Positions 1 through 46,451 are shown, counted from the first letter of the stretch. The stretch is 46,451 bases of DNA from Promethearchaeota archaeon (GCA_016839745.1 JAEOTS010000107.1:1-46451), one strand, 5' to 3'. Notes: a model not told the origin generated them from the letters alone. Translations and numbers: made by a program.

Positions 1-665
1 ATAATACAAACAAACGCTACAGGTGTAAAGATGAGGGAACCTATTGCAATCGGGATAAGTAAATACACCGCAAATCGATTTCTCCAGATATCCAGGACAT
101 CTCCTAATGTCATTTGATCTTGAATTTGAACTTTCGCATACTTTTTTCTCAAGCTAAAGTATCCTTTCTTTATTTTTCTTCCTATTTTTTTTGCTTCTCT
201 CTTTACGCGATCGATTACTCCCTCGTCTGCAGCTTCTTGAAATTCTTCCTTAATTAAGGGAATTATATATAATGTTAAAATCAAAGAGATAACACCGTAA
301 AGAAAAACTAGAAGATCGATCCAATATTGGATACCCGTAGGAGGTATGGCGGGAGGTAAGCTGGAAACTATACTATAAATCGCGTATCCTATGAGGATCC
401 CTGGGACTATCACTTGAAAAATTACAAGAGCCTGAATTTCTTTTTTACTAAATTTTTCTGTAAAACGATTTAGAATCCACAAAATAACATTTGATACAGT
501 CAATATCAAACCAAACCCGGAAAGGAGCTTCATTGTCCAAAAGAAAATTAAGTAAGTAATGTTCAACGCAACAAATCCAAAGATTAATTCAAGAATCATG
601 AAAATAGTAGTTGCAACTAAACCAATTATATAAAATATATCAAATTTTTTGAGATTTAGATTCAT
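1..665 (-). CDS. Multi-pass membrane protein of unknown function (3' end runs off the window)
   Basis: Not in the ORF track. ATG at 665 opens MNLNLKKFDIFYIIGLVATTIFMILELIFG..., which stays open to base 1 with several hydrophobic segments. It lies directly downstream of hisS on the same strand. Confidence 0.75.
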   Translation of the reverse strand, partial: MNLNLKKFDIFYIIGLVATTIFMILELIFGFVALNITYLIFFWTMKLLSGFGLILTVSNVILWILNRFTEKFSKKEIQALVIFQVIVPGILIGYAIYSIVSSLPPAIPPTGIQYWIDLLVFLYGVISLILTLYIIPLIKEEFQEAADEGVIDRVKREAKKIGRKIKKGYFSLRKKYAKVQIQDQMTLGDVLDIWRNRFAVYLLIPIAIGSLIFTPVAFVCI

Positions 666-705
666 AAATAAAATTAATTACTCTAAATCTTAATAATGTT
701 CGTTT

Positions 706-2067
706 TTAGGATGCTGATTCATCAATTATATCATAAATTTTGTCGATGAGAGAATTAATTTTTATCGTTTCTTGCTGCTCAGTTCTCATGTTTTTTACTG
801 TAACTTCATTTTGTTCCATCTCCTTTGGACCAATGATCAATACAATCAAAATACCAAGTTCATTGGCTTTACTCAATTGATTTTTAAGATTTGTAAAACG
901 ATAATCAATAATGCAAGGAAAGTCTTCAGCTCTAATCATTCTAGCGAGTTTTAACGCGTAATTGGATACATTTTCATTAATTGAGCAAATATAAATAGTA
1001 TCTGTGTAATCTTTCTCCCGAATTTCTTCTGGTATTAAATTATAAGTTTTTAGAAATAAAGAGAACATTAGAACGCCCATTCCAAATCCCGTTCCTGTTA
1101 TTTTTTCATCAGAAAACAGAGATAACAAGTCATCATAGCGCCCTCCACCAAAGATGCTTCTAATATTTTCTTTTCCTGTATCAAAAACTTCATAAACTAT
1201 TCCGGTGTAATAATCCAGTCCGCGCACAACACTAGGAGAGAATGTACAATACTCTGAGATTTTCGCATCTTCAAGAAGTTGGATAAATGATGTTAACTCA
1301 TTATACCCTTTGGAATTGTAAAATTCTTTAGGAATTTCTTCAAATCTGTTTAAAAGATCTTCTAGGCTTTTAGCTTCCTTTAGTTTAAAGATACCTTGAA
1401 TTATTATTTCGTCTTGAAAATTATCAAATATGAATTTCTCATATTCGGAGTCTTCCATTTTATCGGCTTTATCTAAGATTTTATAAATCAAAGGTATTTT
1501 TTCTTTAGGAACTTGCAAGAGTAATTCGCACACAGAATCTATAAAGCGACGATTATTGAAGTAAATTTGAAATTGATCTGATGTAGCACCAAATTCAGAA
1601 AAAATGTCAACGATAATGTTAAATATCTCTAAATCAGCATAGAGATTATCTTCTCCTAAAATATCCATATTAATTTGCTTAAATTCCCTGCGACGACCTT
1701 TTTGAGGGCGTTCGTATCGATAACATGTGGGAACTGAGAACCATCTTATAGGCTTTTTTAGTTCTTGACGCTTTGCTGTGATCATTCGTGCTAATGAAGG
1801 AGTAAGTTCAGGAATTAATATTAATTTTTCTCCTTTTTTCTTCTCAACTATGAAAGATTGTTCATTTACTAATTCATCTGAGGATTTAGCGGCAAAAATC
1901 TCAATGGGTTCTAAACTAGGGCTCTCGAATTCATCATAACTATATAAATCCGCAACATCTCGGATAGTATCAATTATCCAGTTTGTTTCCCGCAAATCCG
2001 AAGGATAGACATCTTCCATTCCTCTTAGTGGTTTGGTTGATAGTTTCTTAGACATAAAATTATTCAC
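706..2067 (-). CDS. hisS: Histidine--tRNA ligase (probable ATG start at 2055)
   Basis: Class II motifs YRYERPQKGRRREFKQ, VVRGLDYYTG, GGGRYDDL and GFGMG; C-terminal anticodon-binding domain. Confidence 0.97.
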   Translation of the reverse strand: MNNFMSKKLSTKPLRGMEDVYPSDLRETNWIIDTIRDVADLYSYDEFESPSLEPIEIFAAKSSDELVNEQSFIVEKKKGEKLILIPELTPSLARMITAKRQELKKPIRWFSVPTCYRYERPQKGRRREFKQINMDILGEDNLYADLEIFNIIVDIFSEFGATSDQFQIYFNNRRFIDSVCELLLQVPKEKIPLIYKILDKADKMEDSEYEKFIFDNFQDEIIIQGIFKLKEAKSLEDLLNRFEEIPKEFYNSKGYNELTSFIQLLEDAKISEYCTFSPSVVRGLDYYTGIVYEVFDTGKENIRSIFGGGRYDDLLSLFSDEKITGTGFGMGVLMFSLFLKTYNLIPEEIREKDYTDTIYICSINENVSNYALKLARMIRAEDFPCIIDYRFTNLKNQLSKANELGILIVLIIGPKEMEQNEVTVKNMRTEQQETIKINSLIDKIYDIIDESAS

Positions 2068-2215
2068 TTAAGTTAGCGCTAGTATTATTTAAAAAAACGA
2101 TCATTTACAAATATCTTTTTCGTTTTTATTGAATTTAGGAAGGTTAATATAGCCTTTGCGTGCTAATTGGATTCAAGATAAATATCTATTAAAACAATTA
2201 TGCGTTAATTTAATT

Positions 2216-2593
2216 ATGCCAGATATTAAAAAGATTAACCCAGGAATCCCCGTTGCTGGACCGTATAGTCCAGGTATCAAAGCTGCTAATTTATTATTTA
2301 TTTCTGGTCAAGGCTCGGCTCAAACCGATGAAGATATTAAAGAACAGACTTTAACCACCCTCAATAAAATTAAAAAGATCATAGAAGCTGGAGGAGGTAA
2401 AGTTTCAAACATCGTTAATACAACAGTATTTTTAAAAAATATTAGCGACTTTACGGAGATGAACGGCGTTTACAAGAAATTCTTTGATAATAACGGCGTT
2501 TCCAAATCTTATCCTTCAAGAGCTACAGTGGAGGTCTCCAATTTGCCTCTTCCAAGCATGCTAGTAGAAATAAGTGCAATTGCTGTGTTATAA
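2216..2593 (+). CDS. ridA: RidA/YjgF/UK114 enamine-imine deaminase
   Basis: GPYS, LFISGQ, FxxMNxVY, YPSRATVEVSNLP (catalytic Arg) and LVEISAIA. The ATG at 2216 gives a typical family length; the ORF track over-extends to 2156. Confidence 0.9.
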   Translation: MPDIKKINPGIPVAGPYSPGIKAANLLFISGQGSAQTDEDIKEQTLTTLNKIKKIIEAGGGKVSNIVNTTVFLKNISDFTEMNGVYKKFFDNNGVSKSYPSRATVEVSNLPLPSMLVEISAIAVL

Positions 2594-2697
2594 ATCAATT
2601 TATATTTTTTTCTTTTTATTTAGCCCTTTTAACAAAATCTAAAAAGCAATTTTCATGTATTAACACTAAATTATTTAGTATGTAGGTTGAAGGAGAT

Positions 2698-3882
2698 TTG
2701 ATTTTAAATTCTAGTTACGATACATTAAAAACTCTAGTAAAAAACAAGAAATTTCCAATGGTTATATGCGATCTTGATGCTTTCAATCAAAATCTAGAAA
2801 GAGTCGGCAAATATCTTAGGAAAACAAAAAAAAGCTTACGACTATGTACGAAATCTGTTAGAGTTCCGGAGTTAGTAAACAAGGTCGAAAAACAAGATTT
2901 TGTAAACGGTATTTTTACGTATAACTCCGCTGAAGCTTTATTTTACGCAGAAAACTATAAAACTGAAGATATATTGTTAGGTTATCCTACTATGTCTAAA
3001 GTTGACGTAGAAGAATTATGTCAAGCGGCAAAAATAGAAGGAGTTAATATTACAGTAATGGTAGATGATATTAAACAGATTGATCTTTTAGATAATATCG
3101 CAGCTAAAAATAACATTGTATTAAGTACATTAATCGAAATTGATGTTGCTGTTAAATTACTAGGAAGAAATGTTGGTGTTTATAGAAGTCCGATTAGAAA
3201 ACCTGAAGTTGTAGTGAATCTCGCGCGTATGATTAGTAAAAAATCTAACTTGAATTTTCGAGGAATTATGGGCTATGAAGCTCAGAACGCTAGCATTGGC
3301 GATGACAAAATGCTATTTCGATTTGCAAAGAGGAGATCACGAAAACATGTAAATAAGTGGCGTCAAAATGTTGTAGAAGCCTTAAGTCTTGCGGGATTTC
3401 AACCTGAAGTTGTAAATGGAGGAGGATCTGGATGTTATCAAGAAACAGCAATTGAGCCATCTATTACAGAAATAGGAATAGGATCGTTACTCTTCAAATC
3501 GCATATTTTCGATACAATTAATTCTTTAAGCGAATATGTACCATCTTTATTTTTTGTTCTTCAAATTGTTAGAAAACCACAAACCAATATTGCAACTGCT
3601 TTTTCAGGAGGATATGTGAGTTCAGGAAGCGCGAGAGCTATGCCTATCTCGGTTATTCCTAAAAGTTTAAAGATATCGAAAGATGAAGGATTTGGAGAAG
3701 TTCAAACACCTTTTATATTTGATCCAAAAGCGATTGAACTGAATCTAGGAGATCCAATCTTCTGTAGGTTCGGTAAAGCAGGGGAACCTCTGGAGCATTT
3801 CAATGAAATCCAAGTTTATAGTAAGGGTGAAATAATCGATAAATATAAAACTTATAGAGGATACGGTAATAGATTTTCTTGA
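2698..3882 (+). CDS. Type III PLP-dependent enzyme (alanine racemase fold; D-serine dehydratase/D-threonine aldolase-like)
   Basis: LRLCTKSVR (PLP lysine), GIMGYEAQ, VNGGGSG, EIGIGS, EGFGEVQTP and KAGE motifs. Confidence 0.8.
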   Translation: MILNSSYDTLKTLVKNKKFPMVICDLDAFNQNLERVGKYLRKTKKSLRLCTKSVRVPELVNKVEKQDFVNGIFTYNSAEALFYAENYKTEDILLGYPTMSKVDVEELCQAAKIEGVNITVMVDDIKQIDLLDNIAAKNNIVLSTLIEIDVAVKLLGRNVGVYRSPIRKPEVVVNLARMISKKSNLNFRGIMGYEAQNASIGDDKMLFRFAKRRSRKHVNKWRQNVVEALSLAGFQPEVVNGGGSGCYQETAIEPSITEIGIGSLLFKSHIFDTINSLSEYVPSLFFVLQIVRKPQTNIATAFSGGYVSSGSARAMPISVIPKSLKISKDEGFGEVQTPFIFDPKAIELNLGDPIFCRFGKAGEPLEHFNEIQVYSKGEIIDKYKTYRGYGNRFS

Positions 3883-3927
3883 AAATTCATATAGAATTTA
3901 AAAAAAAGAAAAAGAATTGAAATTTAT

Positions 3928-5763
3928 TTAATATAGATCCTTAATTACAAAATCTAAATTAAGATCAGCTAAAATTTCTTTGAGAGGATAACCCGTTTCA
4001 GGATTCCAGCCCATATTTTCACAATAGCCCTTATAATCTTCTAGATAATCGACAGTTACAGTTCTATCAGGTATTTTATTTTTAATTATCTCTATGCCTT
4101 CTCGTAGAGTGAAAGCTTGCCGTAATGTCTGAATTCTTTGACCCGTTTTAATCGCTTCGGCGATATCTAAGTCCCATCCTACGACGGCCTTAACTAATTC
4201 TAATAGAGGATATTTCTGAAAAACATAAACAAATTCGCATAGTCCAAGACTATGAGTAAATTGCATTATAGCGGTAAAAAGCTTTTCAGCTTCACTTCTA
4301 TCCTCTCCTAGACGTTTAAATTTTCTTGGTAAAGTTATTCCTTCAAATAATCCATTTGGTTTAATTATCGGTCCCATTATGAAGAAATCTAAACTCGCTG
4401 TCGTGTGTTTACCAGGTGTTGGGTCGAAAGCAAAAGTAGTGCCCATGTTTTTATAATATTTTGGTGAATGCATGCCTAACTCTTGACCCATTGAGTGCAT
4501 AGCGTATTCCGATCCTTTCCCTAATTTTTCTGCTGCTATTTTAGTACCATCTGCTAGCAGATCACCAATCCCTTCACGATTGATAATTTTATTTAGTAAT
4601 GCAATTATTGATTCTGAATTTCCCCAAGTCAGTTCGAGTCCATCAGTATCATCCTTAGAAATTAAGTTTTTTTCATAACATTCCATTGCGAAAGCTATCG
4701 TTGTTCCAGCAGAGATCGTATCTATTCCAGCTCGATTGCATATATCGTTAGCTTTAAAAATCGTCATTAGATCGTCGTTAAGCAATAAATGCCCGAAGCT
4801 GGCACAAGTTTCGTATTCAGGCCTATGAGTCTCTTCTAATTCCAGCTCCGGAACTTTCATAATCGCACCACACCGAACCGAGCATGAGAAGCATCCGTAA
4901 GGTTTCTCTTTATATTTGTCGATTTCATGATCAGAAATTTTTGTTAATCGATCATCTGGAAAATCTTCTTTAGTGCCTCCCCAGTTTTTGCATGGAGTAT
5001 CTCCTACTTTGAATAAAATTTCATTTCCCATTGTAGTTCCAAATGTTTTATACCCTATTATTCCAGTTGCTGTAGTAGTATTAATTCTGTCATTGTAATC
5101 CTTTGTGTGGTGGATAAGAGCATCTTTATCTGAAATTTCAACTTTATTTTCTCCTTTGAGAACAATCGCTTTAAGTTTCTTAGATCCCATAACAGCTCCG
5201 AATCCAGATCTTGCCGCTATTCTAGCTTTATCATTAACAATTCCAGATATTAAACTTATATTTTCACCCGCTTGACCAATACTTGCAATTTGAACGCTTC
5301 CATGCTTTTCTTTAAGTTTATCTTCGGTTTGTACGACATCCAAGCCCCATAAGTCTGAAGCATCTAAAATTTGTTTTTCTTCTCCCAATATTGTTATATA
5401 TTTCGGACTACCAGCCATTCCTTTAATTAAAATGGCATCATATCCACATTTTTTAATTTCTGGACCGAAATACCCTCCACAGTTAGCGTCCCCCCATGTT
5501 TTTGTAAGTGGCGATTTACCCGCAACCATGAATCGACCTGTCAGAGGTGCTACAGTTCCCGTTAATAAACCAGGAAAAAATCCAAATATCGATTCTGGAC
5601 TGAGAGCATCTGTTTTGGCGGGCATGTTTTCATAAATAAGCTTAACTGCAAGACCAAGTCCTCCTATATATTGACGATAAATCTCTTCTGAAAGTTTTTC
5701 TTCTTTAAAAGTTTCATCAGATAGATTTACCCACAAGATTTTACCTAAATATCCCTTTGACAT
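3928..5763 (-). CDS. aor: Tungsten-dependent aldehyde:ferredoxin oxidoreductase family protein
   Basis: GYLGKILWVNLS, KSPLT, AARSGFGAVMGSKKLKAI, CFSCSVRC, PEYET and GIDTIS motifs. Confidence 0.93.
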   Translation of the reverse strand: MSKGYLGKILWVNLSDETFKEEKLSEEIYRQYIGGLGLAVKLIYENMPAKTDALSPESIFGFFPGLLTGTVAPLTGRFMVAGKSPLTKTWGDANCGGYFGPEIKKCGYDAILIKGMAGSPKYITILGEEKQILDASDLWGLDVVQTEDKLKEKHGSVQIASIGQAGENISLISGIVNDKARIAARSGFGAVMGSKKLKAIVLKGENKVEISDKDALIHHTKDYNDRINTTTATGIIGYKTFGTTMGNEILFKVGDTPCKNWGGTKEDFPDDRLTKISDHEIDKYKEKPYGCFSCSVRCGAIMKVPELELEETHRPEYETCASFGHLLLNDDLMTIFKANDICNRAGIDTISAGTTIAFAMECYEKNLISKDDTDGLELTWGNSESIIALLNKIINREGIGDLLADGTKIAAEKLGKGSEYAMHSMGQELGMHSPKYYKNMGTTFAFDPTPGKHTTASLDFFIMGPIIKPNGLFEGITLPRKFKRLGEDRSEAEKLFTAIMQFTHSLGLCEFVYVFQKYPLLELVKAVVGWDLDIAEAIKTGQRIQTLRQAFTLREGIEIIKNKIPDRTVTVDYLEDYKGYCENMGWNPETGYPLKEILADLNLDFVIKDLY

Positions 5764-5885
5764 TTTTGTAATCCCCTAATCTGTAATTTTTAGAAATATG
5801 GATCAAGTGAAATTAATAAATAATTTAAATGTTTAGAAAGTTTAAAAATTCATAATAGAAAAGAGTAAAAAATAGTCGATAACTC

Positions 5886-6176
5886 ATGTTTAAACAATTA
5901 AAGAGCTATATTATAATGAATCCAGATGATAATTGTGCTACCGCTCTGGAAGATATACCAAAACATGCAGAACTACGTGTAAATGAAAATAGCATTATTA
6001 TTTACCAAAAAATCTCCTTAGGTCATAAATTCGCTTTATTAGACATTAACGAAGGTGATTTGGTAATAAAATATGGTCAGTCAATAGGAATTGCAACGGA
6101 AGATATAAAGAAAGGAGAATGGATTCATACTCATAATCTCACAAGTCAGTATCTCATGGAGGTTTTGAAGGAATGA
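5886..6176 (+). CDS. SAF-domain small subunit of a UxaA/SuyA-type dehydratase/lyase
   Basis: DNCATAL...GHKFAL..I..G..VIKYGQSIG.A..DI..GEWIHTHNL; 4-nt overlap with the next gene. Confidence 0.88.
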   Translation: MFKQLKSYIIMNPDDNCATALEDIPKHAELRVNENSIIIYQKISLGHKFALLDINEGDLVIKYGQSIGIATEDIKKGEWIHTHNLTSQYLMEVLKE

Positions 6177-7360
6177 AAGAAGAATTTATGGGATATCAAA
6201 GATCGAATAAAGAAGTAGGAATTAGAAACCATATAGCAATAATTTCATCTGTTGTATGCGTAAATCATGTAGTTCAACAAATCGCTAATAAAGTTAAGGA
6301 TGCTGTGCCTATTACTCATCCTTTAGGATGTGGTCAATTCGGACCTGACTATAGCAACACACTAAATACATTAATTGGTTTAGGAGCGAATCCTAATGTG
6401 TTCGGAACTGTAGTTGTTGGTTTAGGGTGCGAAAATATCAGTAGCAAATTATTAGCTAAAAACATCAAGAAATCAAAAAAACCAGTTGAATTTTTTGATT
6501 TACAAGAAGTTCAAGGAGGATCACCTGCAGCGATAGAAAAAGGAATTATGCTTGGGAATAGACTTTCAGAGGAAGCCAGAGAGTTGAAAAGGGAACCGTT
6601 CGATTACTCTCACATCGTTTTAGGATTAGAATGCGGAGGATCTGATTCAATTTCTGGAATATCCGCAAATCCTGCCTTAGGAATTGTATCTGATAGAATC
6701 GTTAAGTTTGGAGGAACTTCAATTTTACCCGAATTTACAGAATGGATTGGGACTGAACATTTGCTTATTAAAAGAGCTATTGATAAAAGTGTCGCAGAAC
6801 AAATACATGAGGTACTCTCCGGTTTTTTAGAAAATCTGAAAACCTTAGGGATTAAATTTTTTGGAGTACAACCAACTCCTGGAAATATTCGGGGCGGATT
6901 GACAACAATTGAAGAAAAAAGTTTAGGTACCATAGCAAAGGCGGGAAAATCACCTATTCAAGGGTTGATTCAATATACTAATAAACCTAAAGGGAAAGGT
7001 TTGTGGTTGATGATCGAACCAGGTTTGGATGTCGAATCTATGACTGGCTTAGCTGGAGTAGGCGCAAACATTATTGTCATGACGACAGGAAGAGGTAGTC
7101 CTTGTGGGAATCCTTTAGTTCCTGTGATAAAACTATGTGGCAATCTAAAAACTTGCGATTGGATGGCAGAAAACATTGATGTTGATATGAGCCCAATTAT
7201 TAAAGGAGAAAAATCCGTGGAAGAACTTGCAGAAGTTCTATGGTTAAAAATGAAGAGCACATTGAATGGAGAAGAAACTCAAGCAGAAAAATTAGGATTT
7301 AATGACATAGCGATCTGGAGAAATACAGCGTCACCGTTTCAATATATGCACTGTAAGTAA
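6173..7360 (+). CDS. UxaA/GarD/SuyB family large subunit (altronate dehydratase or sulfolactate sulfo-lyase-like)
   Basis: GIRNH, HPLGCGQ, VGLGCE, GLECGGSDSISG, PTPGNIRGGLTTIEEKSLG and TTGRG motifs. Confidence 0.9.
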   Translation: MKEEFMGYQRSNKEVGIRNHIAIISSVVCVNHVVQQIANKVKDAVPITHPLGCGQFGPDYSNTLNTLIGLGANPNVFGTVVVGLGCENISSKLLAKNIKKSKKPVEFFDLQEVQGGSPAAIEKGIMLGNRLSEEARELKREPFDYSHIVLGLECGGSDSISGISANPALGIVSDRIVKFGGTSILPEFTEWIGTEHLLIKRAIDKSVAEQIHEVLSGFLENLKTLGIKFFGVQPTPGNIRGGLTTIEEKSLGTIAKAGKSPIQGLIQYTNKPKGKGLWLMIEPGLDVESMTGLAGVGANIIVMTTGRGSPCGNPLVPVIKLCGNLKTCDWMAENIDVDMSPIIKGEKSVEELAEVLWLKMKSTLNGEETQAEKLGFNDIAIWRNTASPFQYMHCK

Positions 7361-7372
7361 GAACAAGATAAA

Positions 7373-8674
7373 TTATAAAAATGGATTTTTATCTTTAAAG
7401 ATCTTATCTTTATATTCTTCCAGATCTGGGGGCGCTAAACCTTTATCTGTTGCTTCTTTTTTCAATGATTTTAGAATTTCACCACAGTTTATTGAAACAG
7501 GACACCAATGATAACAATTTTCACATCCCGTGCATAGAAATAGCCCACTATTTACAGCAGATTCAATTCCATTATGAATATAATCTCTTATGATTGCAGT
7601 AGCACCTAATCCATACTTGGAAGCGAAAATATTCCCAAACGCTCGAGAGGCAGTACAGGGAAAAATGCAGGATTTACAGCCAAGGCATTTTAGAATATCT
7701 GCGTAAACTAGATTTTCTTTAGCAGCTTTAGTTCGCCAATCGTCAACAAGGATAACAACCACTTCCTTTGCTCCGTACATGCCTTGAACACTTGTTCCTT
7801 GTATATCAGATGTATTTGATGGTCCTGAAATGAGACTTATATAGTTAAAAGAAACATTATTTATCCTAGATTGCAATTGTGTCATTAAAACTGCATCCAA
7901 GATATTAGGCACGATTTTAGTGATGCCACACACAACTATATGCTTTTCAGTTGCTCTTGTGATAAGACTGATATTACCTTCATTTTCTCCTAAGACAATT
8001 GTTCCATCTTCAGCAGAAATTGCATTCGCAGATGTTAGAGAGACTTTTACATCATTGAGTAATTCTTTCCTGAAGGTAGTTCTAAAATACTCGACGATCG
8101 CTTGAGCTTTAGGTTCAAGTTCTACTCCATACACCTCCTTAATTTTATTTGCGATTTCTTCTTCGGTAAAATGAGCTCCCGGACCAACCTGAAAGCTTGG
8201 TAAAGTATAATTAAATAATTGAACAAGAACATCTCCTAAATCGGTTTCTTTTATCTTTATTTGATTCTTTTTCAAAACATCAATAATCCCGATATCTTTA
8301 GCTTCGGTGGATTTTGACTTATATATGATTTTGTTATCAGCTAACTCTTTCATGAAAATCTTTTGAGCTTCTTCATTAGTTTTTGCGTAATGAACAATGA
8401 AGTTCTTTTTACGCATTATATTAATGCATTTTTCAACATAGGATTCCATATGATTAACAAACTCTTCCCGCATTACGATAAATTTATCTTTATTTCGTTC
8501 AACGAATTCTCGACTTGTATCTTCATATAAATACCTTAAATCATGTTGCCTAGTTTTTATCGTACAAGCCATTTTCCAAAACTTTCCAAATTGGTTTTCT
8601 AAAGTTCCTTCTTCTTGGGAAGTTTCGATCTTTTTCTTAACATTTTCATATAATTCTTTTCCCTTATCAACCAT
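7373..8674 (-). CDS. LutB/LldF-like LUD-domain iron-sulfur protein
   Basis: KSKS, ETDLG, ENEGNI and ISGPSNTSDI motifs; two C-terminal CxxCxxCxxxC motifs. Confidence 0.85.
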   Translation of the reverse strand: MVDKGKELYENVKKKIETSQEEGTLENQFGKFWKMACTIKTRQHDLRYLYEDTSREFVERNKDKFIVMREEFVNHMESYVEKCINIMRKKNFIVHYAKTNEEAQKIFMKELADNKIIYKSKSTEAKDIGIIDVLKKNQIKIKETDLGDVLVQLFNYTLPSFQVGPGAHFTEEEIANKIKEVYGVELEPKAQAIVEYFRTTFRKELLNDVKVSLTSANAISAEDGTIVLGENEGNISLITRATEKHIVVCGITKIVPNILDAVLMTQLQSRINNVSFNYISLISGPSNTSDIQGTSVQGMYGAKEVVVILVDDWRTKAAKENLVYADILKCLGCKSCIFPCTASRAFGNIFASKYGLGATAIIRDYIHNGIESAVNSGLFLCTGCENCYHWCPVSINCGEILKSLKKEATDKGLAPPDLEEYKDKIFKDKNPFL

Positions 8675-9407
8675 CTAGTGGATCAACTCCTTCCATAATG
8701 TTTACAATAAAATCTTCAAATTTGACCACTGGTTTTTTTATTTGATGCTCTTTTTTTATCCGTACCAAAGCTGTATAGCAAAATGGGCAGGCCGTTAATA
8801 AAATTTTTCCACGATTCAATTGATCAAAAATGAGTTTTGAATTGTAATCGCTATTTTCCTTAAATATAGAATATACACCCCCTCCAGCACCGCAACAAAT
8901 GCTATTAGTTTTATTATTTTCCATTTCCTTGAGTTCAATATTGTCGATTGAATTAAGAATTTCTCTAGGTTCTTCAATTATAGGTACTACAGCATTTCTT
9001 AAGTGACATGCATCGTGATAACTTACTTTTAGCTTTTTCCCAGAATATTTCAAATCTAATTTTGAAAGATTTTCTGGTTCTACTAAAAATTGAAGAAAGT
9101 GTTTTACTTCAATTTTAAATTCATTTCCTAAGAACTGAGTGTAGTATTTTGTTAAGTAATTATAGCATCCAGCACATGTAGTCACGATCTCGGAAACATT
9201 ATTCATTTTAAACCAATTATTAACAAATTCCACATGTTCCTTTAACTCGATATCGCTTCCAATATGATATGATAAAGCCCCACAACAAGGAGCATCGTTT
9301 AAAACTGTGTAGCTTGGATCGATAGTTTGAATAATTTTAATAGCGTTATCACACGTATTCTTATATTTGGAATTAGACAAGCAACCTAAGAATATTAGTT
9401 TTTTCAT
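8667..9407 (-). CDS. CCG-domain (LutA/GlcF/HdrB-like) Fe-S protein
   Basis: FLGC, CCG, TTCAGC, YHDACHL, CCGAGGG and TACPFC motifs; overlaps the lutB-like start. Confidence 0.88.
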   Translation of the reverse strand: MKKLIFLGCLSNSKYKNTCDNAIKIIQTIDPSYTVLNDAPCCGALSYHIGSDIELKEHVEFVNNWFKMNNVSEIVTTCAGCYNYLTKYYTQFLGNEFKIEVKHFLQFLVEPENLSKLDLKYSGKKLKVSYHDACHLRNAVVPIIEEPREILNSIDNIELKEMENNKTNSICCGAGGGVYSIFKENSDYNSKLIFDQLNRGKILLTACPFCYTALVRIKKEHQIKKPVVKFEDFIVNIMEGVDPLDG

Positions 9408-9545
9408 AGTAAGTATAAAATTTGGTTTTTAAAAAAAATTTGATATTATTTTATTTAAGCTTATATCTACTTATACCTAATATTAAATTGATGGAAATTT
9501 AATACATCTGAAATATTTAATAATTTAGTTGAAAGAAGAAGTGAG

Positions 9546-9827
9546 TTGATTACAATACCAAAATTATTGGAAAATGAAGAGAAGAAATTTTCACTGTTTC
9601 TCAATAACAATCGATGCGGGGGATGCCAAATGTGTATATCTTTATGTCCCACGGGTATTTTAGAACTCAGTGATGAATTGAATATGAGAATTGCTTATAT
9701 CCCTCAAGTTAAAGAAGGTAAAGCTAAGTACTGCACGGGTTGTAGAAGATGCGAATATGGATGCCCCGATTGGTGTATTTATGTTTTAGATGAAGAAGAA
9801 ATTAAAACTAAAAAAGCTAAAACTTAG
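9546..9827 (+). CDS. korD: 2-oxoacid:ferredoxin oxidoreductase delta subunit (2x[4Fe-4S])
   Basis: CGGCQMCISLCP and CTGCRRCEYGCPDWCI; first gene of the OFOR operon. Confidence 0.85.
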   Translation: MITIPKLLENEEKKFSLFLNNNRCGGCQMCISLCPTGILELSDELNMRIAYIPQVKEGKAKYCTGCRRCEYGCPDWCIYVLDEEEIKTKKAKT

Positions 9828-9844
9828 TGTGGTGAAATATTTAA

Positions 9845-11017
9845 ATGAATGAAAAAAATACGAAAAGATATTTACCAGAAGGTAAATACGTTATGATGGG
9901 AAATGTTGCGATGGCAGAAGGAGCATTAGTTGCAGGTTTAAATTTCTTTGGGGGGTATCCGATAACTCCTTCCACTGAAGTTATCGAACATCTTGCTAAG
10001 CGATTACCAGAAGTTGGAGGAACTTGTCTTCAAATGGAAGATGAGTTAGCATCAATTAATGCCGTTATTGGAGCGTCTTTAGCTGGAGCAAAAGCAATGA
10101 CCGCGACTTCTGGACCTGGCCTTTCTTTAATGGTTGAAACTATCTCGATGGCAGCAAATCTTGAAATACCCTTTGTTTTTTGCGATGTTCAACGCGTTGG
10201 TCCTGGTAGTCACGGACCCGTAACCGCACCGCATCATAACGATATAGGATTAATACGATTTGCAGGTCATGGAGAATTTCAAGTTATTGCGTTAGCTCCT
10301 ATGAACTGCCAAGAACTTTTTGATTTGACAATAACAGCGTTTAATTTCGCTGAAACTTATCGTTGTCCTGTGTTTATTCTCTCTGATGCCTATTTGGGAC
10401 ATATTCATGAGCCAGTTTACATTCCACCAAAGAAAGAAGTAATTAAAAGAGTGGTTTCACGTGAGTTACCCGAAGATTATTCTGAAATTTATTCATATAA
10501 AGATGATGAAACTGAAGAATATGTAATTCCTAAACCTCCAATATTAGGTACGGATTATTACCCACCTACATCTCTTCAATTGCCTCATAATACACATGGT
10601 CTTCCGACATCTGATGTCTTATCATTTATTGAAATGTTGATTGAAAAAGTAAAATCAAACATTGACAAAATCTCATTGACCGAAGAATATCGATTAGAAG
10701 ATGCAGATATCGTCATTATCGCCTATGGGCTACCTGTGAGAGCTAGTTATCGAGCAGTCGATGAAGCTCGGGAAGAGGGAATAAAAGTGGGAGTATTTAG
10801 ATTAATAACTGTTTGGCCATTTCCTGACGAGAAAATAAGAAATGTTGTGAAAGATGCGAAGGCAATAATTGTACCTGAATTAAATTATACGGGATTTATT
10901 GCAGAGCAAGTAGAAAGAGTCAAAGAACTTGAAACTCCGATTACAAAAATCCCAAAAGTAGGTGTTTTACATCATCCAGATGATATATTAAATATTATAA
11001 AGGAGGTATCAAAATAA
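9845..11017 (+). CDS. korA: 2-oxoacid:ferredoxin oxidoreductase alpha subunit
   Basis: GYPITPSTE, QMEDE, TATSGPGLSLM and VQRVGP motifs. Confidence 0.93.
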   Translation: MNEKNTKRYLPEGKYVMMGNVAMAEGALVAGLNFFGGYPITPSTEVIEHLAKRLPEVGGTCLQMEDELASINAVIGASLAGAKAMTATSGPGLSLMVETISMAANLEIPFVFCDVQRVGPGSHGPVTAPHHNDIGLIRFAGHGEFQVIALAPMNCQELFDLTITAFNFAETYRCPVFILSDAYLGHIHEPVYIPPKKEVIKRVVSRELPEDYSEIYSYKDDETEEYVIPKPPILGTDYYPPTSLQLPHNTHGLPTSDVLSFIEMLIEKVKSNIDKISLTEEYRLEDADIVIIAYGLPVRASYRAVDEAREEGIKVGVFRLITVWPFPDEKIRNVVKDAKAIIVPELNYTGFIAEQVERVKELETPITKIPKVGVLHHPDDILNIIKEVSK

Positions 11018-11940
11018 TGTCAGATCTAGGTCCACGATATCCAACAGAAAAACCTGACCATCCTTATGTTCAATATTCATTTGGAGGAAATCTCTATGGT
11101 AGTTATAATTCTCTCTTTTGTGCCGGTTGTGGATATGGAATAATAGGTCATATTTTTACACGGGTGTTCGAAGACGAGAAATTAGATCATAAATTATATC
11201 CATTAATTATTGGTATTGGATGTTATACTCAAATAGTAACTTTAGCTCATCATAAGGCTCAGAAAATTACTACACTTCACGGTCGTGCTCCAGCAGTAGC
11301 TACGGGAGTGAAAATGGCAAATCCTATTTTGAAACCAATTGTATTTACTGGCGATGGAGATTGCTTAGGAATTGGAGGAAATCACTTTATTCACATCTGT
11401 CGTAGAAATGTTGATTGCACTATTCTCATATTTAATAATAGTATATATGGAATGACGGGGGGTCAAAGTGCTCCAACTACTTTATATGGCGCAAAAAGTA
11501 CAACTACTCCTTATAAAGTTTTTGAAGAACGAAGCGATGCTGTGAAACTTGCCTTAGCTGCAGGTGCTACATATGTCGCCAGAACCACGGTAGCGCATCC
11601 ACGAACACTAATGAAATACTTTAAAAAAGCTTTAAGACATAAAGGAACTTCGGTGATTGAAGTAATAACCCCTTGTTTAACATATTTTGGTAGTAAAAAT
11701 CTTGATAATCTTGGTGCAGAAGATTTGGATATTCCGGGTAATAAGATGGATACAGGGGGAAAAATGATAGATTGGATAAAAAGAAATACAATAAGAAAAA
11801 ATCAAGCTAAATTTATGGATGAGGATGAACTTTTTAATAGGTATGTTATTGGTGAATTTCGCTACGATACTAGCAAACCCGAATACTCTGAAGTCTATTC
11901 CAAGATTCAGAAAACTGCTATGGGAGAGGATTGGAAATGA
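11017..11940 (+). CDS. korB: 2-oxoacid:ferredoxin oxidoreductase beta (TPP-binding) subunit
   Basis: FCAGCG, GIGC, HGRA, GDGD, NNSIYGMTGGQ and PC motifs. Confidence 0.93.
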   Translation: MSDLGPRYPTEKPDHPYVQYSFGGNLYGSYNSLFCAGCGYGIIGHIFTRVFEDEKLDHKLYPLIIGIGCYTQIVTLAHHKAQKITTLHGRAPAVATGVKMANPILKPIVFTGDGDCLGIGGNHFIHICRRNVDCTILIFNNSIYGMTGGQSAPTTLYGAKSTTTPYKVFEERSDAVKLALAAGATYVARTTVAHPRTLMKYFKKALRHKGTSVIEVITPCLTYFGSKNLDNLGAEDLDIPGNKMDTGGKMIDWIKRNTIRKNQAKFMDEDELFNRYVIGEFRYDTSKPEYSEVYSKIQKTAMGEDWK

Positions 11941-12536
11941 GTAGATATGAAGTTAGAATCGTCGGATATGGTGGACAAGGAGTAATTACACTCTCAAAAA
12001 TGATAATTAACGCAAGTTCATTATATGGAAACTTAGCAGCTACACAAACTGAAGCATACGGCTCATCTGCTCGAGGAGGAAAGTGCTGGGCTGAGGTGGT
12101 TATAGATTTAGATAAGAGTGTAAAATCGATAGATTATCCAAAAGCTATGCAGCCTTACGACTTCTTAGTTGTACTGTCCGAGGAAGCTGCTAAAAATGTA
12201 AAACCAGAACATCTTAAAAAGGACGAAAACACAGGATATCTGATATGGGACACTTCTACAATAAAAACATTCCGAGCTACAAAACGAATTGATAAAGCAA
12301 TTGGGATTCCAATCCAAAAAATCGCAGTAGAGATCTTTAATAAAATGGTGTTTGGAAATTCTATTTTATTTGGAGTTTTTACTACTCTTTCAAGAATTTT
12401 TTCTGAGCAATCAGCTATTGAAACCATTAAGAAATTCGTTCCGAGTGAAACTATTAATCAAAATTTAGAGGCGTTTGAATTAGGAAAACAAGAAGCAGAA
12501 AAATTTATTAGCAAGCTAAAGGAGGAGAAAGCTTAG
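11937..12536 (+). CDS. korC: 2-oxoacid:ferredoxin oxidoreductase gamma subunit
   Basis: GYGGQGVI and YGSSARGG motifs; ATGA overlap with the beta-subunit stop. Confidence 0.92.
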   Translation: MSRYEVRIVGYGGQGVITLSKMIINASSLYGNLAATQTEAYGSSARGGKCWAEVVIDLDKSVKSIDYPKAMQPYDFLVVLSEEAAKNVKPEHLKKDENTGYLIWDTSTIKTFRATKRIDKAIGIPIQKIAVEIFNKMVFGNSILFGVFTTLSRIFSEQSAIETIKKFVPSETINQNLEAFELGKQEAEKFISKLKEEKA

Positions 12537-12537
12537 G

Positions 12538-14346
12538 ATGCGTATCGGAAAAGTTCAAAAGGGCTGGAAAGAGTTATCTGAAGAGATAATTCAGACCGGA
12601 AAATGCGTGTATTGTGGCGCGTGTGGGGCATTCTGTGCAAACATTCAATTTGATAAAGAAAAAGAGATCCCTATCGAAGATGGTTCTTGTAAGGATGTGA
12701 ACACATGTAAAGATGGTTTTGGACTCTGTTATAATCTTTGTCCAAAAACGGAAACTGAAGCAATTCCTTTATCGTTATTAGATAAGTGGGTTTTTGGAAA
12801 AAAACACGATAAGATTTTGGGACATTATCTAGAAATTGCTTCAATAAAGCTCACAGATAAAGCAAGAGAAAGTGTGCCAGAGAACGCTGGTCCATTGTCA
12901 GGGCTATTATGGTTGGCTATGGAAAACGGTTTGATCGATTGTTCTATTATTACTGATAAAGACGAAAACTTTAAGCCTATTCCGATAATAGCCCAAAATT
13001 CACAAGATATTTTCAAAGGAGCTGGATATAAACCAAGTCAAGGTCCATTACTTTCACTTTTAGGAGAGGCCATCAATAAAGAAAACGTAGATATTGCCGT
13101 TGTAGGAACTCCCTGTCAGGTTCAGGCTCTAAGGAAATTACAGAACCATCCAGCATTTGATTACGAGGCGTATGATTTAGTAACATTAGCTATCGGGACC
13201 TTTTGTTTTGGTACTTATTATAATCGATTATTAGATATCACATTTAACGAATTCGGGATTAAATCTAGCGATATAGAAAAAATAAATACTAATAAAGATA
13301 ATTTTTACATGAAAATAACCAGTAATTCTACTGTAAAGGATATTCCACTAAATTATCTATATGATAAAGCGATTAGAAATGCTTGTTTTTCTTGTTCTGA
13401 TTACACGGCATCGTTCGCGGATTTATCAATTGGAAAATTTGGTAGTAAAGATGGGTGGAACACTTTAATTGTAAGAACAGAAAGAGGTAAAGAAGTTTTT
13501 GATTTAGCCGTTGAAAAAGGAATTATCGAAATAGAACCTCTAGGGGACACTATGAAGGAGCTTGTTTTAGATTTAACCCGAAATAAAACTGACATAGTAA
13601 AGATTTTATCCATTAAAGAACACTCCTCGGAAATAAGAAGTTTTGTCATTAGAAACTCGAGGATTGCGGATGCATACAAACCAGGAATGTTTGTCATATT
13701 ATGGCTACCTGATATTGACTTTCTCCCAATGTCCATCTCGAACATAGATGAAGACCTCATTGAAATAACTGTTAAGAAAATAGGAGAGGGAACATCCAAA
13801 TTGTTCGAATTGAGTGAAGGAGACTCAATTGGAGTTCGAGGACCTTTTGGGAATTCGTTTAATTATGAAGATTCTAAAAATATTCTTGTTGTAGGAGGAG
13901 GAATGGGAATCGCAGCGTTAACAACCTTAATTGATATTTTGAAACAAAATAAGGCAAATGTAAAAGTTGCTATTGGAGCTAAAGATGAAGATTCGTTGAT
14001 TTTTGCTGAAAGATTAATAGGATTGATTCCAGATACTATGTGTACTACAGAAGATGGATCTATAGGAAAGAAATGTGTTGTTACTGATCCAGTTGAAGAA
14101 TTAATTAATAACGAGAACTTTGATTTGATTGCTACATGTGGTCCCGAAGTTATGATGAAAAAAGTTCTTGAACTAGCAGATGCAAGGAATATCCAAATCC
14201 AAGCCAGTTTAGAAAGAAAAATGAAATGTGGGTTAGGATTATGCGGTTCTTGTTGTATTGGAAGTAATAATAATATTACTGTTTGCAAAGATGGCCCCGT
14301 CTTTAATTCAGATCAATTAAAAGCTTTTACTCAATTTGGAAGTTAG
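12538..14346 (+). CDS. Fusion: ferredoxin + coenzyme F420 hydrogenase beta (FrhB) domain + PyrK/NfnA-like FAD/NAD(P)/[2Fe-2S] domain
   Basis: N-terminal CVYCGACGAFC. FrhB motifs VVGTPCQ, IGTFC and CFSCSDYTASFADLSIG..GS.DGWNTLIVRTERG. C-terminal KPGMFVILW, RGPFGN, GGGMG, CGPEVMM and CGLGLCGSC...CKDGPVF. Confidence 0.88.
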   Translation: MRIGKVQKGWKELSEEIIQTGKCVYCGACGAFCANIQFDKEKEIPIEDGSCKDVNTCKDGFGLCYNLCPKTETEAIPLSLLDKWVFGKKHDKILGHYLEIASIKLTDKARESVPENAGPLSGLLWLAMENGLIDCSIITDKDENFKPIPIIAQNSQDIFKGAGYKPSQGPLLSLLGEAINKENVDIAVVGTPCQVQALRKLQNHPAFDYEAYDLVTLAIGTFCFGTYYNRLLDITFNEFGIKSSDIEKINTNKDNFYMKITSNSTVKDIPLNYLYDKAIRNACFSCSDYTASFADLSIGKFGSKDGWNTLIVRTERGKEVFDLAVEKGIIEIEPLGDTMKELVLDLTRNKTDIVKILSIKEHSSEIRSFVIRNSRIADAYKPGMFVILWLPDIDFLPMSISNIDEDLIEITVKKIGEGTSKLFELSEGDSIGVRGPFGNSFNYEDSKNILVVGGGMGIAALTTLIDILKQNKANVKVAIGAKDEDSLIFAERLIGLIPDTMCTTEDGSIGKKCVVTDPVEELINNENFDLIATCGPEVMMKKVLELADARNIQIQASLERKMKCGLGLCGSCCIGSNNNITVCKDGPVFNSDQLKAFTQFGS

Positions 14347-14347
14347 C

Positions 14348-15298
14348 GTGGAAAATTATAATTTAAAAAAAGGAATTATTTTTGCTTCGATTTGTATTTT
14401 TACAATTGGACTACAGCCAGTAATTTCTATTGCACGACCCGATATAATCGATCCTTATTTATTTGGAGCTATTACAGCCTTGATTGAAGCTATACTCTTT
14501 TTCCCTATATTTTTTATAGAAAGGGGTAAATTAAAAAGAGACTTATTAAATGATCCAGTATCAAATAAAAAGAATTCATCTCTAATTCACGGTTGGAAAA
14601 AAAAATCCAATATAAAAGTTATTACAATTATAGGATTAACTTTTAGTGTAGTACCGATTTTACTTTATATTGGTTACGAACTTGCAGGACCAATTATAAG
14701 CTCCTTGACTATGAAATCTGAGATCATCTTTGCTTTAATGTTTGGATTTATATTCTTAAAAGAGAAGATATCTAAAGTCCAAATTCTGTTTTGCGTTCTA
14801 TTGTTTTTTGGACTTGTGATTGCGATTACTGATGGTTCCTTAAATATACTTAAGTTTAATCTAGGTGTTCTTATTCTTCTCTTTAGTGTGATACTTTTTA
14901 CTTTAGTACATACACTTACAAAAATAGGCTTTGAGCGAAATGAATTATTTCCCTCTCAAGTAGTTTTCCTAAGGAATTTAATATCAGGGGTACTGCTTAC
15001 AATACTTTATTTTCTAATCTTTCCACTAGAAAACTTCGCTATCATTATTGATCCTTATAATTTTATATTTTTTCTACTCATGGCGATTGACTACGGAGCA
15101 TCTCTATATCTTTGGTATAAAGCTTTAACATATATTCAAATTGGGAAATCAACCATTATCATCTCTCTCACACCAATAGTCTCCGCTTTTTTCTCATTCA
15201 TAATCCTTGGAGAGATCTTCACATTTTTTCATTTAATTGGTACTATTATTATAATATTCTCGATTTTTATGATTATTAGGGAAAAAAAGAATAACTAA
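14348..15298 (+). CDS. EamA/DMT family transporter
   Basis: About 10 hydrophobic segments in two repeats; FLKEKI and ILGE motifs. Probable GTG start at 14348. Confidence 0.85.
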   Translation: MENYNLKKGIIFASICIFTIGLQPVISIARPDIIDPYLFGAITALIEAILFFPIFFIERGKLKRDLLNDPVSNKKNSSLIHGWKKKSNIKVITIIGLTFSVVPILLYIGYELAGPIISSLTMKSEIIFALMFGFIFLKEKISKVQILFCVLLFFGLVIAITDGSLNILKFNLGVLILLFSVILFTLVHTLTKIGFERNELFPSQVVFLRNLISGVLLTILYFLIFPLENFAIIIDPYNFIFFLLMAIDYGASLYLWYKALTYIQIGKSTIIISLTPIVSAFFSFIILGEIFTFFHLIGTIIIIFSIFMIIREKKNN

Positions 15299-15348
15299 CC
15301 ACACATACTTTAAACAGATTCTTTAAAGTTAAATAGAGTTGCTGAATC

Positions 15349-16509
15349 TTAAAGCTTTAAGGGGTATACACCAAATTTATTAGCCGCTTCAATCATCCAA
15401 TTTAATCGTTCAACAGAAATTTGTGGATGAAAATTAGCAGGCGATATCATAGCCCCTCCATTAGGTCCTAATGCTTTAATTGCATGTTTTACTGCGTCTG
15501 TGACCTCTTCTTTAGTACCCTTTACGAGAATGTGTCTTGTATCAATATTTCCTGATAAGCATAGTTTATCACCAACTCTTTTCTTTACATCATATAAATT
15601 AACAAGCGGAGGTTCTAAGCATTGCAATCCATCAAAACCGCATTCTACAACAAAATCTAATTGACTAGTAACATCTCCATCTGTATGCAATATGTATTTA
15701 CCCCCCCAGCTATGAATGGCTTCTGCTACTTCTTGATAACACGGTTTTACATAAGATTCAAAATATTTAGGATGGATCATAGGTCCTCCACTATGAGCTA
15801 TATCTCCGCCCTCCAAAAAGATTTTAGCACCACAATCATGATAAGCTTTAAAAGTTGTGAGAGTATAATCAGTTGTGAACCTGAATCGTTCCTTAATAAG
15901 CTCAGAATCATTTCTAAGTGCTCGCGCAAACGCCGGCATTCCCATTCCCTGCCAAACAGGCGGAAAAACTGATGTTAAAGCGTTTTGGGCGAAAATACAA
16001 ATATCATCCTTTATATCACGGCATTTTCTCAAAACGCCCTTGTAAAATTTTTTGGCTTTATTATATTCATCTTTCAAATCTGGTCTGGGATACGATTCCC
16101 AATCTTCTCGATTTTTAATATATCCACCATAATAATCAGGATAAGGGTTGCCATCGATATTTCTGACCCTATGTCTCTTTCCAAACACATCTGTCATTTC
16201 TGTTTGACTTTCAAGGATAAAAGGGATGTACTGTAATCCCACTCCATCAAATCCAAGGTTGTATCCTGCTCTTAACGCTTTTGAAAAGGTTGAAATTTCA
16301 ATATCGAGGAGAATATCATTAATCTTGTCCAACCATTCATCTGGATATTTCTGTTCCATCTCATCAAATATATCAAAAGCAGTTCGTTTCGGGCGACCTA
16401 AGATTTGATCAGCGACATTTCCATCAATATTTATAGTATGTGTTGGAATTCTATCTGCTTCTTCAAGATTTAATGCCGTCCATATCCGTTCAAAACTATT
16501 CATAATCAA
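15349..16509 (-). CDS. Uroporphyrinogen decarboxylase-like (URO-D/MtaA-CmuA superfamily) protein
   Basis: MNSFERIWTAL..EEADRIP, HTDGD, GFDGLQCLEP, LCLSGNID and terminal ISPAN motifs. Confidence 0.82.
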   Translation of the reverse strand: MIMNSFERIWTALNLEEADRIPTHTINIDGNVADQILGRPKRTAFDIFDEMEQKYPDEWLDKINDILLDIEISTFSKALRAGYNLGFDGVGLQYIPFILESQTEMTDVFGKRHRVRNIDGNPYPDYYGGYIKNREDWESYPRPDLKDEYNKAKKFYKGVLRKCRDIKDDICIFAQNALTSVFPPVWQGMGMPAFARALRNDSELIKERFRFTTDYTLTTFKAYHDCGAKIFLEGGDIAHSGGPMIHPKYFESYVKPCYQEVAEAIHSWGGKYILHTDGDVTSQLDFVVECGFDGLQCLEPPLVNLYDVKKRVGDKLCLSGNIDTRHILVKGTKEEVTDAVKHAIKALGPNGGAMISPANFHPQISVERLNWMIEAANKFGVYPLKL

Positions 16510-16620
16510 TAATTAAAGGAGTGAATCAATATTAATGTTTTTCTTTACTTTTAGGACAGATCTCTACTGCTCTTTTACATTGTAAAAGTTTTTAATTTTT
16601 TATGGTTTTTCTTAGATAAC

Positions 16621-17562
16621 GTGAGTAATGATTTAAGAAAAGGCTTAATTTTTGGAATTATAGGAATTGTGCTCATTGGATTTCAACCGATTGTGGCAAA
16701 TTCAGCGATGTTTATAGATTCTCACGCCTTTGCTGCTATGACATGTTTGATCGAGGCAATTATATTTCTTCCTATCATGCTTCTAGAGTTAAAAGTGAAT
16801 AAAAGCAGATACGATGGAAATACCGAATTACTAGTGAATAAATCAATTCTGAAAAGTTTGAAAAAAAATTTTTGGTTATTGATTTTTATCGGGATAATCT
16901 TTAGCGTTAATCAACTTCTATTTTTTGTAGGATATCGATTAGCTGGTGCTATAAACGGATCGTTGACTCAGAAAACTTCCGTTTTTTTTGGATTACTGTA
17001 TGGTTACTTGTTATTAAAAGAAAAAATTTCAAGACTTCAAATCGTATTTTCAATCGTGCTATTTTTCGGTTTAGTAATAGCAATAACTCAAGGTTCACTC
17101 AATTTTCTGGCATTTAACATCGATATTTTAATTGGTGTATTGCTTGTATTATTGATTACAGCTTTATGGATGTTTGGTCACACTCTAACAAAAAATTTGT
17201 TTAGTAAGAAAGAATTTACTCCTATTCAGATGGTATTTGTTCGAAATGTCTTGAGTGGGTTCATATTGATAAGTACTTTCTTAATTTTTTCACCGTTAGG
17301 TCTTAGCGTTTTTTATAATTCTCTTAATTGGTTCTTTTTTATAGTAATGGGAACCGTTTATGGAGTTGGACTATTCTTTTGGTATAAAACATTATCATAT
17401 TTGGATGTATCGAACGCCACAATAGTCCTTTCACCCACTCCAATTGTTACTGCCATATTTGCAACTATAATGCTAGGAGAGCATTTTACGATTTTTTCTT
17501 TAATTGGTTCAGTAATTGTTATCTTATCAATTGCTATAATAGTTAAACAAAAAAAGGATTGA
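16621..17562 (+). CDS. EamA/DMT family transporter (paralog of 14348..15298)
   Basis: Same architecture; shares the KEKIS..QI.F...LFFGLVIAIT.GSLN and QxVFxRN segments. Confidence 0.85.
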   Translation: MSNDLRKGLIFGIIGIVLIGFQPIVANSAMFIDSHAFAAMTCLIEAIIFLPIMLLELKVNKSRYDGNTELLVNKSILKSLKKNFWLLIFIGIIFSVNQLLFFVGYRLAGAINGSLTQKTSVFFGLLYGYLLLKEKISRLQIVFSIVLFFGLVIAITQGSLNFLAFNIDILIGVLLVLLITALWMFGHTLTKNLFSKKEFTPIQMVFVRNVLSGFILISTFLIFSPLGLSVFYNSLNWFFFIVMGTVYGVGLFFWYKTLSYLDVSNATIVLSPTPIVTAIFATIMLGEHFTIFSLIGSVIVILSIAIIVKQKKD

Positions 17563-17810
17563 ATTAAATTAAACAAAAAATTATAGAAATATTGATCAAT
17601 TGAATTATAATTCATATATATGTTTATATGATCTTATATTTCTTGATTAAAACGACTCAAATGTCAACTTATAAAGCGAGCAGAATCATCATAACATTTA
17701 TATATTGAAGGTATATAGTATTAAATATAAAAAAATATATTCTTACTAATTATATTTCAAACTGAAATACTACTATAAATAGAAGTTCAAACTTTAAAGG
17801 AAGTATTAGA

Positions 17811-18617
17811 ATGATAGATAACAAAATAATCATTGTAAGAGATTTAAAGAAGTATTTTGGCGAAGTTAAAGCCGTCAATGGCATCTCGTTTGATGTTTAT
17901 AAAGGTGAGGTTTTTGGACTATTGGGTCCAAACGGAGCGGGAAAAACAACCACGATCAAACTTTTATTGGGATTGCTTGAACCTTTAGAAGGGCAAGTCA
18001 GCATTTTCGGGTTAAATCCCGAGCGCGAAGAAGTTCAAATGAAAAAAAATGTAGGGTACGTTTCAGAAGAACCACTAATATTCAAATCTTTAACTCCAAA
18101 AGATCTGTTTAACTTTATAGCTTCTATTCGACGATTAGATCCAAAGGAAGCTACAGAGCGAGTGCAAGAGTATTTAGAAGGTTTAGGTGCAATGGAGCAT
18201 TATGAACAGCTGATCGCTACGCTATCGCATGGAAACAAACAGAAAATCCAAATTGTTGCATCCATTCTTCATGAACCTGACCTTTTAATATTAGACGAAC
18301 CAATATCGGGACTTGATGCTAAATCCGTTAGAGTAGTAAAAGAAATCTTAGATATGCATATTGAAAAAGGAGGCGCTGTTCTTTTTTCGACTCACATTAT
18401 GGAAGTCGCAGAAGATTTATGCGATCGTATCGCTATAATTAACAAAGGTAAATTAGTAGGAGTTGGAACCATTGAGGAACTTAGGAAACAAGCGGATAAA
18501 TTTGGCGCAAGCCTTGAAGAAGTTTTTCTTAAACTAACTGAAGAAGATTCTTCAGTAGAAGATATTGTAAAGAAGTTAAGAAACTCTTATAAAAAGAAAA
18601 TTAAGGAGATAATTTAA
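17811..18617 (+). CDS. ABC transporter ATP-binding protein (copy 1)
   Basis: Walker A GPNGAGKTT, signature LSHGNKQK, Walker B LILDEP, H-loop STH. Confidence 0.95.
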   Translation: MIDNKIIIVRDLKKYFGEVKAVNGISFDVYKGEVFGLLGPNGAGKTTTIKLLLGLLEPLEGQVSIFGLNPEREEVQMKKNVGYVSEEPLIFKSLTPKDLFNFIASIRRLDPKEATERVQEYLEGLGAMEHYEQLIATLSHGNKQKIQIVASILHEPDLLILDEPISGLDAKSVRVVKEILDMHIEKGGAVLFSTHIMEVAEDLCDRIAIINKGKLVGVGTIEELRKQADKFGASLEEVFLKLTEEDSSVEDIVKKLRNSYKKKIKEII

Positions 18618-18618
18618 A

Positions 18619-21264
18619 TTGAATGAGAAAAAAAGGTTGAACGCTTTCTCACTTTCTAAATTTACGAATTTTGAGATGATTATGGACTCTCAATTTGCGT
18701 CTGCTGGATCCCATCAAGCTAAAATAATAGAAAAGTGCGAGAAAAATAATAAGTATATAAAAAGACAATCAAGTTCGTTAAAGATTGTTTCGGGTTTTGT
18801 GATGACGATAATGCCTTTGCTCTCCATCGTTATATATTTTGCAATAAAAGATGAAATTTCTCCATCTTACCCTTTAGAAGGAGAAATTTTCCTCTTAAGT
18901 TTTTTTATCTGGATTAATTTGATTATGTCTATCCTTTATATCTTTCTATTTGGGTTGTTTACTACGAGCAGTCTAATGTCAGGTTCATCTTTTAGATGGT
19001 TGCAGACTTTACCGGTATCTCGAAAAGATTTGAAGAGATTAGGTTTTATGACCTTGTTTCGTAATCTTAGTATTCCAATAATTATAATGACATTCATGTT
19101 TCCGATTGCTTTATTCATTATAACTCAGAATATCTTTACATTTTTGGCATCTCTTATATCCTCTTTTCTTATAACGATTCTAGCGATAAGCTTTTTGATT
19201 ATTGTTGGAGATAGGTTTAGCCGAATTTTTTCAGAATCAACCCGAAATTCAAGTAAAGCTAACATATTAAGAATGGTCTCATTAGTTGGGTTTTTCCTTA
19301 TAGCTTTCGGTTCTAGTTTTGTTCTAAATATAGGGATAAACGCTATAGTAGTTCTTGCCGGGGAGTTTCAACTAAATCCTCCTTCAACTTTTTTAAATAT
19401 GGTACTGAGTTTTATTCCATTACCTTTTGCTCCTGGATATTTTATAAGTTTAAGTATGATAAATGGTCCAGTTCCACTAAATTTATTAAGCTCAAGTGTA
19501 GTGGGGATGGCAATATTAGCAGGAATTACCTATCTCACTTACAAAATTGCCATAAGATCTCTATCTAGCGTAGCAACTTTTGAGATTGACGCTTTTAAAG
19601 CTAAAAAGGAATCCAAAAGAAAAACGGATAAAAGTTTGGAACCGGTTGTTATTGAAGTTAAAACAACGTCTCCTGTTGAATCTTATATGCATAAAGACTT
19701 AATCTCCTCAACTCGCGATTATCAATCATTAATTTTTATTCTCATGCCTATCTTATACCCTATAATTATGATTTTATCAATGCAAGGAGTTGTAACTGAA
19801 GAAGTATCTTCAACCTTTAGTATTATGATATTATGGTCAATAATTTTGATTGCCAGTCAGTTTATTCCACCTCTGCTTGTTGGAGGATTACTAAATCTAG
19901 AGGAATCAGGTTCCTCTACATTAGCTTCGTTACCTCTTTTACCGAGAGATCAAGCTAAAGGAAAATTAATATTGATGCTAATTATTCAAGGAATTTCATT
20001 AACTTTAATGGCGATAATTCTAACTTTTTTAACCAAATCTGTATATGTCTTAATTTTGATGATAGGAAGTTTACCAATTTCTTGGACGTTACTCTTGTTT
20101 GTATTTCAAATGAAAGTGCGATTATTTGGCACAATGAAATACAAGTATGTTCTTGAAGAAGTTAATTCTAGACATAAAGTAGCGAAATGGATTGCCATAG
20201 TTGGAGCGGATATAGGAATATGTATTTTTATTCTAATACTTGGCTTTACCTTTTTCTTAAGTTTAGGGTTTATCCCCACAACAATCATTTTATTTTTCTT
20301 AGGCTTAATTGGTTTATCTGTGGTTATTTACACTTTTACTAAAATGTTCCCTCCATTTGAGAAATTACCACTATATGAAACAAGGGGATTATTAAGAAAT
20401 AAACCAATTCTTGGGGCTATAACAATAATGCTTTTATATGTATTTTTTCCGTGGATTGCAACTTTTATTGAGGTTATTTTTCTCCCCCTTATATTGGGAT
20501 TAGAATTTACAGGAATCTTACTCGTAGAATTTCTCTTGATTGAGGGTTTTATAGCACTTTTGCTACTCTATATAGTGCCAAAAGGAATGAAATTACCTCG
20601 TAAAGATGAAACTATTTTAGGTTATACTAAAACAATCGGATTAACAAGGATTAAACCGCTAGGTCGGAATCTCCTTGTGGGGTTTTGCTCTTCTGCTATT
20701 CTTATTTGTAGCTTATTTATAGGGGGAAATTTATTAGGCGTTTTTTATTTTGATCCTGAGTTTTTGTTTAGAGATCCAAATCCTTATCCTTTCATGTTGG
20801 GTTGGTTCATTTGGATTTTTATGATTAGGCCGGGGTTATGGGAAGAAGTAGCATTTCGAGGTGTTGTTATACCGCTTCTATCAAAAAAGTACAAGCGTAT
20901 GTCTACGATTTTAATAAGTGGGATTATTTTTGGATTAGCACATGCTTTTAACATCGTAGGAGTTTTATTATCGGGCGGAGATCATATTTATACGCTATTT
21001 CAAGTTATATATACTACTTTAATAGGTTTTTCAATGGGTTATATGTATTTAAAAACCAATAGTCTTCTTCCAAGCATTATTTATCATTATTTAATCGATA
21101 CAGTAGGACTAGTTTTTCTAAATGTTTACATCGAAAACATAGTTCTCGTAGGAGTATTTTTAATTGTATTTTTAGGCGTAATTCCGACAATTCTGAATAT
21201 TGGATTAACTAAATTGGTTTTTTGGAAAGATTATAATAAAGAGGTTATAAATAATAAACGATAA
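18619..21264 (+). CDS. Putative ABC permease fused to a C-terminal CPBP (type II CAAX/Abi) intramembrane protease (copy 1)
   Basis: Long multi-TM N-terminal region with repeated W/LxxLP motifs. C-terminal GLWEEVAFRG, FGLAH and HYLID motifs. Confidence 0.8.
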   Translation: MNEKKRLNAFSLSKFTNFEMIMDSQFASAGSHQAKIIEKCEKNNKYIKRQSSSLKIVSGFVMTIMPLLSIVIYFAIKDEISPSYPLEGEIFLLSFFIWINLIMSILYIFLFGLFTTSSLMSGSSFRWLQTLPVSRKDLKRLGFMTLFRNLSIPIIIMTFMFPIALFIITQNIFTFLASLISSFLITILAISFLIIVGDRFSRIFSESTRNSSKANILRMVSLVGFFLIAFGSSFVLNIGINAIVVLAGEFQLNPPSTFLNMVLSFIPLPFAPGYFISLSMINGPVPLNLLSSSVVGMAILAGITYLTYKIAIRSLSSVATFEIDAFKAKKESKRKTDKSLEPVVIEVKTTSPVESYMHKDLISSTRDYQSLIFILMPILYPIIMILSMQGVVTEEVSSTFSIMILWSIILIASQFIPPLLVGGLLNLEESGSSTLASLPLLPRDQAKGKLILMLIIQGISLTLMAIILTFLTKSVYVLILMIGSLPISWTLLLFVFQMKVRLFGTMKYKYVLEEVNSRHKVAKWIAIVGADIGICIFILILGFTFFLSLGFIPTTIILFFLGLIGLSVVIYTFTKMFPPFEKLPLYETRGLLRNKPILGAITIMLLYVFFPWIATFIEVIFLPLILGLEFTGILLVEFLLIEGFIALLLLYIVPKGMKLPRKDETILGYTKTIGLTRIKPLGRNLLVGFCSSAILICSLFIGGNLLGVFYFDPEFLFRDPNPYPFMLGWFIWIFMIRPGLWEEVAFRGVVIPLLSKKYKRMSTILISGIIFGLAHAFNIVGVLLSGGDHIYTLFQVIYTTLIGFSMGYMYLKTNSLLPSIIYHYLIDTVGLVFLNVYIENIVLVGVFLIVFLGVIPTILNIGLTKLVFWKDYNKEVINNKR

Positions 21265-21297
21265 AAATTTTAAAAAATTTTAATGTGATGATGTAGA

Positions 21298-22092
21298 ATG
21301 AATGATAATGTAATGATTTCTGTAAGTGAATTACAGAAATTTTTTGGGGATATTAAAGCGGTAAATGGAATTTCATTTGAAGTTAAAAAGGGAGAAGTGT
21401 TTGGCCTATTAGGTCCTAACGGAGCGGGTAAAACTACTACTATTAAGTTATTATTAGGTTTACTAGAACCGAATCAAGGTGATATTAGGATAATGGGTTT
21501 AAATCCCGAAACGGAAGAAGTTCAAATTAAAAGCCGCGTGGGTTACGTTTCTGAAGAACCGTTGATTTTTAAATCTCTTACGCCTAAAAACTTGTTTAAT
21601 TTTATAGCTTCTATTCGTAGCTTAGAAGCAGAGGAGACCTCAAAACGAGCACAAGAGTACTTGGAGAGTTTAGGAGCTTTAGAATATTACGAACAATTAG
21701 TAGCAACTTTGTCTCATGGGAATAAACAGAAGATTCAAATAATTTCAGCAATTCTCCATGATCCTGATTTACTTATTATGGATGAGCCCTTAGCCGGTCT
21801 TGACGCAAAGTCAGTGAAAGTTGTCAAAGAGGTTTTAGATATCCATATCGAAAACGGCGGTGCAGTGCTATTTTCAACCCATATCATGGAAATAGCAGAA
21901 GATTTATGTGACCGAATTGCTATAATGAATAGGGGAAAATTAGTTGGTATTGGAACCATGGAAGAACTTCGTCAACAAGCAGATAGATTAGGAGCAAATC
22001 TGGAAGATGTGTTCTTACGATTAACTGAACAAGATATAAGCGTAAATGAAATAGTTAAGAAGCTGAGAAAATCTTTTAACGAGAGAAACTAA
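21298..22092 (+). CDS. ABC transporter ATP-binding protein (copy 2)
   Basis: Long blocks identical to copy 1, e.g. VGYVSEEPLIFKSLTPK and ATLSHGNKQKIQI. Confidence 0.95.
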   Translation: MNDNVMISVSELQKFFGDIKAVNGISFEVKKGEVFGLLGPNGAGKTTTIKLLLGLLEPNQGDIRIMGLNPETEEVQIKSRVGYVSEEPLIFKSLTPKNLFNFIASIRSLEAEETSKRAQEYLESLGALEYYEQLVATLSHGNKQKIQIISAILHDPDLLIMDEPLAGLDAKSVKVVKEVLDIHIENGGAVLFSTHIMEIAEDLCDRIAIMNRGKLVGIGTMEELRQQADRLGANLEDVFLRLTEQDISVNEIVKKLRKSFNERN

Positions 22093-22105
22093 GGATCTTT
22101 TAATT

Positions 22106-24721
22106 ATGGCTGAGAAAAATTTAGGACTTTACAAACTTGCAAAGTATACTAATCTCGAAATTGTGATGGAATCGCAGGTTCTATCTTCCGGAGCAAACCA
22201 AGCTCGTCTTATGGAAAAATATAAAAAAAATAAGGGCTCAATTAAACAGCAAGCGTTTGCAATGAAAGTAGTTTTTGCAGTGATGCTTTTATTTGTAGTT
22301 TTTTTACCAATTAGTACCTATTTTCAGGTAAGTTCCCTGCTTAGCAATTCATCTGTAATCCCAGATTCTGTTTTGATTCCTGGAGGTATCTTATTTGGAT
22401 CTTTTAATATAATGCAATTACTTTACCTCACGATGCTCGGTATGTTCGCAATCGGCGCCATGATGTCTGGAGATGCTTTTAAATGGTATGAGACGCTACC
22501 CATCTCCAAGAAAAGGTTAAGAAAGTTAGGTTTTATGACTGTTTTCCATAACTTAGATGTAGGACTCATTACAATGATTGTTGCATTACCGATTATTTTG
22601 TTCGTTATCTCTCTTAACATCCTGCTAGCATTAGTCGCTGCGATGATATCTGTTATTAATGTGATGTTTTCTTTTAGTATACTTGTATTAATAGCGGAAA
22701 GGATTAGTCGGGTATTGAAAATTAGCGAAGCAGGTTCTAGGAAAGCTACTCTCATTCGAATTTTCACGATGTTAAGTTATGTGGTAGTCATCTTTTCTGC
22801 TTCATTTTTCATGCAATGGATATTTACTTCAGCAGGGGCTTTTTTTGATTTGATGACATCTTTAGATATTCCACTGATAGTTAATATAATCATGAGTTTA
22901 ATTCCGTATCTTTTTTCGCCTGGATTTTTAATAACTATGTCCATGGAGCCGTTAAGCTTTACTCCAATTTTGTGGGTTTCATCCTTATTTGGACTTGGTC
23001 TTTCTATATTATTAACCTTTTTTACTTATAGAAGGGCTTTAAGAGCTATGAGAATGGTAACTTCATCAGCGTCTCTTGAAGCGAAACATTCATCATCTTC
23101 AAAAATAATCTCTGAAAAACCTATCGAGGTTCTAATCGAGCCCCGAACTCCTATTAAAGCCTATATTCGTAAAGATTTATCTACTGCTACAAGAGATATT
23201 CAGACATTTATGTTCATTATAATACCCTTTATTCTTCCGTTAATGGTGTTAATCCCGCTATTAATCAGTCCAACAGGGCTTATGGATTCATTTGTTGAAG
23301 ATTACATTATGATTTGGGCTCTGATAACTATTTATCAACCTATGATCCCGATGATGCTTTCTTCGGGATTTTTAAACATGGAAGATACGGGTGCTTCAAT
23401 TCTATCATCTTTACCAATTCGTACTCGTGACCAAGCGAAAGCGAAATTATTATTATTAGGTTCAATACAAAGCATTTCCTTTTTTTTACCTATTATCTTG
23501 TTTTTAGGAAATCCAGAATTTTCAAGTTATCTGCTTTCTTTTATTTCCTATTATCCCGTTGTATTAACACTATTAATGTCCATGTTCCAAATGAAGATTC
23601 GATTTTTCGGTAGAATGAAATATAAATTTGTTGTAGAAGAATTTAATCCAGAGAAAAAGGTAACAAAATGGTTCATAATGGTAGTAGTTCAATATCTAAT
23701 TTACTTTGCTTTCAATTTCATGGGTGGCATTTTAATATTATTTTTCAACGCTAATATGATGTTTCTAGCCACTTTTATTGGCGGAATCCTCGCTTTAGGC
23801 GTTTTATTACTTTCTTTCAATAGTATGTTTCCAAAAATACCGGGAAAGAGACAAACTATAAGTATTAGAGAAATCCTCAGAAAATATCCATCCTTTGGGA
23901 CCATTACTTTATTAGCTTTATATGGTGGAACCTTATTTTTATCTGGGAATATTGTTTTGCCTTTTCTTTTCATAATTGAATTTATACCTTTTATTGTATA
24001 CCTTTTTCTTAACTTTTTCTTAACTTTTGGTATAATGACATTAGTCTGGATATTCTTTGTTCAACGATCTTTAGGTCTTCCAAATGGAAAAGAATCTCTA
24101 AAAGATTATATTAAGACTATCGGTTTAAAACCTGATAGAAAAATAGTACGAAATATCTTTCTTGGAATTGGTTGCTCAATTATATTTTTCATTAGTGCAT
24201 TTATTACTGGTAATATATTTGGTAATTATAATTTCGAATTGGATGTAATATTTGGAAATCCTGGGACTAGTGTTTCGATCTATGGATGGTTTCTTTTTAT
24301 AGTAGCGTTAATTCCAGGGATCTGGGAGGAGATTTCATTTAGAGGGGTAATATCCACTTTATCTTTAAGAAAATATTCTCGAACAACGGTATTAATCTTC
24401 GTATCTATATTATTTGGTTTAACCCATTTCTTCAACCTCTTATCAGGAGGCTTTTTGTTTTTTACAGGGATACAAGTAGTCTACGCAACAATATTAGGCT
24501 TTCTTTTGGGTTATCTTTTCATTAAAACTAAGAGTTTAATCCCCTCTATTATTTTACATTATTTAATAGATAGTGTAGGGCAATTATTTACATATATTGA
24601 TATTGAGACATATGGTAGTATCGTTGATTTCGTATTATTTGCTATTATAGGCACCGCAATAATCCCTACTGTTTTAGGGATACTGTTAGTCAAGCTAGTT
24701 GTTAAAAAGGAACCAGGATAA
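22106..24721 (+). CDS. Putative ABC permease fused to a C-terminal CPBP protease (copy 2)
   Basis: Same layout as copy 1. GIWEEISFRG, FGLTH and HYLID motifs; shared KDLxxxTRD and RDQAKxKL blocks. Confidence 0.8.
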   Translation: MAEKNLGLYKLAKYTNLEIVMESQVLSSGANQARLMEKYKKNKGSIKQQAFAMKVVFAVMLLFVVFLPISTYFQVSSLLSNSSVIPDSVLIPGGILFGSFNIMQLLYLTMLGMFAIGAMMSGDAFKWYETLPISKKRLRKLGFMTVFHNLDVGLITMIVALPIILFVISLNILLALVAAMISVINVMFSFSILVLIAERISRVLKISEAGSRKATLIRIFTMLSYVVVIFSASFFMQWIFTSAGAFFDLMTSLDIPLIVNIIMSLIPYLFSPGFLITMSMEPLSFTPILWVSSLFGLGLSILLTFFTYRRALRAMRMVTSSASLEAKHSSSSKIISEKPIEVLIEPRTPIKAYIRKDLSTATRDIQTFMFIIIPFILPLMVLIPLLISPTGLMDSFVEDYIMIWALITIYQPMIPMMLSSGFLNMEDTGASILSSLPIRTRDQAKAKLLLLGSIQSISFFLPIILFLGNPEFSSYLLSFISYYPVVLTLLMSMFQMKIRFFGRMKYKFVVEEFNPEKKVTKWFIMVVVQYLIYFAFNFMGGILILFFNANMMFLATFIGGILALGVLLLSFNSMFPKIPGKRQTISIREILRKYPSFGTITLLALYGGTLFLSGNIVLPFLFIIEFIPFIVYLFLNFFLTFGIMTLVWIFFVQRSLGLPNGKESLKDYIKTIGLKPDRKIVRNIFLGIGCSIIFFISAFITGNIFGNYNFELDVIFGNPGTSVSIYGWFLFIVALIPGIWEEISFRGVISTLSLRKYSRTTVLIFVSILFGLTHFFNLLSGGFLFFTGIQVVYATILGFLLGYLFIKTKSLIPSIILHYLIDSVGQLFTYIDIETYGSIVDFVLFAIIGTAIIPTVLGILLVKLVVKKEPG

Positions 24722-24760
24722 TCGTAACTAAAATGTAATCGCCTTAAATCCTCATTAAAT

Positions 24761-26050
24761 TTAAGAATCATTAGTAATATAAGCAAGGCAAATCTTTAAA
24801 ACGCGCTCAAGGGCTCCCTCTTCAATTTTATCCGATGTATCTGTTGGTTGGTGATAAAATTCAAGCATTTTCTTCAGATTCATGGCTGTTATAGTTGCTG
24901 CTTTAATTTCTGATTTTGAAAATGCAGTTGCATCAGTACCTCCAGTAACTTGCCCAAAAATTTTCTCAAGAGTATTAGAACCACCTAAAGCGGAAGCGTT
25001 CACCTTGATTTGGGAAGATTTTGCTGCGTTAAATATTTTTTCAATAACAATCTTAGAATGTTTAGTCCTCGTTGATGGTTCAAAGTCAATTATTGCAATA
25101 TTATCGCTACTGTGGATTCCATCCATATTGATACACTCTACTTCAAATTTTTTTAATTCGTCAAGATGTTTAGCTACATACCGATAAGCGCCTCTCAAAC
25201 CTGCTTCCTCACATCCGAAAGAAATTAATCTAATTTCTGTATTTTTGGGTATAGATTCTTTATGATTTTTGAGAAAACTACCGATAGCTAAGACTATTGC
25301 TACTGAACTTAAATTATCAACAGCTCCAGGTACTTTATTTGCCTTTTCTCCAAAAGAAACAAAAAAAAATAACCCAATAAATGCGGGGATGCCTATTAAG
25401 AAAAGTATTAGTGCAAAAATGAAGAAAAAATCATAATTCAGCAAGTTTGTTATCATAACTAAAAGAACAAATATGGATGTAAACAGCCACAGGATCATAA
25501 TTATTAATCCAATGAATATTATAATTGGATATCCTATTTTTAGATAAGTTAATAAATTAAACTGAAGAGCGCTATCGTGATGACCAGAAAATATTATGAT
25601 TTTCTTTGGCTCTTCGTGAGGAGCAATTTTCCCAATGACATTTTGGGAAGTTCTTGATTTAAATAGAGGGTCAATAAACTCTCGATAGTTGAAAAATTCA
25701 TTCCATAATATTAAGATTGATATTAAATTGAAGCTAAAAGATAAAAACGACATAATATAGCCCCAGTAATTGAAAAGATTAAGTGGTATAAGAAAAAACG
25801 ATAAGAACGATAATAGTACTAAAACTATATCAACTTTAATATATCCTAGGAATGCACGCGGGTTACAAGAAAAAGTTTCTAAAGTGACTTCATCGCAGAC
25901 TAACTCTAATTCTTTTTTGATTATCTCGGCAGCTTGAGCTTCTTGAGGACTACATGGCATTCTTGGACCACATGTATCAATAATAGTTTGAATTATTTTG
26001 TACATGTAATTTGAATTTTTCTCATCAATATTAGCTTTCAGCAAATTCAC
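24761..26050 (-). CDS. Membrane-embedded M28 family zinc peptidase
   Basis: GPRMPCSPQE, GHHDS, PGAVDN, CEEAGLRG, INMD, TDA and YH motifs, with two inserted TM hairpins. Confidence 0.85.
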   Translation of the reverse strand: MNLLKANIDEKNSNYMYKIIQTIIDTCGPRMPCSPQEAQAAEIIKKELELVCDEVTLETFSCNPRAFLGYIKVDIVLVLLSFLSFFLIPLNLFNYWGYIMSFLSFSFNLISILILWNEFFNYREFIDPLFKSRTSQNVIGKIAPHEEPKKIIIFSGHHDSALQFNLLTYLKIGYPIIIFIGLIIMILWLFTSIFVLLVMITNLLNYDFFFIFALILFLIGIPAFIGLFFFVSFGEKANKVPGAVDNLSSVAIVLAIGSFLKNHKESIPKNTEIRLISFGCEEAGLRGAYRYVAKHLDELKKFEVECINMDGIHSSDNIAIIDFEPSTRTKHSKIVIEKIFNAAKSSQIKVNASALGGSNTLEKIFGQVTGGTDATAFSKSEIKAATITAMNLKKMLEFYHQPTDTSDKIEEGALERVLKICLAYITNDS

Positions 26051-26185
26051 TTCTGTATTTTTGATATTTAAGATTTATTTTATATGTTATCTATATTTAT
26101 TTCTTACTGGTTTATTTAATCAATGAGTTAAAGTTTAATATATAATTTTAGTTACATAAGTGTCAATATATTCTGTAAATAATAG

Positions 26186-26920
26186 GTGGAATATACGTTA
26201 TTAACAAAAGAGAAGCAATATGTTTGTAAAGTGTGCGGTTTTAATATGATTGGATACTATCCTGAACATTGTCCTTTCTGTGGAGCGTTAAATGTGAAAT
26301 TTATTACTGCTGAAGAATGTTCTAAAAATTATGAAATTATAGAAACAATAGTAAATAATAAAGTAATTCGGTTAAATTCTTCACCTCCACTTGGATTAGA
26401 ACATTCAGCATATTGCATTATGACTGGAAAACAGACAATCTGGATTGATTGTCCTTCCACCTTCAGTGAAGATATTGAGAGGATGGACAAAATCATGTTT
26501 ACCCATAATCACTTTCTTGGAGCTTCAAATTTATACCGTAGTTATTATTCTGCTTTTTTATGGATTCATAAAGAGGATTCCAAACAAGTACTTGCTCAAA
26601 AATATCCTTTCGATAAAAAATTTGAGAATGATTATAATTTTTCTGAAATTGAAGCATATCATATTAATGGTCACACTCCCGGATTTACCTTTTATATATT
26701 TAAAGATTTATTTTTCATTTGTGATTATGTATCTATTTCAGGTAGTAATATGCGTTTTAATCCTTATGGTCCACGAGATAAGACTATAGAAGGTGCTAAG
26801 GTAATGAATGATATTCTCAATAGGCACGAACTTCGTAAAGTATGTGGATTTGATTATGTGCTTGAATATTCTAATTGGAAAGCTAAATTTGACGATCTTT
26901 TAAATTCTGTAAAAATTTAA
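26186..26920 (+). CDS. Rubredoxin-like domain fused to a metallo-beta-lactamase-like domain
   Basis: N-terminal YVCKVCG...CPFCGA; FTHNH, GHTPG and FICD motifs. Confidence 0.72.
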   Translation: MEYTLLTKEKQYVCKVCGFNMIGYYPEHCPFCGALNVKFITAEECSKNYEIIETIVNNKVIRLNSSPPLGLEHSAYCIMTGKQTIWIDCPSTFSEDIERMDKIMFTHNHFLGASNLYRSYYSAFLWIHKEDSKQVLAQKYPFDKKFENDYNFSEIEAYHINGHTPGFTFYIFKDLFFICDYVSISGSNMRFNPYGPRDKTIEGAKVMNDILNRHELRKVCGFDYVLEYSNWKAKFDDLLNSVKI

Positions 26921-27125
26921 TTTTCATTTTCGTAACTAATAGCCTTAGTGGGGCAAATATCGATACATGCCCACAAAAAGTACATTTTTTATTTGGATCT
27001 TTAAATGATACCTGTCTTTTCTCACCAATTTCAGTGGGAGGAGAATAAAAAAGATTTTCGGGACATTTTTCTACACAATCTCGGCATTTTATGCATTGAA
27101 TGTTATCAATTACAATAATTGTCAC
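26917..27125 (-). pseudogene. 2x[4Fe-4S] ferredoxin with a single-base frameshift (pseudogene or assembly indel)
   Basis: First motif CIKCRDCVEKCP is intact. Adding one G to the GGG run (plus-strand ccc, 26970-26972) changes CTFCGHVS... to CTFCGACIDICPTKAISYENEN*, with the stop at 26917. Confidence 0.8.
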
Positions 27126-27295
27126 AATTTTTCACTAAAAATAGTTAAAAAATTTATCTAAAAGTTTAAATTTTTTAATGAAAACTTTTTTAATATTTTT
27201 GTCGAGAAAAATACGAATATATCACATGGATATAATTTTTCATTAACATAATTTTTATGCATATTTAAATGTAGTAATTAAGGTTGAGGGATTGA

Positions 27296-28144
27296 ATGAG
27301 TACTAATTTGAAAAATTTTAATGTTTCTTGCCCAAAATGCGGAGTTGGGAAGCAAATTACAGTTCCAGAATCACTATTTTTACAAAAAAAATTCGGTACC
27401 GTCAAGATTAAAGTACCTCAAGGAGCAGTATGCACGGATCATAATTTTATAGTTTTTATTTCTACTAAAGGTCAAATCGTTGGATATGATGTAATAGACA
27501 CCTCAGTATCATCAGATCAAGACGGAACCTTGTCAAAAGAAATAAACGGTTTAACTTTGGATGGTTTAATTGAAGCCTTTGGGTTTAATTGTGTAGCTGG
27601 TTTAATACACGCTAAATTATTTGATTATGCCTCTTTTGTCATAAGAAGTGAAGAATGTCAGATTAATATAGACCAATTAGACGAAACGTTAGATAGCTTA
27701 ATACCTCTTCAGTATAGAAATGGTAATGCTTTAAAAGATGTAGAATTCGACACATATGTATACACTAATGAAGATTTTTTTTATAGAAAATTCAAAGATT
27801 GTAATGCCGACGCGTTTTTAATCAATATTCGCAAACATGTCATACACAAACCATGGGAAACAGAATGTGACTTTGAAAAATCAATAATAGATAACGCGTT
27901 AGGGAGGAGAGATAAAGACGAGCAATTAAAGTATTTAGCTCAATATATTCTTCAGTTTATAAAAGATGTAGAATTCACTAAAACGCTTTTAGAGAACAGT
28001 AAAAGAATAAGCGAAAAAGATTTAATAAAACAGTTAAAAGCAAAGTTGATTGTTTCTACAATTAACAAAAAACGCGTCTTATTAATAAAAGAATTTATTA
28101 AGCAAAGATTTTCGAATGAAATAAGCGCTAAAATAAAGAATTAA
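27296..28144 (+). CDS. Hypothetical protein with N-terminal CxxC...CxxH zinc-ribbon-like motif
   Basis: CPKC...CTDH followed by a helical region; 282-aa ORF with an upstream purine-rich GAGGG. Confidence 0.7.
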   Translation: MSTNLKNFNVSCPKCGVGKQITVPESLFLQKKFGTVKIKVPQGAVCTDHNFIVFISTKGQIVGYDVIDTSVSSDQDGTLSKEINGLTLDGLIEAFGFNCVAGLIHAKLFDYASFVIRSEECQINIDQLDETLDSLIPLQYRNGNALKDVEFDTYVYTNEDFFYRKFKDCNADAFLINIRKHVIHKPWETECDFEKSIIDNALGRRDKDEQLKYLAQYILQFIKDVEFTKTLLENSKRISEKDLIKQLKAKLIVSTINKKRVLLIKEFIKQRFSNEISAKIKN

Positions 28145-28283
28145 TCTAACTCTTTTTATTATAGACTATTTCTTTTAAGATATTACTTTTCTATGGAAAA
28201 GTACAAAAAAGATAATGAATTTATATTTTTCATACTTAATCAAAACAAAAATATATATAAAAACAGACTAAAGTGAATCAAAT

Positions 28284-29066
28284 ATGGATTGGGGAATGCA
28301 AAACCGATTGGCAAGAATTATAAAGCCTAAATCAGGGCATTGTGTCATGCTTGCGGTGGATCATGGCTATTTTGGTAATATACCGGGATCTCTAAAGTGT
28401 TTTGGGGATTTAAACCCTCTGTTTCAATATGCTGATGCCTTAATGCTTACTCGCGGGATGCTGAGGAGTTGTGTCTCAGCTGATTTCGATATTCCGATTG
28501 TATTAAGAGTATCAGCAGGCGCTAGCATGTTAAAAGAGCTTTCAAATGAAGAAATTAACGTAACCATCGAAGAAGCTATACGATTAAACGTATCAGCGAT
28601 AACTTGCTCAATCTTTGTTGGTGGAGAATTTGAAAAACAAAGTTTAATGAACTTATCCAAACTTGTTAATTGGGGACAAGAATACGGTATTCCAACTTTA
28701 GCAGTCACTGCTGTTGGAAGAGAAATGGTTAGAGATGACCGTTACCTTGGAATGGCTAGCAGAATGGCCGCTGAGTTAGGAGCTACTTTTGTTAAAACTT
28801 ACTATTGCGAAAACTTCGAAAATGTTACAGGAATCTGCCCCGTGCCCGTCGTTATTGCGGGAGGTAAGAAAACGCCTGAAAAAGAAGCACTACAAATGGC
28901 TAAGAATGCAATTAATGCTGGAGCTGTAGGTGTAGATATGGGACGGAATATATTCCAATCAGATAAACCAATAGGAATGATCAAGGCTGTGAGGGCAATT
29001 GTTCACGAAAATGCTTCAGTAGATGAAGCATATGAAATCTATAGTAATGGTCCAGTAGGATTATAA
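28284..29066 (+). CDS. lsrF: LsrF-like class I aldolase/thiolase (DhnA family)
   Basis: MDWGMQNRLARI, LAVDHGYF, AAELGATFVKTYY (Schiff-base Lys), IAGGKK and GVDMGRNIFQ. Confidence 0.88.
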   Translation: MDWGMQNRLARIIKPKSGHCVMLAVDHGYFGNIPGSLKCFGDLNPLFQYADALMLTRGMLRSCVSADFDIPIVLRVSAGASMLKELSNEEINVTIEEAIRLNVSAITCSIFVGGEFEKQSLMNLSKLVNWGQEYGIPTLAVTAVGREMVRDDRYLGMASRMAAELGATFVKTYYCENFENVTGICPVPVVIAGGKKTPEKEALQMAKNAINAGAVGVDMGRNIFQSDKPIGMIKAVRAIVHENASVDEAYEIYSNGPVGL

Positions 29067-29180
29067 TTTTATTTTTTTTATTTATATTTATTTATTTTAA
29101 GAAAATTTTGTGTTAAGATTAAGTTCATAAATATTTCATAATTTTCCTTTATAATTACTTTAGAGATTTAACTCGCACTA

Positions 29181-30143
29181 ATGTCTTTACCTAATATTGA
29201 AAATCTTCAAATTTCTAAGGTTACTAAAAATTTATTATTAGTTCATCAAATCAAAGCATCAGGCATCTTTACAAGGTGCGACGGTTTAATTAAATTACCA
29301 GAAAAGGGTGTAAATAGGCACGCTATTATTATAGATCTTAATATTGAACCACAGTATGCAAATGCCATATACAATTCGTTTAAGCCCATTTCGGATTATA
29401 TATGCAGTCACACGCATTTAGATCACGCTGCTCATGTGCATATTTGGAGCGAAAAGGGAGTAAGCATATATACTCCCGTTCCAGAACACACGAATTTGTT
29501 AGATAGTTATAATTTTTTAAATAACTTTGGATTTTTAGAGTATATTGACTTAGAAACTGGAATGAGCTTTGTTAATTCAATGGGTTATAAAAGTTGTAAT
29601 GAAGTTATATCGTTTAAACCCGGTGACACATTAAGATTCGATAATTTCGAACTGCAAACCATCTCTTTTCCAGGGCACTCCTTAGGTCATGTTGGTTTTT
29701 ATTTTCCTTCCGAAAAAATTTTACATATAAGTTGTATGGGATTTGACCAAACTCAACTAGGAGTAAATGGTTTTGGCCCTTGGTATGGATTTAGGGATTG
29801 CTCTATTGAACAAACTATCAAGGATATTAATCTAGCTGAAGAGTTTTTTCTTAAAAAAGCAATTCAATTAACTTCGAGTCATTCATATGTAGTTAAAAAT
29901 CCCGATAGAACACCGTTTAATTATATGAGAAAAAAAATAGAAGAAAATCAAGAAAAAGTTAATTCTGCGCTAAAAACACTTGGTCATAAACTTACAATTG
30001 GCGAGAAAACAGAAGCGTTGCTTAAATTAGATATATTCTTTCCTAAAAGAAAAATAAAAGGAGCAATGCTAAAAATTTACGCTTTTTGGGAATCTTGGAT
30101 AATAAGAAAGCATATTGAAAGAAGCATAAGAAAAAATCTATAA
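29181..30143 (+). CDS. MBL-fold metallo-hydrolase
   Basis: SHTHLDH, PGHSLGH and late SSH motifs. Confidence 0.85.
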   Translation: MSLPNIENLQISKVTKNLLLVHQIKASGIFTRCDGLIKLPEKGVNRHAIIIDLNIEPQYANAIYNSFKPISDYICSHTHLDHAAHVHIWSEKGVSIYTPVPEHTNLLDSYNFLNNFGFLEYIDLETGMSFVNSMGYKSCNEVISFKPGDTLRFDNFELQTISFPGHSLGHVGFYFPSEKILHISCMGFDQTQLGVNGFGPWYGFRDCSIEQTIKDINLAEEFFLKKAIQLTSSHSYVVKNPDRTPFNYMRKKIEENQEKVNSALKTLGHKLTIGEKTEALLKLDIFFPKRKIKGAMLKIYAFWESWIIRKHIERSIRKNL

Positions 30144-30249
30144 ATAGCTCATTCTTTATTCTTTATTGGGCTCTAAAACAATTTTTATTTTTTATGAATA
30201 CTCTTGGAAAATTTTAGAAAAAAGTATATGTAATAGATAAATTTTTGGA

Positions 30250-31302
30250 TTATTCAACTAAATTAGGTTCTAAAATAACCTTTAACGATTCTGATGCTTC
30301 ACTAACAACTTTAAAGGCGTCCCCTGCTTTACTTAGAGGAAACCGATGAGTGATTAACTCTGTAACTTTGATTCTTTTTGATAATATCCACACATATGAC
30401 TCTTGGAGATCTTCAGGTGCAGCGCCGTATGAGGTTGTTATTGTTATTTCATTCCTCCAATAATCGTTAATAGGAACTTCTAAATTGACGCCAGGTCCTG
30501 GGACTGCAAAAAATATCACTGTACCTCCCGGTGCTACGCAATTTAAAGCCTGATTCGCTGCTGCTAAAGCTCCTGTACATACGATAACAATGTCAGCTAA
30601 TTTATTGTCATTGAATTCCAGAAGTTTCGAAGGAATGTCCTCATTTGCATGAAAAGTTTTATCAACTCCAAACTTACTTATCTTTCCTAACCTATAACTA
30701 CTAATATCTGTTGCAAAGACTTTTGTTGCTCCTCTTAATTTTGCTAACTGCGCGTGTAAGATTCCCGATACTCCACTACCTAATATTAAAACAGTTAAAC
30801 CTTTTCCAACATTAGCTAATCTTTGTGCTCTGCAAACACAGCCAAATGGCTCTATAAATACACCTTCTTCGTAAGACACAGATTTATCTAACACAAACAC
30901 GCCTTTTTTCTCGATATTTATTTTTGGGATTCTTACATATTCAGAAAAACCTCCAGGATCAAAATTCGTGCTGTGGAGCAAATCACAAGCTGTATGGTGT
31001 CCCTGATTACAATAATAACATTCAAAACAGGGAACATGATGAGAAACAAAAACGCGATCTCCTATTTTTAATCCCTTCACACCACTTCCTATTTCTACAA
31101 TGTCTCCTGCAATTTCATGTCCAAGAATTAAATTGTCTACTCCTAATTTTTTCATTTTCGCAAATCTATAATATTCTAAAACATCCGAACCGCAAATTCC
31201 TGATTTTTTGACTTTTACCAACAATTCTCCTGATCCTAGTATTGGTTTAGGAATCTCATCAAGTCTAATATCGTTATTATTATAATATCGAGCAATTTTC
31301 AT
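30250..31302 (-). CDS. Zinc-dependent medium-chain dehydrogenase (sorbitol/threonine dehydrogenase-like)
   Basis: GICGSD, GHE, structural zinc CFECYYC...C and Rossmann GSGVSG motifs. Confidence 0.9.
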   Translation of the reverse strand: MKIARYYNNNDIRLDEIPKPILGSGELLVKVKKSGICGSDVLEYYRFAKMKKLGVDNLILGHEIAGDIVEIGSGVKGLKIGDRVFVSHHVPCFECYYCNQGHHTACDLLHSTNFDPGGFSEYVRIPKINIEKKGVFVLDKSVSYEEGVFIEPFGCVCRAQRLANVGKGLTVLILGSGVSGILHAQLAKLRGATKVFATDISSYRLGKISKFGVDKTFHANEDIPSKLLEFNDNKLADIVIVCTGALAAANQALNCVAPGGTVIFFAVPGPGVNLEVPINDYWRNEITITTSYGAAPEDLQESYVWILSKRIKVTELITHRFPLSKAGDAFKVVSEASESLKVILEPNLVE

Positions 31303-31432
31303 ATTAAGGTTAAAATATATTCTAATTTTAATTAATATTGTAAATATGTTGTGTATTAGTTTAATTCTTTATTTAAAATTAATATTTAAAATTTATTAAA
31401 GACAATATTTTACCATAACTAAGAAAATTATT

Positions 31433-31909
31433 GTGAAAGAAAAAATGGTTGAAGTAAAAAAAGAATTATTGGCACCATGTGGTTTATGGTGTGGTGTGTG
31501 TGCAATATATATTGCACATCAAGATAATAACATGAAATTTAAAGAGAAATTACTACCTGTATATCGAGCTTTTGCAAAAAATGCGGATGATATTGCATGT
31601 ACGGGTTGCTTTTCTGATGGAGTTGTTTTTCCAGTCTGTAGGGCGTGTCCGGTCAAGAAGTGTTGTAAAGAAAAGAATATTGAGGGCTGTTATCAGTGTG
31701 AAGATTTTCCATGTAAATATGTTGATAATTTTCCTATTCCGGTAGGGAAAAAGGTTATTCTAAGAGCGATCCCATATTGGCGAGAACACGGAACAGAAAA
31801 ATTTGTAGAAGAAGAAAAGAAAAGATATCATTGACCAGATTGTGGAAATCAATTATTTCGAGGAGCAAAAAGATGTAACAAGTGCAAGGTTGAGGTTAAC
31901 ATAGATTAG
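31433..31909 (+). CDS. DUF3795-like Cys-rich protein; in-frame UGA at 31832-31834 (possible Sec, nonsense mutation or sequencing error)
   Basis: APCGLWCGVC, CTGC, CRACPVKKC and CYQCEDFPC motifs. The frame continues past TGA as PDCGNQLFRGAKRCNKCKVEVNID to TAG at 31907-31909. Confidence 0.75.
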
Positions 31910-31937
31910 AGAATATAAAATAATAAAAATAAATTTG

Positions 31938-32144
31938 TTAAGATCTATTACTTTTATTGCTCCTGATAAGCATTTTAAAAGTTCTTTCTTCTAAATCGTT
32001 GAACATTTTTAATTCTTCATCCAAGAACTCGCTCAACGCAGTTCTAATCGCCTCGCTTCGACTAGGATATATCCCTAAATCATTTAAAGTCTGAATTGCT
32101 TCTAAATACTTCTCAGGCAAGTTTATAGTAATTATCTTCATCAT
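31938..32144 (-). CDS. Ribbon-helix-helix (CopG/Arc/NikR-like) transcription regulator
   Basis: MKIITINLPEKYLEAI..L...GIYPSRSEAIRTAL matches the RHH pattern. Confidence 0.88.
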   Translation of the reverse strand: MMKIITINLPEKYLEAIQTLNDLGIYPSRSEAIRTALSEFLDEELKMFNDLEERTFKMLIRSNKSNRS

Positions 32145-32324
32145 TTACAACCCTTAATTTACTTATAATATAAATATGAACTACTTATTTTTTGATTAAT
32201 TATCATATTTCGTCGGATGACTTATAAATTAAGAGTATTAATACCTTAATGGTGTTAACTACTTAATTTTTTACGAATAACTGATGTTAATTCATTAATA
32301 TAAAAGAAAAAGATTTATTCTCAT

Positions 32325-33077
32325 TCAAATTGGTTTATTTAAAGATTTAATGTGTAAAACTAAAGAAAACGATGATGTGTAAAGTTCAGCATGACTAATT
32401 TCTTTGATATTTTTTAAGTAAGTTAGACTATAGTCTGCTTCCCGCTTTAAGAAGTTAACATCTCTAGTTTTTCTATCATTATCTAAATACACATCAACTT
32501 GTAGCACATTTTCATCTAATTTTTTGGGTAGCTGGGGAGTCAAATTAAAAGTGAATATTAAATCCGGTTTTGAAGAATCTTCTGCATCTATAACAAATAA
32601 TACATTTGGTTGAGTATAGGAAATAAACGATTCTAAATTGTAGAAGAAATCATCGATCTTTATATTAAGCTCTGTATCTTCCAAAACGCTGCAATCGCTA
32701 ATTTTTGGAAATAGAAACTTTTCCTTTCCTCTAAAAGCAAGGTCAATTTCGTTTAAACTTAAAAATTTTTTAAAAATTTCATCGTTTTTTTCTAAAATAA
32801 ACTCTTCCGTAATTGGATCAGACTTTGTATATATTATTAGAGAGCTTGAGGACATCAAATTGATCTTTTGATAATACATTTTGTAATCAGGGCTATAAGG
32901 TATATTAATAACATCCTTATTACCACCTAAACCAAGTTGGGCCATAATATTCATTGGAACTTGACTTGTTAATGTTAACAATAGAAAGGAGCGAAAATCT
33001 TCGAGTTCAAGGAAATTTGTAAATCCATTAAAATATTCATTAACGATTTTTATTTTATCAACTAATGCTTCGGACAT
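32325..33077 (-). CDS. Hypothetical protein
   Basis: 250-aa ORF co-oriented with its neighbours; no motif recognised. Confidence 0.65.
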   Translation of the reverse strand: MSEALVDKIKIVNEYFNGFTNFLELEDFRSFLLLTLTSQVPMNIMAQLGLGGNKDVINIPYSPDYKMYYQKINLMSSSSLIIYTKSDPITEEFILEKNDEIFKKFLSLNEIDLAFRGKEKFLFPKISDCSVLEDTELNIKIDDFFYNLESFISYTQPNVLFVIDAEDSSKPDLIFTFNLTPQLPKKLDENVLQVDVYLDNDRKTRDVNFLKREADYSLTYLKNIKEISHAELYTSSFSLVLHIKSLNKPI

Positions 33078-33132
33078 ACCAAATTCATCTGAGAATTGTA
33101 ATAAATCAATAAAGCATCAATGATAATTAAAT

Positions 33133-33546
33133 CTATTTATGATATTTTAAAATGAAGTCGCGGAAGGAATCTTTTACTTCTTGAGTTATATGGTGTTCAA
33201 TCTCGCAAGAAATTTTCTCAACAACTTCCTCATCATCAATTTTTAAAATATCTGTAAAAAAAGTTCGGAGTAACGAATGAGTCTCTTCCAATTGAAGCGC
33301 GTATTTTTTTCCCTTATCAGTCAACCTAATTGATTTTCTGGGTTCCCACTTTATTAGTCGGGTGTTTTTTAATTTCTCAAGCATTCCGGATACGGAAGCA
33401 GGCTCAACTTGGAGATTTTCAGCTATCTCCTTATTTGTTACCCACCCTCCTTTTTTTTTCTTTGAGATAGTAAAGATAATATCTAAATATCTCTGATAGC
33501 TCTCAGGTATCTCTGAAATTTCGGGATTTTCTTTATTCTTGGACAT
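33133..33546 (-). CDS. DtxR/MntR family metal-dependent transcriptional regulator
   Basis: YLDIIF, EIAENLQVEPASVSGMLEKL, LTDKG, H..L..F and CEIEHHI motifs. Confidence 0.9.
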   Translation of the reverse strand: MSKNKENPEISEIPESYQRYLDIIFTISKKKKGGWVTNKEIAENLQVEPASVSGMLEKLKNTRLIKWEPRKSIRLTDKGKKYALQLEETHSLLRTFFTDILKIDDEEVVEKISCEIEHHITQEVKDSFRDFILKYHK

Positions 33547-33682
33547 TTTAATAATAAACGATTATTGCTTTTACATGATGGATAACGCAATTTAATCTTA
33601 AAAATGTTTTTAAAATAATTTGAAAATTGAGTTGTGTAATTAGACTTAAAAAAGATGTAAAGTTGATTTCTTTTGACCAATA

Positions 33683-34261
33683 GTGAATAAAAAGAATTTC
33701 CCGGGGTTGTTAGTGTTAGTTGTAGGTAACTCTGGTTCCGGTAAAGATTCGATAATGAAAGGAGTAAAGGAAAGATTTCCTTCTAAGCTTAAAAATATTT
33801 ATCTTACGCAAAGAATTATAACAAGACCCTCTTCCAAAACTGAAGATAATATTGCTGTTACACCAGAAGAATTTAAAAAAATGTCAGCGCGGGATAAATT
33901 TGCATTGCAATGGCATATTTATGGCCTCGATTATGGTGTGCCAATAGAAATTGATGAACAGATGAAAAAAGGTCATCCTGTCCTCGTAAATGTTAGTAGA
34001 ACAATTGTGAAAAAAGCTCGTGAAATTTACCAAAACATTTTGGTTGTATTTATAGAAGTTCCTTTTGAAATTACTCTTGAAAGAGTAAAAGAACGCGCAA
34101 GAGAAAGTGGAGAAAGATTGGAAGAGAGAATTCAAAGGGCAAGAAAAAATCAAAACTTTCCAGACGCAGACATCATTGTTGATAATTCCGGAGATTTAGA
34201 AAATGCAATTAATCAATTTTTAAACTATCTTCTAACTGCTGTCAAAGCAAAAGAAAAATAA
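33683..34261 (+). CDS. phnN: Ribose 1,5-bisphosphokinase (guanylate kinase-like)
   Basis: VVGNSGSGKDS, RIITRP, FALQWHIYGLDYGVP, VNVSR and IVDNSGDL motifs. Confidence 0.85.
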   Translation: MNKKNFPGLLVLVVGNSGSGKDSIMKGVKERFPSKLKNIYLTQRIITRPSSKTEDNIAVTPEEFKKMSARDKFALQWHIYGLDYGVPIEIDEQMKKGHPVLVNVSRTIVKKAREIYQNILVVFIEVPFEITLERVKERARESGERLEERIQRARKNQNFPDADIIVDNSGDLENAINQFLNYLLTAVKAKEK

Positions 34262-34325
34262 TAAAACGCATAAAATTTTTTTAATAGGTAATATTATATC
34301 ACTTACTTCTAAGTAATTTTACAAT

Positions 34326-34428
34326 GGCCCGGTTCGTATAGTGGTTAGTATTGGGGACAGTTCTTGAGTATTACTCGGGAATATCCAATGTGAATCCCTA
34401 GAGGCGAGTTCAATTCTCGCATCGGGCC
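34326..34428 (+). tRNA. tRNA-His(GUG) with encoded G-1 and a 30-nt intron at position 32/33 (34359-34388)
   Basis: Acceptor G-GCCCGGT/ATCGGGC-C; D arm GTAT-AGTGGTTA-GTAT; anticodon stem GGGGA/TCCCT with spliced loop C|TGTGAA; T arm GCGAG-TTCAATT-CTCGC. CCA is not encoded. Confidence 0.9.
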
Positions 34429-34552
34429 CTCTTATATTTTAAAAGGTTAAGTTATTTACTTTTGGGTGTTTTTCATAAAATGTAAAGTAGAAAATTAATA
34501 TCTTTTAATATATTTTCAATAACAATTTAACGATAAACTTTAGGTTTACATT

Positions 34553-35005
34553 ATGGTTGATCTAGATCCAGATAAACTTCGCAAAATACCTGGATGGGAA
34601 AATGCTCCGATTCACATATGCATGGATGCTGATTGTCGAGGACTGACTTTTTGTTGTAAACCAGGGCATTCTCTTACATTTGGTTATAAATGTACTAGAG
34701 ACGAATCTTTAAACGATATAGGACTGAGCCCAGAAGATTTTATGAAAATAAAGGAAGGTTTTTCAAAAGAAAACGATTGGGATTCTGATCTTGTTTGTTT
34801 TGGTTCAATTTCTTACTGTTGCATGCGACGAGGAGGATGTTCAAGAAGGGATCCCGCGTTAGAAATTAGATATCCAGATAAAACCAGAGAGGAATACATG
34901 GAAATATATTTCGAGAAAAAGAAGGAATTATCAAAGAAGATACTTGAATTCGTGAACGCTAACGGAGGCAAGGAGAAAGTCGGACCTTATTTGGATTTAT
35001 TTTGA
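34553..35005 (+). CDS. Methanogenesis marker protein 9-like Cys-rich domain protein
   Basis: WENAPIHIC..ADCRGLTFCCKP, CFGSISYCC and C.RRD..L...YxxKKKEL resemble marker 9. Confidence 0.75.
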   Translation: MVDLDPDKLRKIPGWENAPIHICMDADCRGLTFCCKPGHSLTFGYKCTRDESLNDIGLSPEDFMKIKEGFSKENDWDSDLVCFGSISYCCMRRGGCSRRDPALEIRYPDKTREEYMEIYFEKKKELSKKILEFVNANGGKEKVGPYLDLF

Positions 35006-35071
35006 AATGAAATTTAAAAAATAGATTTACTCTTATCGTTTAATTAATTTTCTGCGAGTAAATAAATAAGA

Positions 35072-36025
35072 ATGATAGTTTCACTGACTCATGAACACGA
35101 TCTTGACGGATTAGGTTCACAAGCAATTATTCGACGTTATTTTAATTTAAGTTCTGAAAACCGCAATAATGAGATAATTTATTATTTTGCAGATTATACT
35201 GATTTTGTTAAGAAAATTAACACTATTTTGAGTACAGAGTCAATTCCATCTCACTTAATTATCTCAGACATAGGATTTAACGATTCATTTAAAGAGATAT
35301 TCTCTAATTTTAAAGAAGCAGGAAATAAAGGGTGTCAAATTTGTTGGTTTGATCATCACATAGTAGATGAATCAATAAAAGAAGAAATTAGGTCCATAAT
35401 TCATCTTTACATCAATGATCCTGAAAAATGTGCGGCTGAAATCGTTAAAAATTATTATTTGAAAAATGATAAGATTGCGTCTAAAATTGCGGAATTCGCC
35501 AGAGACACTGATTTTAGAACGAATAGATATGATTTGGCTTCAGATTTGCAATCCATCATTGGTTATAATCGTGGAGCTCAAAAAAATAAAAACAAGCATA
35601 AAATTGTTGATTTACTTTCTCAGGGTGATTTCCATAATCCTTGGTTTACGGAACAACTAAGCTCCTTAAATGAATGGCTTGAAGAAGAATCTACTTTTTC
35701 CTTAAATCACGCAATCATTTTTCCAGTGGAATCTTTTGGTGATTTAGTTGTTTCTTGGGCTAAAATTGGAGGAGGTAGAATAACCAAGATTTTGAAACAA
35801 AAATACATCGGCGCAAAAGCATTCATTGGAATTGACACACGTAGTAAGGATGTCATTATCTACAGTAATTTTATTAATTGTAGAGAGTTCGCAAGGGAAT
35901 TTGAAGGTGGAGGTCATAAAGAGCGAGCAGGTTTCAAATACCCACGAATTTTCAAAGAAATTGATGTTCTGAATCCTTCCTTTATAGAAGATATTAAAAA
36001 GATAATTCGTAAATTTAGTCATTAA
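35072..36025 (+). CDS. DHH/DHHA1 family phosphoesterase
   Basis: THEHDLDG, ISDIG, WFDHH, CAA and GGGHKERAG motifs. Confidence 0.88.
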   Translation: MIVSLTHEHDLDGLGSQAIIRRYFNLSSENRNNEIIYYFADYTDFVKKINTILSTESIPSHLIISDIGFNDSFKEIFSNFKEAGNKGCQICWFDHHIVDESIKEEIRSIIHLYINDPEKCAAEIVKNYYLKNDKIASKIAEFARDTDFRTNRYDLASDLQSIIGYNRGAQKNKNKHKIVDLLSQGDFHNPWFTEQLSSLNEWLEEESTFSLNHAIIFPVESFGDLVVSWAKIGGGRITKILKQKYIGAKAFIGIDTRSKDVIIYSNFINCREFAREFEGGGHKERAGFKYPRIFKEIDVLNPSFIEDIKKIIRKFSH

Positions 36026-36188
36026 ATCTCTTGTTTTGATTAAATTAGTTATGGGATCGTATGTAATATCTGAAGATAGCCTAAGGTATTACTACTCATT
36101 ATACAAAATTGCGTGAAATTGGTGTTTCACGATCTAATCAATTACGGTTTATATTGAAGTAAAAATCGAGAATAAAGGTTACCACTTT

Positions 36189-36824
36189 TTACTCGATATC
36201 GATAGATTTTCCTTTTTCTTTTAATTTTTTTAGTTTAACCTCAAGGATTCCGTTCGTATAACGCGCTTTTGCATAGTCTGAATTTATAGGGGCAGGTAAG
36301 TCGATTTCTTTAAAATAACTCCTCCCAGAAACTATTTTTTCAGTAGAAATCGTTATAGATGTATTTGTAGCGTTCAATTCAATATCTTCTTTGTTGACTC
36401 CTGGCATTTCAGCAATGAGAATAATCTGATCCTCTTCTTCGTTCACTTCTACAAGCGGTTCTCTTGTTTTTCTTACTTTTCGTTCGCCGGAGATAGGTTC
36501 CTTTTCGAGATTGCCGAAAGAATTCATAATAGGTTTACCGTCTGGACCGAAACCCATATTAAATCCATACATGATTGGTCCTTTTTTCATAAATTCTCTT
36601 GTAATCTCTTCGGGTGAGAGTCCTTGTAATTCTTTAGGTAAATTTTTAGCTAGCTGGTTAAAAATTTCTTTAAACATTTTTTGAAATTCTTTTGAATTAA
36701 ACAGTTTAGCGGGATCGAAATTTCCAAATATTTTGCTCGGATCTCCTATACCCTTGAACTTGTTCATAAAATCTTCATATTTATCTTCATCATCTTCATC
36801 ATCATAATCGTCTTTTCCCGACAT
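36189..36824 (-). CDS. hsp20: Archaeal small heat shock protein Hsp20
   Basis: YGF...GPDGKP...FGN, REPLVEV, AEMPGVNKEDI and ARYTNGILEVKL (alpha-crystallin domain). Confidence 0.93.
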   Translation of the reverse strand: MSGKDDYDDEDDEDKYEDFMNKFKGIGDPSKIFGNFDPAKLFNSKEFQKMFKEIFNQLAKNLPKELQGLSPEEITREFMKKGPIMYGFNMGFGPDGKPIMNSFGNLEKEPISGERKVRKTREPLVEVNEEEDQIILIAEMPGVNKEDIELNATNTSITISTEKIVSGRSYFKEIDLPAPINSDYAKARYTNGILEVKLKKLKEKGKSIDIE

Positions 36825-37026
36825 TTTATCACTTCCTTGTAAAATATATGTAGATATTAATTACACTTAAATTTTTATTTATAAATTTAGATATGTATAC
36901 TAAAGCTAGAAATATAATAGCTTTTATTCTAGAAAAAATTGTTTAGTTTAATAAACTTATTCCAACTAAATAGTTTGTTATATAAAATCAAAACTAATTA
37001 AAAACGATAAAGTAGAGTAGATTTTT

Positions 37027-38847
37027 ATGTATTCAGAACTCTCAGATGATGATAAGGAAATGTATCTGGATGTATTACGCGAAGCACCGATTTTACCCTT
37101 TTCTAATTTCGTGAGTAGAGGTGATATACCCGATAAAATTGATATTGCACGACCGAGAAGTTATATTGACAGAGAAGTTTATAGATTGGTACGTCAAACT
37201 TATAGAGATAGATCGTCTCGATTAATACCCATCCTAGGGTCAGCTGGAACTGGAAAGACTCATGCTTATCATTCCTTTAAAGATAAGGAGCGAGAAAATA
37301 GAAAGAAATTGGAAGAAACCGCTGAAGCAGAAGAGATCGATACTAGTCAGTTAGAACCTACAGATTGGACAATTATTTATATCCCAAGCCCCCCTGCTTC
37401 TATTAGAGTATTGTTACATGTCTATACATGTATAATAGAAGATGTGGGTCCAGAAATCCTCGATATTGTTTCAGAAAAATTAGTAAGAGAAAAATGGGGA
37501 GGAAAAAAGGGCGGTTTGTTTCAGAAACCTAAAATTGAAGAAGTAATTCAGAAAGGCATACGGGAATTTCCAGGTGTTTTCGCAGACTGCGTAAAAGCGT
37601 TGGTTACTTACCAATTAGATAAAAACAAAAAAGCTTTAGCAGAAAGATGGTTATTAGGCGAAGACCTTCAACCAGAAGAACTAAGTGAGCTTGGGATAAA
37701 CTCAGTAGTTGAGGAAGACGATGTTTGCTTAGCTATGATTAAAATAATAACTGAAAACTTAGATCGCGTACTGATACTTTATTTTGATGAGTTAGAGTCT
37801 CCATATAGAATGCTCGGTGAGGCCGCAGAAAGAAAGTTCCTCGAAATATTGAAAAGGTTATATAACGAAGTCAAAGGTTTAGTCATTATTATAGCTGTTT
37901 TGAAAGAAATCTGGCCACGGATTTTAGAAATCGCTGATCCACCATTAAGGTCAAGGATGGAACCTGAGGAAGATTTAAAACCCTTTAGTTTAAATGACTT
38001 AAAAATCTTTTTTAGCAAATCAATGGAAGCCTTTTGGGAAGATAACAACTTAAATCCTCCATTGTATCCGTTGTTTCCCTTAAACGAAAAATTAATTGAG
38101 ATAATTTACGAAAAAACGCAAGGCAATCCAAGAAATTCCATTAAACTTTGTAGAAGATTCATTGATAAAGTTGTTACAGAGGAAATGAGCGTGGAAGATT
38201 TGTTAAAGGCGAGTGCAGATATAGTAGCAACCGCAAAACCTCCCAGAAGAGAAACAGAGGAAGAAGTTGTTGATTTTTCGAAACCTAGAGAAGTTATTAA
38301 AAAGACAATTGAAGAGATATTAGCGGAGGAAGAATACGTTATAGAAGTGAACCCTTCTTCAGTAGCGGGAGCAACTTTAAAAAGCATTATAAAAGTAGGA
38401 GAAGAAAAGAAGAAGAAATTCAAGACTCAAATGGAGTATAAATTCAGGATGGGAAAGAGGAGCCAGACCTTAGCTGCTTTGGTTGAATTTGAAGGTAATA
38501 AATGGGGTTTAGAGATTCCTTCGATCAAAACTTTCGATAGAAGTGCTGGTGTTGCAGGGTATTACGCGGCAAAAAGGTTAAAAGATGCAATTGATCAAAA
38601 AGCGATTGATTCAGCAATATTAATAGTTCCAGCGGGTAGTAGTGGTGCTAAATTTGAATTGATTTTGGAAAATAATGCAGGAATTCACAAGGTGGAATTA
38701 AATAACGAAACAGGCGAAAGCTTGATCGCTAATGCGTTAACTTATCCATCGAAAGAAGGTTGGGAAATAGCTAAAATCATTTTTCCAGATATTGGAGGAT
38801 ATACTCCACCACATGTCGATGAATCTTCAGAAGATTCTGAACAATAA
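37027..38847 (+). CDS. AAA+/P-loop ATPase with an uncharacterised C-terminal alpha/beta domain
   Basis: Walker A GSAGTGKT, Walker B LILYFDE, LRSR (Arg-finger-like) and TQGNPR lid motif. Confidence 0.75.
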   Translation: MYSELSDDDKEMYLDVLREAPILPFSNFVSRGDIPDKIDIARPRSYIDREVYRLVRQTYRDRSSRLIPILGSAGTGKTHAYHSFKDKERENRKKLEETAEAEEIDTSQLEPTDWTIIYIPSPPASIRVLLHVYTCIIEDVGPEILDIVSEKLVREKWGGKKGGLFQKPKIEEVIQKGIREFPGVFADCVKALVTYQLDKNKKALAERWLLGEDLQPEELSELGINSVVEEDDVCLAMIKIITENLDRVLILYFDELESPYRMLGEAAERKFLEILKRLYNEVKGLVIIIAVLKEIWPRILEIADPPLRSRMEPEEDLKPFSLNDLKIFFSKSMEAFWEDNNLNPPLYPLFPLNEKLIEIIYEKTQGNPRNSIKLCRRFIDKVVTEEMSVEDLLKASADIVATAKPPRRETEEEVVDFSKPREVIKKTIEEILAEEEYVIEVNPSSVAGATLKSIIKVGEEKKKKFKTQMEYKFRMGKRSQTLAALVEFEGNKWGLEIPSIKTFDRSAGVAGYYAAKRLKDAIDQKAIDSAILIVPAGSSGAKFELILENNAGIHKVELNNETGESLIANALTYPSKEGWEIAKIIFPDIGGYTPPHVDESSEDSEQ

Positions 38848-38851
38848 AAAA

Positions 38852-39775
38852 TTATAGTTTTTGTAAAATTTCCTTAAATTTTTTATCTAAATTGAATAAT
38901 TCTTTAGCTAGTTCATCTGCTCTTTTACTGTTTTTTAGGAATTCAGTTAAAATGGATGTGGTTTCATGTTCCTCAAATGAGTTTGCAATATTTATTAAAG
39001 TATCTAATGGTTTCACTAATTCGTGATAGAGATGCAATTTATTACTCTGTAAAGTTTCAACCCTATTCTCTATTTCTTTAAGATTAATTTCTCGCTCTTT
39101 GATTAATTCTGGAAATTTTCCCACTTGTTCGGCTTTGCTCGTTAAAAACGCGACGATATCCACTTCTTGAATGGTTTCTGCTAATTCAGCAGCTTTTAGA
39201 AAACTTTTTTTTGCCTTTTTATAAAACCCTTCGATTAGTTGTTGTTCAGCAAGTTTAATTTCGTCAGATAACTTTTCAGGAATTTGTTCACCTAAGTCAA
39301 TTAGTTCTCTTGCTTCGGTTAATTTACCATCATCCAGCATTTTTTTAGTTTTATCATTGATAGTTTCTTTAACCATACTTGGTTCCTTCAACTTTTCCAT
39401 TAAAGTGAAAATAGAATCGAATTCTTTCCTCAACAGCTCTTCAAGAGCACCTTTATCTTTCGAGAAATCTTTAACAACTTTAGTGGCGATGTTTTCCAGA
39501 ATACTTTTCAGAGAAACTAAATCTTCATCCTGTTTTAAAACGAATCCTAGAAATAAATTATCTCGTTCAATAGATTTTGAATCCATTTTTGACGAATAAT
39601 ATCTTAAGTCTTCATTCCAAAATATTGTATCAGAAAATTCTTTCTGAATGTGTTTTTCTTCAAAATCCTTTAATGTATCTTTATTTACTTTATTCTCTTG
39701 AGCCAAATAGTATTCCGCTAATACATTTGGTCCAAAGGATTCGTCAATTTCGTAAAGATATATTCCAACTGGCAT
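38852..39775 (-). CDS. Hypothetical protein: longin/uDENN-like N-terminus plus helical (TPR-like) C-terminus
   Basis: N-terminal GIYLYEIDESFGPNVLAEY resembles the hhhxxFDxxxGP start of uDENN/longin domains. The rest is charged helical repeats. Confidence 0.55.
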   Translation of the reverse strand: MPVGIYLYEIDESFGPNVLAEYYLAQENKVNKDTLKDFEEKHIQKEFSDTIFWNEDLRYYSSKMDSKSIERDNLFLGFVLKQDEDLVSLKSILENIATKVVKDFSKDKGALEELLRKEFDSIFTLMEKLKEPSMVKETINDKTKKMLDDGKLTEARELIDLGEQIPEKLSDEIKLAEQQLIEGFYKKAKKSFLKAAELAETIQEVDIVAFLTSKAEQVGKFPELIKEREINLKEIENRVETLQSNKLHLYHELVKPLDTLINIANSFEEHETTSILTEFLKNSKRADELAKELFNLDKKFKEILQKL

Positions 39776-39784
39776 GATACTGAT

Positions 39785-39864
39785 TCTCTATATAATTTTA
39801 CCGATTAAAATTGTTATTAATTACTAGTTAATAAGCGTTTAATTTTATATTTTTATTTGTTCTA
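39785..39864. repeat. 80-bp direct repeat, copy 1 (upstream region of the 38852..39775 gene)
   Basis: 77/80 identical, without gaps, to 41624-41703 by manual alignment. Confidence 0.92.
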
Positions 39865-39910
39865 TTTTTTATATTTTTCTATGTTGCAGCAAATTACTTA
39901 GTTAAAAAAC

Positions 39911-41620
39911 TTAGTCTAAAGGTATGAAATCATCGATTAACGCCAATACTTTTTCCCGTTCAGGTTCTTCGAGTTCAGAATTGATAAGGTCTAGAACACT
40001 TCGAACACTAATCATCTCCCTTAGGTATGACAGCTTTAAATCGCTGAATCCCGAGTCAAGAACAATGATTTTTTCTTTTCCTCTAGTGCTATCCCAGGTA
40101 GGCCAATTAGGTAAGTTTTCTCCATTAGGATTCCCTGTTTTTGCAAAATTGGCTAGATAACTCATGCACAAGTCAGTTAATCTTTCGCGACCAAGAGAGT
40201 TATGTTTTGTATGGAGTTTTCCTATTAACATGGCTATTTGCCCCATTCCCATCCCTAAAAAGAAGGGTATCTCTGCACTGTGGTGAGCACCTAGTTCTTG
40301 CCCCTTATTTCTTGGTAGAACGCTTAATCCATTAATATCAATCCTTCCCCAGTCAAACCGGTATGCGTAGACAGGTACATCACTATTAGAAGTTATTTTA
40401 CTTGCTATGATATCAACACCGTTTGCACGCCATAGTAAGGAATAGTAATCCCAAACTAAATCATATTCCCGTGAATATAACGGGGGATTCTTTCTAAAAT
40501 ACCCAAAGAGCTTCATTTCGTCCTTGGTGCAACCAATAATTAGGGGAACCTTGTTTGCCCACCCTCCAGATGAAAATACGCCGTAGCCTTCTTCTGGTAT
40601 TACGATACCATCAGTGAAGATAGTGTGCCATTCTGCCATTCCAAAGTCTTTAGTAGGGATGTTTTTTGTGATTGTGAACGCTGATTTAGAACGGAAGTAT
40701 TTATTAATTTCATCGTCCGCCATCTTGCTGATAAGTTCTTCCGCTTCTTCTTCATTACTAGCCTTTCCTTCCTTAACAAGGAGAGATACTAAAAGCTTGT
40801 TACTCTGGATTATGGCATCACTAGTACTCCAGATAAGCGAAAGTGCGCTTTCTGAAATAGCACGATGGAAGAGTCCTTTCGCTGCGGGAGACACAAGGAG
40901 TGAAAGTACGTTAAAAGCTCCACCAGATTCACCTGCGATTGTTACATTGTTTGGATCACCACCAAATGCTCTGATGTTTTCATGGACCCACTCCAAGGAC
41001 TTTATCAGATCAAGAGTGCCAAAATTCCCGCTTTGGTCTTCTGAAGAGCCACTTCCTGTCACGGCAGGGTGAATAAACCATCCCATTGCCCCTAGGCGGT
41101 AGTTAACGGAGATGTATAACAAGTTTGATTTTGCAACCACCGCATTACCATAATAATCTTTCGTAGCAGCTGTTCCTATTGAGTTCCCTCCCCCATGGAT
41201 GTACAGGTAAACAGGTAACTCCGTTTCTGAACTTTTAGGACGCCAGATGTTGAGGTAAAGACAGTCTTCAGAGCCAATTGGACCTAGTATGGGCATTACT
41301 TGTGCTGCCGCATTCCCAAATCTTTTTGTTTTGCGTGTTCCGAACCAAGGAACAGGATCGCGCGGTACTTTCCACCGTAGTTTTCCTACTGGGGGAGTTG
41401 CATAGGGAATTCCCTTCCAACACCAGGTATTTTTGTCCAAATAACCAGTTAACAGACCGTATTTTGTTTGGACTGTAGCATTATTATTCCAAACACCAAG
41501 CTCGTAAGTATGGTCTGATTTTTTCGGTGCAAAGTAACGTTTAATAGGCGGAGAAACGGTTCTTTTGAATGAATTAACCAATCTGATAAAAAGACCGAAT
41601 AAATAGAGCAGTTTCATCAT
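39911..41620 (-). CDS. Carboxylesterase type B (alpha/beta hydrolase)
   Basis: GIPYA.PPVG.LRW, SEDCLYLNIW, HGGG, FGGDPNNVTIAGESGG (nucleophile Ser), GAHH and FAKTGNPN motifs. Confidence 0.93.
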   Translation of the reverse strand: MMKLLYLFGLFIRLVNSFKRTVSPPIKRYFAPKKSDHTYELGVWNNNATVQTKYGLLTGYLDKNTWCWKGIPYATPPVGKLRWKVPRDPVPWFGTRKTKRFGNAAAQVMPILGPIGSEDCLYLNIWRPKSSETELPVYLYIHGGGNSIGTAATKDYYGNAVVAKSNLLYISVNYRLGAMGWFIHPAVTGSGSSEDQSGNFGTLDLIKSLEWVHENIRAFGGDPNNVTIAGESGGAFNVLSLLVSPAAKGLFHRAISESALSLIWSTSDAIIQSNKLLVSLLVKEGKASNEEEAEELISKMADDEINKYFRSKSAFTITKNIPTKDFGMAEWHTIFTDGIVIPEEGYGVFSSGGWANKVPLIIGCTKDEMKLFGYFRKNPPLYSREYDLVWDYYSLLWRANGVDIIASKITSNSDVPVYAYRFDWGRIDINGLSVLPRNKGQELGAHHSAEIPFFLGMGMGQIAMLIGKLHTKHNSLGRERLTDLCMSYLANFAKTGNPNGENLPNWPTWDSTRGKEKIIVLDSGFSDLKLSYLREMISVRSVLDLINSELEEPEREKVLALIDDFIPLD

Positions 41621-41623
41621 AAA

Positions 41624-41703
41624 TCTCTATATAATTTTACAGATTAAAATTATTATTAATTACTAGTTAATAAGCGTTTTATTTTATATTTTTATTTGTT
41701 CTA
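41624..41703. repeat. 80-bp direct repeat, copy 2 (upstream region of the esterase; contains BRE/TATA-like AAACGC-TTATTAA on the minus strand)
   Basis: 77/80 identical to 39785-39864. Confidence 0.92.
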
Positions 41704-41757
41704 AATAATTCATCTATTAACATAGCGTTATTAAATTACAGAAAAGAAGCGTGAAAA

Positions 41758-42681
41758 ATGGAAATAGTGGATACATATTGCGAAGTGTTTGAAGGATTAG
41801 TAGTTCAATTAATGGTTACTGCTCAAGATGCGAAATTCTTAACTCGAGCTGTAAACGCATTTACTGCCCTTCCTTCAACTGTTTTCGGCGATGCAGAGGG
41901 AGGTATTGTTCGGTGGCTTTCTGAAAAAGAAACGATTGATGGAAGGCTCGGGGCAATCGTTCAACTGTGGGTAACTGGAACTGGTAAGAAAGCTATAGCT
42001 AAGTTTTACGAACAACTTGGTAGAAGAATGAGACAGGGGATTCTTGTTGTTCCAACGACGGCAGTTTATAATTATTTCCCTGGATCAACTGAGCTTATGT
42101 TCAATATGATGGATAATGTAGGTCATTGTGGAGACGGATACGAATGGATTGTTGAAAAATTTAAACGAAAACTAATAAATATCCCAATCATGATGGGATA
42201 CGATTTTCTAATTGAAGAAAATATTTCATACGCTAAAGGCGTTATGGGAGGAAACTTATGGTTATTTTGCGACTCAGTTGATTCTGGAATTAAGGTCGGA
42301 AGAGAAACTGTTAAGATTTTGGCTGAGATCGATAATGTCTGCACAACTTTTGATGTATGCTCAGCAGGTTCAAAACCTGTTCCCCCAGATGCTAAATATC
42401 CTGAAATAGGTCCTTCAACTAATCACCCTTATTGTCCTACACTCAAAGATAAGTTATCTCCCAGCGAATTTCAAGTTCCGACGGGAGTGAAATCAATTCC
42501 GGAAATTGTGTTTAATGGTATCAAGCTTGAGGATGTGAAAGTGGCAATGCAAAAAACTATAGAAGGTATAACTGATATGGATGGATTGCTTAAAATTTCC
42601 GCGGGGAACTACGGAGGTAAACTGGGTAAGTATAAAATTTGGTTACGGGAATTAGGTTTAAAAGAAAGTTATTTTAGTTAG
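41758..42681 (+). CDS. ftr: Formylmethanofuran--tetrahydromethanopterin N-formyltransferase
   Basis: IVDTYCEVF, AEGGI, ETIDGR.G, PTTAVYN, GDGYE, GGN, SAGSK, STNHPYCPTL, EIVFNG and ISAGNYGGKLG motifs. Confidence 0.93.
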   Translation: MEIVDTYCEVFEGLVVQLMVTAQDAKFLTRAVNAFTALPSTVFGDAEGGIVRWLSEKETIDGRLGAIVQLWVTGTGKKAIAKFYEQLGRRMRQGILVVPTTAVYNYFPGSTELMFNMMDNVGHCGDGYEWIVEKFKRKLINIPIMMGYDFLIEENISYAKGVMGGNLWLFCDSVDSGIKVGRETVKILAEIDNVCTTFDVCSAGSKPVPPDAKYPEIGPSTNHPYCPTLKDKLSPSEFQVPTGVKSIPEIVFNGIKLEDVKVAMQKTIEGITDMDGLLKISAGNYGGKLGKYKIWLRELGLKESYFS

Positions 42682-42683
42682 AA

Positions 42684-43370
42684 TCAGCTTATTTTTTTAT
42701 AGGTTAATGTTTTATCTTTTACAGGTTCCATCTCTCCAGTTTTAATATATTTATAAAACTTTGGATACTTTTCATAAAACACTTTTTCGATAACATCAAG
42801 GGGTAAATCTGCATGTATTCCTCGATCTTGGAGATATTCTCCAAATTTTCTACCCTCATTATCGTAAAAAGGAAATACGGCATGGTTCTCGCCGTCAAAT
42901 TCAACCATAGGGATAAACCCTCCTTTTATTGCGGTTTCTTGGTCAAATGAGGGTGTTAATTTTACCCATTTATCATTAAGGTAAAGTTCGCTATACCCAT
43001 GATAATACATCACATTAGTTTCCATAAAATCTATGATTTTTTGAGATATTTTATGATTTATCAAGTCTACTAAATGAATCCGTGCGGGGATTCCAACGAC
43101 TCGAGCAAAAGAAGATAACAAAACAGATTTAGAGACACAGAAACCGTTCTTTCGTCTTAAAGTTACGCTTGCTTTAAAATTTGCTTTGATGGATGGAATG
43201 TATGTGTGCATATTATATTTAATTTGATCCCTTACCCAATAAAAAAGTGCTATTGCTTTTTCCTTTTCAGTTTCTAAACCTTTAGTAATCTCAAAGGCTT
43301 TCTCCCGGACAAATTTTTTATTAAAATCGAAAAATTCAGTTGGTTGTAGATAATTATCAAAATTCCCCAT
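42684..43370 (-). CDS. Transglutaminase-like protein
   Basis: YLQPTEFFDF, LFYWVRDQI.Y, GFCVSKS (Cys), GIPARI, HGY and WVKLTPSF motifs. Confidence 0.85.
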   Translation of the reverse strand: MGNFDNYLQPTEFFDFNKKFVREKAFEITKGLETEKEKAIALFYWVRDQIKYNMHTYIPSIKANFKASVTLRRKNGFCVSKSVLLSSFARVVGIPARIHLVDLINHKISQKIIDFMETNVMYYHGYSELYLNDKWVKLTPSFDQETAIKGGFIPMVEFDGENHAVFPFYDNEGRKFGEYLQDRGIHADLPLDVIEKVFYEKYPKFYKYIKTGEMEPVKDKTLTYKKIS

Positions 43371-43547
43371 AATTATGAAAAAAATTAGTTCTTTTTGAAT
43401 ATTATGAAATTAGGTCGAAATTTACAAAACATTCTAAATCTTTAAATATATTGAATGCTAACCTTAATTCTGATTTTACCCTAAAAAAAAACTTCTCCTT
43501 GCCTTTTTCAGATTTATCTTAGATTCTTTAGAATTTATCGGGAAAAA

Positions 43548-44759
43548 TCATTCTATTTCAAGTATTTCAGTTATGTCTTTCCCATCTCTAAAAATGTCAT
43601 TAGCTTTATCCATCATATCTGGAATTTCAATTTGTTGTGGACATTTTTCTAAACATTCTCCACATTGGGTGCAAAGGGTAGCAGCACCTTCAACCTCTTC
43701 TCCTCCTTCTCGTCGTCTATTTAGGGCCTCAGGGGTTTTAGCCATTTGATTGTATTCCATCCGAGCTCTATCTCCCCAATATGCGATTTCATTGAGTACT
43801 CCTAATACATTAGGGATTGAAACTCCGTTCGGACATGGTATACAATAACCACATCTGGTGCATGGAACTACTACATATTTATTATAAGCCTCCCTTAAAT
43901 CTGCGATAGTTTTTAATTCCGGATCAGTTAAAGTGTTGATTCCCGAATTATTGGCAGATTCGACATTTTCCACAACTTGTTGCATAGTGCTCATGCCGCT
44001 TAAAACGACAGAAACATGTTTTTGGTTCCATAAAAACTGGAGTGCCCAATCAGCCATAGACCTCTGAATGCTGGAATTATTCAATACATTTTTTATTAAT
44101 GGTTTTGATTCTAAATCGTCGTTAGGAATTGCTAATTTTCCTCCTCGAATGGGTTCCATAATGATAACAGCAATATCCTTTTCCCCAGCGTAGTGTAATC
44201 CTTTTAAACCTGCTTGATGTTTTATATCTAAATAATTCAACTGTATTTGACAGCAGTCCCATTGGTATGAATCAATGATTTCTTTGAAGACATCGAAATT
44301 GTCGTGAAACGAGAAACCAATATATTTAAAAAGTCCATTATCTCTCGCATTTTCCATGTTTTTAATTAAATTCAATTCTTGTACTTTCTTAAATCGCTGT
44401 TTATTAAGTCCATGAAATAAATATATATCTGGATTGGTTTGTAATCTATCTAATTGCCTTTTAAAATAACGTTCAAAGTGATTCTGTCTCCTAATTAACC
44501 AAATTGGTAATTTCGTGGTTAAATGAACTTTCTCACGATACCCATATTGTAATGCTTTTCCTATGATCACCTCACTTCGACCTCCATGATAAGGATAAGC
44601 TGTATCAATGTAATTTACACCATGATCTATCGCATAACGAATCATTTGAATTGCTTCCTCTTCTATTATTTTAAAGTTTTGATCAAGAGGTAGGCGCATT
44701 GCGCCAAAACCCAAAGCAGAGGCATCCCATCCCAATGAACCCATTTTTCGATACTTCAT
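43548..44759 (-). CDS. Aldo/keto reductase with C-terminal 4Fe-4S dicluster
   Basis: LGFGAMRLP, GVNYIDTAYPY, IGFSFH, IMEPIRGG, CTRCGYCIPCP and CTQCGECLEKCPQ motifs. Confidence 0.92.
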   Translation of the reverse strand: MKYRKMGSLGWDASALGFGAMRLPLDQNFKIIEEEAIQMIRYAIDHGVNYIDTAYPYHGGRSEVIIGKALQYGYREKVHLTTKLPIWLIRRQNHFERYFKRQLDRLQTNPDIYLFHGLNKQRFKKVQELNLIKNMENARDNGLFKYIGFSFHDNFDVFKEIIDSYQWDCCQIQLNYLDIKHQAGLKGLHYAGEKDIAVIIMEPIRGGKLAIPNDDLESKPLIKNVLNNSSIQRSMADWALQFLWNQKHVSVVLSGMSTMQQVVENVESANNSGINTLTDPELKTIADLREAYNKYVVVPCTRCGYCIPCPNGVSIPNVLGVLNEIAYWGDRARMEYNQMAKTPEALNRRREGGEEVEGAATLCTQCGECLEKCPQQIEIPDMMDKANDIFRDGKDITEILEIE

Positions 44760-44837
44760 CTCAAAGAATAAACCTTTTCATTACTAAATCTAATTAATAA
44801 CAAGTAATATGATATCCATTAATAAAAAGATATTGTT

Positions 44838-45056
44838 AAAAAAAAAGAGTTAGTTTTCATGAAAATCAGACTCTGATTTTACCTTTCCATTCCAGTTTCA
44901 TATGAAATTAGATCAAAATTTTAAAAGATTCGAACCTTTTAAAACAGAGTTGAAGACGAATAAGGTAAAAGACAATTCATATTTGCTTTGAAATGTTCGA
45001 AGTTAAATGTACCTTTAACTTCGGTACATTCCAGTTGAACGGAGCCGGTCTTCTAT
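44838..45056 (-). ncRNA. Candidate structured non-coding RNA or regulatory element (unassigned; strand tentative)
   Basis: Several perfect 8-10 bp inverted repeats, alternative pairings, a GGUUCGAAUC T-loop-like motif and a terminal U9 run on the minus strand. No family recognised. Confidence 0.35.
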
Positions 45057-45080
45057 AAAAAGAAAATTGAAAAGGAGAAT

Positions 45081-46313
45081 TTAGATTTTACTCGAAATTA
45101 AATCAATTATATCTATGACGGTAATTTTTTCTTGATCTTCTGATTCCATCTCTTTATATGCCGATTCAAAATTATTTATACAAAATGGACAGCTCGTAGT
45201 TAAAAGTTGTGCTCCCGTATCTATAGCTTCACTAATTCTTTCCTTTGAAATGTCAAGAGCTAAATCGGGAAATTGGCTTTTTACACCTCCTCCAGCTCCA
45301 CAACACCAAGCATTATTCCGATTTCTTTTCATTTCTTTGAATTCTAAACCCGGAATTTTAAGTATAGCTTCTCTAGGTATCTCGTAAAGATTCATGTGTC
45401 TTCCTAAATGACACGGATCGTGCCATGTTATTGTTTCTGAACCTTCAACAGTTTTAAACGGTATCTCATTATTATTCAGCATTTCAGCTAATATTTCTGT
45501 TATATGTTTTACTTCAAACGGCAATTCTTCCCCTAGCAATTCTGGATAATCTTTTTTCCACGTTCTATAACATCCAGCACACGCTGTAAATATCGTTTTA
45601 GCGCCCATGTTCTTAAAGACATCTATATTGTGTTTAATAATGTCAATAAGTGAGCTCTGATCTCCAATTCGTAAAGCCACAGAACCACAACACCACTCGT
45701 TTTTGGACATGGCAATATCTTTTCCTGCGGCTTTTAGAATTTTCATCATACTTTTTAGGGTATCGACTTGTCTTAATGGCATCGTACACCCTCCAAAAAA
45801 TACTAACTCGCCTTTATCCTTGATTTCAGGAAATTCAGATATCCACTCGAATTTCTTACCTTCTTCTTCACCATAAGGATTTCTCATGGTATCATTATTC
45901 ATAAAGTCTATTAGTTGGCCGTGCCTATCAAGGGGAGCAAAACCAGCTTCGATCAAGTCTTGTCGCAACGCTTCCCATACTTTTACGTGGTCTATCCACT
46001 TAGAAGTGTTAAGGACTATATGTTCGCTCTGAGACATATGACACACTTCGGTGCAATTTCCACATTCCGAGCATTGATATACGAATTCTGCAAGCTCTCT
46101 TGAGAGAGGGATTTGCCCTAGTAATATACTTTTGAGAACATTCATTCGTCCTCGAGAAAAATATATCTCAAAACCTTCGTCACCTTTAGCCTCCTTAACG
46201 GGGCAGGTTAGATATCTATCCACTGCGGGTCGAATGGCGTATCCACAATCGCCACACCCCATACAACTCATTATAGCTTTCCATTCACTTTTTAAATGTT
46301 TTAATTCACTCAT
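45081..46313 (-). CDS. HdrD/GlcF-like Fe-S oxidoreductase (4Fe-4S plus two CCG domains)
   Basis: CMGCGDC...CP, CSECGNCTEVC, FGGC, CCG, ACAGC, HDPCHLGR, CCGAGGG and SCPFC motifs. Confidence 0.9.
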   Translation of the reverse strand: MSELKHLKSEWKAIMSCMGCGDCGYAIRPAVDRYLTCPVKEAKGDEGFEIYFSRGRMNVLKSILLGQIPLSRELAEFVYQCSECGNCTEVCHMSQSEHIVLNTSKWIDHVKVWEALRQDLIEAGFAPLDRHGQLIDFMNNDTMRNPYGEEEGKKFEWISEFPEIKDKGELVFFGGCTMPLRQVDTLKSMMKILKAAGKDIAMSKNEWCCGSVALRIGDQSSLIDIIKHNIDVFKNMGAKTIFTACAGCYRTWKKDYPELLGEELPFEVKHITEILAEMLNNNEIPFKTVEGSETITWHDPCHLGRHMNLYEIPREAILKIPGLEFKEMKRNRNNAWCCGAGGGVKSQFPDLALDISKERISEAIDTGAQLLTTSCPFCINNFESAYKEMESEDQEKITVIDIIDLISSKI

Positions 46314-46317
46314 ATTT

Positions 46318-46451
46318 TTACTTCCCCCAAAAATTAAATTTTCCTCTACTTAATATCATTTTTGGATCCAAAACTTCCTTAATTGACTTCATAAAATTGT
46401 AAAACTCTTCCGAATATGCTCCAATATCTACCATCAATCTTGACATATAAT
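46318..46451 (-). CDS. C-terminus of a GlcD-like FAD-linked oxidase (5' end outside the window)
   Basis: Minus frame reads ...EEFYNFMKSIKEVLDPKMILSRGKFNFWGK*, matching the KxxLDPxxILNPGK ending. The stop is 4 nt before the Fe-S gene start. Confidence 0.75.
   Translation of the reverse strand, partial: YMSRLMVDIGAYSEEFYNFMKSIKEVLDPKMILSRGKFNFWGK

Follow-up and report, generated by a model that had tools for sequence, protein, structure and literature searches.

We analysed a window of 46,451 nucleotides from a Promethearchaeota archaeon (GCA_016839745.1, JAEOTS010000107.1:1-46451), in which positions 9546-14346 of the plus strand contain five open reading frames. The genes korD, korA, korB and korC, encoding the subunits of a 2-oxoacid:ferredoxin oxidoreductase (OFOR), are followed by a gene for a 602-residue fusion protein (Table 1). 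The stop codon of korC (TAG, 12534-12536) is separated from the start codon of the fusion gene (ATG, 12538) by a single nucleotide, and a Shine-Dalgarno-like motif, AGGAGGAG, lies ahead of the fusion gene at 12520-12527. A preliminary description of this DNA had reported korDABC, the 1-nt gap and a ferredoxin-FrhB-PyrK reading frame, all of which agreed with the coordinates and with our Pfam and NCBIfam searches. It had also reported that no pyrD, hydrogenase or gltD gene lies nearby, and a domain search of the neighboring genes likewise returned none of them. The ftr gene was located within the window as described, at 41758-42681, but it is 27 kb away from the operon.

Table 1. Positions of the genes of the korDABC-fusion operon and of the modules of the fusion protein.
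Feature	Position	Strand	Description
korD	9546..9827	+	TTG start; OFOR delta subunit; ferredoxin-like
korA	9845..11017	+	OFOR alpha subunit
korB	11017..11940	+	OFOR beta subunit, TPP-binding; start overlaps korA stop
korC	11931..12536	+	OFOR gamma subunit; 10-nt overlap with korB
Fusion gene	12538..14346	+	602 aa; ferredoxin, FrhB and PyrK modules
Fusion residues 1-90	12538..12807	+	N-terminal ferredoxin domain, 2x[4Fe-4S]
Fusion residues 91-348	12808..13581	+	FrhB-type F420-reductase core, one [4Fe-4S]
Fusion residues 349-602 and stop codon	13582..14346	+	PyrK-type module

The four kor genes encode a complete four-subunit OFOR set, composed of an alpha subunit with the POR_N and PFOR_II domains, a beta subunit with TPP_enzyme_C, a gamma subunit with POR, and a delta subunit with two [4Fe-4S] clusters. 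KorA additionally contains Transketolase_C and scored 411.8 bits against NF006412 ('2-oxoacid:acceptor oxidoreductase subunit alpha'; cut-off 411). The best NCBIfam matches of the other subunits were Kor/Oor-type beta models for KorB, NF006323 for KorC and OorD for KorD, all under their cut-offs. Since the Kor/Oor-type models match best and yet most of the scores stay under the cut-offs, a substrate specificity cannot be assigned to this OFOR. KorD carries two CxxCxxCxxxCP motifs for two [4Fe-4S] clusters, matches Pfam Fer4_7 and related families of the 4Fe-4S dicluster type, and retains all eight cysteines in 18 orthologues; it is presumed to be the electron exit of the OFOR core.

The fusion protein is predicted from its sequence to contain two flavins and four iron-sulfur clusters. 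In the N-terminal ferredoxin domain, which by analogy is likely to serve in docking and electron entry, Cys23, Cys26, Cys29, Cys33, Cys51, Cys57, Cys64 and Cys68 are invariant among 20 homologues. In the FrhB core, Cys193, Cys223, Cys283 and Cys286 are invariant among 20 fusions and align with cysteines of 8RIU_B, 8RJA_E and FrhB chains, and this core would hold FAD and the F420 site. The Pfam family test (PF04422 and PF04432) placed FrhB_FdhB_N at residues 117-175 (37.9 bits, cut-off 22) and FrhB_FdhB_C at residues 186-336 (E 2.5e-38; 131.7 bits, cut-off 23.3). In the PyrK module, an FAD barrel is accompanied by a nucleotide loop of the form GGGxGxA at residues 453-459, by CGP at residues 534-536 and by the [2Fe-2S] ligands Cys564, Cys569, Cys572 and Cys583; these four cysteines are all invariant, and homologues keep the GGGxG loop and the CGP motif with few or no changes. 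NAD_binding_1 matched this module weakly (452-543), and DHODB_Fe-S_bind matched residues 559-594 (E 1.2e-12). Across the 20 homologues, which share 39-94% identity, none of the 17 cluster-ligand cysteines varies, and the FrhB-containing and PyrK halves are conserved to a roughly equal degree.

When we compared the protein with NCBIfam equivalogs, residues 351-601 passed the PyrK model NF000796 (256.4 bits, cut-off 224). FpoF-type models span residues 16-333, the N-terminal ferredoxin motif included, but the protein failed both the FpoF equivalog NF040616 (114.6 bits, cut-off 475) and the equivalog for FrhB proper, TIGR03289 (173.3 bits, cut-off 331.5), indicating that the FrhB half belongs to a distinct subfamily. 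The AF2 model (pLDDT 89.3, pTM 0.84) has a 3-residue linker between the modules and is compatible with a rigid two-module protein.

The best solved match of the N-terminal half was zeta, 8RIU_B (E 2.3e-56), in which residues 11-339 align with residues 12-351 of the fusion, followed by FwdI, 8RJA_E (E 8e-45); FrhB (3ZFS_C) matched the FrhB core with E 2e-37, and HCAR (5DQR) with E 1.5e-11. Foldseek gave target-normalized TM values of 0.81 for 8riu_B and 0.76 for FwdI, so that zeta and FwdI are the best matches of residues 8-363 by both sequence and fold. For the C-terminal half, the best solved sequence match was NfnA, 4YLF_A (residues 353-594, E 7e-35), PyrK (1EP3_B) matched with E 3e-23, and TM values to 5jca_S and 5ksw_B were 0.82-0.84. 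The ties of the fusion to F420 and NAD(P) are thus well supported by sequence, fold and conservation of the cofactor ligands.

Zeta and FwdI of Ethanoperedens thermophilum are demonstrated F420 reductases attached to a ferredoxin-type CODH and to Fwd, respectively, and each is bound to its host enzyme by the ferredoxin domain, which anchors zeta on CODH (PMC11493965). Like the fusion, they consist of an N-terminal 2x[4Fe-4S] ferredoxin domain and an FrhB-type [4Fe-4S]/FAD core (PMC11493965), and are encoded within the operon of a usually ferredoxin-dependent, CO2-releasing enzyme. However, the host enzyme of the fusion is an OFOR rather than CODH or Fwd, and where zeta has a C-terminal dimerization tail, the fusion carries a complete 250-residue PyrK module that brings with it a [2Fe-2S] cluster, another FAD and a site for NAD(P). 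The lineages also differ, zeta and FwdI being Methanosarcinales-related and the fusion coming from a Loki-type Asgard archaeon. In ANME-1, FrhB6 genes lie in PFOR clusters and are predicted to couple 2-oxoacid oxidation to F420 reduction (Chadwick et al. 2022, PMC9012536). They share with the fusion gene the conserved place in an OFOR gene cluster and the predicted role, but their description sets them apart, as it mentions no PyrK module and concerns another OFOR type and another phylum (PMC9012536). The preliminary description knew of no characterized enzyme with this architecture, a view that the ANME-1 clusters (PMC9012536) and the characterized CODH and Fwd cases (PMC11493965) do not bear out; the OFOR with its FrhB-PyrK fusion is a variant of this known theme, with a predicted role in F420 and NAD(P) reduction.

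Each module has further counterparts. FpoF/FqoF, the input subunit of F420H2 dehydrogenase and, in soluble form, a proposed ferredoxin:F420 oxidoreductase, likewise combines a ferredoxin domain with an FrhB core, but the fusion stands outside the context of the Fpo/Fqo membrane complex and carries the extra PyrK module. PyrK of class 1B dihydroorotate dehydrogenase (1EP1-3, 5KSW) shows the three-part fold and [2Fe-2S] ligands of the C-terminal half, whereas the fusion lacks a PyrD partner, is joined behind an FrhB module and lies in an OFOR operon. NfnA of the NADH-dependent ferredoxin:NADP+ oxidoreductase NfnAB (4YLF, 5JCA) agrees with the C-terminal half in fold and cofactors, but in the fusion the FrhB module takes the place of NfnB with its bifurcating FAD and 2x[4Fe-4S].

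Of the 134 species genomes in the family of the host, 80 contain the fusion, and it extends to sister families within a single Lokiarchaeial order, so it is not confined to this assembly, as the preliminary description had considered. Because it is one unbroken reading frame in over 80 further genomes, a frameshift or misassembly is excluded. The order korD-A-B-C-fusion was present in 20 of 20 fetched loci, and among 53 loci of the genome collection the fusion gene directly follows korC in the same gene order wherever upstream DNA exists, two of them having extra DNA between korB and korC; the order is maintained even in a sister family with a fusion of only about 40% identity. By genus, the presence of the KorA orthologue closely paralleled that of the fusion, with 30 and 32, respectively, of 41 genomes of g1, 27 and 27 of 54 of g12, one and one of six of g5, and none of four of g6; near-complete genomes are among those that lack both. 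The two genes are therefore gained and lost jointly, and the fusion is attached to only one of the six to seven OFOR alpha genes of the host genome. Contigs of RNA libraries from three sediment studies matched korA, korB and the PyrK half of the fusion with 0-1 mismatches, a weak sign that the operon is expressed.

The host genome, which is 89% complete, encodes cofH, cofD and cofE for F420 biosynthesis as well as Mtd, which shows that the organism has the capacity to make F420. It contains 13 FrhB-type matches; neither an Fno above the model cut-off nor an FrhA match was found in it, and at this completeness these results mean not found rather than proven absent. The sole pyrD is located on a different contig, C160, and is followed directly by a 289-residue pyrK of its own. 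The C-terminal half of the fusion is 41% identical to this PyrK and 28-32% identical to the NfnA-like paralogues of the genome. On contig C145, an NfnA-like gene adjoins a Fer4-FrhB-GltD fusion.

Based on these observations, we propose that KorDABC and the fusion form a five-subunit OFOR in which the fusion is a docked exit subunit reducing F420 and NAD(P)+, a reading to which we give an even chance of being right. We infer the docking from the synteny and by analogy; likewise putative are the use of F420 and NAD(P) by the enzyme, the sequence in which the cofactors are arranged, and the direction in which electrons move. The N-terminal ferredoxin domain would dock at KorD, on the side of the OFOR that carries the distal clusters. 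Electrons from the oxidative decarboxylation of a 2-oxoacid would enter via TPP and the KorB cluster and pass through both KorD clusters, the two [4Fe-4S] clusters of the ferredoxin domain, and the [4Fe-4S] cluster and FAD of the FrhB core, where F420 would be reduced. The PyrK module, from [2Fe-2S] to FAD, would offer this chain a further outlet, at which hydride passes to NAD(P)+. With two hydride exits, the proposed enzyme would be a 2-oxoacid:F420/NAD(P)+ oxidoreductase bypassing free ferredoxin, and electron exchange between F420H2 and NAD(P)+ might occur as a by-product activity. In its favor, FrhB-family genes stand beside OFOR genes elsewhere as well, namely FrhB6 in the ANME-1 PFOR clusters and a Fer4-FrhB gene adjoining an IorAB-type OFOR in deltaproteobacterial MAGs. 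Several points stand against this proposal. Transfer of electrons at -500 mV to carriers at -340/-320 mV loses energy that a syntrophic fermenter could spend on H2 or formate, there is no evident need for a double hydride exit in one enzyme, the FrhB half scores under the FrhB and FpoF equivalog cut-offs, the genome holds 13 FrhB-type matches, and the FrhB family has relatives such as HCAR that do not use F420.

The source annotations name the protein a dihydroorotate dehydrogenase electron transfer subunit, and it passes NF000796. That it is an ordinary PyrK serving dihydroorotate dehydrogenase B is hardly conceivable, however, because the separate pyrD-pyrK pair on another contig rules against the PyrD partnership that the preliminary description had entertained, and the 350-residue Fer4-FrhB half and the strict synteny with kor have no place in pyrimidine synthesis. 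The preliminary description had favored a link between ferredoxin, F420 and NAD(P). Its F420 and NAD(P) parts agree with the domains, fold and ligands, but a dedicated exit subunit of one OFOR fits the evidence better than a free hub, considering the strict five-gene order, the co-occurrence and the nearest solved relatives, which are subunits bound to CODH and Fwd. As a free hub, the fusion would be co-expressed but unbound, and would oxidize free reduced ferredoxin in the manner of FpoF/FqoF to reduce F420 and NAD(P)+, acting as a general exchanger and substitute for Fno. The match of FpoF-type models to the N-terminal half, the failure to find Fno in the genome and a domain content that by itself suffices for exchanger activity agree with such a role, and soluble FpoF/FqoF has been proposed as a ferredoxin:F420 oxidoreductase in fermentative Wood-Ljungdahl archaea (PMC10667645). 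We nevertheless consider it unlikely, as such an exchanger is not expected to track one of several OFORs in gain and loss or to remain behind korC across such a wide range of identity.

An Nfn-like bifurcation or confurcation, also raised in the preliminary description, is quite improbable in our view. Here the FAD of the FrhB core would be the branching flavin and F420H2 the hydride donor, one electron reaching NAD(P)+ through [2Fe-2S] and FAD and the second travelling along the [4Fe-4S] clusters as far as ferredoxin or the OFOR. Operating backwards, two F420 would be reduced by NAD(P)H together with either reduced ferredoxin or a 2-oxoacid, and this wiring could even power 2-oxoacid synthesis from F420H2. 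The mid-point potentials given in PMC10667645 and PMC9012536 permit such a reaction. A central flavin with these two branches could mirror the NfnAB topology, the C-terminal half resembles NfnA, and the gene pair on contig C145 indicates that the host organism does bring FrhB and Nfn components together. However, a bifurcating flavin module of the NfnB/GltD or HdrA type is missing from the fusion, no Pyr_redox_2 or Fer4_20 protein that could be an NfnB-type partner was found in the kor operon or adjacent genes, the C-terminal half is nearer to true PyrK than to the NfnA-like paralogues, and confurcation gained support from none of our tests. We also know of no FrhB-family FAD that has been shown to bifurcate.

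The FrhB-type FAD might instead serve another substrate or be an internal redox center, which would make the complex a 2-oxoacid:NAD(P)+ oxidoreductase like NAD-linked five-subunit OFORs. Not every member of the FrhB family works with F420, HCAR being an exception, the fusion scores under the FrhB and FpoF equivalog cut-offs, FrhB-like genes adjoin OFORs in deltaproteobacterial MAGs as well, and NCBIfam contains an NADH-dependent phenylglyoxylate dehydrogenase made of OFOR subunits. We take the latter, phenylglyoxylate:NAD+ oxidoreductase PadEFGHI (NF045762/64/66), to be a four-subunit OFOR core with a fifth flavoprotein that donates to pyridine nucleotide, as in the concept of the proposed enzyme. 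The Kor subunits matched the Pad models weakly, and since PadH, the fifth subunit, is not known to be of PyrK or FrhB type, PadEFGHI is probably an analogue rather than a homologue. A role independent of F420 appears very doubtful, because the closest relatives of the fusion by far are proven F420 reductases and the host genome has F420 biosynthesis and Mtd. In addition, a PyrK module could be fed by an Fe-S chain alone, as in sulfhydrogenase beta-gamma, so that the strong conservation of the FrhB core argues for a substrate site of its own.

Databases mislabel the fusion as a subunit of pyrimidine synthesis. If the fusion is the exit subunit of this OFOR, then in an organism whose genome search gave no Frh hydrogenase or Fno, the enzyme would supply NAD(P)H and would also provide Mtd and Mer, both of the H4MPT Wood-Ljungdahl pathway, with F420H2.

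The five open reading frames lie head to tail on the plus strand and are tightly packed, and scans with Pfam and NCBIfam models agreed in every particular with the preliminary description of a korDABC operon followed after 1 nt by a ferredoxin-FrhB-PyrK fusion. The korC stop codon (12534-12536) is separated by a single base from the fusion ATG, and a AGGAGGAG motif is located ahead of this ATG at 12520-12527. By its domain content, korDABC is a complete delta-alpha-beta-gamma 2-oxoacid:ferredoxin oxidoreductase (OFOR) of the Kor/Oor type, whose substrate is not assignable. The fusion begins with a ferredoxin segment containing eight cysteines and continues with the FrhB_FdhB_N and FrhB_FdhB_C domains (residues 117-336), and residues 351-601 pass the curated PyrK equivalog NF000796 with 256 bits against a cut-off of 224. 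A domain scan of the nearby ORFs also bore out that pyrD, hydrogenase and gltD are absent from the neighbourhood, and ftr does lie in the window, though 27 kb from the fusion.

Features of the kor-fusion operon and of the genes downstream of it
Feature	Position	Strand	Basis or remark
korD	9546-9827	+	ORF; Kor/Oor-type OFOR subunit by Pfam, NCBIfam
korA	9845-11017	+	ORF; Kor/Oor-type OFOR subunit by Pfam, NCBIfam
korB	11017-11940	+	ORF; Kor/Oor-type OFOR subunit by Pfam, NCBIfam
korC	11931-12536	+	ORF; Kor/Oor-type OFOR subunit by Pfam, NCBIfam
Fusion, 602 aa	12538-14346	+	ORF; Pfam, NCBIfam
EamA transporter gene	14336-15298		overlaps fusion stop by 11 nt
URO-D/MtaA-like methyltransferase gene	15349-16509	-	
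Second EamA gene	16621-17562		

When 20 fusions of 39-94% identity were compared, the eight cysteines of the ferredoxin domain, the four of the FrhB core, the four [2Fe-2S] cysteines and the cysteine of the CGP motif were invariant, and the GGGxG nucleotide loop was invariant or nearly so. The fusion is expected to carry three [4Fe-4S] clusters, one [2Fe-2S] cluster and two FAD. The AF2 model is confident (pLDDT 89.3, pTM 0.84), and since only about 3 residues separate the last FrhB helix (337-348) from the first PyrK strand (352-361) in it, the model suggests a rigid two-module body. Foldseek matched the N-terminal half to 8riu_B (TM 0.81) and also to 8rja_E, and the C-terminal half to NfnI-S, PyrK and the sulfhydrogenase gamma subunit (TM 0.76-0.84).

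Among proteins of solved structure, the best matches to residues 8-363 are the CODH/ACDS zeta subunit (E 2.3e-56) and FwdI of formylmethanofuran dehydrogenase (E 8e-45), both from Ca. Ethanoperedens thermophilum. In these subunits a ferredoxin domain with two clusters (1-83) is followed by an FrhB-type [4Fe-4S]/FAD domain (84-349); they are encoded inside the operon of the host enzyme, are anchored on that enzyme by the ferredoxin domain, and let normally ferredoxin-dependent enzymes reduce F420, ferredoxin being used eight-fold more slowly (Lemaire et al., PMC11493965). The same role has been predicted for ANME-1 FrhB paralogues in CODH and pyruvate:ferredoxin oxidoreductase clusters (Chadwick et al., PMC9012536). 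The Lokiarchaeial fusion likewise fits the pattern of an FrhB-type reductase subunit on a ferredoxin enzyme, although its docking is predicted, its host is a Kor-type OFOR, and a whole PyrK module takes the place of the short dimerisation tail of zeta. No Asgard or Lokiarchaeial description of the fusion was found in the literature searched, which included few subscription-journal papers. A comparable adjacency was seen in a deltaproteobacterial MAG (locus L151), where a Fer4-FrhB-like gene (7001-8125) lies directly upstream of an IorA-like gene (8163-10109; POR_N, TPP_C and Fer4 domains) and an IorB-like gene (10106-10717); the same arrangement of Fer4-FrhB and IorAB-type OFOR genes recurs in three further loci (L140, L142 and L148), which suggests that OFORs carry FrhB-type exit subunits in bacteria too.

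The fusion is not confined to one assembly. A word-index search listed 120 full- or near-full-length relatives, all at least 68% identical and with the same Pfam architecture throughout, the close homologues being named as Lokiarchaeota or Promethearchaeota. Of the clusters in a protein library grouped at 50% identity, only three span both halves, namely P0121, P0123 and P0124, the last being truncated by a contig end. Two loci of candidate division WOR-3 with an apparent match to residues 5-599 proved to contain separate PyrK-like, Fer4 and FrhB-like genes in an HdrA-MvhD cluster, and the other long PyrK-containing library matches whose domains were scanned were PyrK-PyrD fusions or had PyrK beside a part matching no FrhB model. 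A survey of 400 genomes from the phylum found the fusion in 80 of the 134 genomes of the window's family, in all four genomes of a sister family that includes Ca. Sigynarchaeum springense (about 40% identity), and in the sole sampled genome of another family in the same order (MAG CR_4). The remaining families in this set match by PyrK only. The fusion-bearing records returned included no cultured strain.

The korC gene lies directly upstream of the fusion in 20 of 20 fetched loci and in the 53 fusion loci from the genome collection, as do korDAB where the contig extends, with an insertion between korB and korC in two loci. By genus, the presence of the KorA orthologue nearly matches that of the fusion, and near-complete genomes without the fusion also lack this orthologue. 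One genome (G188) seemed at first to have kor genes but no fusion behind them; its korB is interrupted by a scaffold gap of 100 N, and it is therefore no counter-example. Based on the conserved adjacency, the matching presence patterns and the joint absence, korDABC and the fusion behave as one accessory unit. The two halves of the fusion have diverged at similar rates.

The assembly is a 3.5-Mb MAG of 192 contigs (89% complete, 5.8% contamination). It encodes CofH at two loci, each with a cofG-like neighbour, together with CofD, CofE and the F420-dependent Mtd, and with these genes the organism is equipped both to make F420 and to use it. The two cofH loci, on contigs C104 and C106, are near-equal (456 and 460 bits), and the doubling could reflect a genuine duplication, or else redundancy that strains or contamination brought into the MAG. 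No Fno above the cut-off and no FrhA were found in the 89%-complete genome, which does not imply their absence. There are 13 FrhB-type matches, six PyrK-type [2Fe-2S] domains and six to seven OFOR alpha genes. The true pyrD is located on contig C160 with its own pyrK immediately downstream, and this removes the reading of the fusion as the PyrD partner. An ordinary PyrK, which is what the public name 'dihydroorotate dehydrogenase electron transfer subunit' implies, is accordingly extremely improbable. The C-terminal half is 41% identical to the genome's own PyrK against 28-32% to the other PyrK- and NfnA-like paralogues, and these identities point to its derivation from pyrK.

The preliminary description had proposed a ferredoxin-F420-NAD(P) electron hub, either a transhydrogenase or a possibly confurcating enzyme. 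We favour, with about even confidence, a five-subunit OFOR-fusion enzyme with exits to F420 and NAD(P)+. Electrons would enter through TPP and the KorB cluster, pass to the KorD clusters, and move through the ferredoxin-domain clusters of the fusion to the FrhB [4Fe-4S] cluster, FAD and F420; a second exit would run through the [2Fe-2S] cluster and FAD to NAD(P)+. Such transfer is thermodynamically downhill, from about -500 mV for 2-oxoacid/acyl-CoA to -340 mV for F420 (PMC9012536, PMC10667645). The enzyme would provide NAD(P)H as well as the F420H2 that Mtd and Mer use, in a fermenter whose genome yielded neither Frh nor Fno in our searches. For fermenters that carry the Wood-Ljungdahl pathway, the origin of F420H2 has been treated as an open point (PMC10667645).

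A fusion that stays unbound and acts on free ferredoxin is unlikely, given its place in a single accessory unit with the OFOR, but it is the strongest of the other readings. Next comes a bifurcating or confurcating device of the Nfn kind, an F420-dependent counterpart of NfnAB with a direct connection to the OFOR, in which the FrhB flavin would split electrons between a high-potential [2Fe-2S]-FAD-NAD(P) branch and a low-potential [4Fe-4S] chain to KorD. The topology is attractive for this, but the known bifurcating modules NfnB and HdrA are absent and the C-terminal half is PyrK-like rather than NfnA-like, and we consider it rather improbable. If it were true, 2-oxoacid oxidation and NAD(P)H together would reduce two F420, and the reverse reaction would use F420H2 to drive the reductive synthesis of 2-oxoacids with no need of free ferredoxin. 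Such a fusion would open a new class among the flavin-based electron-bifurcating enzymes, as the first in which the bifurcating flavin is of the FrhB type. An F420-independent 2-oxoacid:NAD(P)+ enzyme ranks directly below this and is likewise improbable.

Three metatranscriptome studies of sediments contain contigs that align to korA, korB and the PyrK half with 0-1 mismatches. These contigs are short and partial, none spans the korC-fusion junction, and the uncovered parts are uninformative; as DNA carry-over is possible, they give a weak hint of in situ transcription of korA, korB and the fusion. In the best DNA run (X1), a contig joins 14261 to 14347 and so lacks 85 nt of the fusion's 3' end; its shorter side measures only 23 nt, and the join may reflect strain variation or an error of assembly.

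Divergent from korD, on the minus strand at 7373-9407, are genes for a LutB-like protein (LUD and Fer4, 433 aa) and a LutA-like protein (two CCG domains, 246 aa). This pair adjoins the operon in about half of 20 related loci and may be a lactate- or 2-hydroxyacid-oxidising feeder for the OFOR. Further upstream (2156-7360) are RidA (L-PSP), an Ala_racemase_N-type PLP protein, an aldehyde:ferredoxin oxidoreductase and a UxaA-type (GD_AH) dehydratase; since these enzymes produce or process 2-oxoacids and aldehydes, this stretch may form a catabolic island. Downstream, EamA genes recur in many relatives at variable spacing.

Related modules occur elsewhere in the genome. Contig C145 (locus L069) contains a co-directional trio of a Fer4-GltD-like-CCG (HdrB-like) protein (373-3132, 919 aa), an NfnA/PyrK-like protein (3278-4162, 294 aa) and a Fer4-FrhB-GltD/NfnB-like fusion (4164-6890, 908 aa). 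The trio is a candidate F420-linked Nfn-type complex, and it shows that this organism recombines FrhB with Nfn parts. On contig C80 (L070: 3723-10130, minus strand) are an HdrA-like protein (1003 aa), MvhD/FlpD, an unknown 342-aa protein, a Fer4_22 protein and a PyrK-like protein (294 aa); candidate division WOR-3 bacteria have a closely similar cluster (L129) with an FrhB-like gene in addition.

Hundreds of database records wrongly bear the name 'dihydroorotate dehydrogenase electron transfer subunit', and they distort pathway reconstructions. Loki-type Asgard archaea have been modelled as fermenters of amino acids and 2-oxoacids, and in these models reduced ferredoxin ends in H2 or formate or enters the H4MPT Wood-Ljungdahl pathway as an electron sink (PMC7015854, PMC10667645). 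This sink requires F420H2, for which fermentation has no obvious supplier, and soluble FqoF or HdrA-MvhD-FrhB complexes have been proposed for fermenting archaea with the pathway (PMC10667645). If our preferred reading of a five-subunit enzyme is true, an OFOR that has its own exit to F420 and NAD(P) would supply F420H2 and NAD(P)H directly, in a lineage to which syntrophy models of eukaryogenesis give a central place. The bolting of an F420 reductase onto a ferredoxin enzyme, recently discovered for CODH and Fwd, would then extend to the OFOR family, and the added second hydride exit would be a new modular combination.
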